64,000 nt of DNA. It comes from an uncultured Bacilli bacterium (GTDB lineage Bacteria > Bacillota_I > Bacilli_A > RF39 > UBA660). Below are positions 1 through 64,000 of the stretch, piece after piece. The translations under genes and the position numbers were made by a program. How positions within the stretch are numbered: the first letter of the stretch is position 1; each line of letters opens with the position of its first letter. A model generated the notes under the pieces. The model made no database searches and had not been told where the DNA came from. It saw nothing but the letters and a program-made list of their open reading frames with translations. The stretch is taken from contig CALVON010000039.1 in NCBI GenBank assembly GCA_944350315.1, forward strand, positions 48 through 64,047. Reading direction: 5' to 3'.

Positions 1-66
1 TCCCGAACACAGAAGTTAAGCACCTAAACGCCGACGATAGTGAAAGCGAAAATAGGAAGTTGCCAA
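1..66 (+). rRNA. rrf: 5S rRNA, 3' portion (5' end lies outside the window)
   Basis: CCCGAACACAGAAGTTAAGC...GCCGACGATAGTG...AGTTGCC matches the conserved core and terminal helix of bacterial 5S rRNA. A T-rich tract follows at 68-88. Confidence 0.8.
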
Positions 67-213
67 TATTTTTTTTATTATTTTTTTTACATAAAAAAAC
101 AAATTAATTGTATAATTTATATGGAAATTTTATTAAATTTTCATAATTTTTTTATATAATATCAATATTTTTAAAAATACATAGGAAAAACCTAAAAAAA
201 TCATAAAAAAAGC

Positions 214-242
214 TTGATTTTCATATAATTTTCATGTATAAT
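214..242 (+). promoter_or_regulatory. sigma-A type promoter for the S10 operon
   Basis: TTGATT (214-219), 17-nt spacer, TATAAT (237-242). It sits ~125 nt upstream of rpsJ, leaving a comparatively GC-rich untranslated leader. Confidence 0.5.
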
Positions 243-368
243 TATTAACTGTGTGACTGGCTTAGATGGGCAAAGTTGCTGATACACCAGGAAGAGTTGT
301 AAAAAGTGTATTAGGTAATTTGTTTCGGAGCAAGTCTATACTAGATATAGGCGAAGGGAGGATACAAT

Positions 369-677
369 ATGTCAAACACAAAAGTGAGAATTAAACTTAA
401 GGCATATGAGCACAGAACTTTAGATAAGGCAGCAGCAAAAATTGTTGAAACTGTAAAAAGAACTGGCGGTACTGTAAGTGGCCCTGTACCATTACCAACA
501 GAAATTCAAAAATACACAATTTTAAGAGCTGTACATAAATATAAAGATTCTCGTGAACAATTTGAAATGAGAACTCACAAAAGACTTATTGATATCAACA
601 ATCCAAGTAAGGAAACTATAGATGCATTACAACATCTTGACTTACCAAGCGGCGTTGATATTCAAATAAAATTATAA
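369..677 (+). CDS. rpsJ: 30S ribosomal protein S10
   Basis: 102 aa. [13 protein letters not shown] and PLPT motifs, GGGAGG RBS, first gene of the S10 operon. Confidence 0.97.
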
Positions 678-694
678 AATAATAGGAGGAAAAA

Positions 695-1468
695 ATGAAA
701 GGAATCTTAGGTCGTAAGATCGGAATGACATCTGTATTTGCTAAAAATGGAAAATTAATTCCTGTAACAGTAATCGAAGTAGAACCAAACATTGTCAGCC
801 AAATAAAAACAAAAGAAAAAGATGGCTATGATGCAATTCAATTAGCTGCATTCGAAAAAAGAGAAAAATTAGCAAATAAACCAGAAATAGGTCATCTAAA
901 AAAAGCAAACACTACCCCTAAGCGCTTCTTAAGAGAAATTAGAGGTGTGGATGTAACAAATTATTCACTAGGCAGTGAATTAAAAGCAGATATATTTACT
1001 GAAGGAGAAATAGTAGATGTAACTGGCACTTCTAAAGGAAAAGGATTTCAAGGTGTTATAAAACGTTGGAATCAATCACGTGGACCAATGGGACACGGTA
1101 GCCAATATCATCGTGGTGTTGGGTCATTAGGAACATTATTACCAATGAGAGTTATCCCAGGAAAGAAAATGCCTGGACATATGGGATGTGAGCAAGTAAC
1201 AATCCAAAATCTAGAAATAATACAAGTAGATGTTGAAAATAACGTTATCTTAGTAAAAGGAAATGTCCCTGGACCTAAAAAATCATTAGTTTTAATTAAA
1301 TCTTCAATAAAAAATCCTGGAAAAGTAAATGAACCAGTTGAATTAATAACATATGTAGATGAAACTGCTGTACCAGTTGAAGAAAATAATGTTAATGAAG
1401 TAGAAAACGAAGAAAATATTGAAGAAACTAATGAAGAATCATCACAAGACGAATCTAAAACAGAGTAA
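695..1468 (+). CDS. rplC: 50S ribosomal protein L3 with an acidic C-terminal extension
   Basis: [12 protein letters not shown]... is a typical L3 N-terminus. At 257 aa it has an extra E/N-rich tail of about 45 aa. Confidence 0.95.
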
Positions 1469-1515
1469 AAGATATTTGTATATTGGAAAAAATTGTGATG
1501 AAAAAGGAGGATATT

Positions 1516-2148
1516 ATGTCTAAATTAGAACTATTAAATATAGATGGTGAAAAGGTTAAAGATATTAAATTAAATGATAACGTATTTGGAATTAAACCTA
1601 ATGATGTTGTATTACAAGATGCTATTGTATTATATATGGCATCAACAAGACAAGGAACACATTCTACTAAAACTAGAGCAGAAGTTTCTGGCGGTGGAAG
1701 AAAACCTTGGAGACAAAAAGGAACTGGAAATGCAAGACAAGGAAGTATAAGAGCAGTTCAATGGAGAAAAGGTGGAATTGCTTTTGGACCTAAACCAAGA
1801 GATTATTCTAAAAAACAAAATAAAAAAGAAAGAAGATTAGCTTTATTATCAGCATTATCATATAAAGCAACTGATAAAGAAATAATCGTTTTAGAAGATA
1901 TCAAGTTTGAAACTAAGAAAACTAAAGAAATGGTTAATTTATTAAATAAATTAGAAATTACTAATAATAAAATTTTATTAGTTTTACCAGAATTAGATGA
2001 AAATATTTGCTTATCATCTAGAAATTTAGGAAATGTTAAAATTGTCTTACCAACTGAAGTTAATACTTATGATGTAATAAATTCAGATAAAATGGTGATG
2101 ACAGAAGCATCATTAAAGAAATTAGAGGAGGTGCTTGGTAATGAATAA
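1516..2148 (+). CDS. rplD: 50S ribosomal protein L4
   Basis: The ATG at 1516 is preceded by AAGGAGG. Contains the GGGRKPWRQKGTGNAR motif. The track start at 1483 is probably too far upstream. Confidence 0.93.
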   Translation: MSKLELLNIDGEKVKDIKLNDNVFGIKPNDVVLQDAIVLYMASTRQGTHSTKTRAEVSGGGRKPWRQKGTGNARQGSIRAVQWRKGGIAFGPKPRDYSKKQNKKERRLALLSALSYKATDKEIIVLEDIKFETKKTKEMVNLLNKLEITNNKILLVLPELDENICLSSRNLGNVKIVLPTEVNTYDVINSDKMVMTEASLKKLEEVLGNE

Positions 2149-2419
2149 AAAATATGATATTATTTACGCCCCAATAATTACTGAAAAAACTGCAATGTTA
2201 GCTAACGAAAATAAATATGCTTTTAAAGTATCTCCAAAAGCTAATAAAACAGAAATAAAACAAGCAATTGAAAGTATTTTTAATGTAAAAGTTGAAAGTA
2301 TAACAACTGCCAATTCGCATCCTAAAAAAAGAAGAGTTGGAAAATATACTGGAATGACTAATAAATACAAAAGAGCAATTGTAAAATTAGCAGAAGGAAA
2401 TTCAATTAAATTTGACTAG
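2141..2419 (+). CDS. rplW: 50S ribosomal protein L23
   Basis: [21 protein letters not shown] lies 10 nt upstream of the ATG at 2141. Overlaps the rplD stop. Confidence 0.93.
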
Positions 2420-2436
2420 AAAAAGGAGGGAAAAGA

Positions 2437-3267
2437 ATGGCAATTAGAGTATATAAACCAATGACTAACGGTCAAAGACAAAGAAGCGTCTTAAAAAGTG
2501 AAGAGATCACTAAAACAACTCCTGAAAAAAGTCTAGTAGTTCCAAAAAAGAAAAATGATGGTAGAAATGATCAAGGAAAAATAACTGTAAGACATCGTGG
2601 CGGTGGAGTTAAAAGAAAGTACCGTTTAGTTGATTTTAAGAGAGTAAAAGATGGAATAACTGCAATAGTATCAAGCATTGAATATGATCCAAATAGAAGT
2701 GCAAATATTGCATTAATAAATTATAAAGATGGTACAAAATCATATATAATAGCTCCAAAAGATTTAAAAGTAGGAGATATTGTTGAATCAGGAGAAAATG
2801 TTGATATAAAAGTTGGTAACACATTACCAATTTCAAATATTCCTGTTGGAACAACAATTCATAATATTGAATTAAAACCAGGAAAAGGTGGCCAACTTGC
2901 AAGAAGTGCTGGAAATAGTGCCCAAATATTAGGACGTGAAGATAAATATGTCTTGATTAGATTAGCAAGTGGTGAAACAAGAAAGATTTTAGGTACATGT
3001 CGTGCAACAATTGGAGTTGTAGGTAATGAAGACTATTCACTAGTAAAAATAGGAAAAGCTGGAAGAACAAGATATAAAGGAATAAGACCTACTGTACGTG
3101 GATCAGTTATGAACCCTAATGATCACCCACATGGTGGTGGAGAAGGACGTGCACCAATTGGTAGAAGTGGACCAATGACTCCATGGGGTAAACCTGCACT
3201 TGGACTTAAGACAAGAAAAAATAAAAAAGAATCTAACAAATATATTGTAACTCGTCGTAAAAAATAA
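2437..3267 (+). CDS. rplB: 50S ribosomal protein L2
   Basis: 276 aa with the [14 protein letters not shown] motif. Confidence 0.97.
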
Positions 3268-3286
3268 AAAGAAAGGATGAACAAAA

Positions 3287-3556
3287 ATGGCAAGAAGTTT
3301 AAAAAAAGGACCTTATGTCTTTGATAGATTACTAAAAAAAGTAAAACTACTTAATGAAACAGGGAAAAAAGAAGTTATAAAAACATGGTCTCGTCGTTCA
3401 ACTATATATCCTGATTTTATTGGCCACACATTTGCAGTTCACAATGGTAAAGAATTTATTCCCGTTTATGTTACAGAAGACATGGTAGGACATAAACTTG
3501 GAGAATTTTCACCAACACGTAAATTTGGTGGACACGGCGCAGACAAACAAAAATAG
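3287..3556 (+). CDS. rpsS: 30S ribosomal protein S19
   Basis: [11 protein letters not shown]...HNGK.F.PV motif. Confidence 0.97.
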
Positions 3557-3577
3557 TAACTTATAAGGAGGACTATG

Positions 3578-3925
3578 ATGGAAAAAACAGAAGTTAGAGC
3601 AGTGGCAAAAACAATTAGAATAGCACCTAGAAAAACAAGATTAATAATTGACTTAATAAGAGGAAAAAAAGTAGAAGATGCTTATGCGATTTTAGAAAAT
3701 CAACCTCAAAAAGCTGCTAGAGTTATAGAAAAAGTTTTAAAATCAGCAACAAGTAATGCTGTAAATAACTTTAATTTAAAAGAAGAAAATTTATTCGTTA
3801 AAACATGTTACGTTGATGAAGGAATTGTTATGAAAAGAGCAAAAATGGATTCACGTGGACGTGTTGGAAGAAAAGATCATAAAACAAGTCACATTACAAT
3901 AATCGTAAGTGAATCAAATAAGTAA
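3578..3925 (+). CDS. rplV: 50S ribosomal protein L22
   Basis: RIAPRKTRLIIDLIRGK motif. The second ATG has the better spacing from the GGAGG. Confidence 0.93.
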   Translation: MEKTEVRAVAKTIRIAPRKTRLIIDLIRGKKVEDAYAILENQPQKAARVIEKVLKSATSNAVNNFNLKEENLFVKTCYVDEGIVMKRAKMDSRGRVGRKDHKTSHITIIVSESNK

Positions 3926-3938
3926 AGGAGGAACCGAA

Positions 3939-4619
3939 GTGGGACAAAAAGTTAGTCCAGTCGGACTTAGAATCGGTATCAACAAAGACTGGGAATCTAA
4001 ATGGTATGCAGATAATAAAGAATTTTCTAATTATTTGCTAAAAGATTCTAAAATTCGTAAATATTTATTTAATAAATTTAAAAGTGCTGGAGTTGCTAAT
4101 ATTGTAATTGAAAGAAATTCCAAGAGAACAGAAGTATTTATAAATGCCTCACGTCCAGGTCTAATAATTGGACAAAGTGGTACAGAAATAGAAAATGTTA
4201 AAAAAGAAGTATCAAAGCTAGTTAATGAAAATATTCAAATCTCTGTTGTAGAAGTAAAAAATCCAGATCTAGTTGCAAAACTAGTTGCCGATAACATTGC
4301 ACATAGTATAGAGAATCGTGTATCATTTAGAGTAGCTCAAAAGAAAGCAATAAGAAATACAATGAAAGCAGGAGCCAAAGGAATAAAAACTTTAGTTTCT
4401 GGTCGTCTTGGCGGAGCAGATATAGCACGTAGTGAAGGTTATTCAGAAGGAACAACACCACTACATACCCTAAGAGCAAACATCGATTATGCAACTTCTG
4501 AAGCAGATACAACATATGGAAAAATTGGCGTAAAAGTATGGATATATAAAGGAGAAATTCTAGAAGATAAAGATAAGGGAGGTAATTCTCATGTTAATGC
4601 CAAAAAGAACAAAGCATAG
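3939..4619 (+). CDS. rpsC: 30S ribosomal protein S3
   Basis: The GTG start after AAGGAGG gives (M)[12 protein letters not shown], the canonical S3 N-terminus. The track start at 3909 is upstream of the RBS. Confidence 0.93.
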
Positions 4620-5019
4620 AAAAACTTTCCGCCTAAAATATGAAGGAAAATCAAAAGGAAATACAGAACTACATTTTGGAGAATATGGTTTAATGGCTCA
4701 ACAAGGAGCATGGATTACTTCAAATCAAATTGAAGCAGCCAGAATAGCTATGACAAGATATATGAAACGTGGTGGAAAAGTATGGATAAACATTTTTCCT
4801 AACTTGTCATTAACCAAAAAACCATTAGAAACTAGACAAGGAAAAGGTAAAGGAAATCCAGAAGTATGGGTTGCTGTAGTAAAAGAAGGAAAAATTATGT
4901 TTGAGATTGGTGGAGTAAGTGAAGAGATAGCTAGAGAAGCATTGAGACTAGCATCACACAAATTACCAATTAAAACGAAATTTGTAAAAAAAGAAAGTGG
5001 TGAAAATAATGAAAACTAA
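4591..5019 (+). CDS. rplP: 50S ribosomal protein L16
   Basis: [11 protein letters not shown]...[22 protein letters not shown]. Confidence 0.96.
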
Positions 5020-5203
5020 TGAAATTAGAAAGTTATCCACTGAAGAAATAAACAAAAAAATAGCAGAATTAAAAGAAGAGCTATTCAATTTAAGAATGAA
5101 GCAAGCAACAGGAAATCTTGAAAATCCTGCAAGAATTAGAGAATTAAGAAAGAATGTTGCCAGATTAAAGACAATTCTTAGAGAAAGAGAAATTGAAGGG
5201 TAG
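5009..5203 (+). CDS. rpmC: 50S ribosomal protein L29
   Basis: [35 protein letters not shown]. Confidence 0.93.
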
Positions 5204-5217
5204 AGGAGGACGTCATT

Positions 5218-5478
5218 ATGAATGAAAATGTTAAACGTGAATTAATAGGCGTTGTTGTAAGCGATAAGGCTAATAAGACAATTACTGTTAAAGTAGAAAC
5301 TTACAAGAAAGACCCAATATATAATAAAAGAATTAAATATTCTAAAAAATATACCGCACATGATGAAAACAATGTTGCAAAGGTTGGCGATAAAGTTCGT
5401 CTAGTAGCAACAAGACCATTATCTAAAACTAAAAGATATGAATTAGCTGAAGTAATTGAAAAAGCTATAGTACTTTAG
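5218..5478 (+). CDS. rpsQ: 30S ribosomal protein S17
   Basis: 86 aa. [17 protein letters not shown] motif and operon position. Confidence 0.95.
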
Positions 5479-5498
5479 TTCGGAAGGAGGAAATAAAT

Positions 5499-5867
5499 AT
5501 GGTACAACAAGAAAGCCGCCTAAAAGTGGCAGATAACTGTGGAGCTCGTGAAGTATCAGTAATCAGAGTTCTTGGTGGAAGTAAAGTAAAAACTGGAAAC
5601 ATCGGCGATATCGTTGTTGCTACAGTAAAAAAAGCAACTCCTAATGGTAATGTGAAAAAGGGTAAAGTCGTAAAAGCCGTAGTCGTTAGGAGTAAATTCG
5701 GAGTAAGAAGAGACGATGGAAGCTATATTAAATTTGATGATAATGCATGTGTAATCATTAAAGATGATAAAAGCCCAGTAGGAACACGTGTTTTGGGACC
5801 TGTTGCTCGTGAATTAAGAGATGCAGGATTTACTAAAATCGTAAGCTTAGCAAAGGAAGTTCTTTAA
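5499..5867 (+). CDS. rplN: 50S ribosomal protein L14
   Basis: [19 protein letters not shown]. Confidence 0.97.
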
Positions 5868-5894
5868 TCCGAAAGTATTAAGGAGGAAAAGTTC

Positions 5895-6200
5895 ATGAAA
5901 TTAAAGAAAAACGATAAAGTAGTAGTAATTTCAGGAGCCAATAAAGGCAAAGAAGGAAAAATTGTAAAAGTATTAGGCGAAAAAGTTATCGTTGAAGGTG
6001 TAAATATTTGTAAGAAACACCTAAAACCAAAAAATAATAATGGAACTGGTGAAATAGTAGAAGTAGAAAGACCAATTCATAAGTCTAATGTTATGATAAT
6101 TGACCCAAAAACAAATAAGCCAACTAAAATCAAAATGGATTTTGATAAAGATGGCAAAAAAATTAGAATTTCAAAGAAATCTAATGAAAAGATTGACTAA
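5895..6200 (+). CDS. rplX: 50S ribosomal protein L24
   Basis: [20 protein letters not shown] is a KOW motif. Operon position fits. Confidence 0.95.
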
Positions 6201-6220
6201 TTTGGAAGGAGGGTGGACAT

Positions 6221-6760
6221 ATGAACCGCCTAGAAGAAAAGTATAAAAATGAAGTTGTTCCAAGTTTGATGGAAAAACATAATTATAAAACAAAAATGTT
6301 AGTTCCTAAAATTGAAAAAATCGTAGTTAATATGGGTGTAGGAGATGCAATTATAAATTCAAAAAATTTAGAAAATGCAGTATCTGACTTAGAAAAAATA
6401 ACTGGATTGAAACCTGTTGAAACTAAAGCAAAAAAATCAATTGCCTCATTTAAGGTAAGAGAAGGTCATAAAATTGGCTGCAAAGTAACTTTAAGAGGAG
6501 AAATGATGTATAATTTCTTAGATAAATTAATTTCAATTTCCTTACCAAGAGTTAGAGATTTTAGAGGACTTTCACCAAAAAGTTTTGATGGTAGAGGAAA
6601 TTATACTATCGGTATTAAAGAACAATTAATTTTCCCAGAAATTAACTTTGATGAAGTAGAAAAAGTAAGAGGAATGGATATAGTAATAGTTACTACCGCA
6701 AAAACAAATGAAGAAGCATATGATTTATTAAAAGAACTTGGAATTCCTTTTAGGAAATAA
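6221..6760 (+). CDS. rplE: 50S ribosomal protein L5
   Basis: 179 aa. [11 protein letters not shown] and FPEINFDEV motifs. Confidence 0.96.
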
Positions 6761-6771
6761 GGGAGGAAACA

Positions 6772-6957
6772 ATGGCAAAAAAATCAATGATTGTCAAATC
6801 ACAAAGAAAACCAAAATTTAAAGTTAGAGAATATACTCGTTGCAGTATTTGCGGAAGACCACATGCTGTTATGAGAAAATTTGGTATTTGCCGTATTTGT
6901 TTTAGAGAATTAGCATATAAAGGACAAATACCAGGCGTAAAAAAATCAAGTTGGTAA
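6772..6957 (+). CDS. rpsN: 30S ribosomal protein S14, short zinc-binding (type Z) form
   Basis: 61 aa with two CxxC pairs (CSICGRP...CRIC). Confidence 0.95.
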
Positions 6958-6987
6958 TACCTATAATAAAGAAGGAGGGATTTTTTA

Positions 6988-7368
6988 ATGACAGATCCAA
7001 TCGCAGATATGCTTACAAGAATACGTAATGCTAATCAAATGCGTAATAAAGAGGTTGCTATGCCTACATCAAAAATGAAAGTAGAAATAGCTAAAATCTT
7101 AAATAGCGAAGGTTTCATTGAAAATTATGCTGTAAAAGATAATACATTAACATTAACTTTAAAATATGGACAAAATAAAGAAAGAGTAATTACTGGATTA
7201 AAGAGAATTTCTAAACCAGGATTAAGAGTATACGCTGGTGCTAATGAAATACCACGTGTTCTAAATGGATTAGGAATTGCTATAATATCTACACCAAAAG
7301 GAGTTATGACTGATAAGTTAGCTCGTAAGAATAATGTTGGTGGAGAAGTAATTGCCTATATTTGGTAG
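6988..7368 (+). CDS. rpsH: 30S ribosomal protein S8
   Basis: [15 protein letters not shown]. Confidence 0.97.
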
Positions 7369-7378
7369 GAGTTTAAAC

Positions 7379-7918
7379 ATGAGTAGAATAGGAAAAAGAG
7401 TATTAACTATACCAGAAAATGTTAATGTTTTATTAAATGATAACACAGTTACTGTAAAAGGACCAAAGGGAGAACTAAAATTAGATCTTATTAAAACTAT
7501 AAAGGTCAATGTCGATGGAAATAAATTAACCGTAGAAAAATTAAAAGAAGATAAATTTACAAATCAAATGCACGGAACTACAAATGCCAATATCAACAAT
7601 ATGATTATTGGTGTCAGCCAAGGATACAAAAAAGCACTAGAAATAATTGGTGTTGGATATAGATTTGCCGTTAGTGGAAATACATTAACTGTACAAGCTG
7701 GATATTCTCATCCAGTAAAAGTGGAAATACCTAATGGGATAACAGTTAACGCAATAAGTGCCACTGAAATTGAGGTAAATGGTGCTGATAAGATAGTAGT
7801 TGGTGAATTTGCTGCTAATATCCGTAAAATAAGACAACCAGAACCATATAAAGGAAAAGGAATCCGTTATAAAGGTGAACATGTTCGTCATAAAGAAGGA
7901 AAGAAAGCATCTAAATAA
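7379..7918 (+). CDS. rplF: 50S ribosomal protein L6
   Basis: The ATG at 7379 gives MSRIGKRVLTIP. The track start at 7352 overlaps rpsH. Confidence 0.93.
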   Translation: MSRIGKRVLTIPENVNVLLNDNTVTVKGPKGELKLDLIKTIKVNVDGNKLTVEKLKEDKFTNQMHGTTNANINNMIIGVSQGYKKALEIIGVGYRFAVSGNTLTVQAGYSHPVKVEIPNGITVNAISATEIEVNGADKIVVGEFAANIRKIRQPEPYKGKGIRYKGEHVRHKEGKKASK

Positions 7919-7935
7919 TAGAGGAGTGAGATTCT

Positions 7936-8298
7936 ATGATAAAAAAAGTTTCAAGAAATGAAATGCGTGTCGAAAGACATAAAAGAATAAGAAAAGAATT
8001 ATCAGGAACTACTGATAGACCAAGATTAAATGTCTTCAGATCAAACGCAAATATTACCGCTCAAATTATCGACGATGAAAAAGGAATAACTTTAGTTAGT
8101 GCATCTACTAGAGAAAAAGAATTAAATATAAAAAACGGTGGTAATATAGAAGCTGCTAAAGTAATTGGAAAAGAAATTGCCAAAAGAGCAAAAGAAGCAA
8201 AAATTTCTAAAGTAGTATTTGATAGAGGTGGATACCTATATCATGGACGTGTTAAAGCATTAGCTGAAGCAGCACGTGAAAATGGATTAGAATTCTAA
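7936..8298 (+). CDS. rplR: 50S ribosomal protein L18
   Basis: 120 aa. [10 protein letters not shown] and [21 protein letters not shown] motifs. Confidence 0.96.
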
Positions 8299-8311
8299 TA
8301 AGGAGGAACTT

Positions 8312-8896
8312 ATGAACGAAGAAGTCAAAAAACCACAAGAAAACAATAAAGTAACTAAAAATAATGATACTAAAAACATCAAAAGAAGACCTAAAAGAAG
8401 TTTTGATAGACCTAAAAGTGATTTAGAAGAAAAAGTTATTTTTATAAATCGTGTTACTAAAGTTGTAAAAGGTGGTCGTCAATTTCGTTTCGCTGCTACT
8501 GTCGTAGTAGGTAATAGAAAAGGTAAAGTAGGTATTGGCTTAGGAAAAGCTAAAGAAATGCCAGATGCCGTAAAAAAAGCAACGCAACAAGCAAGTAAAA
8601 ATTTAATAAATGTTGAATTAATTGATAATCGTACTATTTCACATGAAATAATTGTAAAAGAAGGTGCAGTTAGAGTAATGTTGAAACCTGCCAAAGAAGG
8701 AACTGGAGTTAAAGCTGGCGGACCAGTAAGAGACGTGTTAGAATTAGCTGGAGTAAAAGATGTTTTATCTAAAAGTTTAGGTTCTAGTACAAAAGTAAAT
8801 ATGGCTAGAGCAACCCTAAATGCTCTTAAGATGCAAAAATCATCATCACACGTTGCAAAATTAAGAGGAAAAACAGTTGAGGAGATTTTAGACTAA
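8312..8896 (+). CDS. rpsE: 30S ribosomal protein S5 with a basic N-terminal extension
   Basis: [16 protein letters not shown] motif. 194 aa. Confidence 0.95.
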
Positions 8897-9330
8897 TGAA
8901 ATTAAATGAATTAGAAACAAATAAGAAAAACCGTAAAAGAGTTGGCCGTGGACCAGGTTCTGGAAATGGTAAAACAAGTGGTAAAGGTCATAAAGGACAA
9001 AACGCAAGAAGTGGTGGCGGAGTTCGTCCAGGATTTGAAGGAGGACAATTACCATTATATAGAAGATTATCAAAAAGAGGATTCAACAATTATAATTTTA
9101 GAACAGTTTATGCTACTGTAAATGTAGGCGATTTAGAAAGATTCGAAGAAGGAACTGTTGTAACAAAAGAATTATTAATAGAAGTTGGTTTAGTAAAAAA
9201 AGAATTAGATGGAATTAAAATTTTAGGAAATGGAAATTTAACTAAAAAATTAACAGTAAAAGCAGATAAATTTTCATCTACAGCAAAAGCAAAAATAGAA
9301 GATATTGGTGGAACAACAGAGGTGATTTAA
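8896..9330 (+). CDS. rplO: 50S ribosomal protein L15
   Basis: MKLNEL...[21 protein letters not shown]. The ATG overlaps the rpsE TAA (TAATG), so there is no room for rpmD. Confidence 0.95.
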
Positions 9331-9331
9331 A

Positions 9332-10591
9332 ATGTTTAAAACATTTAAACTGTTATTTCACAAAAAGAATAAAGATATTAGAAAAAGAATATTATTTGTA
9401 TTAATGTGTCTATTAGTTTTTATAGTAGGAAAAACTATTCCTGTTCCAGGGACACAAGGAGCAATATCAGATTTAGATTTATGGGAATTTTATGATGCTA
9501 TTTCCGGTGGTGCACTAGAAAGATTTTCTATCTTTTCACTAGGAGTAATGCCATATATTTCTGCATCAATAATTACGGGAATATTACAAATGGATATAAT
9601 TCCATACTTTACAGAATTAAAAGAACAAGGTGCTACTGGTAGACAAAAAATAAATCAAATAAATAGATACCTTGGATTAATAATAGCATTTCTTCAAGGT
9701 TTAGCCATGGCAGTTACTTTTGTTCCTAATAGTGGAGCTATAGACTATCTAAAGATAGCCATTATGTTAACAGCAGGTACTGCATTCCTATTATGGTTAG
9801 GTGATCAAATGACTCAAAAAGGAATCGGTAACGGAATATCACTATTAATAATGGCAGGAATAATATCAAGTATACCAAATATGTTTATTGAAACATTCCA
9901 ATCATTAGTATTAGATAATAGTTCATTGTTCTTAGGAATTGTTTCATTTGCCATATTTGTAATGGTTTATATAGCTATTATTGTAGGAATTGTTTACATA
10001 GAAAAATCTGAAAGAAGAATACCTATTCAGTATGCTAATCAAACACAATCAGCATATGGTGCTAGACAAAACTACATACCATTTAAACTAAATAGTGCAT
10101 CTGTAATGCCAGTAATCTTTGCATCAGTACTGTTTACAATACCATCGTTTATTGCAGGACTAATGGATAGTGAGTCATCATTTGCACTTTTCGTATCAAA
10201 ATATATAAATTATACTACACCAATTGGCTTTACAATATATATGATAGTAATAATTTTGTTCTGTTTCTTTTATACATTCTTGCAAATAAATCCTGCTGAA
10301 TTATCTAAAAACCTTAATAAACAAGGAGGATATATTCCAGGAATAAGACCAGGAAAAGAAACACAAGATTATATTAGTACAGTAATAGGAAGAATAACCC
10401 TTATTGGGGCTCTTTCAATAGCAACAATCGCTGGATTACCAATTATATTTAGTAACTTTATTGATACGGGATTACCAAGCAGTGTATCATTAGGAGGAAC
10501 TAGTATTTTAATTGTTATTGGAGTTGCTCTAGAAACCTACAATCAAATTGAAAGTAGTCTATTAAATAGAAATTATCGAGGTGGAAAATAA
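9332..10591 (+). CDS. secY: preprotein translocase subunit SecY
   Basis: 419-aa polytopic protein in the canonical spc-operon position. GVMPYISASII motif. Confidence 0.95.
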   Translation: MFKTFKLLFHKKNKDIRKRILFVLMCLLVFIVGKTIPVPGTQGAISDLDLWEFYDAISGGALERFSIFSLGVMPYISASIITGILQMDIIPYFTELKEQGATGRQKINQINRYLGLIIAFLQGLAMAVTFVPNSGAIDYLKIAIMLTAGTAFLLWLGDQMTQKGIGNGISLLIMAGIISSIPNMFIETFQSLVLDNSSLFLGIVSFAIFVMVYIAIIVGIVYIEKSERRIPIQYANQTQSAYGARQNYIPFKLNSASVMPVIFASVLFTIPSFIAGLMDSESSFALFVSKYINYTTPIGFTIYMIVIILFCFFYTFLQINPAELSKNLNKQGGYIPGIRPGKETQDYISTVIGRITLIGALSIATIAGLPIIFSNFIDTGLPSSVSLGGTSILIVIGVALETYNQIESSLLNRNYRGGK

Positions 10592-10592
10592 A

Positions 10593-11249
10593 ATGAAGAA
10601 TATTATATTTATAGCTCCCCCTGCAGCAGGAAAGGGAACTCAATCAAAACTAGTAAGTGATGCATATAATATTCCTCATATATCCACAGGAGATTTATTA
10701 AGAGAAGAAGCCAATAAAGAAACTGAATTAGGAAAAAAAATAAAAGAAGATATGGAAAGTGGTAATTTAGTATCAGATACAATTATTACTACTTTATTAA
10801 AAAACAGAATAACCCAAAAAGATTGCCAAGAAGGTTATATTCTTGATGGTTATCCTAGAAATATTACTCAAGCTAAAACATATGAAGAACTACTAAAACA
10901 ATTAAATTATGATAAAGGAATAGTGATTTTCTTTGACATAGATAAAGAACTTGCTTTACAAAGAACATTAAGTAGAATAATATGTTCTAATTGCGGTTCA
11001 TCATATAATCTTTTAGTAGAAGACTTAAAACCAAAAAAAGAAAATATTTGTGATCGTTGTGAGCATGAATTGAAAACAAGAAATGATGATACTGAAGAAG
11101 TATTCATACATCGTTTTGACACATATATGGATAATACAAAAGAGTTGATTGATTATTATGAAAAAAAAGGGTTACTTCACAAAATAGAAGTTGGCCACAA
11201 AAGTGCTACTGAAATATTTGAAGAAGTGAAGAAGGTATTAAATGATTAG
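10593..11249 (+). CDS. adk: adenylate kinase with a zinc lid
   Basis: P-loop APPAAGKGTQ. Lid CSNCG...CDRC. Confidence 0.94.
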   Translation: MKNIIFIAPPAAGKGTQSKLVSDAYNIPHISTGDLLREEANKETELGKKIKEDMESGNLVSDTIITTLLKNRITQKDCQEGYILDGYPRNITQAKTYEELLKQLNYDKGIVIFFDIDKELALQRTLSRIICSNCGSSYNLLVEDLKPKKENICDRCEHELKTRNDDTEEVFIHRFDTYMDNTKELIDYYEKKGLLHKIEVGHKSATEIFEEVKKVLND

Positions 11250-12000
11250 TATCAAGTCAGAATATGAGATATCACTAATGAAAAAAGCTGGAAATATCGT
11301 TTATAAAACACACAAATACCTACAACCATATATAAAGCCAGGAATAACAACTAAAGAATTAGACAAATTAGCTTATGATTATATAATTAGTCAAGATGCA
11401 ATACCATCATTTTTAAACTATGAAGGTTTTCCTGCAAGCATATGCACTTCTATAAATGAAGAAGTCGTTCATGGAATACCATCTAATAGAAAACTTAAAA
11501 ATGGTGATATTATTGGAATTGATATTGGCGCTAATTACAAGGGATATCACGGTGATTCAGCATGGTCTTACAAAGTGGGAAATGTAACTAAAGAAAAAGA
11601 ATATCTTTTAGAACATACTGAAAAATCTTTATATGAAGGATTAAAAGAAGTTAGACCAGGGAATCATATTGGAGATATTTCAAACGCAATTGAAACATAT
11701 GCTAAAAACCATCATTTAGGAGTAGTAAAAGAACTAGTTGGTCATGGTGTAGGAAATCATCTACATGAAGAACCAGATGTTCCAAACTATGGAAAAAAAG
11801 GCTCAGGCCCAATATTAAAAGAAGGAATGACTATAGCAATAGAGCCAATGTTAAATTTAGGAACTAGTAAAATATATATTCTCGATGACGACTGGACAAT
11901 CATCACAAGAGATGGTCTACCATCTGCACATTTTGAACACACCGTTGTCGTTACTAAAGATGGATATAAAATATTAACAGGAGATGATAATTTTGAGTAA
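11242..12000 (+). CDS. map: methionine aminopeptidase type I
   Basis: 252 aa with metal ligands in the D..D, H, E, E pattern ([23 protein letters not shown]). Confidence 0.94.
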
Positions 12001-12211
12001 GAACAATATTATTGAAGCCCAAGGAAAAGTTATTGATTTAATAAAAGGTGGTTTCTTTAAAGTTGAACTTGAAGGTGGACATATAGTAGAAGCCCATGTT
12101 TCTGGTAAAATGCGCGTAAACAATATACGTATTTTACCAGGCGATACTGTTGTTGTAGAATTATCACCATATGACTTAACACATGGGCGAATTGTATATA
12201 ATAAAAAATAA
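11993..12211 (+). CDS. infA: translation initiation factor IF-1
   Basis: The TTG at 11993 gives a 72-aa product, (M)[12 protein letters not shown]...[18 protein letters not shown], collinear with canonical IF-1. AGGAG lies about 10 nt upstream. Confidence 0.9.
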
Positions 12212-12343
<132 letters not shown>

Positions 12344-12361
12344 TAATAGGGAGGAAAAAAG

Positions 12362-12730
12362 ATGGCAAGAATTAAAGGTATTGATATACCAAATGATAAA
12401 AGAATTGAAATATCACTAACTTATATATATGGTATAGGTAGAAAATTATCAAAGAAAATATTAACTGCTGCAAATATAGATTTAGACAAAAAAGCCAAAG
12501 ACTTAACAGAAGATGAATTAGCAAGTATCAGAAAAGAAATAGACAAATATACTGTTGAAGGCGATTTAAGACGTGAAGTTAATATGAACATAAAAACCAA
12601 AATGGAAATTAATTCATACCAAGGAATTAGACATAAAAAAAATCTACCTGTAAGAGGACAAAGAACTAATAGAAATGCTAGAACTCGTAAAGGTAAAGGA
12701 AAAGTTGTAGCTAATAAAAAGAAAGCTTAG
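12362..12730 (+). CDS. rpsM: 30S ribosomal protein S13
   Basis: [14 protein letters not shown]. Confidence 0.97.
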
Positions 12731-12751
12731 TATTAAAAGGAGGATATTTAT

Positions 12752-13141
12752 ATGGGAAAAACATATAACGCTAGAAAACGTAAGGTTAAGAAAAATGTTC
12801 CACACGGATGTGTACATGTTCATACAACTTTTAATAACACTGTTATTACAATAACTGATAAAGATGGAAATACAATCAGTTGGGCATCAGCTGGAACAAT
12901 GGGAATAAAAGGTAGCAAGAAATCTACTCCATTTGCCGCAGGAATGGCTGCTGAAAAAGCTGCTAAAGCCGCAGTAGATTCTGGCATGAAAACTGTAGAT
13001 GTATTTGTAAAAGGATTAGGTGCTGGAAGAGAATCAGCTGTAAGATCATTAGCAACTGCAGGTTTAGAAGTTAAATCAATTACTGATGTAACACCAATTC
13101 CACATAACGGATGTCGTCCACCAAAGAAACGTCGTGGATAA
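12752..13141 (+). CDS. rpsK: 30S ribosomal protein S11
   Basis: [15 protein letters not shown]...[15 protein letters not shown]. Confidence 0.97.
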
Positions 13142-13160
13142 AAGAAAGGGAGTGTGTTAA

Positions 13161-14114
13161 ATGTTAAAATTTGAAAAACCAGAATATAAAGTAAAAGAAT
13201 ATGTAAGAGATAATTTCTATGGAAAATTTGAAATAGAACCATTAGAAAGAGGATTTGGAACAACCCTAGGAAATGCATTAAGAAGAGTAATGCTATCAAG
13301 TTTACCAGGAGATGCTATTACTAGTATTAAAATAGACGGAGTAGCCCATGAATTTCAAAAAATTGATGGAGTTATAGAAGATGTTACGGCAATCGTTTTA
13401 AATGTCAAAAGCATTGTACTAAAAAATCACTCAAACGACTACAATAAAATACTTCGTATTAGTAAAAATGTAGCAGGACCAGTTACTGCTGCTGATATTG
13501 AAAAAGATGCTGACATTGAAATATTTAATCCTGATTTAGTAATCTGCAATTTAGCAGAAGGTGGAAGTATAAATATCGAAATGACAATTTCTAGTGGTAG
13601 AGGATATGTAAGAGCTGAAGAAAACAAGAAACTATTTGAAAAAAATAAAATGAATGTAATTGCAATCGACAGTTCATACTCTCCAATAGAAAGAATTAAT
13701 TATGAAGTTGAACCTGCAAGAGTAGGACAAAACGATCATTATGATAAATTAATTCTTGAAGTATGGACAAATGGTTCTATTACCCCAGAAGAATCAATAG
13801 CTCTTGGAAGTAGAATTTTAATAGAACATTTTGAAATATTGGCCGATTTAAATGAAATTGCCGATGAAACTGGTTTAATGATTGCTAAAGTTGAAGATCC
13901 TAACGTTAAAATATTAGAAACTTCAATTGATGATTTAGATTTATCAGTAAGAGCATATAATTGCTTGAAAAGAGCTGGAATTTTAACACTTAAAAATTTA
14001 GTTGACAAAAGTGAAAATGAAATGATGAAGATAAGAAACTTAGGTAAAAAATCTTTAAAAGAAGTAATGGATAAAGTAAAAGATATGGGACTAAGTTTTA
14101 GATCTGAAGACTAA
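13161..14114 (+). CDS. rpoA: DNA-directed RNA polymerase alpha subunit
   Basis: 317 aa. GTTLGNALRRVMLSS and the C-terminal LDLSVRAYNCLKRAGI. Confidence 0.96.
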   Translation: MLKFEKPEYKVKEYVRDNFYGKFEIEPLERGFGTTLGNALRRVMLSSLPGDAITSIKIDGVAHEFQKIDGVIEDVTAIVLNVKSIVLKNHSNDYNKILRISKNVAGPVTAADIEKDADIEIFNPDLVICNLAEGGSINIEMTISSGRGYVRAEENKKLFEKNKMNVIAIDSSYSPIERINYEVEPARVGQNDHYDKLILEVWTNGSITPEESIALGSRILIEHFEILADLNEIADETGLMIAKVEDPNVKILETSIDDLDLSVRAYNCLKRAGILTLKNLVDKSENEMMKIRNLGKKSLKEVMDKVKDMGLSFRSED

Positions 14115-14129
14115 AAGGAGGAACATATA

Positions 14130-14471
14130 ATGGCATACAGAAAATTAGGAAGAGATAATAAACACAGAAGAAGTATGTTAGCTACTTTAACAAAACAACT
14201 TATAGAAAACGAAAGAATTATAACAACAGAAACAAGAGCAAAAGAAGTAAGAAAATATTTTGATAAAATGGTAACATATGGAAAAAATGGTTCACTTGTA
14301 TCGCGTAGATTAGCACTAGCATTTTTACACAACGATGAAGCATGTGTATCTAAAGTGTTCAATGAATTAGCTCCACGTTATAAAGATAGAAATGGTGGCT
14401 ACACAAGAATTGTTAAATATAAAGAGAGAAAAGGAGATAATGCATTAACCGTTATCTTAGAATTAGTATAA
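14130..14471 (+). CDS. rplQ: 50S ribosomal protein L17
   Basis: [17 protein letters not shown]. Confidence 0.96.
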
Positions 14472-14472
14472 A

Positions 14473-14496
14473 AGGCAACAATGTTGTCTTTTTTTA
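14473..14496 (+). terminator. rho-independent terminator of the alpha operon
   Basis: GGCAAC-aat-GTTGTC hairpin followed by a T7 run. Confidence 0.6.
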
Positions 14497-14563
14497 TAAT
14501 TATAACAATTAAAAAATACTCATCTATTTTTTTCTTTCAAATTTTATTGTATAATATAAATAA

Positions 14564-16564
<2,001 letters not shown>

Positions 16565-16579
16565 CAAATAGGTGATATA

Positions 16580-17797
16580 ATGAATGAAAAATATAATAAA
16601 TATGCAACCCTTTTATTAAAAAAAGGACTAAATATAAAAAAAGATCAGCCACTACTTATAAAAGCTCCTATTGAAGCAATTGATTTTATAAGAGTATTAA
16701 CAGAAGTAGCATGCCAATTGGGTGTTAAGGATATATATTACGACTGGGATGATCTCAAATTAAAACATACAGAACTTAAATTCTTTGATGAAAAAGATAT
16801 AAAAAATAGTTTGTTTTGGAACAAAGAAATTCATGATAAATATGCTCAAAAAAATGCAGCTTTTCTATTTTTATGTTCATCAAATAATAATATGATGAAA
16901 GATATACCATCAGAAAAAATAAAAATAGCATCAACACACTCACTATATACTAGAAAACTATATCGCCAATTACAAGAAAATAATAAAATTAGTTGGTGCA
17001 TTGCATCAGTAGCCACAAAAGAGTGGGGAGACATGATATTTAAAAATGACAATAATTCTAAAGAGAAGTTATGGAATTTAATATTTGATATCTGTATGAT
17101 TAATTCTAAAGATCCATGTTTGTCTTGGAAAAATAAAATAGATAACAGCAAGCAATTATGTCAAAAATTAACTGATCTTAACATAAAAACTCTCCATTAT
17201 CAGAATAGTCTTGGAACTGACCTTACCGTTGAGTTAGCAAAAGAAGCGACATGGTGTGATGGTTCAAGCATAATAAATAATCAAACTCAAATTGTAAACA
17301 TTCCCACAGAAGAAGTATTTACTACACCTCATAAATATAAAACTAACGGCATAGTATATGCCTCAAAACCATTAGTACATTCAGGAATCATTATAAAAGA
17401 TATAAAGCTAGAATTTATAAATGGAAAAGTAGTTAATTATGATGCCACTACAGGAATAGAAGAATTAAAAAATATTATTGAATTTGATAAAGAATCCATG
17501 ATGTTAGGAGAAGTAGCATTAGTTAATGAAGATTCTAAAATATCAAATACAAATATTTTATTTTATGAAACCCTATTTGATGAAAATGCCTCATGTCATA
17601 TTGCCTTAGGACAAGGGTTTAAAGAATGTTTAACCGATTCATTTAAATTATCAAAATCATCTCTAGAGGAAATAGGCTATAATAAGTCAAAAAATCATGT
17701 AGATATCATGATTGGAACAAGCGATTTGACAATTACTGCAACTACTTATGATAATAAAGAAATAATACTATTTAAAAATGGAAATTTTAATATTTAA
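16580..17797 (+). CDS. M29 family aminopeptidase (PepS/AmpS-like)
   Basis: 405 aa. The N-terminal KYA.LL.K.GLNI.K.Q.L.I pattern and overall length fit aminopeptidase T/S. Confidence 0.7.
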   Translation: MNEKYNKYATLLLKKGLNIKKDQPLLIKAPIEAIDFIRVLTEVACQLGVKDIYYDWDDLKLKHTELKFFDEKDIKNSLFWNKEIHDKYAQKNAAFLFLCSSNNNMMKDIPSEKIKIASTHSLYTRKLYRQLQENNKISWCIASVATKEWGDMIFKNDNNSKEKLWNLIFDICMINSKDPCLSWKNKIDNSKQLCQKLTDLNIKTLHYQNSLGTDLTVELAKEATWCDGSSIINNQTQIVNIPTEEVFTTPHKYKTNGIVYASKPLVHSGIIIKDIKLEFINGKVVNYDATTGIEELKNIIEFDKESMMLGEVALVNEDSKISNTNILFYETLFDENASCHIALGQGFKECLTDSFKLSKSSLEEIGYNKSKNHVDIMIGTSDLTITATTYDNKEIILFKNGNFNI

Positions 17798-17846
17798 AAA
17801 ACACATAAAAAATTAAATTCTACTCATAATATAACTGGTGATATTT

Positions 17847-18284
17847 ATGAATGAAAATAATGAACTACTACTATATATGTACAAAAACGTCGATATGGGA
17901 GTAAAATCTACTACCAAGTTAATCAAATTATTAAATCAAAGAGATAATAAGATTAAAAATGTTGTTGAAGGACAATTAAAAGGCTATGAAAATTTTTATA
18001 AAAAAATTAAATCATTATTAAAAAGTAACAAAGTTGAGCCCAAAGGGAGTAGCTTAATTGCTGAAATTTCTTCTTCAATTGCCATGGATATGGAATTTAT
18101 GAAAGATAATAGTGATGCTAAAATAGCTGATATTCTTATTAGAGGATTTACCATGGGAAATATTGAAATAGATAAAAAGATTGATAAATTTAAAGATGAT
18201 GCCGATAAAAAAATAATAAAATTAGCCAAAGAACTAAAAAAATTTGGAGAAGAAAATATAGAATTATTAAAACCATATTTATAA
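17847..18284 (+). CDS. hypothetical helical protein
   Basis: ORF with a GGTGAT RBS. K/E-rich and predicted all-helical. No family recognised. Confidence 0.5.
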   Translation: MNENNELLLYMYKNVDMGVKSTTKLIKLLNQRDNKIKNVVEGQLKGYENFYKKIKSLLKSNKVEPKGSSLIAEISSSIAMDMEFMKDNSDAKIADILIRGFTMGNIEIDKKIDKFKDDADKKIIKLAKELKKFGEENIELLKPYL

Positions 18285-18318
18285 AATATTAAAAAATTAC
18301 TTTTTTAATATTTTTTTT
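18285..18318 (+). terminator. A/T-only 12-bp palindrome plus T-run, probable terminator
   Basis: AATATTAAAAAA-ttac-TTTTTTAATATT, then T6. Confidence 0.45.
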
Positions 18319-18404
18319 ATAATAATATTTAAAAAAATAACCTTTAGTATTGCAAAAAATAAACTTTTATGATATATTAATAATGCTTGTGATAAGTATG
18401 TCAT

Positions 18405-18481
18405 GGCGAGATAGCTCAGTTGGCTAGAGCATTCGGTTCATACCCGAAGGGTCGAGGGTTCGAATCCCCCTCTCGCTACCA
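18405..18481 (+). tRNA. trnM: tRNA-Met (anticodon CAT), elongator-like
   Basis: GGCGAGATAGCTCAGTTGGCTAGAGC...TTCGG-TTCATAC-CCGAA...GGTTCGAATCC...CTCGCTACCA. Cloverleaf with an encoded CCA. No C1:A72 initiator feature. Confidence 0.9.
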
Positions 18482-18493
18482 TTTAAGATTATT

Positions 18494-18519
18494 ACTAGAT
18501 AGAAATATCTAGTTTTTTT
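18494..18519 (+). terminator. rho-independent terminator after tRNA-Met
   Basis: ACTAGATA-gaaa-TATCTAGT, then T6. Confidence 0.7.
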
Positions 18520-18561
18520 ATTATTTAGTGTGATATTTTTGTTATTTCATTAGTTATTATA

Positions 18562-19448
18562 GTGAAAGCTTTCAAAAGCAATGGAGATGGTATATTGGAT
18601 AAGCAATTTATTAAAATCTTTAATTTATACAAAAATGATATATATAGATTAGCATATAGTTACACTAAAAATATATCCGACACTGATGATATAACTCAAA
18701 ATACATTTGTAAGTTATATAAACATATTGATATATTGAATAATCAGTCTCAAGATATAAAAAAATGGTTTGTTAAAGTTATATTAATGAATGTAAAACTT
18801 TTTATTATCATCTTAGAAAAAAAGATTATTGCCTTTACAGAAAAAGAAGAAAATACATTGTTAACCACTTTATATGACAATTATCCTTTAGAGGCAATAT
18901 TCCAATTGCAAAAAAAATATAAAACTATAATGTTTCTATATTATTATGAAAATTATAAAATTAAAGAAATATCAACTGATGCTATAAAAGTAAAAGAAAA
19001 TTTAGAAAGTCCTAAAATGACATTTAAAGAAGTTGAAGAAATGTTAAAATTCTCAATTCTTAAACTTCCAGAAAATAATACAAATGATATATATTATAGA
19101 ACGTCTTTAAATGATAATGGTTCTATTGGTAGAGTTGATTTATGGATTTTATATTTCTATAAAGAAAATGAAAATAAATATATCAGTGTATCAGTAAATA
19201 TATTTAATAAATATGCTGATGAGAGATACATATTAGTTTTTCAAGAAGGTATTGATGCTATGGGTGAAAAAAATATAGAAAATTCATATAAATCAGAAAA
19301 CTTAAATACTAATATTGTTGTATATACAAATGATTGGAGTGAAGAAAGATTAACAGCAACATTTGTATATGATGATATTTTATATCAATTTATAGGGCAT
19401 AATATTTTAAAAGATGAAATGACTTCTATAATGGAAACACTAAAGTAA
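18562..19448 (+). pseudogene. decayed ECF-type sigma-70 factor fused to an anti-sigma (DUF4367-like) remnant
   Basis: Sigma region 2 (FNLYKNDIYRLAYSYTKNISDTDDITQNTF) ends at the TGA at 18736. The next piece (IKKWFVKV) is in another frame. The conserved INECK motif is readable only in the third frame (18776 onward). Region 4 (KKYKTIMFLYYYENYKIKEIS) is back in the ORF-track frame and runs straight into a non-sigma domain with no HTH tail or TM. Confidence 0.7.
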
Positions 19449-19457
19449 AGTATATCA

Positions 19458-19485
19458 AGCAAATTTATGAAAGAATTTGCTTTTT
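19458..19485 (+). terminator. rho-independent terminator
   Basis: AGCAAATT-tatgaaag-AATTTGCT, then T5. Confidence 0.6.
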
Positions 19486-19541
19486 CTATGATATAATACT
19501 TATAACAAATGATATAGTAAATTTGTGAAATAGGAGGAAAA

Positions 19542-20132
19542 ATGAGCAAAAAGAAAAAAGTTATTTTAGGAATCATATGCATAATAGTTATTCTATTTGT
19601 CATTGATTTAATATGCATTTACACTATTGGTAGACCATTACTTGCCATAAAAAAGGGTAATGAAAAGATGTATGCAGGAATACTTTATGATGTATATTAT
19701 TGTGATGAATTTTCTACACCAAAAATAAAATTAAAAGGGACAAAATTCTGTTGTCCTAATGGCAATATTAATAAAAACAAAGAATCAACGATAGAAATAG
19801 CACAGATAAAAAATGTTTCCATGGATATTTATGATATTTCATTGACAGGAGCAACTCTAATAATAACCGATACAAATAAAAATCCATATACATATGGTGA
19901 ATGGTATAAAATAGAAAAAGAAGATAGTGGTAAATGGTATGACGTTAAACCAATTATAAATGACTATGGTTTCAATGATATTGCTTATCTTGTGAATGAT
20001 AATAATGAAGTGAAATTTATAATTAATTGGGAATGGCTATATGGGAAGTTACCAATAGGAAATTATAGAATTCTAAAGCAAGTAAATAATCAATATATAG
20101 CTGTAGAATTTAGTATTGCGAAAACCTCATAA
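19542..20132 (+). CDS. membrane-anchored extracytoplasmic protein, unknown function
   Basis: AGGAGG RBS. N-terminal TM (VILGIICIIVILFVIDLICIY) and a beta-rich C-terminal domain. Confidence 0.6.
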   Translation: MSKKKKVILGIICIIVILFVIDLICIYTIGRPLLAIKKGNEKMYAGILYDVYYCDEFSTPKIKLKGTKFCCPNGNINKNKESTIEIAQIKNVSMDIYDISLTGATLIITDTNKNPYTYGEWYKIEKEDSGKWYDVKPIINDYGFNDIAYLVNDNNEVKFIINWEWLYGKLPIGNYRILKQVNNQYIAVEFSIAKTS

Positions 20133-20177
20133 ATAATTATTTTAAATTATATATCACTGGCATATAAAATTTTAAAA

Positions 20178-20210
20178 GTTGAGAATACATTAAAATATTC
20201 TCAACTTTTT
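20178..20210 (+). terminator. rho-independent terminator
   Basis: GTTGAGAATA-cattaaaa-TATTCTCAAC, then T5. Confidence 0.75.
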
Positions 20211-20325
20211 AAAACCAAAATAATTACAAGATAAAACTAAACTAAATGTTTATTTAAGTAAACCAATAGTCGGTTGAATTTATATAAAAATAATAATAAA
20301 ATATAACTAATAAAGGAGGATTTAT

Positions 20326-20724
20326 ATGTCAAACAAAAGTATTGGTAAAATGATATATCAATTAAGAAGAAAGAAAGGAATGACACAAAATGATTTAGCT
20401 AAAAAAATGAATGTAAGCGATAAAGCAGTATCAAAATGGGAACGAAACTTATCTTACCCAGATATTAGCTCTATTCCAAAATTAGCAGAAATTCTAGGAA
20501 CAACAGTAGAAGAATTGCTAAATGCGCAATCTAAAAATAACAATATTAAAAATGATGAAATATTTAATATTATATTAATCAGTATTGGCTTAGCTATGGG
20601 AATTTGCATAGTAGTAACTTCAATATTAAAAAAAATTGATTTAAACAGTGCTATTACAATGTTAGGAATAGGTCTTTGTTGTTTATCAATATACCTATTA
20701 AAAAATAAAAATAATTTAAATTAA
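20326..20724 (+). CDS. XRE-family HTH regulator with two C-terminal transmembrane segments
   Basis: IYQLRRKKGMTQNDLAKKMNVSDKAVSKWERN is an HTH_3 motif. The C-terminal hydrophobic stretches are IFNIILISIGLAMGICIVV and ITMLGIGLCCLSIYLL. Confidence 0.8.
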   Translation: MSNKSIGKMIYQLRRKKGMTQNDLAKKMNVSDKAVSKWERNLSYPDISSIPKLAEILGTTVEELLNAQSKNNNIKNDEIFNIILISIGLAMGICIVVTSILKKIDLNSAITMLGIGLCCLSIYLLKNKNNLN

Positions 20725-20781
20725 GTGATTCTCAATCAAGAAATATGTAACACAAATGATAATTTGCACTAATTGCGAACA

Positions 20782-21228
20782 TTAGCTAAAATCTTTATCC
20801 CATTTGGTTATAACATCATATAATGGATCATCTTCATAAATATATTTAAAATATTGAGGCATAACAACATTGTATGCTCTTTTTTTCATTTCATTTAATG
20901 TTAGATATCTCTTATACAGAGTTATATCATATAGTTGTAGAGCAAAACATCTTTTTCTATTTTTTCCAAAATAATTAATAATATCGTTTTTATCTTTTCT
21001 TTTATCATACCCCGTCAAAGTTAAAATCTGGTTAACATCGCCACTCAATATTTTATTTACTCTAAAATATCCAATAATAGCTTTATCTCCTTTAGCAGAA
21101 TATACATAAATTTTTTCATTAAGCAATTCATTTTTTAATGGAGATTTTCTAAATTCATAAATTTTAGTGTTGTTAAAAATTTGTTTTGCATAAAAAGTAT
21201 TTATAGAAATAACAGTAATTTTTTTCAT
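20782..21228 (-). CDS. ASCH/PUA-like domain protein
   Basis: 148 aa. The I.....YA..I..G.K..EFRK pattern followed by a beta-barrel-like core resembles ASCH domains. Confidence 0.5.
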   Translation of the reverse strand: MKKITVISINTFYAKQIFNNTKIYEFRKSPLKNELLNEKIYVYSAKGDKAIIGYFRVNKILSGDVNQILTLTGYDKRKDKNDIINYFGKNRKRCFALQLYDITLYKRYLTLNEMKKRAYNVVMPQYFKYIYEDDPLYDVITKWDKDFS

Positions 21229-21248
21229 TTTTTCACCTCAATAAATTA

Positions 21249-22808
21249 TCAATTATAAGTAATAACCACATTATCATTACCAATTTTTTCAAATAGTACA
21301 AAAAATTCATCTTCATATAAAATTTTATAATTGAAATCATTTTTAAGAACATTATAAAAAGAATTATTATTTTTATATATAAGTGCATGGGTAATACCAT
21401 AAAAATTAAATTTTTCTTGATAATCCCTAATTATATATCGATAATCATCAAAAATATCATAATCAAATCCACTAAACTGTTTCGTATATAAATCAGCTCT
21501 AGAATCAATAAAAACAGGTATATCATAAAAAAGTAAATAACTTCCAAAATTATAATCATTAAATAATTTTATTTCACTTACATTTAAGTTTTCTTTTATA
21601 TATTTAGTAGCTTCCACTGGATAAAATTCATCATCGACAAAATCTTCTTTCATGTGATAATTAAATAGTAAACTAGACCCTACTAATGCTAACAAAATAC
21701 TAGATATAATGACAACTTTCTTGTTAAAAAAATTTAATAATCGTTTATCAACATAAAAGCCAAAATTCTCTAAAAACATAGTAAATACTCTTGCAAAGCA
21801 TATCGTTCCAATTAAAGCCAGTAGAGCCAGATGTCTAATTGACATAACAGACATAAACACCAAACCACATATCATAAAAAAGTCTCTTATCTTAATCTTT
21901 GAAATCAATGCCAACAATATTGTTTCAAAGGCAATAATGATTGTAAAAGGACTATTTATCCACGTAATCATTTGATGTTCCTGAATATAACTTTGAGAAT
22001 TTCCCATCATCGTCTTAATTAAATAAGTATAAGGCGTATCTTTAATAGGAGTTATAAAACCAGTCAATAGACTAACTAACATTATTAAAAATAACACTTT
22101 GATACTATCATTCTTATCTAAAATAAATTTTTTCTCTAAAAATAAAACTATTTTTCCTTTCTTTTTAAAATTTATTTTATTAATAAACCATGATATAACA
22201 TATTCAGCAAGATAGGGAAGATATAAAATAAAATAAAATGGCCATACTGCAACATGAATATTACATAAAAGCAATGAAATTAATAATAATCCAAATAAAT
22301 ATTTCTTTTTATTATTACGTAAAAAAGATTCTATAAAATAAATTTCTAGAGCAAATAAAATAAAACTAACCAATTGTGCTCTAGCAGTAACAAAACCACT
22401 AATAGCAAGTAGACATATAAATGTTGTAAAAGCAGATATTAATACATTTCCACAAACCCTCTTATTGGTTTTAAAAACCACCATTAATAAAATTATAAAC
22501 AAGATTATTGAAGAAAAATATATTCCCAAAAAACCAAAGAATTTATATATAATGTAAATAAAAACATCATATAACCAATGAGGATAAGTATATAAAAGAT
22601 TAGTATGAAAAGAAAAATGATCTAACATATCAATACCATTATTTAATATTAATTCCCCAATCTTAATCGTATAAAAAGTATCATTTTGAAATCCTTTCTT
22701 TACAGCACCTATAGCCAAAATAGAAATAAATATTAAAAAAAATCTACTAAATTTTTTCTTTAATTTTTCTTCATCAAACATAACTTTCTTTCTATTATTG
22801 TAATTCAT
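21249..22808 (-). CDS. large polytopic membrane protein, GT-C-like glycosyltransferase/polymerase candidate
   Basis: 519 aa with about 12 hydrophobic segments and a soluble C-terminal domain of about 140 aa. Sits next to a MOP flippase. Confidence 0.4.
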   Translation of the reverse strand: MNYNNRKKVMFDEEKLKKKFSRFFLIFISILAIGAVKKGFQNDTFYTIKIGELILNNGIDMLDHFSFHTNLLYTYPHWLYDVFIYIIYKFFGFLGIYFSSIILFIILLMVVFKTNKRVCGNVLISAFTTFICLLAISGFVTARAQLVSFILFALEIYFIESFLRNNKKKYLFGLLLISLLLCNIHVAVWPFYFILYLPYLAEYVISWFINKINFKKKGKIVLFLEKKFILDKNDSIKVLFLIMLVSLLTGFITPIKDTPYTYLIKTMMGNSQSYIQEHQMITWINSPFTIIIAFETILLALISKIKIRDFFMICGLVFMSVMSIRHLALLALIGTICFARVFTMFLENFGFYVDKRLLNFFNKKVVIISSILLALVGSSLLFNYHMKEDFVDDEFYPVEATKYIKENLNVSEIKLFNDYNFGSYLLFYDIPVFIDSRADLYTKQFSGFDYDIFDDYRYIIRDYQEKFNFYGITHALIYKNNNSFYNVLKNDFNYKILYEDEFFVLFEKIGNDNVVITYN

Positions 22809-22858
22809 TTAAACCACCAAGCCAAATATATCATATATCGTCCTTTTTTTCAATAATA

Positions 22859-24145
22859 TTAATTTAACTTAAACGATTTTTTGACATAGTAAACGTGTTG
22901 AATAGTAACATATATTATATTAACAATACTCGCAATTACAAATCCCCAAATACCAATAAAAATAGGCAAAATTAATAATAATATATTCTTGATAATAGCA
23001 CCTACTAAAGTACCAATCATCGCTTCCTTTGCCTGATTAACTGCTTGCATATATGATGTTAATGGACCTTGAATATAATGAAGCAAAAAGAAAGGTGCTA
23101 CAAATTTAACATAATTATCCCCGAAATTAGTATTATAAATAAAGTGAAGAAGTTCTTTTGGAAAAATCATAAATATCAGTGTAAAAAAAACTCCTATACC
23201 TAAAGAAAAAGATATTGCTTGTTTAAGTTTTCTTTTAGTGTAATTATAATTTCCCCTTGCATAATTATTTGAAATAACGGGAAGTAAAGATGTCGAAATA
23301 GCCATTGTAAAAAAAGAAGGAATAAGTAAAAGTGGAAAAACATACCCACCAATTACCCCATATTCAAAAACTATATAATCATTACTATACCCAATGCTAG
23401 TTAATATAAAGGTAAGAATAATTGGCTCTAAAAAATAAGAAATAGAACCAATTAGTCTACTACCAGTAGCAGATAATGAAACATTTAAAACATCCTTAAA
23501 TGACTCCTTACAAAATTTAAAATCATTAAAATTTATTTTTTTATCAGGTATAAATAAAATAAGACAAATGATTGAAGAAAATTCACTTACTACATTTATT
23601 AATACGACACCCAAAATAGCAATATTGACTCCAAATTCAAGTAGGTTAGGTATTAAAAAAATTATTAAAAATAATCTCACTAACTGTTCTAAAATATTAG
23701 ATACTACATAGGGCATCATATTTTCTTTTCCATAAAAATATCCTTTTAAAATATTTGAAATACATATAAAAGGTAAAGTAAAACTAATACCCATAATTGG
23801 ATAATATGCTAAACTATTATTAAGTAAATTATTAGCAATATAAGGAGCAAACAGTATCAAAATAATCATTAATCCAAAATTATATAATAAACTAATTGGA
23901 ATTAATGGTAAAATAACTTTTTTTCCTGATTGCTTTTTAGCAACTAAATTACTTATTGCAGTAGATAGTGATAAAGTACAAAGAGTAATAAATAAATTAA
24001 AAGTAGGGAGTACTAACATATATAGACCAATTCCAGCATCTCCGACGCTTCTAGTTAAAAATATTTTAATAACCATTGCCAAAATTTTAGTAATTAATCC
24101 CCCTAATATTAAAATAAGTGTAGATTTAATAAATTTATTTTTCAT
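22859..24145 (-). CDS. MOP-superfamily flippase, SpoVB/MurJ-like
   Basis: The N-terminus FIKSTLILILGGLITKILAMVIKIFLTRSVGDAGIGLYMLVLPTFNLF is collinear with B. subtilis SpoVB. 428 aa, polytopic. Confidence 0.7.
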   Translation of the reverse strand: MKNKFIKSTLILILGGLITKILAMVIKIFLTRSVGDAGIGLYMLVLPTFNLFITLCTLSLSTAISNLVAKKQSGKKVILPLIPISLLYNFGLMIILILFAPYIANNLLNNSLAYYPIMGISFTLPFICISNILKGYFYGKENMMPYVVSNILEQLVRLFLIIFLIPNLLEFGVNIAILGVVLINVVSEFSSIICLILFIPDKKINFNDFKFCKESFKDVLNVSLSATGSRLIGSISYFLEPIILTFILTSIGYSNDYIVFEYGVIGGYVFPLLLIPSFFTMAISTSLLPVISNNYARGNYNYTKRKLKQAISFSLGIGVFFTLIFMIFPKELLHFIYNTNFGDNYVKFVAPFFLLHYIQGPLTSYMQAVNQAKEAMIGTLVGAIIKNILLLILPIFIGIWGFVIASIVNIIYVTIQHVYYVKKSFKLN

Positions 24146-24214
24146 AATAAAATATATGTTTTTGTAAAATAATTATTTATATTGTGATATAATTAAACAA
24201 AGGAAAGTGATATT

Positions 24215-25519
24215 ATGTACCATTTTATTGGTATTAAAGGAGCAGGAATGAGCTCTTTAGCAGTAATTATGAAACAATTAGGTTATGATGTTCAAGGAAG
24301 TGATATTGCAAAGCATTTCTTTACTGAAGAAGAATTAATAAAAAACAATATTAAAATAACTAATTATAATGAAAATAACATTAAAGACGAGTTAATAATA
24401 ATTAAAGGATTATCGATAACTGAAGATAATATTGAATTAATTGAATCCAAAAAAAGAAATTTGCAAATTATAGATTATAATGAAATGGTGGGTCTATTGA
24501 CAAAAAAATTTAAAACTATTTGTATTGCTGGCTGTCATGGAAAAACAACAACAACCTCAATGATCTCTCATGTGCTAGACCAAATTATTGGCATAAACTA
24601 TTTAATTGGTGATGGAACAGGACACGCTAAAAAAGACAATAATTATTTTGCCTTAGAAAGTTGTGAATATAAAAGACATTTTTTAAAATACACGCCTTAT
24701 TATGCAGTTATTTTAAATATTGATTTAGACCATGTGGATTATTTTAAAAATATTGAAGACATTATAAGTGCATATGAAGAATTTGCTAATTCTTCCACTA
24801 AAATGGTAATAGCATGCGGTGATGATGAAAATGTAAAGAAAATGAATTTAGTAAAGAAAGTAGTTTATTTTGGATTACATGAAGACAATGATATAAAAGC
24901 TACCAATATTTCTTATAATCAAGATGGAACAGTATTTGATGTATACATTAACAATATTTTATATGGTCACTTTGATTTACCTATCTTTGGAAAACATCAA
25001 TTATTAGACGCTCTAGCAACTATTAGTGTTTGTTATTATGAAAGTATTTCTTCAAAAGAAGTTAATAATAATTTATCGACTTTTACTGGAGCCAAAAGAA
25101 GATTTGCAGAAACCAAAGTAGGTGATTGCATCATAATAGATGACTATGCACATCACCCAAATGAAATAAGTTCAACAATTAACGCAATAAAACAAAAATA
25201 TCCTGATAAATTAATTATTTCCATTTTTCAACCACATACATTCTCAAGAACAGAAGAATTTGCTAATGATATTGCAAATGCTTTATCAAAAACAGATTTT
25301 GCATATATTTTAGATATTCACCCTGCAAGAGAAAAACAAGAAGATTATCCTAAAATTACCAAAGATTTAATTATTAACAAAATGCATAATGGATATCCAA
25401 TCACTATAGAAGACGCCAATATACTTAATAAATATCATAATGCTGTCTTTATCTTTATGTCCCCAAATGATATTTCACAAATAGAAAATGAATTAATTAA
25501 TTTAAAGCAAAAAAATTAA
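24215..25519 (+). CDS. murC: UDP-N-acetylmuramate--L-alanine ligase
   Basis: HFIGIKGAGMSSLA, then GCHGKTTTTSM (P-loop). 434 aa. Confidence 0.93.
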   Translation: MYHFIGIKGAGMSSLAVIMKQLGYDVQGSDIAKHFFTEEELIKNNIKITNYNENNIKDELIIIKGLSITEDNIELIESKKRNLQIIDYNEMVGLLTKKFKTICIAGCHGKTTTTSMISHVLDQIIGINYLIGDGTGHAKKDNNYFALESCEYKRHFLKYTPYYAVILNIDLDHVDYFKNIEDIISAYEEFANSSTKMVIACGDDENVKKMNLVKKVVYFGLHEDNDIKATNISYNQDGTVFDVYINNILYGHFDLPIFGKHQLLDALATISVCYYESISSKEVNNNLSTFTGAKRRFAETKVGDCIIIDDYAHHPNEISSTINAIKQKYPDKLIISIFQPHTFSRTEEFANDIANALSKTDFAYILDIHPAREKQEDYPKITKDLIINKMHNGYPITIEDANILNKYHNAVFIFMSPNDISQIENELINLKQKN

Positions 25520-25540
25520 TAAGATAAAAAATTAGAAAAA

Positions 25541-25575
25541 AGTATTTTATGAAAAAGTAAAATGCTTTTTTTTTT
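25541..25575 (+). terminator. rho-independent terminator after murC
   Basis: AGTATTTTA-tgaaaaag-TAAAATGCT (one G:U pair), then T10. Confidence 0.65.
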
Positions 25576-25604
25576 AGAATAATACTAGTGAGGAGGTGAT
25601 AAGG

Positions 25605-27686
25605 ATGCAAAAAAAATATATTGTTCTTCAAGATGGAATAAAAGAATGTGGTAGTGCTTGCCTTTTGTCCATTATTAGATATTATCAAGGTAATATTTCG
25701 ATGAACAGATTATTAGAAATGACTAACACTAATAAAGATGGAACTAATTTTTATTATTTAAGTAAGGCCGCTAATGAAATCGGATTGTCATCAAAAGGAT
25801 ATAAAATAGAAAGTATAAAAGAATGTCAATATTTTGAATTTCCATTTATTAGTCAAGTACTTGTTAACCATTGTACTCATTTTGTTGTAGTATACAAAAT
25901 AAAAAATAATAAGTTAACAATAATGGATCCAGCTAAAGGAATGGTTACAATGTCAAATAGTGACTTTGAAAGCATTTTTACCGGTAATATTTTACTATTA
26001 GAACCAATTAAAAAATTACCAGTATATGCTGAAAATAATTATCTCATAGAAATAATTAAAAACGTTATAACTAGTAATAAGAACATTATAATTAAATTAT
26101 TTTCTTTAACATTTATTGTAACTATTTTAACCTGTATTTATAGTTATCACTTTAAAATAATTATTGATAATGCGATTAATACAAATAAATTTAATATATT
26201 AATAATTACTATTATTTTTGTTATAATTCTTTCTACTAATAAAATAATTGAATATTTAAGAAATAATCTTTTACTATATTTAAATCAAAAACTTGATTTA
26301 TCAATAATTATTACTACCATAAATAAAATAATATCACTTCCTTATAGTTATTATAAAAATAAAACAACTGGTGAAATAATTTCTAGAGTAAATGATTTAC
26401 TACATATAAAAAATGTTGTATCAAAGATAATAGTCATAATCTTTTTAGATACAATATTATCATTAGTAGTTCTCATTATTCTATTTAAAATTAATACAAC
26501 CATGACTTTATTGTTAATATTAATAACTATCATTTATTTACTGATCTATTTGACTTTTAAAAATAGTATTAAAAATCATACAAATACTATTCAAGAAAGT
26601 AATGCCAAAGTAAATTCGCTTTTAGTTGAATCGATAAGCAGTTATGAAACAATCAAAGGGTTAAATTTAGAAGATAATTTTAAGAAGAAACTAAATAAAG
26701 AATATTTAAATACCATAAACAATAATCTATCATTGATAAATCTTACTAATTCGGAATCTTTAGTTAAAGATATTTTAGAAGGTGTAATACTTTTATTTAT
26801 GACATATGTAGGTTCAGTCTCTATTATGAATAATAATTTATCAATAGGTAGTTTGATTACTTATAACATGCTGTTAAACTACTATTTGAATCCGCTTAGA
26901 AATTATTTAGAAATATATAAAGAAATATTTTATGTAAAAAATAGTATAAAAAATATTAATAATATATTAAATTATAAATATGAAAGTTTAGACAAATCAA
27001 GTAATTTATTATTAGAAGGAGAAATTAATATTAAAAATTTAAATTTTAGTTATAACAGTAAGAATAAAATCTTAAATAATGTCTCAATAAAAATTCCTAA
27101 GCAAAATAAAGTATTAATAATTGGTTCTTCAGGTAGTGGGAAATCCACATTATTAAAAATATTAAATAAATACCATATTGTTAGTAGGGATAAAATTTAT
27201 TATGAGAAATATGATATTAACGATTTTACTATAAAAGATATAAGAAAAAACATAACCTATATATCTCAAAATGAACTGCTATACACAGCTACAATAAGAG
27301 AAAATATTATTTTAGATAGGGATATAGATGAGAAAGAGTTTATAGAAGTATGTAATTTAACATATGTATCAGATATTGTAAATGATAAAGAAGTTTCTTA
27401 CGATTATCAACTAGAAGAAAATGGCGTAAATTTATCAGGTGGACAAAGGCAAAGAATTGTATTAGCTAGATCTTTATTAAAAGAATCAAATATTATTTTA
27501 ATAGATGAAGGGTTGAATGAGATAGATATAAATTTAGAAAGAAAAATCCTTAAAAATATTTTTAAAAGGTGCAAGGATAAAACAATTATAATTGTATCAC
27601 ATCGACTAGATAATATGGACTTATATGATATGGTAGTCAAATTAGAAAAAGGTGAAATAAAGGAAGTTTTGAAAAAAAATGAATGA
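25605..27686 (+). CDS. bacteriocin-type ABC exporter with an N-terminal C39 peptidase domain
   Basis: C39 catalytic pattern QDGIKECGSACL, HFVVVY, MDPAKG. Six-TM block. Walker A GSSGSGKST, signature LSGGQRQR, Walker B ILIDE, H-loop VSHR. AGGAGG lies 8 nt before the ATG at 25605. Confidence 0.9.
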   Translation: MQKKYIVLQDGIKECGSACLLSIIRYYQGNISMNRLLEMTNTNKDGTNFYYLSKAANEIGLSSKGYKIESIKECQYFEFPFISQVLVNHCTHFVVVYKIKNNKLTIMDPAKGMVTMSNSDFESIFTGNILLLEPIKKLPVYAENNYLIEIIKNVITSNKNIIIKLFSLTFIVTILTCIYSYHFKIIIDNAINTNKFNILIITIIFVIILSTNKIIEYLRNNLLLYLNQKLDLSIIITTINKIISLPYSYYKNKTTGEIISRVNDLLHIKNVVSKIIVIIFLDTILSLVVLIILFKINTTMTLLLILITIIYLLIYLTFKNSIKNHTNTIQESNAKVNSLLVESISSYETIKGLNLEDNFKKKLNKEYLNTINNNLSLINLTNSESLVKDILEGVILLFMTYVGSVSIMNNNLSIGSLITYNMLLNYYLNPLRNYLEIYKEIFYVKNSIKNINNILNYKYESLDKSSNLLLEGEINIKNLNFSYNSKNKILNNVSIKIPKQNKVLIIGSSGSGKSTLLKILNKYHIVSRDKIYYEKYDINDFTIKDIRKNITYISQNELLYTATIRENIILDRDIDEKEFIEVCNLTYVSDIVNDKEVSYDYQLEENGVNLSGGQRQRIVLARSLLKESNIILIDEGLNEIDINLERKILKNIFKRCKDKTIIIVSHRLDNMDLYDMVVKLEKGEIKEVLKKNE

Positions 27687-28098
27687 TATATTAGATATTG
27701 AAATTATATTAAAAAGAAAAAAATATAGTTCCATATATAATGTTGGAATTATATTAATTATTATCTTTTTAATAATAGTTTATATTCTATTTACATATCA
27801 ATATCAAACATATTATATATCGAAAGGAAAAGTTTTAGACAACAAACTAGAATTGATAGTAGATGTTAATGATATAAAATATATAAAAAACAACTCACTT
27901 ATTAAATTAGATGATACATACTATAATTATTCAATAGAAAAAATAGGCGAAGAATTAATTATAGATAACTTATATAACAATTATCAATACGTCTATTTAG
28001 AAGTTGATGGATTAAAAGAAAAAGATAATTATGTTTATCAAATTAAAATACCTAAAGAAAAGCAGATACTAGCGAAATACTTAAAAAAATATTTTTAA
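27679..28098 (+). CDS. small membrane-anchored accessory protein of the exporter (function inferred)
   Basis: ATGA overlap with the ABC gene stop suggests translational coupling. One N-terminal TM and a beta-rich domain of about 90 aa. Much shorter than HlyD/LcnD-type accessory proteins. Confidence 0.55.
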   Translation: MNDILDIEIILKRKKYSSIYNVGIILIIIFLIIVYILFTYQYQTYYISKGKVLDNKLELIVDVNDIKYIKNNSLIKLDDTYYNYSIEKIGEELIIDNLYNNYQYVYLEVDGLKEKDNYVYQIKIPKEKQILAKYLKKYF

Positions 28099-28109
28099 AG
28101 GGAGGATAA

Positions 28110-28247
28110 ATGGAATTAAGCAAAGAACAAATGTACCAAGTAAATGGTGGAATTGCTTGGGGAATAATCGCTGGGTTAGCAACTGCATTAGTATATATAG
28201 TAGGATGCTTTAGTGGTTATACTAATCCAACAAAATGCAATAATTAA
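28110..28247 (+). CDS. double-glycine leader peptide 1 (class II bacteriocin precursor candidate), 45 aa
   Basis: Own translation: MELSKEQMYQVNGG/IAWGIIAGLATALVYIVGCFSGYTNPTKCNN. GGGAGG RBS 5 nt upstream. Not in the ORF track. Confidence 0.8.
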   Translation: MELSKEQMYQVNGGIAWGIIAGLATALVYIVGCFSGYTNPTKCNN

Positions 28248-28261
28248 TAAAAGGAGGAAAT

Positions 28262-28426
28262 ATGGAACTTAAAAAAAATCAAATGGAACTAATTACTGGT
28301 GGTTCAATAACATCAGCCTGGGTAAATGCTATTTCAAAAGCCATTAACACAATATACGAATTGGGAAGACAAACTGGAAGTGCTTTAAGAAGAATTGTTA
28401 GTGGCTCATATTGCCCTATAAACTGA
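28262..28426 (+). CDS. double-glycine leader peptide 2 (class II bacteriocin precursor candidate), 54 aa
   Basis: Own translation: MELKKNQMELITGG/SITSAWVNAISKAINTIYELGRQTGSALRRIVSGSYCPIN. AGGAGG RBS. Not in the ORF track. Confidence 0.8.
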   Translation: MELKKNQMELITGGSITSAWVNAISKAINTIYELGRQTGSALRRIVSGSYCPIN

Positions 28427-28461
28427 TATTTATATAAAAAAAGTAATCAAACAAATACGTT

Positions 28462-28484
28462 AAAAAGGCTTTTGCCTTTTTTTC
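28462..28484 (+). terminator. rho-independent terminator closing the bacteriocin operon
   Basis: AAAAAGGC-tttt-GCCTTTTT plus further Ts. Confidence 0.7.
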
Positions 28485-28513
28485 TTGAAAAAAAAAGCTA
28501 TATTTGTTAAAAT
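28485..28513 (+). promoter_or_regulatory. sigma-A type promoter
   Basis: TTGAAA, 17 nt, TAAAAT. Lies directly after the terminator and upstream of the ATG at 28538. Confidence 0.5.
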
Positions 28514-28537
28514 ATAATAAAGTAAGCAGGGATTGGT

Positions 28538-29953
28538 ATGAGGAAACAAGAAAACTTATTTAAATTAATAAATATAGTAACAATTATTTTATTTTATTAT
28601 ATAACAAAAGAGCGTAGTATATTTCCATATATTTTATCTTTTAGTTTATATAATATCTTTTCAACCAGCTTTAGTAATTTTTCTTTTTCAGAAAAGATGG
28701 ATGATTATAACAAAAGAAAACATTTAAAAATTCTTACTCTATTTATAAGTATTATTGGTCTGTTATTTTTGCTTTTATCAATTTTTATAAGCGACATATC
28801 AAGTTCTATTTTAAACACAAACGAAATGTTTTTAACATTTGCTTTTATGGGAATATCGACCATATGTAATCCGATTGTAAATACATTAATTTCATATTTA
28901 AAATCTACTAAAAGAATTAATAAGAGCAATATAATATACAATATATATAGATATTTAGAAATATTTTTATTCTTACTTATAAGCGTCATAGTATTTAGAA
29001 TGCTTGACTTAAGTTCAGATATTAGCTGTGCCTTATTATATATGTCCAAAATAATTAGTGCAGCAATAGTTATCTTTATTACACTACCTACAATCAAAAA
29101 AGATAGAAAAAAAATATCAACAAATTCAATGTATAAATATAATTACAAACTAGAATTAAGAAAAATATTGACAAAAAGCAATTCTAAAAGTATCATTAAT
29201 ATAGTCCAAAATAGTTATTATTATATTTCGATTATAATTGTTTATTTTGTATTAAGTACAAGATATGATTATGCAATTAATATCATTGAAAATAATATAA
29301 TATTTATATATTTTTATCTTATAATTATGATGAACTATAGCATTGATATTATTAATTATATTAAAGAAAAAAATATTAAAATGAAAAATATTACGAATGA
29401 TATATACTTAACTTTAAAGGTAATCTTACCACTTGCCATAATTAATAGTATTATTTCACCACTAATATGTAAAATTATTTTTAATGCTCCAGAAAATTCA
29501 ATTTATTTAACAATGATTAGTTTTATGAGCATTTTTGTAATTTTATATAATACAACTGCTAGTAATATTAAGACTAAAAAAATTATAAATATAAGCTTGT
29601 TTATTGGCCTTATATGTAAAATAATAACAACAGTTCCCCTTATAAATGCTTTTTATAGAATGGGATACAATTTAATATATGGTGATATATCAAGTACTAT
29701 TCTAAGTATGTTAATCACTATTATTATAAATTATATGGCATCCAACAATAAATCACTTATAAAAGATAAATATCTAGATAAAATATTAAATACTTTATAT
29801 GAGAATATTATATTAGCAATTATCTTAATAGTTTTGGAATTTATAATTCCTATAGATACAACTAGTTATATAAAGTCTCTTTTGCTGATAATTCCATATA
29901 TACTTGTAAGTATAAGTTTTTTCAGAATAAAATATAGAGTAGAAAAGAGGTAA
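28538..29953 (+). CDS. divergent polytopic membrane protein (MOP/flippase-like topology, uncertain)
   Basis: 471 aa with about 12-14 hydrophobic segments. No conserved motif recognised. Confidence 0.35.
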   Translation: MRKQENLFKLINIVTIILFYYITKERSIFPYILSFSLYNIFSTSFSNFSFSEKMDDYNKRKHLKILTLFISIIGLLFLLLSIFISDISSSILNTNEMFLTFAFMGISTICNPIVNTLISYLKSTKRINKSNIIYNIYRYLEIFLFLLISVIVFRMLDLSSDISCALLYMSKIISAAIVIFITLPTIKKDRKKISTNSMYKYNYKLELRKILTKSNSKSIINIVQNSYYYISIIIVYFVLSTRYDYAINIIENNIIFIYFYLIIMMNYSIDIINYIKEKNIKMKNITNDIYLTLKVILPLAIINSIISPLICKIIFNAPENSIYLTMISFMSIFVILYNTTASNIKTKKIINISLFIGLICKIITTVPLINAFYRMGYNLIYGDISSTILSMLITIIINYMASNNKSLIKDKYLDKILNTLYENIILAIILIVLEFIIPIDTTSYIKSLLLIIPYILVSISFFRIKYRVEKR

Positions 29954-29955
29954 AA

Positions 29956-31569
29956 ATGGAAAAAATATATGTTTTTGGACATCGTAACCCAGATACCGAT
30001 AGTGTTACTGCGGCTATAACAATGTCATATCTTAAAAGAAAACAAGGATTTAATGCAATACCTGTAATTTTAAGTTCTATTTCCAAAGAAACATCATATG
30101 CTCTTAACTATTTTAAAGTAAAAGAGCCTATGTTCTTAAATGATGTAAAATTGAAAGTAAAAGATTTAGATTACTCAAAAGGTTATATGGCCACAACTGA
30201 CATTTCAATATATGAGGCATATAAAAAAATGGTAGCAGAAGGAATTAGCAAAATTCCTATTGTTGACAGAGATAAAAAAATAATTGGAATTGTTAGTATG
30301 AAAGATATTGCTGAAGAGTGCTTATCAGGAGATTATTCAAAAATAGATACATCATATAAAAACATTTTAGTTTCTATAGATGGTGAAAAAATATTAAAAT
30401 ATGATAACTATATTAAAGGTAGACTTATAATACCTGGATATCGTTCTACAACATTTATAAATGAGGTTGAATTAAAAGATACTGATATTTTAATAACTGG
30501 TAATAGATATAGTATTATTGAATATGCAATTAGATCAAAAGTTAAATTGATAGTAGTAACAAATAATCAAGAAATACAAAAAGAACACTTAAAAATAGCA
30601 AAAGACAATAAAGTAAATATAATAAGAACAAAATATAGTACTCTAGATACTATTAAAAAATTTAATTTTTGTAATAATGTAGGAACTATTATTAATACTA
30701 CTAAGATACATACAGTTAATGAAAATGAAGATTTAAGTAATTTTATTTCAGCAGCTGAAAAGACAAAATATACATACTATCCAATTGTTGATAATGAAAA
30801 AAAATGTCTTGGAATTATAAAATTTGCTAATGTCGGATATCATAATAAAAAGAAAGTTATTCTAGTAGATCATAATTCTTATGAACAATCAGCAATAGGT
30901 CTGACAGAATCAGATATTTTGGAGATAGTTGATCATCATAATATTTCTAATATTGGAACGACTCATCCAATTAATTTTAGGAATATGCCTGTAGGAAGTA
31001 CTAACACTATAATATATCAAATGTATAAAGAAAATAATATAAAAATTCCTAAAAATATGGCTGGATTAATGTTATCGGGAATATTATCAGATACATTAAT
31101 ATTAAATTCTCCAACAACTACTAATATCGATAAAGATGCTGTTAATAATTTAGCTCGAATTGCTAATGTAGATTATAAAAAGTATGGCTTTGATATGATT
31201 TCCTATGGTACAAAATTACAAGGAAAAACCAAAGAAGAGATTTTATATACAGATTTCAAAAAATATCCAACAGAAGAAGGCTTAATAGGGTTAGGTCAAA
31301 TTTACACTACTAATATTACAGAAATTGAAGATGAAAAAGAAGAATATATTAGTTTATTAAATAACATTACAAAAATGAATGAATATAAATTTATAGCTTT
31401 ATTTGTAACAGATATAATAAAAAACGGAACATATGTATATTTTAGTAATGATGCTAGAGAAATATTAGAAAAAGCCTTTAACACTGAAATAAAACAAGGG
31501 ACTTATTTACAAGGCGTCCTTTCAAGAAAAATGCAAATATTACCTAGTATTTTAGATATTATGAATTAA
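29956..31569 (+). CDS. CBS-domain-containing family II (DHH/DHHA2) inorganic pyrophosphatase
   Basis: FGHRNPDTDSV, VDHNS, VDHHN (DHH motifs), an inserted CBS pair (aa ~70-300) and a C-terminal DHHA2. Confidence 0.85.
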   Translation: MEKIYVFGHRNPDTDSVTAAITMSYLKRKQGFNAIPVILSSISKETSYALNYFKVKEPMFLNDVKLKVKDLDYSKGYMATTDISIYEAYKKMVAEGISKIPIVDRDKKIIGIVSMKDIAEECLSGDYSKIDTSYKNILVSIDGEKILKYDNYIKGRLIIPGYRSTTFINEVELKDTDILITGNRYSIIEYAIRSKVKLIVVTNNQEIQKEHLKIAKDNKVNIIRTKYSTLDTIKKFNFCNNVGTIINTTKIHTVNENEDLSNFISAAEKTKYTYYPIVDNEKKCLGIIKFANVGYHNKKKVILVDHNSYEQSAIGLTESDILEIVDHHNISNIGTTHPINFRNMPVGSTNTIIYQMYKENNIKIPKNMAGLMLSGILSDTLILNSPTTTNIDKDAVNNLARIANVDYKKYGFDMISYGTKLQGKTKEEILYTDFKKYPTEEGLIGLGQIYTTNITEIEDEKEEYISLLNNITKMNEYKFIALFVTDIIKNGTYVYFSNDAREILEKAFNTEIKQGTYLQGVLSRKMQILPSILDIMN

Positions 31570-31596
31570 ACTAGATCAAATGATCTAGTTTGTTTT
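31569..31596 (+). terminator. rho-independent terminator
   Basis: AACTAGATCA/TGATCTAGTT palindrome, then TGTTTT. Confidence 0.65.
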
Positions 31597-31625
31597 CAAA
31601 TATATATTTTTTTTGCTTATATTAC

Positions 31626-31654
31626 TTGAAAAATATTTTTTAATTAGATATAAT
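31626..31654 (+). promoter_or_regulatory. near-consensus sigma-A promoter of ackA
   Basis: TTGAAA (31626-31631), 17 nt, TATAAT (31649-31654). Confidence 0.65.
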
Positions 31655-31675
31655 TACTAAAGAAAGAGGTGTAAC

Positions 31676-32896
31676 ATGATAGTATTATCAGTAAATGCAG
31701 GAAGTTCATCTTTAAAGTTTCAAGTATTTGATATGCCAGACGAAAATGTTTTAATTTCTGGTAATTTTGAAAGAATTGGAATTAAAGATAGCTTCTATAC
31801 AATTAAATTAAATGGTGAAAAAATTAAAAAAGAAGTTGAATTAAAAAACCACGAGGTTGCTCTAGAGATTCTTATGGAAGAACTTATTGAAAATAAAATT
31901 GTTGAATCACTAGATGAAATTAAAGCAATTGGACATAGAATTGCTCAAGGTGGCCCATATTTTAGTAAAACAGAAGAAATGACTGATGAAAATATTAAGA
32001 AAGTTAGAGAATTATCTACATTAGCTCCTTTGCATAATCCTGCAGCAGTAAAAGGAATAAAAGCAGCTAAAACGGTAGTTCCAAACGCTCTACAAGCGGG
32101 GGCATTTGATACAGCATTTCATCAAACAATTGAAGAAGAAAATTTTATGTACCCTGTACCTTTTGAATGGTGTGAAAAGTATAATGTAAGAAAATATGGT
32201 TTTCACGGAACAAGTCATAAGTACGTCGCATATCGTATGAACGAAATTTTAGGCAGATATAATACAAAACTAATTACATGCCATATAGGAAATGGTGCGA
32301 GCATATCTGCAATTAAAGAAGGAATTTGTATTGATACTTCAATGGGATTAACTCCTAATTCAGGACTAATGATGGGAACACGTTGCGGAGATATTGATGC
32401 TACTGTTGTTACATACATGATGCAACAGCTAGATTGTACAGTTGAAGAAATAGAAAATATTTTAAATAAACAAAGTGGACTTTTAGGAATTAGTGGGGTA
32501 AGTGGCGATTCAAGAGATATTGAAGATGGTATGAAAATAGGTAATGCAAGATGCTCTTTAGCTCAAAAAATGTTTACCAATAGAATAATAGATTATATTG
32601 CAAAATATTATGTAGAGTTAGGTGGTTGTGATGCCATTGTCTTTACGGCTGGTATAGGTGAAAACTCAATTCATACTAGAAGAGAAGTTCTTGATGGGTT
32701 ATCAGCATTAGGAGTAAAAATAGATGAAGAAGCCAACGAATGTCGTGGCGTAGAAAGGTTAATTACAACCGAAGATTCTGCTATACCTTGCTATATCATT
32801 CCAACAAACGAAGAATTAATGATTGCAAGAGATACATATATGTTGTATCAAGAAAAAGAAAAAGAAAAAGAACTAATAGAAAATGAAGTTATTTAA
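31676..32896 (+). CDS. ackA: acetate kinase
   Basis: VLSVNAGSSSLKFQ, GFHGTSH, TCHIGNGASI motifs. Confidence 0.95.
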   Translation: MIVLSVNAGSSSLKFQVFDMPDENVLISGNFERIGIKDSFYTIKLNGEKIKKEVELKNHEVALEILMEELIENKIVESLDEIKAIGHRIAQGGPYFSKTEEMTDENIKKVRELSTLAPLHNPAAVKGIKAAKTVVPNALQAGAFDTAFHQTIEEENFMYPVPFEWCEKYNVRKYGFHGTSHKYVAYRMNEILGRYNTKLITCHIGNGASISAIKEGICIDTSMGLTPNSGLMMGTRCGDIDATVVTYMMQQLDCTVEEIENILNKQSGLLGISGVSGDSRDIEDGMKIGNARCSLAQKMFTNRIIDYIAKYYVELGGCDAIVFTAGIGENSIHTRREVLDGLSALGVKIDEEANECRGVERLITTEDSAIPCYIIPTNEELMIARDTYMLYQEKEKEKELIENEVI

Positions 32897-33836
32897 AGAA
32901 ATATTAAAAGAAATAAAAAAGTATGATAACATAATTATTGCAAGGCATATTGGTGCAGATCCTGATGCCCTAGGAAGTCAGTTTGCCCTAAAAGAATTAA
33001 TTCAATATAATTTTAAAGGCAAAACCGTCCATGCAGTTGGCTCAATAGCATCACGTTTTAGATTTATGGGTGATTTAGAAAAAATAGAAGAAATATCAAC
33101 TGAAAATTCATTACTAATTGTGCTAGATACTCCAGATAAAAAAAGAATTGAAGAAATTGGTGATTTATCTAATTACGAAAGTGTAATAAAAATAGATCAT
33201 CATCCTTTTGTAGAAAAATATGGCAATATTGAATACATTGAAGAAAGTAGTAGTACAAGTCAAATAATTTTTAAGTTTGCCCTTGAAAATAAATTAAAAT
33301 TAACAACAAAAATAGCAGAGAATATATATATAGGAATTGTTGGTGATACCGATCGCTTTTTACACGATTATACTACCAATGAAACTATGAGATTAGTAAG
33401 TAAACTCTTAGATATGACAAATATTGATTTTACGAAATTATATGAGCCACTTTATTCAAGACCAATATCGGAAGTAAAATTTGAAGGATATATTTATCAA
33501 AATTTAGTATTGACAGATAATAAAGTAGCATATATAAAATTAAAAGAAGAAGATATAAAAAGATTTGAAGTAGATTCAGCAGCAGCTGGAAATATGATAA
33601 ATGATTTAAAATTTGTCGAAGAAATCCTTGTATGGGCCTTTTTTTCAGAAGACATAAAAAATAAAATAATAAAAGCAAATATTCGCTCAAGGGGTCCAGT
33701 TATAAATGAAATTGCCGCTAAATATGGTGGCGGAGGACATATATATGCTTCCGGTGCTAGGTTAAAAACATGGGAAGAAGTAGAAAATTTATTAAATGAT
33801 CTTGATAAAGAAGCTGAAAAATATATTAACAAATAA
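32883..33836 (+). CDS. nrnA: DHH/DHHA1 phosphoesterase, NrnA-like nanoRNase/pAp phosphatase
   Basis: ARHIGADPDALGS, KIDHHPF and C-terminal GGGGHIYASGA motifs. Confidence 0.85.
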   Translation: MKLFKEILKEIKKYDNIIIARHIGADPDALGSQFALKELIQYNFKGKTVHAVGSIASRFRFMGDLEKIEEISTENSLLIVLDTPDKKRIEEIGDLSNYESVIKIDHHPFVEKYGNIEYIEESSSTSQIIFKFALENKLKLTTKIAENIYIGIVGDTDRFLHDYTTNETMRLVSKLLDMTNIDFTKLYEPLYSRPISEVKFEGYIYQNLVLTDNKVAYIKLKEEDIKRFEVDSAAAGNMINDLKFVEEILVWAFFSEDIKNKIIKANIRSRGPVINEIAAKYGGGGHIYASGARLKTWEEVENLLNDLDKEAEKYINK

Positions 33837-33877
33837 TTACTATTCTAAAATTCAAAGACAGTTAAAAGGTGATAGCA

Positions 33878-34264
33878 ATGAATAACTATATTCAAATATT
33901 AATTGAAATAATTATTGTTTTTACTTTAGTTTTTTTGCTTAATTATTTTCTTTTTGTAAGAAAAAATAAAAAATTAAAAAAAGACGATATGCCATTAGAG
34001 CTCTTTTATCTAGCAAATATATATAATATAGATCCAAAAAAAATTAATTTTCGTATGTTTCAATATACCTACAGTATAATAAATTCTTTCATAATAACAA
34101 CAACATATATGCTAGTAATATATTTAATTAAGTCAATGATAATTAAAGTAATTGTTGGAATAGTAATTTTAATTTTATTAATTATTATATGCTATGGTTT
34201 ATTGGGAAAATATTATAGTTATCAGCAGTTAAAATATAATGATAAAAAAAATAGCAAAAAATAG
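33878..34264 (+). CDS. small membrane protein
   Basis: Two or three hydrophobic segments. No family recognised. Confidence 0.45.
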   Translation: MNNYIQILIEIIIVFTLVFLLNYFLFVRKNKKLKKDDMPLELFYLANIYNIDPKKINFRMFQYTYSIINSFIITTTYMLVIYLIKSMIIKVIVGIVILILLIIICYGLLGKYYSYQQLKYNDKKNSKK

Positions 34265-34310
34265 TGCTATTTTTTTTTGTAATGCATATTTTAAATTGAG
34301 GAGTGATGTA

Positions 34311-34829
34311 ATGGCATACAAAGAAATAGTAACAAAAGCAGTTATTGGTAAGGGTAAGAAAAAATATCGTAATTCTTATCAAGTAACTACCGAACAAACC
34401 CCAACTACCATTCTTGGCTGTTGGATAATTAATCATAACTTTTCGGCTAAAGAAGTAGATGGAAAGATATTAATAGATGGCAGTTTTGATGTTAATATAT
34501 GGTATTCATACGATGCTGATACAAAAACGGCAGTTATTACTAAAAAAATAACTTATTCAGAAGAAGAAAAATTAAATATTGAGACAATGAATGTTGTTAA
34601 CAAAGATATCATAGTAAGAAGTTTAAAACAACCAACATGTATTTCTGCTAAAGAAGAAGGAAATGTTATAAATATTGAAATAGAAAAAGAATTAGGACTA
34701 GAAATAATTGGGGATACTAAAGTCAAAGTATCCTCTGTAGAAGAAGAAGATACATGGGATTTATTAGAAGACGAAAAAGAAATTGATAATATTAATCCAA
34801 AATATATAAATGAAGAGATAATAAAATAA
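34311..34829 (+). CDS. cotE: spore coat morphogenetic protein CotE
   Basis: The ATG at 34311 after GAGGAG gives MAYKEIVTKAVIGKGKKKY...ILGCWIINH...DVNIWYSYD.DTKT...LKQPTC...IGDTKV and an acidic tail with INP..I, collinear with B. subtilis CotE. Confidence 0.75.
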   Translation: MAYKEIVTKAVIGKGKKKYRNSYQVTTEQTPTTILGCWIINHNFSAKEVDGKILIDGSFDVNIWYSYDADTKTAVITKKITYSEEEKLNIETMNVVNKDIIVRSLKQPTCISAKEEGNVINIEIEKELGLEIIGDTKVKVSSVEEEDTWDLLEDEKEIDNINPKYINEEIIK

Positions 34830-34893
34830 ATCTCTTTTTTCTTGACTACTAATTACATTTTTTAGTATAATTAATAAAATAGGAGAGATAAGT

Positions 34894-35952
34894 ATGGAAG
34901 TAATTGATATAAATAATCAATACAATAAATTTTTATTAAATTTATTAAATAACAAAGATGATCATAAATTACCAGAATCAGATGAACTATTAAAAATAAA
35001 TATTTATCTATCCTTATTATCATTAAATAATCATAATTACCATAAAGAATATTTTATAAAAGAACAAGAGATAATTGATAAATTTTTAAGAAAAGTCAAC
35101 AATTTAAAAGTAAAAATTCAGCTAAAAAGAAAAGAACCAGAAATATCTAAAGTGATTGAAGAAATTGATACAATGTATGATGAATATAATAAAATTATAA
35201 ACAAATATAATAAAGAAAATGATGATATTAAAAATATCATTAGTACAAAAGACCCTAAAAAAATAACCAATTTAATTGATAAACTAACAAAAGTAAAATT
35301 TTACAAAGAAAATAATAAAGAAAATTCAGAAGAACAAAGAGCATTTGTTGAAGAAAACATTTTTAATAGTGAATATTATATAGAAAATAGTACCTTATAT
35401 GTAAAGACAGATAATGAAGAAAGAATGATCCCATTAGAAGAATTTTATGAAATTTTTGATTACCTATTAGAAATTGATAACTACAATCAAGTGTTTTTAA
35501 ATAATAAGGAGAATCGAGAACACATAATAATTATTAGTGAATTAATAAAATTAATTACTGAAAATATTTTAACAAAAGAAATTTCTAAAAGACAACTTGT
35601 ACCAATTATATTGACTCATGTGTTATCTAAAAATATCATCAATCTAAATAAAATTGATACAAGTAACTTTAAAATAGATAACATTAAAATTACAGATTTA
35701 TATTCTTTTGTTAATAATAATCAATCATTAGAAACAAAATCAGCTAAATGGAACAAGATAGTAATTCCTAATCAGTATTTATATGACAAAATAAAAGACT
35801 TAATACAAAGAGGAATGTACTATTATCAAGAAGATAATTTTACTTTAGAAAATATTGAAAACAAAACAAGCGATTTTAAGATAAGTATTAAATTAACTGA
35901 AATGACAAAACTTTTAAACGAAATTATTCTTGACTATTTAGAATCATACTAA
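34894..35952 (+). CDS. hypothetical K/N/E-rich protein
   Basis: 352-aa ORF with a GGAGAG RBS. No signal peptide and no motif. Confidence 0.45.
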   Translation: MEVIDINNQYNKFLLNLLNNKDDHKLPESDELLKINIYLSLLSLNNHNYHKEYFIKEQEIIDKFLRKVNNLKVKIQLKRKEPEISKVIEEIDTMYDEYNKIINKYNKENDDIKNIISTKDPKKITNLIDKLTKVKFYKENNKENSEEQRAFVEENIFNSEYYIENSTLYVKTDNEERMIPLEEFYEIFDYLLEIDNYNQVFLNNKENREHIIIISELIKLITENILTKEISKRQLVPIILTHVLSKNIINLNKIDTSNFKIDNIKITDLYSFVNNNQSLETKSAKWNKIVIPNQYLYDKIKDLIQRGMYYYQEDNFTLENIENKTSDFKISIKLTEMTKLLNEIILDYLESY

Positions 35953-36056
35953 AAGCATCTTAAATGGTGCTTTTTTTAGTCACAAAATAAATAAAAAATT
36001 GTAAACAAAGAATTATCAAATATATGCTATAATTATAATATATATGGAGGAATACT

Positions 36057-38054
36057 ATGGATGAATTAGAACAAATTGAAGGCATTGGCCCCAAAACAAA
36101 AGAACTATTAGCAAAATTAAAAATATTTACAATAGCTGATTTATTAAATTATTATCCTTTTAGATATGAAATTTTAAAAAGAAGTTCTTTAGAAGAATTA
36201 AAAGATGGCGAAAAAATAATTATTGATGGCCAAATAGAAGGACTGCCAACAATAATATATATATCCTCAAAATTAAACAAAATTATATTGAGAATAAATA
36301 CCAATAAAGTTATTTTAAATATTACCATTTATAATAGACCATATCTAATTAATAAATTAAAATCAGGGAATTATATAACAGTTATTGGAAAATATGACAA
36401 AAATAAAAATTCTATTATTGCCAATGACATTATGCTAGAAAAATTGCCACTAAACCCCAGAATTGAAAGTATTTACTATACTACCACTGGTTTACCTAGG
36501 AAAAACATTTCAAAATTTATTACTAATGCAATTATGAATGGTTATCACTTACCTGAAATGTTACCACAATATATAATTGAGAAATATAATTTAATGAAAA
36601 AAAATGAGGCAATCATAGAAATTCATAATCCTAAAGATATCTTATCACTAAAAAAAGCACGACAGAGATTAAAGTATGAAGAGCTATTTTTGTATTTACT
36701 TAAAATTAATTATTTAAAAGAAAAAAATTTAAAAGAAAAAGAAGCCATTTGCAGAAACATAGACAAAGAAAAAATTTCTAGTATCATAAAAAAACTTCCA
36801 TATGAATTAACAGTTGATCAAAAAGAATGCCTAAATGAAATATTAATAGATTTATCAAGTGAAAAACGAATGAATCGCTTACTTCAAGGAGATGTAGGAT
36901 GCGGGAAGACTATTGTTGCACTACTTGCTTCATATGCTAATTATTTATCAAACCATCAAACAGCAATAATGGTTCCAACAGAAATCTTAGCTAATCAACA
37001 TTACGAACAAGCAAAAGAATTGTTTTCTGATACACCAATGAACATTAAATTACTAACATCAAATATAACAAAAAAAGATAAAGAAAATATATATAAAGGT
37101 TTATCAGAAGGAAACATAGATTTAATAATTGGAACTCAAAGCCTAATTCAAAAAGATGTTGTTTTTCATAATTTAGGATTAATTATAACAGATGAACAAC
37201 ATCGCTTCGGTGTAAATCAACGAACAACTTTAAAAAATAAAGGAATAAAACCAGACGTTCTTTCTATGAGTGCAACTCCAATTCCTAGAACATACGCCCT
37301 AACGATTTATGGAGACATGGATGTATCTAGCATAAAAACAAAGCCAGTAGGAAGAAAAGAAGTTATAACTTATTTTAAAAAGGAACAAGAAATAACTAGT
37401 GTGCTAGAACTCATGAAAAAACAAATTGATGCTCATCATCAAATATATGTTATTGCTCCGATGATAGATGATGATAATGAAGAACTATCAAATGTCAAAA
37501 CTTTAGAAGAAAAAATGAAAAAGGCCTTTGGAAAGATATGTAAAATAGCATCAATTCATGGAAAATTAGAAAATACCGAAAAAAATAAAATTATGAAATC
37601 TTATGAACAAGGAAATATAGATATCCTTATTTCTACTACAATAATAGAAGTAGGAGTAAATGTTCCAAATGCCAGTATGATTGTAATTTTTGATGCTAAT
37701 TTATTTGGACTATCTACAATTCATCAATTAAGAGGTAGAGTAGGGAGAAGTGACATCCAAAGCTATTGCATTTTAATAGCCAAAGATTATTATGAACGCT
37801 TAAAAATGCTAGAAAATTGTTCAGATGGTTTTGAAATAAGTGAATATGATTTTAAAAATCGTGGCGAAGGAGATTTATTTGGAATGAGGCAAAGTGGGGA
37901 AATTGGCCTAAAACTAGCAAATGTAAAAAAAGACTTTCAAATGCTCCTAAAGGCTAGAGAAGATGTCATAGAATTTTTACCAAAACTAATTTCTTCACCG
38001 CAAGAATATCAAGAAATAACTATGGAATTAAAAAAAATATATGATTTAGATTAA
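36057..38054 (+). CDS. recG: ATP-dependent DNA helicase RecG
   Basis: 665 aa. Wedge domain, Walker A GDVGCGKT, DEQHRFG, QLRGRVGR. Confidence 0.93.
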   Translation: MDELEQIEGIGPKTKELLAKLKIFTIADLLNYYPFRYEILKRSSLEELKDGEKIIIDGQIEGLPTIIYISSKLNKIILRINTNKVILNITIYNRPYLINKLKSGNYITVIGKYDKNKNSIIANDIMLEKLPLNPRIESIYYTTTGLPRKNISKFITNAIMNGYHLPEMLPQYIIEKYNLMKKNEAIIEIHNPKDILSLKKARQRLKYEELFLYLLKINYLKEKNLKEKEAICRNIDKEKISSIIKKLPYELTVDQKECLNEILIDLSSEKRMNRLLQGDVGCGKTIVALLASYANYLSNHQTAIMVPTEILANQHYEQAKELFSDTPMNIKLLTSNITKKDKENIYKGLSEGNIDLIIGTQSLIQKDVVFHNLGLIITDEQHRFGVNQRTTLKNKGIKPDVLSMSATPIPRTYALTIYGDMDVSSIKTKPVGRKEVITYFKKEQEITSVLELMKKQIDAHHQIYVIAPMIDDDNEELSNVKTLEEKMKKAFGKICKIASIHGKLENTEKNKIMKSYEQGNIDILISTTIIEVGVNVPNASMIVIFDANLFGLSTIHQLRGRVGRSDIQSYCILIAKDYYERLKMLENCSDGFEISEYDFKNRGEGDLFGMRQSGEIGLKLANVKKDFQMLLKAREDVIEFLPKLISSPQEYQEITMELKKIYDLD

Positions 38055-38058
38055 AAAA

Positions 38059-38087
38059 ACAAATAAGCATATTAAATACTTATTTGT
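38059..38087. terminator. bidirectional terminator between convergent genes
   Basis: ACAAATAAG-(11 nt)-CTTATTTGT, flanked by an A-run upstream. Confidence 0.5.
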
Positions 38088-38113
38088 CAATATGAATTCC
38101 CGTTATATTATTA

Positions 38114-38635
38114 TTAGGTAATAATTTTAACAGATACAAAGACAACCATCGCCATAAAAACTAATAGTAGTAAAAGAAATAACCAAATCGGCATATTAGC
38201 AATTCTAAAAAAGCCATCCTTATTCATACTGTTTAATAAATTAATTTTAAACATATCCAAATCTTTATGAGATTTAGATACCATAACCCCTTTATAAGTA
38301 GTCAATTCTTTTTGATGTCCTTCCGTAAGAATATCTTCAGGAGTAAGTGTCTCTAACATAACTATTTTTTGTTCTAAATAGACAGAATAGTGAAGAGTGA
38401 TGTTCCCATGAACCATAACAAAAGTTTTATCAGTTGGAATAGTTAATTCATATTTATCAATCATATCTTTTTCATTAGAAGAAACTAATACTCCCTTAAA
38501 AACACCATCTCTTAAACTAGGATAATAATCAAAAAGAAGCTTTTTATATGCTAACATATTATATTTTTTTATAGCTCTTTCCTTTTTCTTAAATTCATTT
38601 TCATTTACATATTCAATAATATAACTACTTTTCAT
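38114..38635 (-). CDS. hypothetical tail-anchored membrane protein
   Basis: 173 aa with a single C-terminal TM (IWLFLLLLLVFMAMVVFVSV). Confidence 0.5.
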   Translation of the reverse strand: MKSSYIIEYVNENEFKKKERAIKKYNMLAYKKLLFDYYPSLRDGVFKGVLVSSNEKDMIDKYELTIPTDKTFVMVHGNITLHYSVYLEQKIVMLETLTPEDILTEGHQKELTTYKGVMVSKSHKDLDMFKINLLNSMNKDGFFRIANMPIWLFLLLLLVFMAMVVFVSVKIIT

Positions 38636-38686
38636 ATTTTCACCTAAAATAATTATATCACATATTTTTAATTTTGGTATTATAAA

Positions 38687-38878
38687 TTAATAAAATCCTG
38701 GATATGGTGGGTACGGACGATAAGGAGGTACAGGTACAGGTACTGGATATGGTCTTGGATAAAAAGAAGGAGCTAGCAAGCCACCAGTAATTCCGCCAAG
38801 AATAAATGGCCCAAAAAATCCACCACCGATAAAACGATCACCAGTATTTACTGGCATTCTATTTCTCATTAAATACAT
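38687..38878 (-). CDS. small Gly/Pro/Tyr-rich protein (spore-coat-like composition)
   Basis: 63 aa: GGGFFGPFILGGITGG, then YPRPYPVPVPVPPYRPYPPYPGFY. Confidence 0.5.
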   Translation of the reverse strand: MYLMRNRMPVNTGDRFIGGGFFGPFILGGITGGLLAPSFYPRPYPVPVPVPPYRPYPPYPGFY

Positions 38879-38945
38879 ACTTCACAACCTTTCATAATAT
38901 TATATTACAAATTATCAAATGTGTTATTAACTAATAAAAAAAAGA

Positions 38946-39494
38946 TTATATTTCTCGCATATAATCTTTATTTTTAAAAGGATCGTTTGGATCTATGTGA
39001 TCAAAAAACAAAATTCCATTTAAATGATCCATTTCATGCTGAAAAGCAATTGATAATTCTTCTCTTGCCCTATACTTAACTAAATTACCATCAACATCAT
39101 ATCCCACAAAAGTAACTCTAGCATATCGTGGTACAATTCCACAAACATCTCTATTTACACTAAGACAACCTTCACCCTCAGAAGCATATATTAATTCTTC
39201 AGAATTAGAAATCATTTTAGGATTTATTAAAACATAATTTTTAAACTTGTTTTCTTCTTCCTCATGACAGATAACAAAAAAGTTCTCGTTAATTCCCACC
39301 TGTGGAGCAGCTAAACCCATTCCAGGACGCAAATTATATTTTTTAGCATATTTTTCTACTTGGGAATAATATAGATGTTCTAACATATCATTAATTAATT
39401 TTTTTCTCTCATCGCTAAGTGGAAAAACAACATCCTTGTTATGAGCTCTCAATCTTTTATCCTTTTCATCCAATATATCAGAAGTCTTTAACAT
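38946..39494 (-). CDS. def: peptide deformylase
   Basis: GLAAPQ, EGCLS and HEMDH motifs. The ATG at 39494 follows GAAGGG. Confidence 0.93.
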   Translation of the reverse strand: MLKTSDILDEKDKRLRAHNKDVVFPLSDERKKLINDMLEHLYYSQVEKYAKKYNLRPGMGLAAPQVGINENFFVICHEEEENKFKNYVLINPKMISNSEELIYASEGEGCLSVNRDVCGIVPRYARVTFVGYDVDGNLVKYRAREELSIAFQHEMDHLNGILFFDHIDPNDPFKNKDYMREI

Positions 39495-39531
39495 AAATAT
39501 CCCTTCTTTCACGAGTAGTATTTTACCACAA

Positions 39532-39558
39532 AATAAAAAAAAAGGGAAGATGTTCCCT
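39532..39558 (-). terminator. rho-independent terminator (minus strand)
   Basis: On the minus strand: AGGGAA-catc-TTCCCT followed by a T-run. Confidence 0.6.
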
Positions 39559-39571
39559 AATTTAATTAGAT

Positions 39572-39772
39572 TTAAGCAGTAACAAAAGAACGAGATCCGA
39601 TAATAATAACTAATAATATAAATAATACTAATACTATTGCTGCTCCAGAACCATATCCATATCCCATTCCGTATCCTCCATACATAGGGTATGATGAGTA
39701 TCCAGAATAATAAGAATTATTTCCACAACCGCAACTACTATTATTGCCAGAATATCCTCCATAATAATACAT
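39572..39772 (-). CDS. YjcZ-like small sporulation protein
   Basis: 66 aa. A Gly/Tyr/Ser/Cys-rich N-terminus is followed by AAIVLVLFILLVIIIG, the architecture of the YjcZ family. Confidence 0.6.
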   Translation of the reverse strand: MYYYGGYSGNNSSCGCGNNSYYSGYSSYPMYGGYGMGYGYGSGAAIVLVLFILLVIIIGSRSFVTA

Positions 39773-39918
39773 AATATTACCTCCTTTTCGTATCTATTAT
39801 AGTTTACTCAAAAGAAAAACAACTGTTCCTTTCTTTTGCCTATATTAAAATAATATTTTCAAAATAATTTCTATTTACAGCTAAATATGATATAATAAAA
39901 TAAAAATAGAGGTGTGAA

Positions 39919-40623
39919 ATGGATTATTTAGATTTTACGATAGGATTATTAGTATGTTTTTTACTTAGTTTTGCCTTAGGATTAGAAAGACAATTTAGAA
40001 AAAAATTTTTAGGGTTAAGAACTATGATTTTAGTATCAATTGGCTCATATATGTTTGTAAGTTTTTCATTTTTAGTTAGTAATTATCAAATAGATATAAC
40101 TAGAATTGCTTCACAAGTAGTAGCAGGTATTGGTTTCTTAGGAGCAGGCGTAATAATTAAAGATAATGAAAAAAATCGTGTTAGAGGCTTAACAACAGCT
40201 GCGACATTGTGGTGTGGAGCTGGAGTTGGTATTCTTTGCGCTGGAGGTTTTATTTTAGAAGCAGTAATATCATCAGCATTTGTCTTGTTCGCAAATATTA
40301 TATTACGTTATGTTAATTCACTTGTAAACGATATGGTAGAAAATATGAATGTTTCAGAAACATTTAATGTCATAATAAATACAGATGAAACAAATAAAAT
40401 TATGGAATATATCGTTGATAGTCTAGCTAAAGATAATTATTTATCCGGAAACAACTATAAAATAAATGAAAATAAAATTGTTTTTGATATTATAACTAAA
40501 AAACCAGAAGAAAAAAAAGTCGATAAATTTATTGTAAAATTGACAAAAATATTTAAAATATCAAAGTATGAATATAAAAAAATAGCAGAAGTTAAAATAG
40601 AATCAGAAACAGACGAATTATAA
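39919..40623 (+). CDS. MgtC/SapB family membrane protein
   Basis: GLERQFRKK..GLRT..LVS.GS motif, four to five TM segments and a soluble C-terminal domain. Confidence 0.8.
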   Translation: MDYLDFTIGLLVCFLLSFALGLERQFRKKFLGLRTMILVSIGSYMFVSFSFLVSNYQIDITRIASQVVAGIGFLGAGVIIKDNEKNRVRGLTTAATLWCGAGVGILCAGGFILEAVISSAFVLFANIILRYVNSLVNDMVENMNVSETFNVIINTDETNKIMEYIVDSLAKDNYLSGNNYKINENKIVFDIITKKPEEKKVDKFIVKLTKIFKISKYEYKKIAEVKIESETDEL

Positions 40624-40624
40624 A

Positions 40625-40655
40625 ACCCAGTAAACTATTTACTGGGTCTTTTTTT
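40625..40655. terminator. terminator hairpin shared by convergent genes
   Basis: ACCCAGTAAA-cta-TTTACTGGGT, then T7. Overlaps the last codons of the minus-strand ATPase gene. Confidence 0.7.
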
Positions 40656-41883
40656 CTAATAAACATTTAATATTTTCTTCGGCATTTACCTCATCGTCAG
40701 CTTCTGTAAGTTTAATAACTTCAGAAATAGAAGTAAATCCAGCCATGACTTTGTATAATCCATCTTGTAGCAAAGTTATGACATCTCCAGCATAAACTAA
40801 ACGTCTAAGTTCAGACTTTGAAACTCTAGCATTAATTGCATCTCTAATATCAGGAGAAATTAATAAAACTTCTTGAAGAGCAATCCTTCCGCGATACCCC
40901 CCAGAGCAATGTGGGCATCCCACTGCATCATATATTTGATTAACATCCATATTCAAAAATCTTTTAAACATTTCTTTCTCATACGTTGTTGTATCTCTTA
41001 CTTTTTTACATTTATCACATAATTTCCTTGCTAGTTTTTGGGATACGATTCCAGATAAAGCTGAAGCCAACAAATAACGCTCAACCTCCATATCAAGCAG
41101 CCTTTCAATAGTAGTAAGAGAATTATTAGTATGTAGTGTAGAAAGTACTAAATGACCAGTAATAGAAGCTCTAACTGCAATTTGTGCTGTTTCACTGTCT
41201 CTAATTTCACCAATCATAATGATGTTAGGGTCCTGCCTCAAAACACTTCTTAAAACTGTTGCAAAATCAAGTCCAATATCACTATTTACCTGGACCTGAT
41301 TGATTCCTTCAATATCCATTTCAACGGGGTCTTCAACAGTAATTAAATTAACACCCTTGACATTAAGTTTTTGTAAAAAAGAATACACTGTCGTTGATTT
41401 ACCACTACCAGTAGCTCCAGTTACCAAAATAATACCATTCGGTTCAGCAATCATTTTTAATATTTTTTTATAATTTTCTTCAGAAAAACATAAATACTCA
41501 ATACCTTTTAAACTTCTAGAATAGTCGAGAATTCTTATAACTATTTTTTCTCCTTTTTTAGTAGGTAGTGAAGAAACACGCATATCTAAATCTAATCCAC
41601 CAAGTTCTGTTTTTATTGCACCATCTTGTGGTAACCTGGTCTCTGTGATATTCATTCCAGATAAAATTTTAATTCTTGTGATAATATTATTCTTTACATC
41701 ATTAGGAATATCCGCATAGTCATTTAAAATACCATCAATTCTGATTCTTACTTTTAGACAATTATCAAAATGATCAAAGTGAATATCACTAGCACCAGAT
41801 CTTGCAGCATCTAAAATAATTCTATTAACAACATCTACCACTGGTGTATTAATAAAGTCGATATTACTATGCATAAATATCAC
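40639..41883 (-). CDS. GspE/PilB/ComGA-family secretion ATPase (short form)
   Basis: Walker A GATGSGKST, Asp box, Walker B IMIGEIRD, His box TGHLVLSTLHTN, tetracysteine CDKC...CPHC. 414 aa. The start could instead be the ATG at 41874. Confidence 0.88.
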   Translation of the reverse strand: MIFMHSNIDFINTPVVDVVNRIILDAARSGASDIHFDHFDNCLKVRIRIDGILNDYADIPNDVKNNIITRIKILSGMNITETRLPQDGAIKTELGGLDLDMRVSSLPTKKGEKIVIRILDYSRSLKGIEYLCFSEENYKKILKMIAEPNGIILVTGATGSGKSTTVYSFLQKLNVKGVNLITVEDPVEMDIEGINQVQVNSDIGLDFATVLRSVLRQDPNIIMIGEIRDSETAQIAVRASITGHLVLSTLHTNNSLTTIERLLDMEVERYLLASALSGIVSQKLARKLCDKCKKVRDTTTYEKEMFKRFLNMDVNQIYDAVGCPHCSGGYRGRIALQEVLLISPDIRDAINARVSKSELRRLVYAGDVITLLQDGLYKVMAGFTSISEVIKLTEADDEVNAEENIKCLLEKKTQ

Positions 41884-42010
41884 ATAACCCTTTCACTCTT
41901 ATTCTTAAATAATTATATAATATATTTTATTTTTTTTCAAGGTTAAAATTCTTTCACTTGTCAAAAAGTAAATTATCAGTTATAATTTATTTAGTAGTAA
42001 GGGTGATAAT

Positions 42011-44971
42011 ATGTTTCTAAAAGAAATACAAACCTATGGATTTAAATCTTTTGCCGATAAAATGAATTTTGAATTTACCAATAATATTAATGGTATAGTA
42101 GGACCAAATGGATCAGGAAAAAGCAATGTTGTCGATGCCGTTAGATGGGTACTTGGAGAACAATCTAATAAATCATTAAGAACAACAGACAGTGTATCTG
42201 TTATTTTTTCTGGTAGTAAAAGTCGTAAACCATTAAATAGTGCTATGGTAAATATCATTTTTGATAACACCGATAGACATTTACCAATAGACTTTAATGA
42301 AGTGTCAATTAAAAGAATATTATATAGAACAGGGGAAAATGAATATTATTTAAATGGTGAAAAATGTCGTTTAAAAGATATCAGTGAATTATTGACAGAC
42401 AGTGGAACAGCCAGAGAAAGCTTTAATATTATTGGTCAAGGAAAAATAGATGAAATTTTATCTACCAAACCATACGATAGAAGAGTTATCTTTGAAGAAG
42501 CCGCTGGAGTCTTAAAATACAAAAAAAGAAAAGAAGAAGCAATTAGAAAGTTAGAAAGAACTAATAACAATATCAACCGCGTAAATGACATTATAAATGA
42601 ACTAGAAACAAATTTAAAACCCTTAGAAATTCAAAGTAAAAATGCCAAAGAATATCTTGAATATAAAGAAAAATTAACCAACTATGACATATCACTAATG
42701 ATATACGATGTTGATAATTTATCTAATGAATATAAACTATGTAAAGAAAAGATAAATAATTTAAATGATCGTATAAGTGAACTAAATAAAAATAACTCTA
42801 GTTACGATATTACTATTTTAAACTATAAAGATAAATTAACAAAAATAGAATCTAGTTTAACAACTAACAATAATTTAGTTCTAGATCTAACTAAAAAATT
42901 AGAACAATCAGATGCCGATATAAGATTATTAAAAGAAAGAAGTAAGTATCTTAATAATGATATTAACATTGAAAAAATAAACACCCTAAAAGAAAATATT
43001 TTATCTACTAAAAATGAAATTAACAATCTAAAGTTAGATATTGAAACCAAAAAAAATATGATTGATACTTGTAATCAAGAAATTATTAATCTAGAAAATA
43101 AATATCATGATATTAAAAACAAAATGAATAATCTTGATCAAGCAATTAATAATAATAAAAGAGAAATTACCGAAATAAAATATCAAGTTAATTTTTTAGA
43201 AGAAACAATTAATAATGGAGGAAATCTTCCTAAATCAGTTCGCAGCTTATTACATAACCCATTATTTAGTGGTATTCACGGAACAATTAGTAACTTAATT
43301 GATACTGAAGATAAATATTCTTTAGCAGTATCCACATCAATGGGACAAGCAGCAAATTATTTAGTAGTAGATGATCGTAAATTAGCAACAAAAATAATTG
43401 AATACTTGAAAAATAATAAATTAGGAAGAGCCACTTTTTTTCCATTAGATGTTATAAGGCCAAGATATATAGAACAAGAAACAATAAACAAACTAGATTT
43501 ATGTGATGGATATATAAGTACTTTAGATAAAGTATTAAATTATAACTCTAAATATAAAAATATTATTCTAAATCAATTCGGAAACGTTATTTTAGTAGAT
43601 ACCATTGAGAATGCCAATAAAATAAGTAATATAATTAACAATAAATATAAAATTATTACCCTAGATGGTCAAATAGTTAATGTAGGAGGATCAATTACCG
43701 GAGGAGAAAAAATTAAATCAAACGATATAATTCATCAAAAATATGAATTATCAGAATACAATCACAAAATAGAACTACTAACTATTAAGAATGATAATTT
43801 ACTCAAAGAATATAATGATTTGACCCAAGAATTAAAACAATATGAAGATAAAATTCATTCTCAAAATATTGATAAATTAAATTATCAAGATATAATAAAC
43901 ACTGAAAGTATAAATTTAACAAAAAAAATAAATAACCTTCAAATATTAGAAAAAGAATTATCTGATATAGAAACAATAACTAAAAATAATACTGATAGTG
44001 AAGAAGAAAAACTTCTTAATAATTATTATAAAATAAAAGAACAACTGGATATAATAAATAAAGATATTCAGACACTGAAAATAGATAAAGAAAAAATAAA
44101 CAATGAATTAAAAGAAACAGAAAATACTAGTAAAAATAGTCTTCAATTTATTAATAAATTAGAAAAAGAATTAAAAGATGAAGAATTAAAAAGTAGTCGC
44201 CTAGAAATACATATAGATAATATTTTAAATAGTTTAAATGAAGATTATAGTATAACCTATAATGAAGCTAAAAATAAATATATTTTAGAAAATGATTCAG
44301 AAGAAATAAGAAAAGAAGTTCAAAATTTAAAAAGCAAACTTAAAGATTTTGATACCGTAAATATTGGCGCAATAGATGAATATGAGCGTGTTAATTCTAG
44401 ATATGAATTTCTAAATAAACAAAAAGATGATTTAAATAAAGCCGAAAATACACTTTTAAAAATAATTGATGATATGGATAATATAATGAAAGAAAAATTT
44501 GTAACTACTTTTAATGAGATAAGAAAAGAATTTAAAGAAGTTTTTAGAGAATTATTTAAAGGTGGAAATGCTGATATATATATGACTGATCCAGATAATG
44601 TTTTAGAAACAGGTATTGAATTAGAAGCAACACCCCCTGGCAAAAATCTTAAAAATATCCAGTCTTTATCAGGAGGAGAGAAAACATTCACCGCAATTTC
44701 ATTATTATTTGCTATTTTAAATGTAAGACCAGTTCCTTTTTGTATATTTGATGAAGTCGAAGCCGCTTTAGATGATGCTAATGTTGATGCTTTTGGTGAA
44801 TATCTCGATAAATATCGTAATAAGACACAATTTATTATCATTACCCATAAGAAAAAGACGATGGAATTTATCGATACCTTGTACGGAATAACAATGCAAG
44901 AATCTGGCGTATCTAAAAAAGTATCTGTAAAATTAAATGACATAAATAAAACTAATAAAGACCAGACATAG
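42011..44971 (+). CDS. smc: chromosome segregation protein SMC (short-armed, 986 aa)
   Basis: FKSFADK...GPNGSGKSN head, a hinge around aa 405-570, and C-terminal LSGGEKT...FCIFDEVEAALD. Confidence 0.93.
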   Translation: MFLKEIQTYGFKSFADKMNFEFTNNINGIVGPNGSGKSNVVDAVRWVLGEQSNKSLRTTDSVSVIFSGSKSRKPLNSAMVNIIFDNTDRHLPIDFNEVSIKRILYRTGENEYYLNGEKCRLKDISELLTDSGTARESFNIIGQGKIDEILSTKPYDRRVIFEEAAGVLKYKKRKEEAIRKLERTNNNINRVNDIINELETNLKPLEIQSKNAKEYLEYKEKLTNYDISLMIYDVDNLSNEYKLCKEKINNLNDRISELNKNNSSYDITILNYKDKLTKIESSLTTNNNLVLDLTKKLEQSDADIRLLKERSKYLNNDINIEKINTLKENILSTKNEINNLKLDIETKKNMIDTCNQEIINLENKYHDIKNKMNNLDQAINNNKREITEIKYQVNFLEETINNGGNLPKSVRSLLHNPLFSGIHGTISNLIDTEDKYSLAVSTSMGQAANYLVVDDRKLATKIIEYLKNNKLGRATFFPLDVIRPRYIEQETINKLDLCDGYISTLDKVLNYNSKYKNIILNQFGNVILVDTIENANKISNIINNKYKIITLDGQIVNVGGSITGGEKIKSNDIIHQKYELSEYNHKIELLTIKNDNLLKEYNDLTQELKQYEDKIHSQNIDKLNYQDIINTESINLTKKINNLQILEKELSDIETITKNNTDSEEEKLLNNYYKIKEQLDIINKDIQTLKIDKEKINNELKETENTSKNSLQFINKLEKELKDEELKSSRLEIHIDNILNSLNEDYSITYNEAKNKYILENDSEEIRKEVQNLKSKLKDFDTVNIGAIDEYERVNSRYEFLNKQKDDLNKAENTLLKIIDDMDNIMKEKFVTTFNEIRKEFKEVFRELFKGGNADIYMTDPDNVLETGIELEATPPGKNLKNIQSLSGGEKTFTAISLLFAILNVRPVPFCIFDEVEAALDDANVDAFGEYLDKYRNKTQFIIITHKKKTMEFIDTLYGITMQESGVSKKVSVKLNDINKTNKDQT

Positions 44972-44979
44972 GATAAATA

Positions 44980-45486
44980 ATGAATTATATTGACTTTGAT
45001 AATGTTATTTTAGATACTTATTTACCAATATTTAAAGACTATCACGATAAAAGTAAAATAGGTACTTTTATTGATGACGCAAATTATGTTATGCAAAAAG
45101 ACTGGGCACAAATCTTAAGAGAAAGTCCTATCATTAATGATGGAATTGAAATTATTAAAACACTAGATATAGCGCAAAATTGTATTTTAACTAAAATTCA
45201 CTCACTTACAAATGAGGGAAGTAGTAAAATAATCTTCTTAAGAGAAAAAGGCATTGAATGTCCTATTATTTTAGTACCATATAATGTTTCTAAAACGGAT
45301 GTTGTCAATGCCAAGGACAATGTTTTAGTAGATGATAATCTCCTTAACTTAAATGAATGGTATCAAACAGGGGGTATTCCCATTTTCTTTAGTAAAGATG
45401 ATTTAGATGTAGATGCTTATGGAAGAAAAAATGCTATATATTCAAAAACAAGAACCTTAAAGATATTAAGACAATACCAAAAATGA
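44980..45486 (+). CDS. HAD-like hydrolase / nucleotidase-like protein (uncertain)
   Basis: N-terminal DFDNVILDT resembles HAD motif I. 168 aa. Confidence 0.4.
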   Translation: MNYIDFDNVILDTYLPIFKDYHDKSKIGTFIDDANYVMQKDWAQILRESPIINDGIEIIKTLDIAQNCILTKIHSLTNEGSSKIIFLREKGIECPIILVPYNVSKTDVVNAKDNVLVDDNLLNLNEWYQTGGIPIFFSKDDLDVDAYGRKNAIYSKTRTLKILRQYQK

Positions 45487-45520
45487 AATCTTATCTTTTA
45501 GACAAATAGATAAGATTTTT
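45486..45520 (+). terminator. probable terminator
   Basis: AAATCTTATC-(13 nt)-GATAAGATTT, then TT. Confidence 0.45.
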
Positions 45521-45595
45521 ATCTGTCAAATAAATAAAAAATATTGTTTGACATAAACAAATTTGCTATAATAAGTTAGAAAGTAGGTGTATGAA

Positions 45596-47563
45596 ATGAA
45601 AAAAATGTCATATTTTGTCTTATTACTATTATCATTTATTTGTTTTTCTAATCATACATTTGCTATTAGTATTATTGAAGTTAATGGTTATGATGTTAGA
45701 TTTAGAAGCTCACCAAGTACTAATAGTACTATATATAATTCTTTTAATATAGGTGAAAAATTAACATACCTTGCTACATCTTCTAGTGGTAATGGCTGTA
45801 GCGGACCATGGTATAAAGCACAATATGCTAGCACAGTAGGATATATTTGCAGTGACTATGCTATATTAAAAGAAATAGATTCTTCAGAATATGAAGACTA
45901 TCAAGAATATTTAAAAGATTTAGGTTTTCCTGATACTTATATTCCATATTTAACAACTTTACATACAATTCACCCTAATTGGCAATTTCAAATTATGAAT
46001 GTTGATATAACATTTAACAATATGGTTAATATTGAATATGATGGCCATTCCCAAGGATGGAGTCTAATTGAAGATACTGGAAGTTATTATGACGGATATA
46101 AGTCTACCGATAGTTGGGCTTACAACTATCTTACTAATGTCTTTAGAAACAATTATATTGGTGGTGGAACAAACTGGTATGCCGCTAACAAACAAGTAAT
46201 AAGTTATTATCTAGACCCAAGAAATTTCTTAAATGAAAAACAGATATTTATGTTTGAAACACAAACCTTTAATTCTGCATATCACACAAAAGATGGAGTA
46301 GAGTTAGCCTTAAAAGGAACATTTATGGAGAGTAAACTTGCCGATGAAGAAAATAATTTTACATATGCAGATGCCTTTATTGAAGCAGGAGTAGAACACG
46401 GAATAAGTCCATACTTATTAATATCAAGAGTAATTCAAGAAGTCGGAGCCCAAGGTAGTACTATCGTAAGTGGAACTGTCGCTGGATATGAAGGATATTA
46501 TAATTTTTACAATATAAATGCTTATGGAAATACAAATACGGAAACAATTACTAACGGATTAAAATATGCTAAAAGTCAAGATTGGTCAACCCCATATAAA
46601 GCAATTGTTGGTGGAGCAGAATTCTTGCAAAACGGCTATCTTGATCAAGGACAAAATACACTATACTTGCAAAAATGGGATTTATTTGGTCCAAATTATG
46701 GAAATCATCAATATATGCAAAATATTCAAGCACCATCAACTGAATCTATAAAAACATATAATGCATATAAAAATGTTAATTTAATAGATAGTAGTTTTAC
46801 CTTTGTTATTCCCGTATTTAAAGAAATGCCTGAAAAAACAACACTACCAAGTAAAGGAAACCCTAATAATTATTTATCAAGTTTATCAGTAAATGGTAGC
46901 TACTTATTCGAAAGTGCCACTCATGAAACAACATTTAATCTAAATTTAGATACTACTTCTTCATCAATTGACATTGCTGCTACTAAAGTATCCAATAAAT
47001 CAACTATAAGTGGTACAGGAAGTGTAGCATTAAAAGGAAATGAACAAACAATCTCAATTTTAGTAACTGCTGAAAATGGCGATACTAGAACATATAAAAT
47101 AAATATAACGAGGTCTACCAGCATATCTTTAGATATAAGCGAGATATTAAGAGTACTAAATATAAAAAATGATGGTACATATATTTATGGTTATGAACTT
47201 GGAACAAAGATTGAAAGTATAATGAAAAGTATCTCCGACAAAGAACCACAAGCTACCGTGACTGCCTTTAATAAAGATGGCAAAGAAAAAAGTAGTGGAA
47301 TAATTGCTTCTGGAGATATTATAAACATTAAAACTGACCGTGAAGAAAAAAATTATACAATCTTGATTTATGGTGACGTCAATGGTGATGGTAAAATTAC
47401 CGCATCTGATTACATGACAATAAAAAATCATATTATGGATATCAAAAAATTATCAGATCAAGAAAAGTTATATGCTGATGCAAACAAAGATGGTAAAGTT
47501 ACCGCATCTGACTATATGACAATAAAAAACCATATTATGGATATAAAAAAAATAACTCAATAA
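45596..47563 (+). CDS. secreted SH3b - GH73 N-acetylglucosaminidase - cadherin-like - dockerin protein
   Basis: Signal peptide, SH3b (VRFRSSPSTNSTIY...GPWYKAQ...GYICSDY), GH73 core (FIEAGVEHGISPYLLISRVIQEVG), a cadherin-like beta-sandwich (NYLSSLSVNG...TYKINITR) and two dockerin EF-hand repeats (DVNGDGKITASD, DANKDGKVTASD). Confidence 0.8.
   Translation: MKKMSYFVLLLLSFICFSNHTFAISIIEVNGYDVRFRSSPSTNSTIYNSFNIGEKLTYLATSSSGNGCSGPWYKAQYASTVGYICSDYAILKEIDSSEYEDYQEYLKDLGFPDTYIPYLTTLHTIHPNWQFQIMNVDITFNNMVNIEYDGHSQGWSLIEDTGSYYDGYKSTDSWAYNYLTNVFRNNYIGGGTNWYAANKQVISYYLDPRNFLNEKQIFMFETQTFNSAYHTKDGVELALKGTFMESKLADEENNFTYADAFIEAGVEHGISPYLLISRVIQEVGAQGSTIVSGTVAGYEGYYNFYNINAYGNTNTETITNGLKYAKSQDWSTPYKAIVGGAEFLQNGYLDQGQNTLYLQKWDLFGPNYGNHQYMQNIQAPSTESIKTYNAYKNVNLIDSSFTFVIPVFKEMPEKTTLPSKGNPNNYLSSLSVNGSYLFESATHETTFNLNLDTTSSSIDIAATKVSNKSTISGTGSVALKGNEQTISILVTAENGDTRTYKINITRSTSISLDISEILRVLNIKNDGTYIYGYELGTKIESIMKSISDKEPQATVTAFNKDGKEKSSGIIASGDIINIKTDREEKNYTILIYGDVNGDGKITASDYMTIKNHIMDIKKLSDQEKLYADANKDGKVTASDYMTIKNHIMDIKKITQ
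47390..47551 (+). repeat. two 60-nt near-identical segments encoding the dockerin repeat pair
   Basis: 47390-47449 and 47492-47551 differ at 5 of 60 nt (GKI/VTASDYMTIKNHIMDIKK). Confidence 0.85.
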
Positions 47564-47579
47564 TTAAGGAGTGAAATAA

Positions 47580-49022
47580 ATGAAATACTTAAAAAAAATT
47601 AGTAGATATTTATTATTAACAATAATTGTTTCAACTTTATATATAAATAATGTATTAGCATATGGATACGATATATCCGTAACTAGTAGTACCGTAACTG
47701 TTGGTAATAATGTAACTTTAAAAATACAAGGAAGTCAAATTGCTGGTCGTTTCAATATAACCTCATCAAATACAGGTGTTGCCAGCTTATCAACAAGTAG
47801 TGTTTGGGTCGAAAATGATACCCAATCAATAACTATAAATGCTAAAAAAGTTGGTAAAGCTACTATTACAATTACTCCTAATGATATTACTACAACAGAT
47901 ACTAACCCTAAAGATGTCAGCTTAAATGCCAAAACGATTACCATAACCGTTAAAGCAAAACCAACAAGTGGTGGCGGTAGTAGTTCAGGAGGTAATAGCC
48001 AATCAACGACTCCAACAAAATCTACTAACAGTTATTTATCAAGTATCACAGTTGATGGTTTTGAATTAAATGAAGAGTTTGATAAAGAAAGTTTAGAATA
48101 TACTTTAACTGTTCCATACGATACTGAAAAAATTAAAATTAATGCCCAATTAGAAGATTCAAATGCTAAAGTAACTGGAGTAGGTGAGGTTAACGTATCG
48201 ACCGGTTTAAATACTTTTGAAATCATCGTAACTGCCGAAAACGGTAGTAAAAGAACATATAGTCTCAAAGTAACAGTTGAAGAAGAAGATCCTATCGAAG
48301 TAAAAATAGATAACGAAACACTAACAGTCATTAGGAAAAGAAAAGATTTACCTAAGATTAGTGAATATTTTGAAGAAAAAGATATTACTATTGATAATAA
48401 AAATGTTGAAGGTTATTATAATGATACTTTAAAATACACCGTCGTAGGATTAAAAAATTCTCTTGGAGAAATAAATTACTATATATATGACTCTGGAAAA
48501 TATACCAAATATGAAGAATATACCTTTAACGGAACAACATTACAAGTATTAGATAAAGCAGTTTCTGGAGCTAAAAAAACTAGCTTCGTATATGACAGTA
48601 GCAAAATAACAAGCTATCAAGAAGTAAAATTAGATGTCTTAAAAAATACTTATGCCCTTGATAATAATGATATTGGTGGCAATCAATTTTACTTATTTTA
48701 TGCTATAAACATAGAAACAGGAAAAGAATCACTTTATCAATATGATGCTAGTGAAAAAACAGTTCAAAGATATAATACTCTAGTCTTAGATATGTATAAA
48801 GATAGAAGTGATAAATATTACTTATGTTTACTAGGAAGTTTACTTCTACTTGGAATTGTCATTCTTACTTTCAGTATAACTATGATACATAAGAAAAAAC
48901 AAAGTAAAAAGAAAATTAACTTAGTAAAAGAAAAACCATCTAAAAAAGTAATTGATGAAGAACAAGAAAAGTTTTCCTTCGATGATTTACCAATAAAAAA
49001 TAAAACCAAAAGACAAGACTAA
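47580..49022 (+). CDS. surface protein: Big_2-like, S/G linker, cadherin-like domain, unknown domain, C-terminal TM anchor
   Basis: Signal peptide, TVTVGNNVTLKI...VGKATITITP, SGGGSSSGG linker, NSYLSSITVDG...RTYSLKVTV, TM YYLCLLGSLLLLGIVILTFSITMI and a basic tail. Confidence 0.7.
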   Translation: MKYLKKISRYLLLTIIVSTLYINNVLAYGYDISVTSSTVTVGNNVTLKIQGSQIAGRFNITSSNTGVASLSTSSVWVENDTQSITINAKKVGKATITITPNDITTTDTNPKDVSLNAKTITITVKAKPTSGGGSSSGGNSQSTTPTKSTNSYLSSITVDGFELNEEFDKESLEYTLTVPYDTEKIKINAQLEDSNAKVTGVGEVNVSTGLNTFEIIVTAENGSKRTYSLKVTVEEEDPIEVKIDNETLTVIRKRKDLPKISEYFEEKDITIDNKNVEGYYNDTLKYTVVGLKNSLGEINYYIYDSGKYTKYEEYTFNGTTLQVLDKAVSGAKKTSFVYDSSKITSYQEVKLDVLKNTYALDNNDIGGNQFYLFYAINIETGKESLYQYDASEKTVQRYNTLVLDMYKDRSDKYYLCLLGSLLLLGIVILTFSITMIHKKKQSKKKINLVKEKPSKKVIDEEQEKFSFDDLPIKNKTKRQD

Positions 49023-49155
49023 TTTACACATAAAATCTCTTAAATTTATTTGAGAGGTTTTTATAATGCTCAATATAAATTTAATATCTATACTTGTATA
49101 ATTTATAAAAATATGATATTATATCACCCAACTAAACATTTAAAGGGGATATATT

Positions 49156-50928
49156 ATGAACAAAGGTATCGAGTTGACTTTGCTTTCGGCAGAAGAAATA
49201 TGGGGCAGTAAAAAATTAGGTGTATTAGAAAAATATAAAATAAAAGAAACGATTACAGATTTATGTATTTTAACAGGGTGCATATTGTGTGATGATACTA
49301 TAGATGTAGATAATTCTTTGCCTAGTAGCACTAGTTACTTTTGGACTAGAACAAGTGGCGCTGGTTATAACTGGTCAGTATCAAGTAACGGCCTCAAGTC
49401 CTACACAAACATTACTGGGCGTGCTATTGGTGTCCGCCCGATGCTATTACTATCACCAGATGTTTTTGAGGAAATTACTAAAAATAGAATAAAAGGATAT
49501 AATGATACCGAAGAGGTTCTATTTGGAGAGTATCCTCAATATGCACCTAGCTATGGCATTCAAAAAAAACTAGAAAGTGAATATCAAAATAATAAACTTT
49601 TTAAAACGGGAAGAAGTTATACATTCGATTCAGCAAAAATTGATGATTATAGTACCGGCTTTACTCCTGTAACTTATGAAGAATATGAATATCAAGGTAA
49701 AAGATATATTCGTGTAACGGCCAATTCTATTTATAATAATAATAAATTCAAACTTTCAAATGATATTAAATATTTGAATGGCGATTATGTTTGGTTGGAA
49801 GTATCCCCTGTATCATGGCTTATAGACGATGAGACACATTCACTTATCGCTAAAAAAGGGTTAGTTTCTGGAATCAGATTTAATAAAGAATGCTATGATG
49901 GGGATTTTTCTAAAACAGAAATGAAATCATATCTTGATAATTATATGTTAAGAGATTTATTTCAATCAGAACCTATTTTCAACAAAAATGATAAAAAAGT
50001 AAATTCATCAAGTCAAAAAGAACTATCTGAAATTGAAAAATTAATTAATCTCATATCTGAATATATCAAAGATATTCCTAATAAACAATTAATTATTGAT
50101 GAAGTAAATCAGTTAATTGAAGAATATAATCAAAAACTTAACAAAATAAATAATAGTAAAGAAATACTTGTTTTTGATACTGTAGATACTATTAAAAAAA
50201 GTATTAAAGCCAAGTTAATGCTTATTTTAGATAGAGTTAAAACATATTGTGAAATTAATAAAGTCTATCTTGAATTAATTGACTATATTGATAATGCCAT
50301 ATTATCACTTAATGGACAATCTTCTAAAAATATTGATGATAGTTTACTAAATGATTTAGGTGAAATTGGTAACATATGCTTAAATTATTTAGTAGATGAT
50401 AATCTAAAAGATAAATTTATTAGACTGTTTCAAGAAGAACAGGCTAAAATAAAAGATTATTTAACTAATATCCTCGCTAAAGAAATGACTACTGATAAAC
50501 CCAAGTATGATAGTAAAGAATCTTTTGAATTATATATTAGAGAAAAACTACATCCACTTTTAATAGAATTAAGTAATAAAGTTAATAGAAAAGATTTATT
50601 AACTGAAATAAAAACTAAAACTGTAGAAATTATGATAGGTATATATGAAAAAAGTGACAACCGAAGAATTTCTATATACTTAGAAGAAATAAATAGTACT
50701 TATAACAAAATAGCAACTTTAATTAGTTCATCAAATATAGACTCAGATTATCTTAAAGAGGCTGAAAGAATAATCGCTAAAAATTTAGATTATCTTGAAA
50801 AAGAAACTGATATCTGTAATGAATTAAGAAATATGTTACTAGCTTTATATGGTATCTTATTTGATATGGAAGAAACATTAAAAAATAAACAAGGAATAGA
50901 AAATAATTATATTAAAACACGACTTTAA
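49156..50928 (+). CDS. cytoplasmic protein with an N-terminal DUF6273-like domain and a long helical region
   Basis: LLSAEEI...YFWTRTSG...IGVRPMLLL matches the (F/L)LS.EE...WW.R(S/T)...GVRPA pattern. It is followed by about 330 aa of helical/coiled-coil sequence. No signal peptide. Confidence 0.5.
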   Translation: MNKGIELTLLSAEEIWGSKKLGVLEKYKIKETITDLCILTGCILCDDTIDVDNSLPSSTSYFWTRTSGAGYNWSVSSNGLKSYTNITGRAIGVRPMLLLSPDVFEEITKNRIKGYNDTEEVLFGEYPQYAPSYGIQKKLESEYQNNKLFKTGRSYTFDSAKIDDYSTGFTPVTYEEYEYQGKRYIRVTANSIYNNNKFKLSNDIKYLNGDYVWLEVSPVSWLIDDETHSLIAKKGLVSGIRFNKECYDGDFSKTEMKSYLDNYMLRDLFQSEPIFNKNDKKVNSSSQKELSEIEKLINLISEYIKDIPNKQLIIDEVNQLIEEYNQKLNKINNSKEILVFDTVDTIKKSIKAKLMLILDRVKTYCEINKVYLELIDYIDNAILSLNGQSSKNIDDSLLNDLGEIGNICLNYLVDDNLKDKFIRLFQEEQAKIKDYLTNILAKEMTTDKPKYDSKESFELYIREKLHPLLIELSNKVNRKDLLTEIKTKTVEIMIGIYEKSDNRRISIYLEEINSTYNKIATLISSSNIDSDYLKEAERIIAKNLDYLEKETDICNELRNMLLALYGILFDMEETLKNKQGIENNYIKTRL

Positions 50929-51051
50929 TAATATTATTATTTATAAACATAAATAAAAAATGTCTATTATCAACAATAAAATATAATAAAGAAATAATAC
51001 ACAAATATAAAACAATAAATCATTATATATTTATAATTTTGGAGGTATAAA

Positions 51052-51801
51052 ATGGATTATAAAGAAGAAATAAAAAAAGCATTAAATGATTTTAAAAGTC
51101 CTAAAACAATATATAAACAAATACCAAATATTTTAACATCAATAAGAGCTATTGGTGTAATACCAATTAATATTCTTTATTTTATTGGTAACATTAAAGG
51201 AGCTCTAATTACTAGTATATTTGTTTTTTTAACTGATTTCTTTGACGGAAAGATTGCTAGAAAATTTAATCTTACATCACCCTTTGGTGAAAAATTGGAT
51301 GCTTTTTGTGACAAAATAATGTATTTAGGACTATCACTTCCACTAATCATAAATTTTCCTATACTAGTTATTAACTTATTTCTAGAATGTTCAATAGCCA
51401 CTACAAACTACATTAAATATAAAAAAGGTTATAAAATTAAAACTAATTTTATAGGAAAAATAAAAACTTGGTTTTTATCAAGTACTTTAGCTATTGGTTA
51501 TCTATCATTACTTTTAAATCTTCCTATCGAAGTTTTATATTCCTTTGTTATGGCTACAACAATTTCCCAAGCTGCAGCACTAAGTAAATATTTAAATAAC
51601 GATATAAAAAGAGAGAAAATACCAAATCAAAGTGAAAAATTACTATCTCAAACAGATTTTTCTACTGAAGAGAATACACCTAAAAAAGCAATTGAAAAAG
51701 ACCAAACAGAAGATTATTCATTTGTCTTTGATCCAAATAAAATACCCAAAATAGAAGAATCTCTTCCAAATAATCCATATATAAAAGCAAGAAAAAAATA
51801 A
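51052..51801 (+). CDS. CDP-alcohol phosphatidyltransferase (PgsA-like) with a hydrophilic C-terminal tail
   Basis: The DFFDGKIARKFNLTSPFGEKLDAFCDK motif matches D-x2-DG-x2-AR-x8-G-x3-D-x3-D. Confidence 0.8.
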   Translation: MDYKEEIKKALNDFKSPKTIYKQIPNILTSIRAIGVIPINILYFIGNIKGALITSIFVFLTDFFDGKIARKFNLTSPFGEKLDAFCDKIMYLGLSLPLIINFPILVINLFLECSIATTNYIKYKKGYKIKTNFIGKIKTWFLSSTLAIGYLSLLLNLPIEVLYSFVMATTISQAAALSKYLNNDIKREKIPNQSEKLLSQTDFSTEENTPKKAIEKDQTEDYSFVFDPNKIPKIEESLPNNPYIKARKK

Positions 51802-51820
51802 GCCCAAAACTTATTTTTTT

Positions 51821-52744
51821 TTATCTATACTCAGCCTTTATCATCTTTGCGTGAATAACAATTCTCTTAGTACCATCATCCGTACAAGTAGATAAAGTTA
51901 AAATTTTATCATTACTACTAACATCCTCATTAAAATTATAAATACTTCTATTTTTTATCGTTTCTACAAAAATTTCATGCTCTTCATCTGACTCAAAATA
52001 AGTCTTTAAATAATATACCTCTGGTTTAATCGTATATATAGAAAATATTTTCCAAACAGTATTTGATTTAGGAGTAGATAATTTTATATACTGATTATCT
52101 TCATTCTTATACCAAGATTCTTTTAAGCACCATACTAAAGAACCAAACATTGATCTATCAGTCATATTATGTGCATAAATTATTGTGTTACTGCCAAAAT
52201 ATTCAAAGTCAGCTCTATAATCTGCATAAACCCATCCATTAATATTACTTTTCTTATAAAAATCATGTTTCAAATAATACTCATTATCATCATGTTGAAC
52301 TATCGAATAATTAACATTAGTATTATTGACTTTTATCCAGCCAACCGTTTCATTATTTTTATCAATTAAATCCTTAAAATCAACTGACATATAACTAATA
52401 TCAGCATATTTTTCTTCACCACTAGGAATAAATTCTTCTTTTGAAATATCCTCTTGTTTCTCATTTTCTAAAATTTCTGTACTAGCCAAAATGTCATCAG
52501 CTAAATAGTTAATTTTAAGCCTTTGAACATACCATCTTGAAGCATAAAAAATACAGATAAAATATACTCCCAAAGACAAAGTTAACATTAAAATAGGAAT
52601 AACTGGCTTACCTTTATACATAAATAAAGAACTCTTTTTCGGATCAAAAATACACATAATTCCTATAATAAGATACCTTGGTATAATAGTAATGACTGTA
52701 AATAGTCCTAAAAAAAACCATTTAAATACTTTTAGTAATTTCAC
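51821..52744 (-). CDS. srtB: class B sortase
   Basis: ETVGWIKV..TNVNYSIVQ..DNEYYL.HDF, YAHNM and LTLSTC motifs. Extended N-terminal membrane region. Confidence 0.85.
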   Translation of the reverse strand: MKLLKVFKWFFLGLFTVITIIPRYLIIGIMCIFDPKKSSLFMYKGKPVIPILMLTLSLGVYFICIFYASRWYVQRLKINYLADDILASTEILENEKQEDISKEEFIPSGEEKYADISYMSVDFKDLIDKNNETVGWIKVNNTNVNYSIVQHDDNEYYLKHDFYKKSNINGWVYADYRADFEYFGSNTIIYAHNMTDRSMFGSLVWCLKESWYKNEDNQYIKLSTPKSNTVWKIFSIYTIKPEVYYLKTYFESDEEHEIFVETIKNRSIYNFNEDVSSNDKILTLSTCTDDGTKRIVIHAKMIKAEYR

Positions 52745-52868
52745 TAACTACCCACCTCCGTATCATGAAATAAGTATACCATAAAATAACAAAAAAAGAT
52801 ATATTTACTTTGAAAATAAAACTTTTTGTTGTATAATATGGTTAGTTTAAGGAAGAAGGTGAGTTAGA

Positions 52869-53411
52869 GTGAATATTGAAGATATAAAAATCGGTGATAA
52901 GCTGCAAATTCATTGTTACAAACATGATGGATCTCTTCATAGAAAATGGGATGAAGCCGTTGTTTTAGATATTAAAGATAATTATCTAGTATTTGGTAAC
53001 AATAAAACAACCGTAATAGATTCAGACGGCAAAATATGGAAAACAAGAGAACCCGCAGTGATGTTTTTTTATAAAGATAGATGGTTTAATATTATAGGCC
53101 AATTAAAAGAGTATGGAATATATTTTTACTGTAATATTGCTACCCCAGTTTTAATTGATAATAAAATAATTAAATATATAGATTATGACCTAGATTTAAG
53201 AGTATTTCCTAATGGTAGTTTTAAAATATTAGATCGTATGGAATATAAATATCATAAAAAGCAGATGCACTATTCTAATCGTTTAGATTTTATTCTTAAA
53301 TATGAACTTGGAAACTTAATAGATATGGCAAGAACCAAAGAAATGCCATTTGATAAAGAAACGATAAACAAATATTATCAAAAGTATGTAGAATTAACTG
53401 AAGAACAATAA
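52869..53411 (+). CDS. DUF402 nucleoside tri/diphosphatase (Ntdp/YgaC-like)
   Basis: GTG start after AAGGTGAG. I..YKHDG.LHR.W and DYDLD motifs. Confidence 0.7.
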   Translation: MNIEDIKIGDKLQIHCYKHDGSLHRKWDEAVVLDIKDNYLVFGNNKTTVIDSDGKIWKTREPAVMFFYKDRWFNIIGQLKEYGIYFYCNIATPVLIDNKIIKYIDYDLDLRVFPNGSFKILDRMEYKYHKKQMHYSNRLDFILKYELGNLIDMARTKEMPFDKETINKYYQKYVELTEEQ

Positions 53412-53505
53412 CTTGTTCTTTTATCTATCTAAAAACTAAAAAGTACTTGATTATAATTATTAATCTTTGATATAATAATTTAGAAGATAAGAAAGGAAGA
53501 ATTTT

Positions 53506-53955
53506 ATGGAAGAATACAAAATAACAATGCATAATGAAGAAGACACAATCGCGTTTGCACAAAATTTAGAATCAGAAAAATTTCCTAATATGGTTATTTG
53601 TTTGTATGGAGAATTAGGTAGTGGAAAAACCGTTTTTGCTAAAGCTTTTGCTCATGCAATGGGAATTGACGGAGTAACTTCTAGTACCTTTAATATAATT
53701 AAAGAATATAATGGAGAATTACCATTATATCATATGGATGTTTATCGAATTGAAAATAATGCTGACAACTTAGGAATTGAAGAATATTTTGAAAAAGGAG
53801 GAGTAACCATTATCGAATGGGCTGATCTTATTAAAGATTATCTTCCTGAAGAAAGACTAGATATTAAATTCAAAGTTATTGATGAAAATACTAGAGTATT
53901 ACTATTAAAAGCCTATGGTGATGATTACATAAGAGCTTGTGAGGATATATTATGA
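53506..53955 (+). CDS. tsaE: tRNA t6A37 biosynthesis ATPase TsaE
   Basis: LYGELGSGKT P-loop. 149 aa. Confidence 0.9.
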   Translation: MEEYKITMHNEEDTIAFAQNLESEKFPNMVICLYGELGSGKTVFAKAFAHAMGIDGVTSSTFNIIKEYNGELPLYHMDVYRIENNADNLGIEEYFEKGGVTIIEWADLIKDYLPEERLDIKFKVIDENTRVLLLKAYGDDYIRACEDIL

Positions 53956-54578
53956 TTAGTTTATTTATAGATACATCTTTATCAAGTGTATCTATTTCTG
54001 TTATTAAAGATAATGAAATTTTATCATTAATTAAAAAAGATATTCCTAATATGCATTCTATATATACAACTAGTTATTTAAAAAAAGCCTTAGATGATGC
54101 TAATATTAACCCTTTAGAAGTAGATAATATCTATATCGTTAATGGCCCAGGTTCATTTACGGGCTTAAGAATAGGAGTAACAATTGCTAAAACTTATGGA
54201 CACTTAATAGATAAAAACTTAACTCCAGTATCTACTTTAAAAGCAATTGCTATAAGTAGTGATTATAGAGGGATCATTATGAGTGTTATTAAAGCTAATA
54301 AAAGTAATTATTATGTAGGAGTATATGATAAAAATTATCAAAATGTTATTGAAGAGAAGTTTACTAATGAGTCTAATTTAATGGATTTAATAAATAAATA
54401 TCACCCATACATTGTAACAACAGAAGATATTAATATTAATAGCATACAAATAAATAAAATTAATCTCGATATTTTAAAAATAATTAATTATTATCAAGAT
54501 AAAGAAAAAGTAAATTACTATGCCTTAGTTCCTAATTATTTGAAACAACCACAAGCAGTGGAAGATAAAAAGGATTAA
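53952..54578 (+). CDS. tsaB: tRNA t6A37 biosynthesis protein TsaB
   Basis: IDTSLSSVSISV and NGPGSFTGLRIG motifs. Confidence 0.88.
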   Translation: MISLFIDTSLSSVSISVIKDNEILSLIKKDIPNMHSIYTTSYLKKALDDANINPLEVDNIYIVNGPGSFTGLRIGVTIAKTYGHLIDKNLTPVSTLKAIAISSDYRGIIMSVIKANKSNYYVGVYDKNYQNVIEEKFTNESNLMDLINKYHPYIVTTEDININSIQINKINLDILKIINYYQDKEKVNYYALVPNYLKQPQAVEDKKD

Positions 54579-54581
54579 TAA

Positions 54582-54935
54582 ATGATTGAAGAGAAAGATA
54601 TTATTTCTATAAATCCTTTCAGTAGAAAAATTATTTATATAGAAAATGATCAAGAACTAGGATTTCTTGAATATTCCCTCATATATGACCGTATAGAAAT
54701 AGATAATATTATGGTCAACGAAGAATATCGTAATCTTGGAATAGGGACTAAATTAATGGCATATTTAGTAAGTCAAGCCATCTCACTTAGAGTAATAAAC
54801 ATTACATTAGAAGTAAGAGTAAGTAACCAAACTGCTATTAATCTTTATAAAAAATTTGGCTTTAGAGAAGTTGCTTTAAGAAAATATTATTATGGAGACG
54901 AAGATGGTATATTAATGGAAAAACAGGTGATGTAA
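54582..54935 (+). CDS. rimI: GNAT acetyltransferase, RimI-like (short)
   Basis: The V..EYRN.GIG..L motif, plus its position between tsaB and tsaD. Confidence 0.75.
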   Translation: MIEEKDIISINPFSRKIIYIENDQELGFLEYSLIYDRIEIDNIMVNEEYRNLGIGTKLMAYLVSQAISLRVINITLEVRVSNQTAINLYKKFGFREVALRKYYYGDEDGILMEKQVM

Positions 54936-54936
54936 A

Positions 54937-55950
54937 ATGAAAGATATTTATTGCCTTGCAATAGAATCGTCATGTGATGAAACAAGTATGAGTATTATCA
55001 AAAATGGTACTGAAGAAATAGCTACTGTTACTAATACCCAAATAGATATTCATAAAGAATTTGGTGGAGTAGTACCTGAAGTAGCTAGTCGTAGTCATAT
55101 TGAAAATATTACTATTGTTTTATCAGAATTATTAGAAAAAAGTCATATGAAAATAGATGATATTGATATTATCGGAGTAACTTATGGCCCGGGATTAATT
55201 GGATCATTACTAATTGGTCTTCAGTGTGCTAAAACAATATCTTTAGTAACTAATAAACCCCTAATACCAGTTCATCATATTAAAGGCCATATCTATGCTA
55301 ATAACTTAGAAAAAAGGCTAACATTTCCTCTTATTGCTTTAGTAGTATCTGGAGGACATACTGAATTAGTTTATATGAAAGAAGACTATTCATTTGAAAA
55401 AATAGGTGGTACTCTAGATGATGCTATTGGAGAGGCTTATGATAAAGTAGCTAAAATATGCGGCCTTGACTATCCTGGTGGCCCAATTGTAGATAAATTA
55501 GCTAAACTAGGAAAAGATACCTATGATTTACCATATCCACTAAATGATGATAGCTATAATTTTAGTTTTAGTGGTATTAAATCAGCCGTAGTAAATTTAG
55601 TTCATAATGAAAAACAACGGGGAAATAATATAAGAATAAATGACATATGTACATCATTTCAAAATAGATGTATTGAGGTTTTAACAAAAAAAACTATGAA
55701 AGCCTTAAAAGAATATAAAGTTAATAATCTAGTATTAGCTGGCGGAGTAGCAGCCAATAGCTATTTAAGAGAAAAATTAACTAAAGAATGTCAAAAAGAA
55801 AAAATTAATTTTAGTTATCCAAGCATGAAATATTGTACTGACAATGCTGCTATGATTGGAGCGGCCGCCTATTATGCTTACAAAAAAGGAATAGTTGCCA
55901 ACCTAGAATTGAATGCCAAAGCCGTAGTCGATTTATATAATGAAAAATAA
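54937..55950 (+). CDS. tsaD: tRNA N6-adenosine threonylcarbamoyltransferase TsaD
   Basis: IESSCDETS, HH.KGH and LAGGVAAN motifs. Confidence 0.94.
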   Translation: MKDIYCLAIESSCDETSMSIIKNGTEEIATVTNTQIDIHKEFGGVVPEVASRSHIENITIVLSELLEKSHMKIDDIDIIGVTYGPGLIGSLLIGLQCAKTISLVTNKPLIPVHHIKGHIYANNLEKRLTFPLIALVVSGGHTELVYMKEDYSFEKIGGTLDDAIGEAYDKVAKICGLDYPGGPIVDKLAKLGKDTYDLPYPLNDDSYNFSFSGIKSAVVNLVHNEKQRGNNIRINDICTSFQNRCIEVLTKKTMKALKEYKVNNLVLAGGVAANSYLREKLTKECQKEKINFSYPSMKYCTDNAAMIGAAAYYAYKKGIVANLELNAKAVVDLYNEK

Positions 55951-55983
55951 TTATAAAAATTATCTAAAAAAATATACTTTAGT

Positions 55984-56340
55984 ATGAAACAAGATAAATT
56001 AAAAGAACTAAAAAGTTTAGATAATGATAATATTGTCTGGATTATATTTATAATATTATCTCTTTTAAACATAAATGCCGATAATCATCAAAAAAAATAT
56101 ATAATAACAAATAATTATAATGAAAAAGAAAAAGCAGATAATATTTTTAAATTTACTATTATTATCAGTATTATTATCTATCTATTTATATTTAATAAAA
56201 ATTATAGTTCTTATCAAAAGTCATCAAACAAAGAACTATCAATTATAAAACTATCAAGTACTATTTTCTTTATACTAGGAGGATTATGTCTTTTATACTA
56301 TGAAGAAAATAAATACAGTGAGGAAAGAAAAAATGAATGA
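55984..56340 (+). CDS. small membrane protein
   Basis: 118 aa with three hydrophobic segments. Confidence 0.4.
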   Translation: MKQDKLKELKSLDNDNIVWIIFIILSLLNINADNHQKKYIITNNYNEKEKADNIFKFTIIISIIIYLFIFNKNYSSYQKSSNKELSIIKLSSTIFFILGGLCLLYYEENKYSEERKNE

Positions 56341-56815
56341 AAATATTAAAAAAATAATTGAAATATTAACTAAAAAGAATAAAACAATATCAACAATGGA
56401 ATCATGTACAGGGGGATGTCTGGTTAACAGTATTACAAATATTGAAGGATCTAGTGAAGTCTTAAAATTTAGTGCAGTGACTTATTCTAATGAATATAAA
56501 ATAAAAATGGGAGTAAATAAAGAAATAATAGATAAATATACTGTCTATAGTATTGAAACTGCTAAAGAAATGAGTAAAAATATAAGTATGTATACTAATT
56601 CAAATTATGGTATTGGTATTACTGGTAAATTAAATAGAGTAGATAAAAATAATTTATATGGTGAAAATAATATTGTATATGTAAGCATTTATGATAAAGA
56701 TAATGATAAATATTATAATATTACTATTGAAGTAGATAAAAATACTAGAGAAAAAAATAAAGAAATGGTTATTTTAGAAGTATCAAAAATTTTACTAAAA
56801 ATAATAAATTTATAA
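56333..56815 (+). CDS. CinA C-terminal domain / nicotinamide-nucleotide amidohydrolase PncC-like
   Basis: The ATG at 56333 gives ...ISTMESCTGGCLVNSITNIEGSS..F..AVTYSNE.K. Confidence 0.75.
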   Translation: MNENIKKIIEILTKKNKTISTMESCTGGCLVNSITNIEGSSEVLKFSAVTYSNEYKIKMGVNKEIIDKYTVYSIETAKEMSKNISMYTNSNYGIGITGKLNRVDKNNLYGENNIVYVSIYDKDNDKYYNITIEVDKNTREKNKEMVILEVSKILLKIINL

Positions 56816-56901
56816 ATATAAATTTAGATAAAGAAGTATTGTAAAAGATACTTTTTTTTGTTATAATCAAATAGAAGATAAATAACCTAGGAGCTGATAT
56901 T

Positions 56902-59900
56902 ATGAAAAAAGAAAATAATAATCAAAAGGAAATAAATAAAGAAAATAAAATTAATAAATTAGGTAAAAAAAGTATCATAATAACTATATTTAGTATATTA
57001 TTAGTAACTATTATTGGAACAGCTGCTTGGCTTACATGGAGAAGTAATGATACGGCTTTAGTACTTACTATTGGTGATTTAAATACAGCTCAGGTTATAT
57101 TAAAACCATATAAAATAAATACCGAAATATTACCAGTAAATAGTTATGAAAATGAACTATATACTGATGTAGAAGCAATAAATAGCAGTTCTACATCTAA
57201 AAAAATAAAACTATTTTATAGAATTACTAATATTGATGAAGAACTAATAACTGAAGATTTTAAATATACTATAACAAGAAGTACTGATAATGGATCAACC
57301 TATGAAGAATATCAATCAGGAAATTTTTCAACCGCTCAAAATAATCAAGATTTCTATATCTTAAAAGAAAATATTCCCGGTAATACGACATATAAATATA
57401 AAGTATATATATGGTTAGATGGAAGTAATGGTAATCAAACAGAAGTACAAGGTAAAAAATTTGAAGGAGAACTTAGAGCAGAAATATTAAATGGAAGTGA
57501 TGTAGTAGTAGATTTACCAGATGGATTAATTCCAATAACTTATGATGTATCAGGAAATAATACCATTGTTAAAACTATAGATAGTACTAATAGTAGTTGG
57601 TATGACTATGATGAACAACTATGGGCTAATGGTGTATTAGTAACCGAGTCATCAAGAAATACATATTTAAACACATCTGGAGTAACTATTCCAGAATCAG
57701 ATATTTTAGCATATTATGTCTACATACCAAGATATAAATATAAAATATGGACAACTGAAGAAAGCAGTACAGGAGAAGAACAAGAAATAGAAATAATCTT
57801 TGAAAATACATCCATGACAAAATCACAAGGAACTCAAGTCGGAGAATATATTACTCATCCAGCCTTTACTTTTGGAAGTAATGAAGTAAATGGTATCTGG
57901 GTAGGAAAGTTTGAAACAACTGGAACTGAAGAAACTCCTACGGTAAAACCAGATGTGACATCGCTAAGAAATCAAAATGTATCAACTCAATTTCAAACAG
58001 CCTTAAAATTTGCTGGTGGAACAATGGCTGATGACGGAAGTGTGACATTTTCTGGTTCATCAACATATGGACTAGATAGCAACATTGACAGTCACATGAT
58101 GAAAAATAGTGAATGGGGGGCAGTAGCTTACTTATCACATTCTAAATATGGATTAAATAGTGAAGTATATATTAATAATTCATCTGGATGTTATACTGGA
58201 AGAAGTGGTGGAAATGTTGGTGGAAGTACCCCAATAAATGGAACATATCCTGATCAAACATCAATAGTTGAAAAAAACACATATGGCTTTTATACTTGGG
58301 ATGGCTACTTATTAAATTATAATACCAATACCAAATCATCAACAAGAGATTTAACAAAAGTAGCAAGTACCACAGGAAATATTACTGGAGTATATGACAT
58401 GTCTGGAGGAGCATATGAATATGTAATGGGAAATTATAATAATACTATTTCCTCAAGTGGGTTTACGGTAATGCCAAGCAGTAAATATTATGATTTATAT
58501 ACTTCAACAAATAGATTAACTTCGTGTAATGGAGGAGTATGCTTTGGACATGGAATTTCAGAAACTAGCTTTTGGTATGAAGATTCAGCAACTTTTTTTG
58601 TTTCATTATATTCATGGTTAGCAAGAAGTTCTGCTTACGATAAAGGAGTTATTTCTGGTACATTTCATTACAGTGCAACACAAGGCACACAACAAACATG
58701 GCAAGGATTCCGTTCCGTATTAGTAAAAGCTCCATATAGTGATCCAATATTAAATGGCTCAGATCCAGTACTTGATGAAGGAATAATCCCAATAACATTT
58801 GATGTATCAGGCGATAATACCATAATAAAAACTGCAGGCTTATATGATGAATGGTATAACTATTCTAATCAAGAATGGGCAAATGCAATATTAGTAACTG
58901 AAGAGTCAAGAGATACATATCTAGGAACATCTGGAGTAGAAGTAAATCAATCAGATATCTTAGCATATCTAGTATGGATACCAAGATATAAATATAAGAT
59001 ATGGACGCTATCTGAAAGTAGTACAGGTCAAGAACAAGAAATAGAAATCGTATTTGAATCAAAAGATGAAATATCAACAGGCACTCAAGTAGGAGAATAT
59101 ATAACTCATCCAGCATTCTGGTGGGATGATGATAGTGATGGGGTAAGAGAAGAAGAAGAAGAATTATCAGGCATTTGGGTAGGAAAGTTTGAAACAACAG
59201 GAGATGCCACAACGCCGACGGTATTACCGGATGTTACTTCGCTAAGAAGTCAATCTGTATCAACTCAATTTAAAACAGCCTTAAAATTTGCCGGTGGAAC
59301 AATGGCGGACGATGGAAGTGTAACCTTTACTGGTTCATCAACTTATGGGTTAACAGCTAATACCGACAGTCATACGATGAAAAATAGTGAATGGGGCGCG
59401 GTTGCTTATTTATCACATTCAAAATATGGCGTAAATAGAGAGGTATATATAAATAATAGTAGTGGTTATTATACTGGAAGAAGTGGTGGAAATGTAGGTG
59501 GTAGTACTCCGATAAATGGAATATATTCTGATCAATCATCAACAACACAATATAACACATATGGTTTTTATACCTGGGATGGATACTTATTAAATTATAA
59601 TACCAATACCAAATCATCAACAAGAGATTTAACCAAAGTAGCCAGTACAACAGGAAATATTATGGGAGTATATGATATGTCTGGAGGTGCGACTGAATAT
59701 GTAATGGGAAATTTAAATAAAAAAAGCATGGGAGATAATTTTAACCCATTTCCTAGTCAAAAATATTATGATTTATATACGACAATAAGCAGTTTAACTG
59801 CCTGTAATGGTGGAGTATGTTTTGGGCATGCTTTGTCAGAGGTAAGTTTGTGGCATAGTGATGGTGGTGAAATTGATGATGGTAATGGTCCGTGGTTTCT

Positions 59901-60015
59901 TCGTGGTGGCTACTACAGCCATGGGAGGTATGCGGGTGTCTTCGACTTCCGCAACGGCAGTGGTCTTGCGAGCACCTTCAACGCCGCCCGTCTGGTTCTC
60001 GGTATAGGAGCGTAG
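56902..60015 (+). CDS. 1037-aa membrane-anchored surface protein with two tandem FGE-sulfatase/C-type-lectin-like modules
   Basis: N-terminal TM (IIITIFSILLVTIIGTAAW), a domain of about 150 aa, then two modules each carrying HPAF...GIWVGKFETTG, NSEWGAVAYLSHSKYG and GVYDMSGGA.EYVMGN (compare G.YDMSGNVWEW of FGE-like domains). Confidence 0.75.
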   Translation: MKKENNNQKEINKENKINKLGKKSIIITIFSILLVTIIGTAAWLTWRSNDTALVLTIGDLNTAQVILKPYKINTEILPVNSYENELYTDVEAINSSSTSKKIKLFYRITNIDEELITEDFKYTITRSTDNGSTYEEYQSGNFSTAQNNQDFYILKENIPGNTTYKYKVYIWLDGSNGNQTEVQGKKFEGELRAEILNGSDVVVDLPDGLIPITYDVSGNNTIVKTIDSTNSSWYDYDEQLWANGVLVTESSRNTYLNTSGVTIPESDILAYYVYIPRYKYKIWTTEESSTGEEQEIEIIFENTSMTKSQGTQVGEYITHPAFTFGSNEVNGIWVGKFETTGTEETPTVKPDVTSLRNQNVSTQFQTALKFAGGTMADDGSVTFSGSSTYGLDSNIDSHMMKNSEWGAVAYLSHSKYGLNSEVYINNSSGCYTGRSGGNVGGSTPINGTYPDQTSIVEKNTYGFYTWDGYLLNYNTNTKSSTRDLTKVASTTGNITGVYDMSGGAYEYVMGNYNNTISSSGFTVMPSSKYYDLYTSTNRLTSCNGGVCFGHGISETSFWYEDSATFFVSLYSWLARSSAYDKGVISGTFHYSATQGTQQTWQGFRSVLVKAPYSDPILNGSDPVLDEGIIPITFDVSGDNTIIKTAGLYDEWYNYSNQEWANAILVTEESRDTYLGTSGVEVNQSDILAYLVWIPRYKYKIWTLSESSTGQEQEIEIVFESKDEISTGTQVGEYITHPAFWWDDDSDGVREEEEELSGIWVGKFETTGDATTPTVLPDVTSLRSQSVSTQFKTALKFAGGTMADDGSVTFTGSSTYGLTANTDSHTMKNSEWGAVAYLSHSKYGVNREVYINNSSGYYTGRSGGNVGGSTPINGIYSDQSSTTQYNTYGFYTWDGYLLNYNTNTKSSTRDLTKVASTTGNIMGVYDMSGGATEYVMGNLNKKSMGDNFNPFPSQKYYDLYTTISSLTACNGGVCFGHALSEVSLWHSDGGEIDDGNGPWFLRGGYYSHGRYAGVFDFRNGSGLASTFNAARLVLGIGA
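57487..60012 (+). repeat. intragenic tandem duplication, two units of about 1263 nt (421 codons)
   Basis: Units start at LNGSD (57487 and 58750). Long stretches are identical or near-identical (e.g. GTAGGAAAGTTTGAAACAAC, ACAGCCTTAAAATTTGC, ATGAAAAATAGTGAATGGGG). Confidence 0.9.
59888..60012 (+). other. GC-rich, adenine-depleted 3' segment, a candidate DGR variable region
   Basis: 59893-60000 has 14 A and 64 G+C in 108 nt. The paralogous 108 nt of module 1 (58615-58722) has 35 A and 43 G+C. Confidence 0.5.
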
Positions 60016-60091
60016 CGACATGCTCTTTTGAAACGGAGGTTATGACAATAGGAAAAGATAAATAGGTAGCAGAAAAATACGAAATGGAGTT

Positions 60092-60127
60092 GTGCCCTGT
60101 TTGCCTCTTTTTTTGCAAACCGGGCAC
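60092..60127 (+). other. strong GC-rich hairpin downstream of the candidate VR
   Basis: GTGCCCTGTTTGC-(ctcttttttt)-GCAAACCGGGCAC: a 13-bp stem with one mismatch. No trailing T-run on either strand. Confidence 0.7.
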
Positions 60128-60188
60128 GGGGTAAGCTGTTGATAAATGAATATAAGTAGTTAAATAATAAAATATAGGTAGGTAAGAT

Positions 60189-60623
60189 ATGGAAAGAGAA
60201 ATGATTAATAAAAGTAGTAAGAATAATAAAAAGGGTTTTACTTTAGTAGAGTTAATTGCTACTATTGTTGTCTTGGCTTTAGTCGTAGGTATATCTAGTT
60301 ATGCTGTTATTGGTTTAATACAAAGTTCTAAAGAAAAGAATTATGAATTATTAATTACCAGTATTAAAGATGCCGCAGAAACTTATTATCAAGAATGCAC
60401 CTATTCTAATAATACAGGTATTACCTGTGGTAATACAGTAACACTTAATGATTTACTTACTTATGGTTATTTAAAAGGAAATGATTCTGATCATGATAAT
60501 AGTATTATTAATCCTAAAGATAATGAAAATATAGGTGCCTGTCAAATATCTATTTCTTATTTATCTGGTAAAGTAGAAGTTAGTGCCGTTAATCCTACTG
60601 GTAGCTGTCCTACTGAATATTAA
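60189..60623 (+). CDS. prepilin-type N-terminal cleavage/methylation domain protein (pseudopilin)
   Basis: KKG/FTLVELIATIVVLALVV is a class III signal. Two Cys pairs in the globular part. The start could instead be the ATG at 60201. Confidence 0.85.
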   Translation: MEREMINKSSKNNKKGFTLVELIATIVVLALVVGISSYAVIGLIQSSKEKNYELLITSIKDAAETYYQECTYSNNTGITCGNTVTLNDLLTYGYLKGNDSDHDNSIINPKDNENIGACQISISYLSGKVEVSAVNPTGSCPTEY

Positions 60624-60633
60624 GAGGTAATCT

Positions 60634-61284
60634 ATGATAGGTAATGATTGGGATATTATCTTAAAAGAAATCTATAATAAAGAATATTTTAATAAAATAA
60701 AAGAAAAAGTTAGATATGAATATCAACATAAAACTATTTTCCCCCCTGCTAATAAAGTCTTTTCCGCACTACGCTTAACGCCATATAAAGATGTATCTGT
60801 AGTTATATTAGGACAAGACCCTTATCATGGTATAGGAGAAGCTAATGGACTATGTTTTTCTGTTAATCATGGTATAAAAATGCCTCCCTCATTAAATAAT
60901 ATTTATAAAGAATTATATAATGATTTAGGTATTAAAAGAACAGATACTGATTTATCTGATTGGGCTAGTCAAGGAGTATTATTATTAAATAGTGTTTTAA
61001 CCGTTGAAAAAGATAAACCTGCTAGTCATAAATTTATTGGATGGAAAACATTTACTGATGAGATTATCATGAAATTAAATGAACATGAAACGCCAATAGT
61101 CTTTATCCTTTGGGGGAATTTTGCTAAAAGTAAAATAAAATATATTACTAATTCTAAACATTTAATAATATCATCATCTCATCCCAGTCCTTTTTCTGTT
61201 AATTATGGTTTCTTTGGTAGTAAACCTTTTTCAAAAACAAATGAATTTTTAAAGAAAAATAATTTAAAAGAAATAAAGTGGTAA
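60634..61284 (+). CDS. ung: uracil-DNA glycosylase
   Basis: ILGQDPYHG, GLCFSV and HPSP motifs. Confidence 0.94.
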   Translation: MIGNDWDIILKEIYNKEYFNKIKEKVRYEYQHKTIFPPANKVFSALRLTPYKDVSVVILGQDPYHGIGEANGLCFSVNHGIKMPPSLNNIYKELYNDLGIKRTDTDLSDWASQGVLLLNSVLTVEKDKPASHKFIGWKTFTDEIIMKLNEHETPIVFILWGNFAKSKIKYITNSKHLIISSSHPSPFSVNYGFFGSKPFSKTNEFLKKNNLKEIKW

Positions 61285-61286
61285 TT

Positions 61287-62375
61287 ATGTTAGGAGTATA
61301 TATTCATATCCCTTTTTGTAAAAAGATTTGTACTTATTGTGATTTCTGTAAAATGTATTATAATAAAAAATATATTATTCCTTATTTAGATAATTTAAAA
61401 AAAGAAATTACCATAAGATATCAAAATGAATTAGTTAATACCATCTATATTGGGGGAGGAACTCCTAGTTGCCTGGATAATTTAGAACTTGACTATTTAC
61501 TAAATATTTTATCAATATTTAAATTATCTAAAGATTATGAATACACAATTGAATGTAATATTGAAGATGTTAATATAGAAAAATTAAAAATATTTAAAAA
61601 ATATGGTATAAATAGATTAAGTATTGGAGTCCAGTCATTTAATGAGAATAATATTAAAAAATTAGGAAGAGGACATAATGAAAAATTAGTCTTTGATAAT
61701 ATATCTCTTGTTAAAAAATATTTTAAAAATATTAATATAGATTTAATATATGGAATTAATAATAATTTAGATGAAGTAAAAGAAGATATTGATAAATTTT
61801 TAAAATTAGATATTCCCCATATTTCATGTTATTCATTAATAATTGAAGAAAATACTAAATTATTTATTAATAAACAAAAATATATTGACGAAGATATAGA
61901 TAGATTAATGTTTGACTATATCAATGATAAACTTGTAAATAATGGTTATATTCATTATGAAATAAGTAACTATGCCAAACTAGGATATGTGAGTATTCAT
62001 AATAAAAATTACTGGTTAAATGGTAGTTATTATGGATTTGGATTAAGTGCAGTTAGTTATCTATCTAATCATAGGATTACTAATACCAAGAATATGACTA
62101 AATATTTAAATGGTAATTATATAGATAGTGATATTTATGAAGATATAAAAATAAATAAAGAAAATGATCTTATATTAGGTCTTAGATTAATTGATGGTAT
62201 AAGTATTTCTAAATATAATAATAAATATCAAGATAATTTATTAGATAAGAAAGTAATAAAAGAATTATTAAATGATGAATATTTAGAAATAGTTAATGAT
62301 AAATTAAGATGTAAATATATTTATATTTATTTATTAAACAATATATTAGAAAGAATTATAGGAAGTGATTTATGA
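61287..62375 (+). CDS. hemW: radical SAM heme chaperone HemW (HemN-like)
   Basis: YIHIPFCKKICTYCDF contains the CxxxCxxC motif. 363 aa. Confidence 0.88.
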   Translation: MLGVYIHIPFCKKICTYCDFCKMYYNKKYIIPYLDNLKKEITIRYQNELVNTIYIGGGTPSCLDNLELDYLLNILSIFKLSKDYEYTIECNIEDVNIEKLKIFKKYGINRLSIGVQSFNENNIKKLGRGHNEKLVFDNISLVKKYFKNINIDLIYGINNNLDEVKEDIDKFLKLDIPHISCYSLIIEENTKLFINKQKYIDEDIDRLMFDYINDKLVNNGYIHYEISNYAKLGYVSIHNKNYWLNGSYYGFGLSAVSYLSNHRITNTKNMTKYLNGNYIDSDIYEDIKINKENDLILGLRLIDGISISKYNNKYQDNLLDKKVIKELLNDEYLEIVNDKLRCKYIYIYLLNNILERIIGSDL

Positions 62376-63163
62376 TTGATTTTATTAAAAGTGAAAAAGT
62401 ATATTTACCCATAATATATATAGCATTAGGATTAATAATTTATAATATTATAAAAATAATAATAAATAAAATAAGCAAGAATAAACATATTGATAAAAAG
62501 AAAAAAACTATTATTTCATTAATTAAAAATATTATTAAATATCTTATATATATTTTAATGATTTTATCAATCTTAAATGTCTATGGAGTAAATACAACCT
62601 CTATTATAGCTTCAATAGGAGTAGCTGGATTAGTAATAGGATTAGCTTTTCAAGATATAATCAGAGACTTTTTATCAGGAATATTTATTTTATTTGATAA
62701 TCAATATACTATTGGTGATACAGTTTCAATTAACAATTTTAAAGGAGAAGTAATATCTTTTGGATTAATGTCTACCAAAATAAAAGCTGCTACGGGAGAA
62801 ATTTTGATATTATCTAATTCTTCTTTTAAAGAAGTTATAAACTATAGTATTGATAATACGATTTTATATATTACTCTAGATGTATCTTATGATACAAATA
62901 TAGAGAAATTAGAAAAAGTATTAAATGATTTAAAAGAAGATGTTATGAAAATAGAAAATGTATGTGGAGAATATAAATTATTAGGAATAAGTGAATTTTC
63001 CTCAAGCAGTATTAAATATTTAGTTAGTATTGAATGTAATCCAAATACTCACTATCAAATAAAAAGAGATTATTTAAAATTAATAAGAAATACTTTTAAT
63101 AAAAATAATATTGAAATTCCTTATAATAAATTAGATATAAATATAAGAGGTAAAGATGAATAA
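62372..63163 (+). CDS. MscS-family mechanosensitive channel
   Basis: GVAGLVIGLAFQDIIRDFLSGIFILFDNQYTIGD. Confidence 0.85.
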   Translation: MIDFIKSEKVYLPIIYIALGLIIYNIIKIIINKISKNKHIDKKKKTIISLIKNIIKYLIYILMILSILNVYGVNTTSIIASIGVAGLVIGLAFQDIIRDFLSGIFILFDNQYTIGDTVSINNFKGEVISFGLMSTKIKAATGEILILSNSSFKEVINYSIDNTILYITLDVSYDTNIEKLEKVLNDLKEDVMKIENVCGEYKLLGISEFSSSSIKYLVSIECNPNTHYQIKRDYLKLIRNTFNKNNIEIPYNKLDINIRGKDE

Positions 63164-63722
63164 AATAAAATATTTTGAAGAAGAAATATCATATCTAAAA
63201 GATGAAAATAATAAAGAAGATTTAAGGTATTTAATAAATTTATTACCAGACTACTTTTTTGTTATACCCGCATCTAGTACTGGAAAATATCATCCTAAAT
63301 ATGCTAGTACTAAAAATGGGTTATTAAAACATACAAAAGTTGCTGTTAGAATAGCTTATGACTTATTTGATACAGTTATTAACTTTAGTGAAAATGATCA
63401 AGATTTAATAATAATGGCATTAGTTTTACATGATGGATTAAAAAAAGGAATTGTCGAAGAAAAATATACAAGATTTGATCATCCATTACTAATATCTAAA
63501 TTAATTATGGAAAACGCAAATAATTTAAAAATGAATATTGATGATGTAAGAAAGTTATGCTCTTTAATTGAATCACATATGGGTAAATGGAATACTAGTA
63601 AATATAGCAAAGTAGAATTACCACTACCAGTAACTGAACTGCAAAGGTATGTTCATCGATGTGATTATTTATCAAGTAGAAATTATCTAAATGTTTCTTT
63701 TGATAAGTTAAATATAAAATAG
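63156..63722 (+). CDS. HD-domain phosphohydrolase
   Basis: LKHTKVA...ALVLHDGLKKG (H...HD pattern). Confidence 0.65.
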   Translation: MNKIKYFEEEISYLKDENNKEDLRYLINLLPDYFFVIPASSTGKYHPKYASTKNGLLKHTKVAVRIAYDLFDTVINFSENDQDLIIMALVLHDGLKKGIVEEKYTRFDHPLLISKLIMENANNLKMNIDDVRKLCSLIESHMGKWNTSKYSKVELPLPVTELQRYVHRCDYLSSRNYLNVSFDKLNIK

Positions 63723-63730
63723 GTGATATT

Positions 63731-64000
63731 ATGAAGAAAAATAATAAAGGTTTTACTTTAGTTGAATTATTAGCAGTAGTAGTTATTCTATTAGCCATAT
63801 CCGTTATTGCTATTTCTAGTATCAGCGCAGCTATTGAAAGAAATAAAGAGAAACAAAATGATGCTAAAATAAAAGTAATTGAAAGTTATGCAGAAGCATA
63901 TTACGAAGCTCACAAAAATAGTTTAGGTCTAACTAACTGTATCTCCGTAAGTAAATTAGACTTAACTGAAGAAGAAATGACTGACGCTTTTGGTAATGTT
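63731..64000 (+). CDS. prepilin-type N-terminal methylation domain protein (3' end lies outside the window)
   Basis: Own translation: MKKNNKG/FTLVELLAVVVILLAISVIAISS... AGGTGA RBS. Confidence 0.85.
   Translation, partial: MKKNNKGFTLVELLAVVVILLAISVIAISSISAAIERNKEKQNDAKIKVIESYAEAYYEAHKNSLGLTNCISVSKLDLTEEEMTDAFGNV

What the first reader, a model, noticed from the sequence alone, without database searches (positions are those of the whole stretch)
28110..28426. Two small double-glycine-leader peptide genes absent from the ORF track: candidate two-peptide (class IIb-like) bacteriocin
Direct translation gives two peptides:
- 28110-28247: MELSKEQMYQVNGG|IAWGIIAGLATALVYIVGCFSGYTNPTKCNN
- 28262-28426: MELKKNQMELITGG|SITSAWVNAISKAINTIYELGRQTGSALRRIVSGSYCPIN

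Each has a strong GGAGG-type RBS. Both have 14-residue leaders ending in GG with the hydrophobic/charged spacing typical of C39-processed leaders.

Mature peptide 1 is hydrophobic with a GxxxG (GIIAG) and two Cys. Mature peptide 2 is cationic and amphipathic with GRQTG. Paired GxxxG peptides are the hallmark of two-peptide bacteriocins.

The genes lie directly behind a C39-ABC exporter and before a clean terminator. I do not recognise either mature sequence as a known bacteriocin.
Basis: partly seen in the sequence, partly recalled or inferred. Interest (0 to 1): 0.66.

Follow-up and report, generated by a model that had tools for sequence, protein, structure and literature searches.

The report
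Candidate two-peptide bacteriocin operon
Two small, always-paired secreted-peptide genes sit behind their own processing exporter in an uncultured low-GC gut bacterium; they look like a new but fairly ordinary two-peptide bacteriocin with no recognisable immunity gene.

Summary
Both ORFs are real, at the stated coordinates: pep1 (45 aa) and pep2 (54 aa). Each has a 14-residue double-glycine leader and a GGAGG-type ribosome-binding site.

They end a four-gene unit:
- a C39-peptidase ABC exporter;
- pep1 and pep2, followed by a terminator hairpin.

Related uncultured gut and rumen "Bacilli/Mycoplasmatota" contigs gave 24 distinct pep1 variants. Twenty-three have a pep2 gene immediately downstream; in the other, the contig ends. 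Each peptide keeps one invariant GxxxG and one invariant C-terminal Cys. Between strains there are 0 nonsynonymous against 13 and 7 synonymous differences.

Pep1 narrowly passes NCBIfam TIGR03949 (class IIb, lactobin A/cerein 7B), but only with its leader attached. Pep2's mature part matches no family. NCBI already names a pep1 homologue a class IIb bacteriocin.

The class IIb reading is the best explanation (about 0.6). No immunity gene, regulator or activity data were found. The module also sits in a conserved core-chromosome position across species, which is unusual for a bacteriocin.

Verdict: new member of a known kind, modest interest.

The parts
25539..25577 (+). AT-rich hairpin plus T-run after murC (likely the murC terminator). 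It is followed by a -10-like TAATAC and the GGAGG site of the exporter gene. The promoter of the operon is not resolved.
   Evidence: Sequence. The element is conserved in the alignment of six loci. Function is inferred.
25605..27686 (+). Peptidase-containing ABC exporter (PCAT), 693 aa from the ATG at 25605. An alternative GTG start lies at 25596. It carries C39 peptidase, ABC membrane and ATPase domains.
   Evidence: Pfam Peptidase_C39 1.3e-33, ABC_membrane 2e-32, ABC_tran 4.8e-26. PDB PCAT1 4ry2 E 8e-112 and ComA 8hf4 E 4e-96, with ECGSAC aligned to the PCAT1 catalytic DCGAAC and HFVVVY to HFVVIY. TIGR01193 scores 408 bits, below its 523.85 cut-off.
27679..28098 (+). p139: a 139-aa single-pass membrane protein whose start overlaps the exporter stop by 8 nt. 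It is a candidate exporter accessory (mini adaptor) or immunity factor.
   Evidence: No Pfam or NCBIfam family. 153 homologues of about 139 aa. 230 clusters at 50% identity, nearly all 135-150 aa apart from shorter fragments and a few up to about 205 aa. AlphaFold2 pLDDT 85.5: transmembrane helix at 22-39, then six strands and a short helix. Foldseek gives only weak repeated hits to MacA, BesA, AcrA and Spr0693 adaptor proteins; none has E <= 1e-3. The gene is absent from loci L019 and L022.
28100..28105 (+). Ribosome-binding site GGGAGG of pep1
   Evidence: Sequence
28110..28247 (+). pep1 precursor, 45 aa. Leader is residues 1-14 (MELSKEQMYQVNGG). The predicted mature 31-aa hydrophobic peptide starts at nt 28152. 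Invariant features: G32xxxG36 and SGYTNPxxC (Cys43).
   Evidence: TIGR03949 scores 23.9 bits against a 21.5 cut-off, and 15 of 15 family members match. Cleavage is inferred.
28252..28257 (+). Ribosome-binding site AGGAGG of pep2
   Evidence: Sequence
28262..28426 (+). pep2 precursor, 54 aa. Leader is residues 1-14 (MELKKNQMELITGG). The predicted mature 40-aa cationic amphipathic peptide starts at nt 28304. Invariant features: G35xxxG39 and Cys51. The stop codon is TGA.
   Evidence: The window sequence matches no curated family. Homologues end at the same codon with TAA or TAG.
28462..28488 (+). Intrinsic-terminator-like hairpin (AAAAAGGC-TTTT-GCCTTTTT) plus T-run, closing the operon.
   Evidence: Fold of -10.6 kcal/mol. 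Hairpins with different stem sequences sit at the same position in most of the 14 loci folded.
28485..28513 (+). Conserved promoter-like site (TTGAAA, 17 nt, TG-n-TAAAAT) for the next gene. It marks a separate transcription unit.
   Evidence: conserved across six loci.
28538..29953 (+). mem471: a 471-aa polytopic membrane protein of unknown family and the fastest-evolving neighbour. It is not part of the conserved module. It is a speculative immunity candidate, or a divergent MOP-type flippase.
   Evidence: No Pfam or NCBIfam hit. 43-55% identity between species against 60-88% for the neighbours other than p139 (47-60%). Absent from L019, L022 and L025-L032. hhalign against the neighbouring MurJ/Polysacc_synt protein gives probability 25.6%. 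The AlphaFold2 single-sequence model is unusable, pLDDT 47.

Best explanation
This is a minimal class IIb-type (two-peptide, unmodified) bacteriocin operon in an uncultured, very AT-rich gut bacterium.

**Shown**
- Two adjacent genes encode precursors with double-glycine leaders.
- They lie downstream of a C39-peptidase ABC exporter that has an intact catalytic Cys and His.
- The two peptide genes always occur together and in the same order.
- Both are under purifying selection.

**Inferred**
- The exporter cuts both leaders after Gly14 while exporting the peptides.
- This releases a 31-aa hydrophobic peptide (about 3232 Da) and a 40-aa cationic amphipathic peptide (about 4312 Da).
- On a target membrane the two helices pack through their single invariant GxxxG motifs, probably in parallel, since the motifs sit 18 and 21 residues from the N-termini.
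- The membrane-spanning pair permeabilises related Gram-positive cells, probably through a membrane-protein receptor.
- The 139-aa protein, translationally coupled to the exporter, is an exporter accessory, a self-protection factor, or both.
- The role of the invariant C-terminal Cys in each peptide is unknown. It could be an interchain disulfide or a required free thiol.
For: - ORFs, ribosome-binding sites and leaders are as described.
- The exporter is homologous along its full length to PCAT1 and ComA, with the catalytic motifs aligned.
- Pep1 passes TIGR03949, and 15 of 15 relatives match it.
- Leaders of pep2 relatives weakly hit bacteriocin leader models.
- 23 of 24 distinct pep1 variants have pep2 immediately downstream; the exception is a truncated contig.
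- One invariant GxxxG lies in each peptide.
- The physical characters are complementary: GRAVY 0.81 and charge +1 for pep1, against helical moment 0.69 and charge +3 for pep2.
- Only the leaders of the two families are related.
- Selection is purifying between and within species.
- The terminator after pep2 is conserved as a structure.
- The defining features of class IIb come from PMC2850506.
Against: - No recognisable immunity gene lies in or next to the operon in any clade.
- The leader is 14 residues, slightly below the 15-30 quoted for the class.
- Mature pep1 and mature pep2 match no curated bacteriocin family on their own, no PDB entry, no plasmid and no published sequence.
- The module occupies the same site beside murC in at least five other species. 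Its divergence tracks that of the housekeeping neighbours. This looks like long vertical inheritance rather than the patchy, mobile distribution usual for bacteriocins.
- There are no expression or activity data.
Confidence: 0.6

Rival explanations
1. Two independent one-peptide (class IId-like) bacteriocins share one exporter. Each is active alone and they do not work together.
For: Their mature parts are unrelated. Several streptococcal loci export many separate double-glycine peptides through one transporter; this rests on general knowledge and on the titles listed.
Against: No locus has only one of the two. Order and spacing are fixed in 23 of 23 informative loci. Each peptide has one invariant GxxxG and one invariant Cys, and their physical characters are complementary.
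Confidence: 0.12
2. The peptides are exported but are not weapons. They could be a signal, or a membrane-acting pair serving the producer's own physiology (envelope or sporulation related). That would explain why the module is kept as a core-genome feature without an immunity gene.
For: - Synteny beside murC is conserved across species, and divergence tracks the housekeeping genes.
- All six same-species contigs spanning the site carry the module.
- There are no amino-acid changes within the species.
- No immunity gene was found.
- Neighbours include murC and MurJ/SpoVB-like flippases, and the genome has CotE and YjcZ sporulation-type genes.
Against: - No histidine kinase or response regulator lies in the 64-kb window (my reading) or in any flank.
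- At 31 and 40 residues the peptides are longer than typical double-glycine pheromones.
- A 23-residue hydrophobic helix with GxxxG is a bacteriocin-like feature, not a pheromone-like one.
- L035 shows the pair next to a T4SS-pilin-like gene, which suggests some mobility.
Confidence: 0.18
3. Only one of the two is an active bacteriocin. The other is an induction factor or helper, or the locus is a decaying remnant.
For: In one metagenome contig (L029) the exporter is split into 412 and 269 aa.
Against: Intact exporters occur in the sister contigs L030-L032. Both peptides are under strong purifying selection. No cognate sensor was found.
Confidence: 0.06

Closest known systems
Class IIb two-peptide bacteriocins (lactococcin G, plantaricin EF/JK, plantaricin S), as reviewed in PMC2850506
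   Same: - Two different adjacent genes in one operon.
- Double-glycine leaders.
- A dedicated C39-ABC exporter, with a further 'accessory' gene next to it.
- GxxxG in both peptides.
- One hydrophobic and one amphipathic cationic helix.
   Different: - No immunity gene in the operon.
- The mature sequences resemble no characterised member.
- The accessory is a 139-aa protein of an unannotated family, not a roughly 450-aa HlyD-type protein (that size is from my own knowledge).
- Each peptide has an invariant single Cys near the C-terminus.
- The module sits at a conserved core-chromosome site across species.
NCBIfam TIGR03949, class IIb bacteriocin, lactobin A/cerein 7B family
   Same: Pep1 scores 23.9 bits against a cut-off of 21.5, and 15 of 15 relatives match. 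NCBI names the homologue MGN1358041.1 this way.
   Different: The match needs the leader; mature pep1 alone gives no hit. The window's pep2 does not match, and its relatives match only weakly (best E 4e-4).
PCAT1 of Clostridium thermocellum (PDB 4ry2) and ComA of Streptococcus (PDB 8hf4)
   Same: The same three-domain architecture, alignable over the full length (E 8e-112 and 4e-96), with the catalytic Cys and His conserved.
   Different: The exporter scores below the TIGR01193 cut-off (408 against 523.85 bits). It is translationally coupled to the small p139 partner.
Periplasmic adaptor / membrane-fusion proteins (MacA, AcrA, BesA, Spr0693)
   Same: The p139 model has an N-terminal transmembrane helix followed by six strands and a short helix. 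It gives repeated weak Foldseek hits to these adaptors (probability 0.75-0.99, TM-score 0.33-0.40 normalised to the query).
   Different: No hit reaches E <= 1e-3. There is no HlyD Pfam match. There is no coiled-coil hairpin or lipoyl domain. The whole family is only about 140 aa.

Membership tests
Class IIb two-peptide bacteriocin (criteria of PMC2850506) | [quoted passage not shown] | tested here: met
   A 14-nt gap with no terminator between them. The pairing holds in 23 of 24 variants, and the exception is a contig end.
Class IIb two-peptide bacteriocin (criteria of PMC2850506) | Double-glycine leader (15-30 residues) removed by a dedicated C39 ABC transporter | tested here: met
   Both have GG leaders with hydrophobic residues at -4, -7 and -12, but of 14 residues. 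The adjacent exporter has C39 with catalytic Cys and His. Actual cleavage cannot be tested here.
Class IIb two-peptide bacteriocin (criteria of PMC2850506) | GxxxG (or AxxxA/SxxxS) motif in both peptides | tested here: met
   Pep1 G32xxxG36 and pep2 G35xxxG39 are invariant in all relatives.
Class IIb two-peptide bacteriocin (criteria of PMC2850506) | Immunity gene in the same operon | tested here: not met
   No further ORF lies before the terminator. p139 and mem471 match no immunity family. Downstream genes differ between clades and none matches an immunity family. p139 could still serve this role.
Class IIb two-peptide bacteriocin (criteria of PMC2850506) | [quoted passage not shown] | not testable with these tools
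   This needs the peptides and a bioassay.
NCBIfam TIGR03949 (lactobin A/cerein 7B) | HMM score at or above the curated cut-off (21.5 bits) | tested here: met
   Pep1 scores 23.9 bits, but mature pep1 alone gives no hit. The window's pep2 does not match.
Pfam PF10439 Bacteriocin_IIc | HMM score at or above the gathering threshold (27.1 bits) | tested here: not met
   Pep1 scores 15.4 bits, E 0.019; pep2 gives no hit.
Peptidase-containing ABC transporter (TIGR01193 bacteriocin_ABC) | C39, transmembrane and ATPase architecture with a catalytic Cys and His, and a family HMM score above cut-off | tested here: inconclusive
   The architecture and catalytic residues are met. The TIGR01193 score of 408 is below the 523.85 cut-off. 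It is a divergent member.
Double-glycine peptide pheromone systems (ComC/BlpC/PlnA type) | A cognate histidine kinase and response regulator encoded nearby | tested here: not met
   None in the 64-kb window (my reading; partial Pfam checks). None in the flanks of related loci. The rest of the genome was not seen.
HlyD/membrane-fusion accessory proteins | HlyD-family sequence match or a significant fold match | tested here: inconclusive
   No Pfam hit. Foldseek hits to MacA, AcrA and BesA are all above E 1e-3.

The most novel reading that the evidence does not exclude
The pair may not be a classical accessory weapon. It may be an ancient, vertically inherited core-genome module of this uncultured Bacilli/Mycoplasmatota gut lineage. 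The two peptides would act as a covalent heterodimer joined through their single invariant C-terminal cysteines, or would depend on those thiols. The module would operate without a dedicated immunity protein and with a new family of roughly 140-aa mini-adaptor partners for peptidase-ABC exporters. I found no report of an interchain-disulfide two-peptide bacteriocin.
Probability: 0.12. Interest if true: 0.6.

Novelty: new member of a known kind. Interest (0 to 1): 0.35.

Why it matters
If active, this would be the first bacteriocin assigned to a widespread but uncultured low-GC gut and rumen lineage, with two mature sequences unlike any characterised one. It could be useful as a narrow-spectrum antimicrobial and as a handle on the ecology of these organisms.

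Three further features raise testable questions about how minimal a two-peptide system can be, and whether such modules can become fixed housekeeping traits:
- the conserved core-genome position;
- the absence of an immunity gene;
- the invariant cysteine pair and the unannotated 140-aa exporter partner, a family of 230 clusters at 50% identity.

Otherwise it is one more genome-mined class II bacteriocin candidate.

Tried and rejected
I used collection scans instead.
The single job went to the p139 alignment.
- **The terminator pattern scan found nothing**. Folding and comparison showed the hairpin.
- **Sequence searches for both peptide families gave nothing meaningful.**
  - PDB profile searches gave only a weak leader match to the carnobacteriocin B2 precursor, E 0.086.
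  - tblastn against 72,556 plasmids gave nothing for pep1 and only chance-level hits for pep2.
  - A full-text search for the conserved motifs gave 0 papers.
- **mem471 stayed unresolved.**
  - No family matched.
  - hhalign against the neighbouring flippase-like protein gave only 25.6% probability.
  - The single-sequence AlphaFold2 model had pLDDT 47, so I ran no fold search on it.
- **Ideas considered and dropped.**
  - Pep1 and pep2 as paralogues: only the leaders align.
  - A glycocin-like S-glycosylated Cys: no glycosyltransferase or thiol-disulfide genes are in the operon.
  - Longer pep2 forms (66-82 aa) as real variants: they come from gene calls made with genetic code 4.
  - A lipoprotein immunity gene: one is conserved after pep2 in one sub-clade only and is absent here.

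Full report
**1. The observation**

GGGAGG (28100-28105) and AGGAGG (28252-28257) each lie 4 nt before the ATG. Both leaders are 14 residues, end in GG, and have hydrophobic residues at -4, -7 and -12.

A scan of all six frames of the window for this leader pattern found no other credible candidate. The window has 26.7% G+C.

**2. The genes are real**

Searching about 5.8 billion proteins gave 14 relatives of pep1 and 31 of pep2. All come from metagenomes or metagenome-assembled genomes.

| Comparison | pep1 | pep2 |
|---|---|---|
| Median dN/dS between species (dS near saturation, so rough) | 0.24 | 0.28 |
| Between strains of this species: nonsynonymous / synonymous differences, summed over six non-independent pairs | 0 / 13 | 0 / 7 |

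**3. Anatomy of the unit**

| Element | Coordinates | Notes |
|---|---|---|
| murC | 24215-25519 | Followed by an AT-rich hairpin and T-run |
| ABC exporter | 25605-27686 | C39 peptidase, ABC membrane and ATPase domains |
| pep1, pep2 | 28110-28426 | Separated by 14 nt |
| Hairpin and T-run | 28462-28488 | Fold of -10.6 kcal/mol |
| Promoter-like site | 28485-28513 | TTGAAA, 17 nt, TG-n-TAAAAT |
| mem471 | 28538-29953 | Separate transcription unit |

The exporter aligns over its full length with PCAT1 (4ry2, E 8e-112) and ComA (8hf4, E 4e-96). The motif ECGSAC sits on the catalytic Cys motif and HFVVVY on the catalytic His. It scores below the TIGR01193 cut-off (408 against 523.85 bits), so it is a divergent member.

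The pattern scanner missed the hairpin after pep2. Most of the 14 loci I folded have a hairpin of different sequence at the same place, so the terminator is conserved as a structure.

**4. Comparative evidence**

- **Genome collection.** A scan of species-representative genomes found five uncultured gut genomes, labelled Bacilli, Tenericutes or Clostridiales and with 23-27% G+C.
  - Four have the same order: murC, exporter, p139, pep1, pep2, a membrane protein of about 475 aa, ppaC, ackA.
  - In the fifth (L010) the contig starts at the exporter, and the genes after ppaC differ.
- **Metagenomes.** A metagenome scan with the pep1 alignment gave 25 more loci from human gut, rumen and other sources.
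- **Pairing.** Pooling everything gives 24 distinct pep1 variants. Twenty-three have a pep2 gene immediately downstream. In the other, the contig ends 132 nt after pep1.
- **Invariant residues.**
  - pep1 keeps the GG site, G32xxxG36 and SGYTNPxxC.
  - pep2 keeps the GG site, G35xxxG39-S and a Cys three to four residues from the C-terminus.
- **What is not conserved.** GIIAG and Cys33 of pep1 both vary.
- **Cysteine counts.** Fifteen of 23 pairs have exactly one Cys in each mature peptide.
- **Relatedness of the two families.** They share only the leader (hhalign, 20 columns).

**5. Physical character**

| Property | Mature pep1 | Mature pep2 |
|---|---|---|
| Length | 31 aa | 40 aa |
| Character | Hydrophobic transmembrane-length helix with a polar tail (GRAVY 0.81) | Strongly amphipathic around the GxxxG (18-residue helical moment 0.69) |
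| Net charge | +1 | +3 |

The GxxxG motifs start 18 and 21 residues from the predicted N-termini. That is compatible with parallel helix-helix packing. Both conserved cysteines would then lie beyond the motif, on the C-terminal side. This is inference only.

**6. Family assignment**

- **pep1, full length.** It passes NCBIfam TIGR03949 (class IIb, lactobin A/cerein 7B) at 23.9 bits against a 21.5 cut-off. All 15 family members match.
- **pep1, existing annotation.** NCBI annotates the homologue MGN1358041.1 this way. Its p139-like neighbour MGN1358040.1 is labelled hypothetical.
- **pep1, mature part only.** It gives no hit. Pfam Bacteriocin_IIc is below threshold.
- **pep2.** The window sequence matches nothing. 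Its relatives give weak, leader-type hits to TIGR03949, the lactococcin G-beta family and TIGR01847.
- **Other searches.** PDB, plasmids and a full-text motif search gave nothing.

**7. Accessory and immunity questions**

*p139.*
- It belongs to an unannotated family: 153 close homologues and 230 clusters at 50% identity. Nearly all are 135-150 aa, apart from shorter fragments and a few up to about 205 aa. Ten distant members have no Pfam family.
- The AlphaFold2 model (pLDDT 85.5) shows a transmembrane helix followed by six strands and a short helix.
- Foldseek gives repeated weak hits to membrane-fusion adaptors (MacA, BesA, AcrA, Spr0693), none with E <= 1e-3. This is suggestive, not proven.
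- It is absent from loci L019 and L022, where the exporter abuts pep1. Export may therefore not need it, which leaves a self-protection role open.
- The class IIb review itself says the accessory protein's role is unsettled (PMC2850506).

*mem471.*
- It is not part of the conserved module, being absent from L019, L022 and L025-L032.
- It has its own promoter and evolves fastest of the neighbours.
- It aligns only marginally with the neighbouring MurJ/Polysacc_synt protein.

*Other candidates.* In one sub-clade the gene after pep2 is a conserved lipoprotein with four Cys. In another nothing follows. No known immunity family appears anywhere. The defining feature "immunity gene in the operon" is therefore not met.

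**8. Genomic setting**

The window is core chromosome: ribosomal-protein operons, ligA, recG, smc and tsaBDE. I saw no histidine kinase or response regulator there.

| Gene | Identity to the five other species (L006-L010) |
|---|---|
| pep1 | 51-78% |
| pep2 | 57-74% |
| Exporter | 60-71% |
| murC | 66-76% (no L010 value: contig starts at the exporter) |

For pep2, the exporter and murC the species rank in the same order; pep1 is the exception, being lowest against L008. All six same-species contigs that span the site carry the module, as do Hadza gut contigs of a related species. This points to vertical inheritance of a fixed module. That is unusual for bacteriocins and is the main reason to keep a non-weapon function as a rival.

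One distant pair (L035) sits next to a T4SS-pilin-like gene, so some mobility exists.

**9. Verdict**

The best explanation is a minimal class IIb-like two-peptide bacteriocin, processed and exported by its own peptidase-ABC transporter (confidence about 0.6).

- **Shown:** gene structure, pairing, conservation, exporter homology.
- **Inferred:** cleavage, helix pairing, antimicrobial action, and the roles of p139 and the cysteines.

It is a new member of a known kind. Pep1's type is already recognised by routine annotation. Pep2's mature sequence and p139 are unannotated families.

Noticed in passing
window 28424-28426 and 27684-27686; L036 5570-5818 and 2913-5036: Some public gene calls for this species used genetic code 4 (TGA = Trp). 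This gives a false 82-aa pep2 (and a 66-aa fragment, P0016) and a 707-aa exporter. The DNA has TGA at the table-11 stop. The window has 99 TGG codons and no in-frame TGA in 39 long ORFs. Homologous pep2 genes end at the same codon with TAA or TAG. TGA is therefore a rare stop here (4 of 39 long ORFs).
   Followed up: yes
window 34239-34829 (+), 39572-39667 (-): Sporulation-type genes are present: CotE (Pfam E 4.6e-47) and a 31-aa YjcZ_2 peptide. NCBI labels close relatives of this lineage 'Mycoplasmatota bacterium' or 'Bacilli bacterium'. Together with murC and MurJ-like genes, this points to a walled, possibly spore-forming organism.
   Followed up: partly
window 27679-28098 and 28538-29953 compared with L001, L002, L004: Within the species, the two membrane proteins flanking the peptide genes take amino-acid changes faster than their neighbours. 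dN/dS is 0.21 for p139 and 0.22 for mem471, against 0.02-0.13 for the neighbours. The peptides themselves have none.
   Followed up: partly
L019 5398-5985; L022 5384-5956; L034 434-1021; L027 1199-1792; L028 705-1304: In one sub-clade the gene right after pep2 is a conserved lipoprotein of about 160-220 aa with a four-Cys C-terminal domain (IDYPIHKGRIDC...). It has no Pfam or NCBIfam family and is absent from the window. It is a possible clade-specific immunity or partner protein.
   Followed up: partly
L035 1561-3567: A distant pep1/pep2 pair lies next to a T4SS_pilin-like 347-aa gene and a DUF1310-like gene, with no exporter upstream. It may sit on a mobile element. The contig ends soon after pep2.
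   Followed up: no
L029 2511-4558: In one metagenome contig the exporter is split into 412-aa and 269-aa ORFs, through a frameshift or an assembly error. The sister contigs L030-L032 have an intact 685-aa gene.
   Followed up: no
window 45587-49022: A 658-aa secreted protein carries SH3, cadherin-like and type I dockerin domains. A 480-aa cadherin-like protein follows it. A dockerin is unexpected in this lineage.
   Followed up: no
window 56902-60015: A 1037-aa protein is built of two long, near-identical halves, with a weak FGE-sulfatase-like domain (the internal duplication is seen in the translation). A pseudopilin with an N-methylation motif lies next to it (60189-60623). A T2SSE ATPase is at 40639-41883 (-).
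   Followed up: no
window 38687-38857 (-): A 56-aa Gly/Pro/Tyr-rich small ORF (…GGGFFGPFILGGITGG…PYPVPVPVPPYRPYPPYPGFY) with no family match. It is not known whether it is a real gene.
   Followed up: no
window 20326-20724 (+): A 132-aa protein has an XRE-type HTH followed by predicted transmembrane segments, so it may be a membrane-anchored regulator. It lies 5 kb upstream of the exporter, and no link to the peptide operon was shown.
   Followed up: no

What the first reader, a model, noticed from the sequence alone, without database searches (positions are those of the whole stretch)
59888..60131. Adenine-depleted, GC-rich 3' tail plus hairpin: candidate DGR variable region on a lectin-fold surface protein, with no RT or TR in the window
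**Seen in the sequence.**
- Near 59886-59893 the composition switches abruptly inside an intact reading frame.
- 59893-60000 contains only 14 A and 64 G+C in 108 nt. The paralogous, gap-free-alignable 108 nt at the end of module 1 (58615-58722) contains 35 A and 43 G+C, like the rest of this AT-rich window.
- The segment encodes the last ~40 residues, WFLRGGYYSHGRYAGVFDFRNGSGLASTFNAARLVLGIGA.
- Its odd codons (tac tac agc cat ggg agg tat, gac, cgc, agt, ctt, acc) are what AAC/AAT-type codons become when adenines are substituted.
- A GC-only run (cgccgcccg, 59982-59990) sits near the 3' end.
- A 13-bp imperfect inverted repeat (60092-60127) lies about 75 nt past the stop and has no terminator T-run.

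**Established knowledge.** DGR targets commonly use FGE/C-type-lectin folds with the variable region (VR) at the extreme C-terminus. Mutagenesis is adenine-specific. An IMH (initiation of mutagenic homing) element, which is GC-rich, and a hairpin lie at or after the VR end. Remote targets without an adjacent RT are known.

**Inference.** This tail was written by retrohoming from a GC-rich template repeat located elsewhere in the genome.
Basis: partly seen in the sequence, partly recalled or inferred. Interest (0 to 1): 0.82.

Follow-up and report, generated by a model that had tools for sequence, protein, structure and literature searches.

The report
Orphaned DGR variable region, donor missing
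The odd GC-rich, adenine-poor end of this surface-protein gene is a genuine variable region of a diversity-generating retroelement, a known kind of targeted mutator, but the template and reverse transcriptase that sit next to it in related bacteria are missing here, so it is probably a leftover.

Summary
59887-59994 is the most GC-rich (66/108) and most A-poor (14/108) stretch of the window, and no codon of 59890-60003 ends in A (0/38, against 454/996 in the rest of the gene). The tail is the 3' end of a 1037-aa, two-module protein with a weak FGE-sulfatase match.

Relatives of this protein are proven DGR targets. In L272, L185 and L131 a homologue is followed by a template repeat (TR), a MutS-like gene, bAvd and an intact reverse transcriptase. 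Their VR/TR mismatches fall almost only on TR adenines.

The closest relative with DNA (L188) has the same 3' flank followed by a TR. Against that TR the window differs at 16/28 adenine positions and 9/86 others.

The window contig (64,124 nt) has no TR, Avd or RT. Homology to relatives ends about 27 nt after the hairpin.

Several results suggest a relic. Tails are fixed within species, several neighbouring DGRs are decayed, and paralogous tails cannot share one TR. An active DGR elsewhere in the genome could not be excluded.

The flagged hairpin is real and shows compensatory changes. It belongs to a roughly 120-nt element specific to this DGR subfamily and does not match the canonical DGR hairpin.

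Verdict: a new member of a known kind, of moderate interest.

The parts
56902..60015 (+). Target gene: 1037-aa protein with an N-terminal membrane anchor and two tandem modules of about 420 aa. The variable region is at the end of module 2.
   Evidence: ORF list. Pfam FGE-sulfatase 34.8 bits, above the 23.3 cut-off. 62 of 79 relatives match the same family. At least 8000 homologues were found.
59890..60004 (+). Variable region (VR), as far as it is homologous to the template repeat of relative L188. It is 60% G+C, has 15 A in 115 nt, and no codon ends in A.
   Evidence: Against the L188 TR it differs at 16/28 TR-adenine positions and 9/86 others. Third-codon A is 0/38.
59982..60004 (+). GC-rich 3' end of the VR (CGCCGCCCGTCTGGTTCTCGGTA), the IMH-like part. 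VR/TR homology in L188 ends at the base matching 60004.
   Evidence: The alignment with the L188 TR ...GCCGCCCGTTTGGTTTTCGGCA|GAC diverges after this point.
60007..60019 (+). Conserved motif GGAGCGTAGCGAC overlapping the stop codon (GGAGCGTAAGCGAC in other clades). It occupies the position where intact relatives have a short hairpin.
   Evidence: Nearly invariant in 16 loci and unique in the window. L272 and L185 have stable hairpins here (-6.4 and -5.9 kcal/mol), but the window does not (-0.5).
60016..60135 (+). Conserved non-coding 3' element specific to this DGR subfamily. In complete cassettes it lies between the VR and the TR.
   Evidence: It is 96.6% identical to L188 and L189, while the coding sequence is 83-85% identical. 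A profile search of 1.55 Mb finds it almost only just after VR stop codons; the exceptions are L218, where it precedes a TR at a contig end, and one weak minus-strand hit. It lies between VR and TR in L272, L227, L188, L201 and L218. No Rfam match.
60092..60127 (+). Distal hairpin: 13-bp arms (60092-60104 and 60115-60127) and a 10-nt loop CTCTTTTTTT.
   Evidence: RNAalifold predicts 13 pairs, 6 of them with compensatory double changes across 16 loci. DNA fold -12.1 kcal/mol, z = -4.2. Not a terminator-like site.
60150..60158 (.). Approximate break of homology with relatives. Where L188, L272 and L227 continue into TR, MutS-like gene, bAvd and RT, the window continues into a pilin-like gene (60189-60623).
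   Evidence: The L270-window alignment ends at 60154. The three-way alignment diverges after GGGGTAAG. N_methyl domain in the downstream gene.
58615..58722 (+). Paralogous end of module 1. It is AT-rich, not a VR, and serves as an internal control.
   Evidence: 35 A and 43 G+C in 108 nt. Tandem-module repeats D1, D2 and D4.

Best explanation
59890-60004 is the variable region of a diversity-generating retroelement target gene.

How it was made: in this DGR subfamily the full cassette is target gene with VR, a ~120-nt 3' element with a hairpin, the TR, a spacer, a MutS-like gene (MSL), bAvd and the RT. The RT copies TR RNA into cDNA, misincorporating at template adenines, and the cDNA replaces the VR. 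Non-variable TR positions avoid adenine. The copy is therefore A-poor and, in a 27% GC genome, conspicuously GC-rich.

Shown: the tail is homologous to verified VRs and to a relative's TR. Variation among alleles is specific to TR-adenine positions. The donor half of the cassette is absent from this contig, and homology to relatives ends just after the hairpin.

Inferred: the donor was lost from this locus, leaving an orphan VR that is most likely no longer rewritten. I put about 0.9 on a DGR origin of the tail. The 0.55 given here is for the stronger claim that it is now a relic and not a serviced remote target.
For: DGR origin:
- L272 is an intact cassette: target tail, element, TR, MSL, bAvd and a 341-aa RT. 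Its VR/TR mismatches are 18/36 at TR-A positions and 1/103 elsewhere, p = 8e-12.
- L185 and L131 are complete DGRs whose targets are homologues.
- L188, the closest relative with DNA, has the same 3' element followed by a TR.
- Window VR against that TR: 16/28 mismatches at TR-A positions and 9/86 elsewhere.
- VR alleles of the window, L188 and L189 differ pairwise at 50-68% of TR-A positions and 10-14% of the others.
- Third-codon A is 0/38.

Relic reading:
- The 64-kb contig has no TR, Avd or RT.
- In one related species, about 20 variants that are 97-99% identical vary in the N-terminal half but hardly at all in the tail.
- Of 80 metagenomic loci, only 2 have an adjacent RT, and both are broken (L227 truncated; L237 has the VR fused to the TR spacer).
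- L201 and L218 carry a decayed or IS-interrupted donor half.
- The closest RT relatives are often truncated.
- In L188 the gene's own VR and TR differ at 9/86 non-A positions.
- Paralogous tails (L123; window against L270) differ at non-A positions, so they cannot share one TR.
- The window's VR lacks the 23-nt 5' part that matches the TR in L188 and L189, and by eye in L270.
- The same VR appears in three assemblies.
Against: - The rest of the genome could not be searched, so a TR and RT on another contig remain possible.
- The three identical assemblies are essentially one strain (2 differences in 10.7 kb), so they say little about population variation.
- No reads were available.
- The tail is still 60% GC in a 27% GC genome.
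- The 3' element is more conserved than the coding sequence (96.6% against 83-85%). A dead cis-element should decay, so either it is still used for homing in trans or it has another function.
- The non-A mismatches to the L188 TR may only reflect divergence between the TRs of different lineages.
Confidence: 0.55

Rival explanations
1. Active remote target. A DGR (TR, MSL, bAvd, RT) elsewhere in the same genome still rewrites this VR in trans. It would recognise the GC-rich VR end plus the conserved 3' element and hairpin.
For: - Remote and non-adjacent DGR targets are documented, and avd-TR-brt works in trans (PMC5758913).
- The 3' element is kept at about 20 loci without a TR or RT, and is 96.6% identical across lineages whose coding sequence is 83-85% identical.
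- The tail composition has not decayed.
- Active-looking members of the subfamily exist (L272).
Against: - No TR or RT was found in the window, in IMG/VR, or in the metagenome collection when scanned with VR-scaffold patterns.
- RT hit lists share no contig length with target-bearing contigs.
- No RT lies within 10 kb of the targets on contigs of 275 kb and 1.3 Mb.
- Tails are fixed within species.
- Paralogous tails differ at non-adenine positions.
- The window VR lacks the 5' part of the TR homology.
Confidence: 0.3
2. Cassette exchange without reverse transcription. The tail and its conserved 3' flank move between alleles or paralogues by homologous recombination or gene conversion. The conserved flank acts as a recombination anchor, and that exchange explains the different tails.
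For: - L270 is 100% identical to the window for 5.6 kb, then carries a different distal part of module 2 (from about 59,100), a different tail and a different downstream region.
- The 3' flank is nearly identical between lineages.
- One hairpin loop is inverted in L123.
Against: - Recombination shuffles tails but does not create adenine-position-specific differences (50-68% against 10-14%).
- It does not explain the absence of third-position A.
- No silent tail copies lie in the window.
- L270 may be an assembly chimera of two paralogous loci.
Confidence: 0.08
3. The tail has no special origin. Its composition comes from selection for a Gly/Ala/Arg/Tyr-rich peptide, from foreign DNA acquired from a GC-rich organism, or from an assembly join.
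For: The tail is rich in G, A and R codons. The switch at about 59890 is abrupt and coincides with a window-specific stretch (GGEIDDGNG) upstream.
Against: - Synonymous positions are biased as well (0/38 third-position A).
- The same scaffold occurs in dozens of 24-35% GC genomes.
- It matches TRs of relatives.
- Separately named assembly records reproduce the junction.
Confidence: 0.03

Closest known systems
Chromosomal DGRs with non-adjacent or remote targets, such as the Treponema denticola TvpA system (as summarised in PMC5758913)
   Same: The VR is at the C-terminus of a surface protein with an FGE-sulfatase/C-type-lectin-like domain. Variation is adenine-specific. Several related target genes are scattered through a genome, and some targets have no adjacent RT.
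   Different: No cognate TR or RT has been found here for the lone targets. Their tails differ at non-adenine positions, and several donor cassettes are visibly decayed. Many of these look like abandoned targets, not serviced ones.
DGRs with the MutS-like (MSL) accessory gene plus Avd (Wu et al. 2018, PMC5758913; that paper places one MSL gene in the Legionella DGR)
   Same: L272, L271, L227, L185 and L131 carry MSL, bAvd and RT (Pfam MutS_I, bAvd, RVT_1).
   Different: The gene order in the GC-rich subfamily is VR, 3' element, TR, MSL, Avd, RT. A conserved ~120-nt element separates the VR from the TR. The window itself has none of these genes.
Bordetella phage BPP-1 target site: IMH plus hairpin/cruciform (Guo et al. 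2011, PMC3240598)
   Same: The VR has a GC-rich 3' end shared with the TR. An inverted repeat downstream of the VR keeps its structure but not its stem sequence.
   Different: The canonical hairpin has a 7-10 bp GC-rich stem and a 4-nt GRNA loop, 4-34 bp after the VR. This one has a 13-bp stem and a 10-nt T-rich loop, 76 nt after the stop codon and 87 nt after the end of TR homology. The motif at the canonical position (60007-60019) folds only weakly in the window.
L272 (ENA ERZ27280417 k141_891847), the intact DGR of the same subfamily found here
   Same: It has the same target family, the same kind of GC-rich tail (...AARSVLVVGS), the same 3' element and the same distal hairpin (13 perfect pairs, loop CTCTTTTTTT).
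   Different: L272 continues into TR, MSL, bAvd and a 341-aa RT, with a clean adenine-only mismatch pattern. The window continues into an unrelated pilin-like gene.

Membership tests
DGR variable region / target gene | The VR lies at the 3' end of an ORF, and homologous proteins are verified DGR targets. | tested here: met
   The tail ends the 1037-aa ORF. Homologues are the targets of complete cassettes L272, L185 and L131.
DGR variable region / target gene | A cognate TR exists in the same genome and differs from the VR only at TR adenines. | not testable with these tools
   The contig is 64,124 nt and holds no TR. The one genome-collection scan was wasted on poly-A matches. Scaffold patterns found nothing in IMG/VR or the metagenome collection. 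As a surrogate, the TR of relative L188 gives 16/28 mismatches at TR-A positions and 9/86 at other positions.
DGR variable region / target gene | A DGR-type reverse transcriptase, usually with Avd, is present. | tested here: not met
   The window has no RT-motif ORF and no similarity to the RT, Avd or MSL of L131.
DGR variable region / target gene | Differences among VR alleles are confined to positions that are adenine in the TR. | tested here: met
   Pairwise differences among the window, L188 and L189 are 50-68% at 28 TR-A positions and 10-14% at 86 other positions. The non-A level is close to that of the coding sequence, so the confinement is strong but not absolute.
DGR variable region / target gene | Adenine is avoided at positions that must not vary. 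| tested here: met
   Third-codon A is 0/38 in the VR against 454/996 in the rest of the gene, p = 2e-10.
DGR variable region / target gene | The VR is hypervariable within a population or between close strains. | tested here: inconclusive
   The VR is identical in three assemblies, but they are one strain. In a related species the tail is nearly invariant across about 20 variants. No reads were available.
DGR target-site hairpin (Guo et al. 2011) | A GC-rich 7-10 bp stem with a 4-nt GRNA loop lies 4-34 bp after the VR. | tested here: not met
   The flagged hairpin has a 13-bp stem and a 10-nt loop, 76 nt after the stop codon (criteria from PMC3240598). The motif at the canonical position folds at only -0.5 kcal/mol in the window. 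The equivalents in L272 and L185 fold at -6.4 and -5.9.
FGE-sulfatase / C-type-lectin-fold variable protein | The C-terminal domain adopts the CLec/FGE fold, with the VR on its surface. | tested here: inconclusive
   Pfam FGE-sulfatase scores 34.8 bits for the whole protein (cut-off 23.3) but 20.2 bits for module 2 alone. 62 of 79 relatives match. There was no PDB sequence match. Two AlphaFold runs gave pLDDT 36 and 42, so no fold search was made.
Intrinsic transcription terminator | A GC-rich hairpin is followed directly by a T-run. | tested here: not met
   The scan finds no terminator-like site at 60092-60127 on either strand. The hairpin is followed by GGGGTAAG.
Known structured RNA (Rfam 15) | The sequence matches a curated covariance model. 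| tested here: not met
   59800-60250 gave no match at E <= 1.

The most novel reading that the evidence does not exclude
The ~120-nt element after the stop codon (conserved motif at 60007-60019 plus the 13-bp hairpin with a 10-nt T-rich loop) is a portable, so far undescribed cis-signal of one DGR lineage in low-GC gut Bacilli. It would mark a gene end as a homing site. That would let one RT and TR service scattered targets in trans, and would explain why the element is kept almost unchanged at about 20 loci that have no donor of their own.
Probability: 0.2. Interest if true: 0.55.

Novelty: new member of a known kind. Interest (0 to 1): 0.35.

Why it matters
DGRs are the only known prokaryotic system of targeted protein hypermutation, and searches for them normally start from the RT.

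This case shows that a VR can be recognised from raw sequence alone in an AT-rich genome, by adenine depletion and the absence of third-position A. It also shows that one large target family in gut Bacilli (at least 8000 hits) includes many loci that keep the VR and its 3' element but have no adjacent donor. RT-centred surveys miss such orphan targets. They record past DGR activity and its loss.

The conserved 3' element is a concrete candidate for a non-canonical target-recognition signal and can be tested in a homing assay.

For the window itself the result is ordinary: a known mechanism, probably inactive here.

Tried and rejected
- **Wasted genome scan.** I built a DGR-logic pattern from the VR (C to M, G to R, T to W). 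In the window it found only the VR. That was a design error on my part.
- **Scaffold patterns with plain bases and N at variable codon positions.** They gave 0 hits in IMG/VR and 0 in the metagenome collection.
- **blastn of the tail against GenBank phages.** No match.
- **Protein search in IMG/VR with the family alignment.** No relatives.
- **Look-ups of P0006 and P0011.** Not on record.
- **Linking RTs to target-bearing contigs by identical contig length.** No coincidence in two RT searches. Only the best 120 hits of each search were visible.
- **Fold confirmation.** AlphaFold2 with 41 and with 79 sequences gave pLDDT 36 and 42, so no fold search was run. The PDB profile search found nothing, and NCBIfam found nothing.
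- **Other identities for the flank.** No Rfam match and no terminator-like site.
- **Organism name.** Cluster look-ups returned no names. One RT homologue is labelled 'Bacilli bacterium'.
- **Rejected: horizontal acquisition from a GC-rich donor, and a chimeric assembly join.** The feature is family-wide, is biased at synonymous sites, and is reproduced in separately named assembly records.
Full report
**1. The observation**

- 59893-60000 has 14 A and 64 G+C.
- The paralogous end of module 1 (58615-58722) has 35 A and 43 G+C.
- Over all 108-nt windows the means are 45.7 A (sd 6.8) and 28.9 G+C (sd 7.1).
- The extremes of the whole 64 kb lie here: 14 A and 66 G+C. The runner-up has 54 G+C.

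The stretch is the 3' end of an intact ORF, 56902-60015 (+), encoding 1037 aa. The protein has an N-terminal membrane anchor and two tandem modules of about 420 aa (repeat families D1, D2, D4, D8, D9 and D16). It matches Pfam FGE-sulfatase weakly, at 34.8 bits against a cut-off of 23.3.

The inverted repeat is at 60092-60104 and 60115-60127, with the loop CTCTTTTTTT. It starts 76 nt after the stop codon and is not followed by a T-run.

A sharper measure of the anomaly is codon usage. None of the 38 codons of 59890-60003 ends in A, against 454 of 996 in the rest of the gene (p = 2e-10). Amino-acid content therefore cannot explain the bias.

**2. What the tail is**

A search with module 2 scored 8000 candidates, and nearly all were significant hits. 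Their C-termini share a fixed scaffold, PWFxRGGxYxxGSxAGxFxFxxxxGxAxxxx(GFR/AAR)..., interrupted by positions filled with N, Y, S, D, H, G and the like. That is the pattern expected from AAY codons mutated at their adenines.

In relatives from 24-35% GC genomes the tail is again 50-66% GC.

Three complete DGR cassettes were recovered in which a homologue is the target.
- **L131** is an IMG/VR contig that also carries a serine recombinase. Its order is target, MutS_I-like gene, TR, bAvd, RT.
- **L185** is chromosomal, from a Hadza gut sample, beside type IV pilus genes. It has the same order.
- **L272** belongs to the same GC-rich subfamily as the window. Its order is target tail, 3' element with hairpin, TR, spacer, MSL, bAvd and a 341-aa RT. 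Its VR and TR differ at 18 of 36 TR-adenine positions and 1 of 103 others (p = 8e-12).

The closest relative for which DNA could be read is L188 (protein P0004, 79% identical). It has a 3' flank almost identical to the window's. About 70 nt after the hairpin it has a TR, and the contig ends soon after.

Using that heterologous TR gives these results.
- The window tail differs at 16 of 28 TR-adenine positions and 9 of 86 others.
- The tails of the window, L188 and L189 differ pairwise at 50-68% of TR-adenine positions and at 10-14% of the others.
- The odd codons mostly fit an AAY origin (AAC to TAC, AGC, GAC, CGC, GGC, TTC; AAT to CTT, CAT, TAT).
- Some do not. GGG and AGT are unchanged from the TR, and AGG and ACC differ from it at non-adenine positions.

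Homology to the TR runs from 59890 (CCGTGG...) to 60004. In L188 and L189 it begins 23 nt further upstream. The window has an unrelated stretch there (GGEIDDGNG), which explains why the composition switch at about 59890 is so abrupt.

**3. What is missing**

The window has no TR within three mismatches of the DGR-logic pattern. It has no RT-motif ORF and no similarity to the RT, Avd or MSL of L131. The window is essentially the whole contig of 64,124 nt.

Homology to L188, L189 and L270 stops at about 60154, some 27 nt after the hairpin. That is where complete cassettes continue towards the TR. The window continues into a promoter-like site and a pilin-like gene.

**4. Active remote target or relic?**

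I could not reach the rest of the genome. My one scan of the genome collection was wasted on a pattern that matched poly-A runs. Better patterns found nothing in IMG/VR or in the metagenome collection, which evidently do not hold this lineage.

Indirect evidence leans towards a relic.
- In one related species, about 20 variants that are 97-99% identical differ in the N-terminal half but almost never in the tail. Other species show the same fixity.
- Of 80 metagenomic loci with a homologue, only two have an adjacent RT, and both are broken. L227 has a truncated RT. In L237 the VR is fused directly to the TR spacer, and the MSL gene and RT are disrupted.
- L201 keeps a decayed TR with no RT in the roughly 1 kb before the contig ends, and L218 has an IS30-like insertion after the TR.
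- The nearest relatives of that RT are often truncated.
- No RT lies within 10 kb of targets on contigs of 275 kb and 1.3 Mb.
- L188's own VR and TR differ at 9 of 86 non-adenine positions. This suggests no recent rewriting from that TR, because the intact cassette L272 shows 1 of 103.
- Tails of paralogues in one genome (L123), and of the window against L270, differ at many non-adenine positions, so one TR cannot serve both.

Other points argue against a relic.
- The tail composition is undecayed.
- The 3' element is 96.6% identical across lineages whose coding sequence is 83-85% identical.
- The three assemblies with an identical tail are a single strain.
- Remote targets are well documented (PMC5758913).

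My estimates are about 0.9 that the tail was written by a DGR, about 0.55 that it is now an orphan relic, and about 0.3 that it is still serviced in trans.

**5. The hairpin and the 3' element**

The hairpin is real. RNAalifold on 16 loci predicts 13 pairs, of which 6 show compensatory double changes. Examples are GTGCCCGG/CCGGGCAC, GGTTCATT/AATGAACC and GGGCCCAT/ATGGGCCC. The loop and the inner stem are conserved.

The hairpin is part of an element of about 120 nt that begins with the near-invariant motif GGAGCG(T)A(A)GCGAC, overlapping the stop codon. A profile of the element finds it in 1.55 Mb of fetched DNA almost only just after VR stop codons. The exceptions are L218, where it precedes a TR at a contig end, and one weak minus-strand hit.

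In L272, L227, L188, L201 and L218 the element lies between the VR and the TR. At about 20 other loci it is present without a TR.

It has no Rfam match and is not terminator-like. It does not meet the published description of the DGR target hairpin, which has a 7-10 bp GC-rich stem and a 4-nt GRNA loop, 4-34 bp after the VR (PMC3240598).

A better candidate for that role is a short hairpin right at the stop codon.
- In L272 it is GTGATGC-GAA-GCATCAC, at -6.4 kcal/mol.
- In L185 it is AACACC-GTAA-GGTGTT, at -5.9 kcal/mol.
- In the window the equivalent motif folds at only -0.5 kcal/mol.

The function of the element remains unexplained.

**6. Comparison, novelty and verdict**

This is a DGR target of the FGE-sulfatase/CLec-like class, from a lineage that uses MSL and bAvd accessories. 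Both features are already described (PMC5758913). The finding is therefore a new member of a known kind.

The fold could not be confirmed structurally, because both AlphaFold runs failed.

Two things are mildly new. First, many members of this very large family in gut Bacilli appear to be orphaned targets. Second, a subfamily-specific 3' element survives at those loci. I score the finding at moderate interest.

Noticed in passing
L270 (ENA ERZ28614869 scaffold_4481) against window 53446-60154: L270 is 100% identical to the window for 5.6 kb up to about 59,100. It is then 12-30% divergent through the rest of module 2 and the VR, and it loses all homology at about 60,154. Its downstream genes match L189 (two ORFs, YqfQ, T2SSF, prepilin peptidase). 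It is either a recombinant strain or an assembly chimera of two paralogous target loci. Its tail equals that of P0006.
   Followed up: partly
L122 11810-12024; also L123, L192-L197, L203, L242: In this clade the 3' element is bracketed by a direct repeat. GGAGCGTAAGCGAC lies at the stop codon, and GGAGCGAAGCGAC (without the T) lies just after the distal hairpin, followed by ACGTATAG, which resembles the start of the TR spacer. It may be a remnant of a deleted TR end or a second copy of the recognition motif.
   Followed up: no
L123 11822-12036: The loop of the distal hairpin is reverse-complemented (TTTTTGC AAAAAGAGGG ACAAAAA instead of TTTTTGC CTCTCTTTTT GCAAAAA), as if the loop had flipped between the inverted arms.
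   Followed up: no
L237 1480-3563; L227 2361-3444; L218 1-2231: These loci show different ways a DGR decays. In L237 the VR is joined directly to the TR spacer, which suggests a VR-TR deletion, and the MSL gene and RT are broken. L227 has a clean adenine-only VR/TR pattern but an RT truncated at 215 aa. L218 has an IS30-like transposase inserted after the TR and an MSL fragment.
   Followed up: partly
window 57883-58182 and 59161-59460: A 300-nt stretch is 81% identical between the two modules of the target gene, including the identical peptide KFAGGTMADDGSVTF. L270 differs there, which suggests gene conversion between the modules.
   Followed up: no
window 60189-60623; L001 10458-10781; L185 704-2837; L189 and L270 downstream genes: Target genes of this family repeatedly lie next to type IV pilus or pseudopilus genes: N_methyl pilin-like proteins, the T2SSF platform protein and the A24 prepilin peptidase. 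This may hint at the proteins' role or export route.
   Followed up: no
L188 2590-2650, L185 about 9560-9600, L227 1845-1875, L272 715-760: A conserved motif GTTTAAGGAC lies in the spacer after the TR, and TATAGGGAYWAAAC lies just before the TR. Both occur across otherwise divergent cassettes and may be parts of the DGR RNA.
   Followed up: no
window 45587-49022 and 51821-52744: Surface proteins here carry dockerin, cadherin-like and SH3 domains (the dockerin repeat pair lies at 47369-47554). A sortase gene lies upstream of the target gene.
   Followed up: no
L208-L215 and L204-L206: Some family members keep the tail peptide motif (for example FRRGGYYNSSASGIFYFYYHSGTNVTSFSFRTCLS), but their tails are 31-38% GC and lack the 3' element. 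They may be older tails that have drifted to the genome's composition.
   Followed up: no
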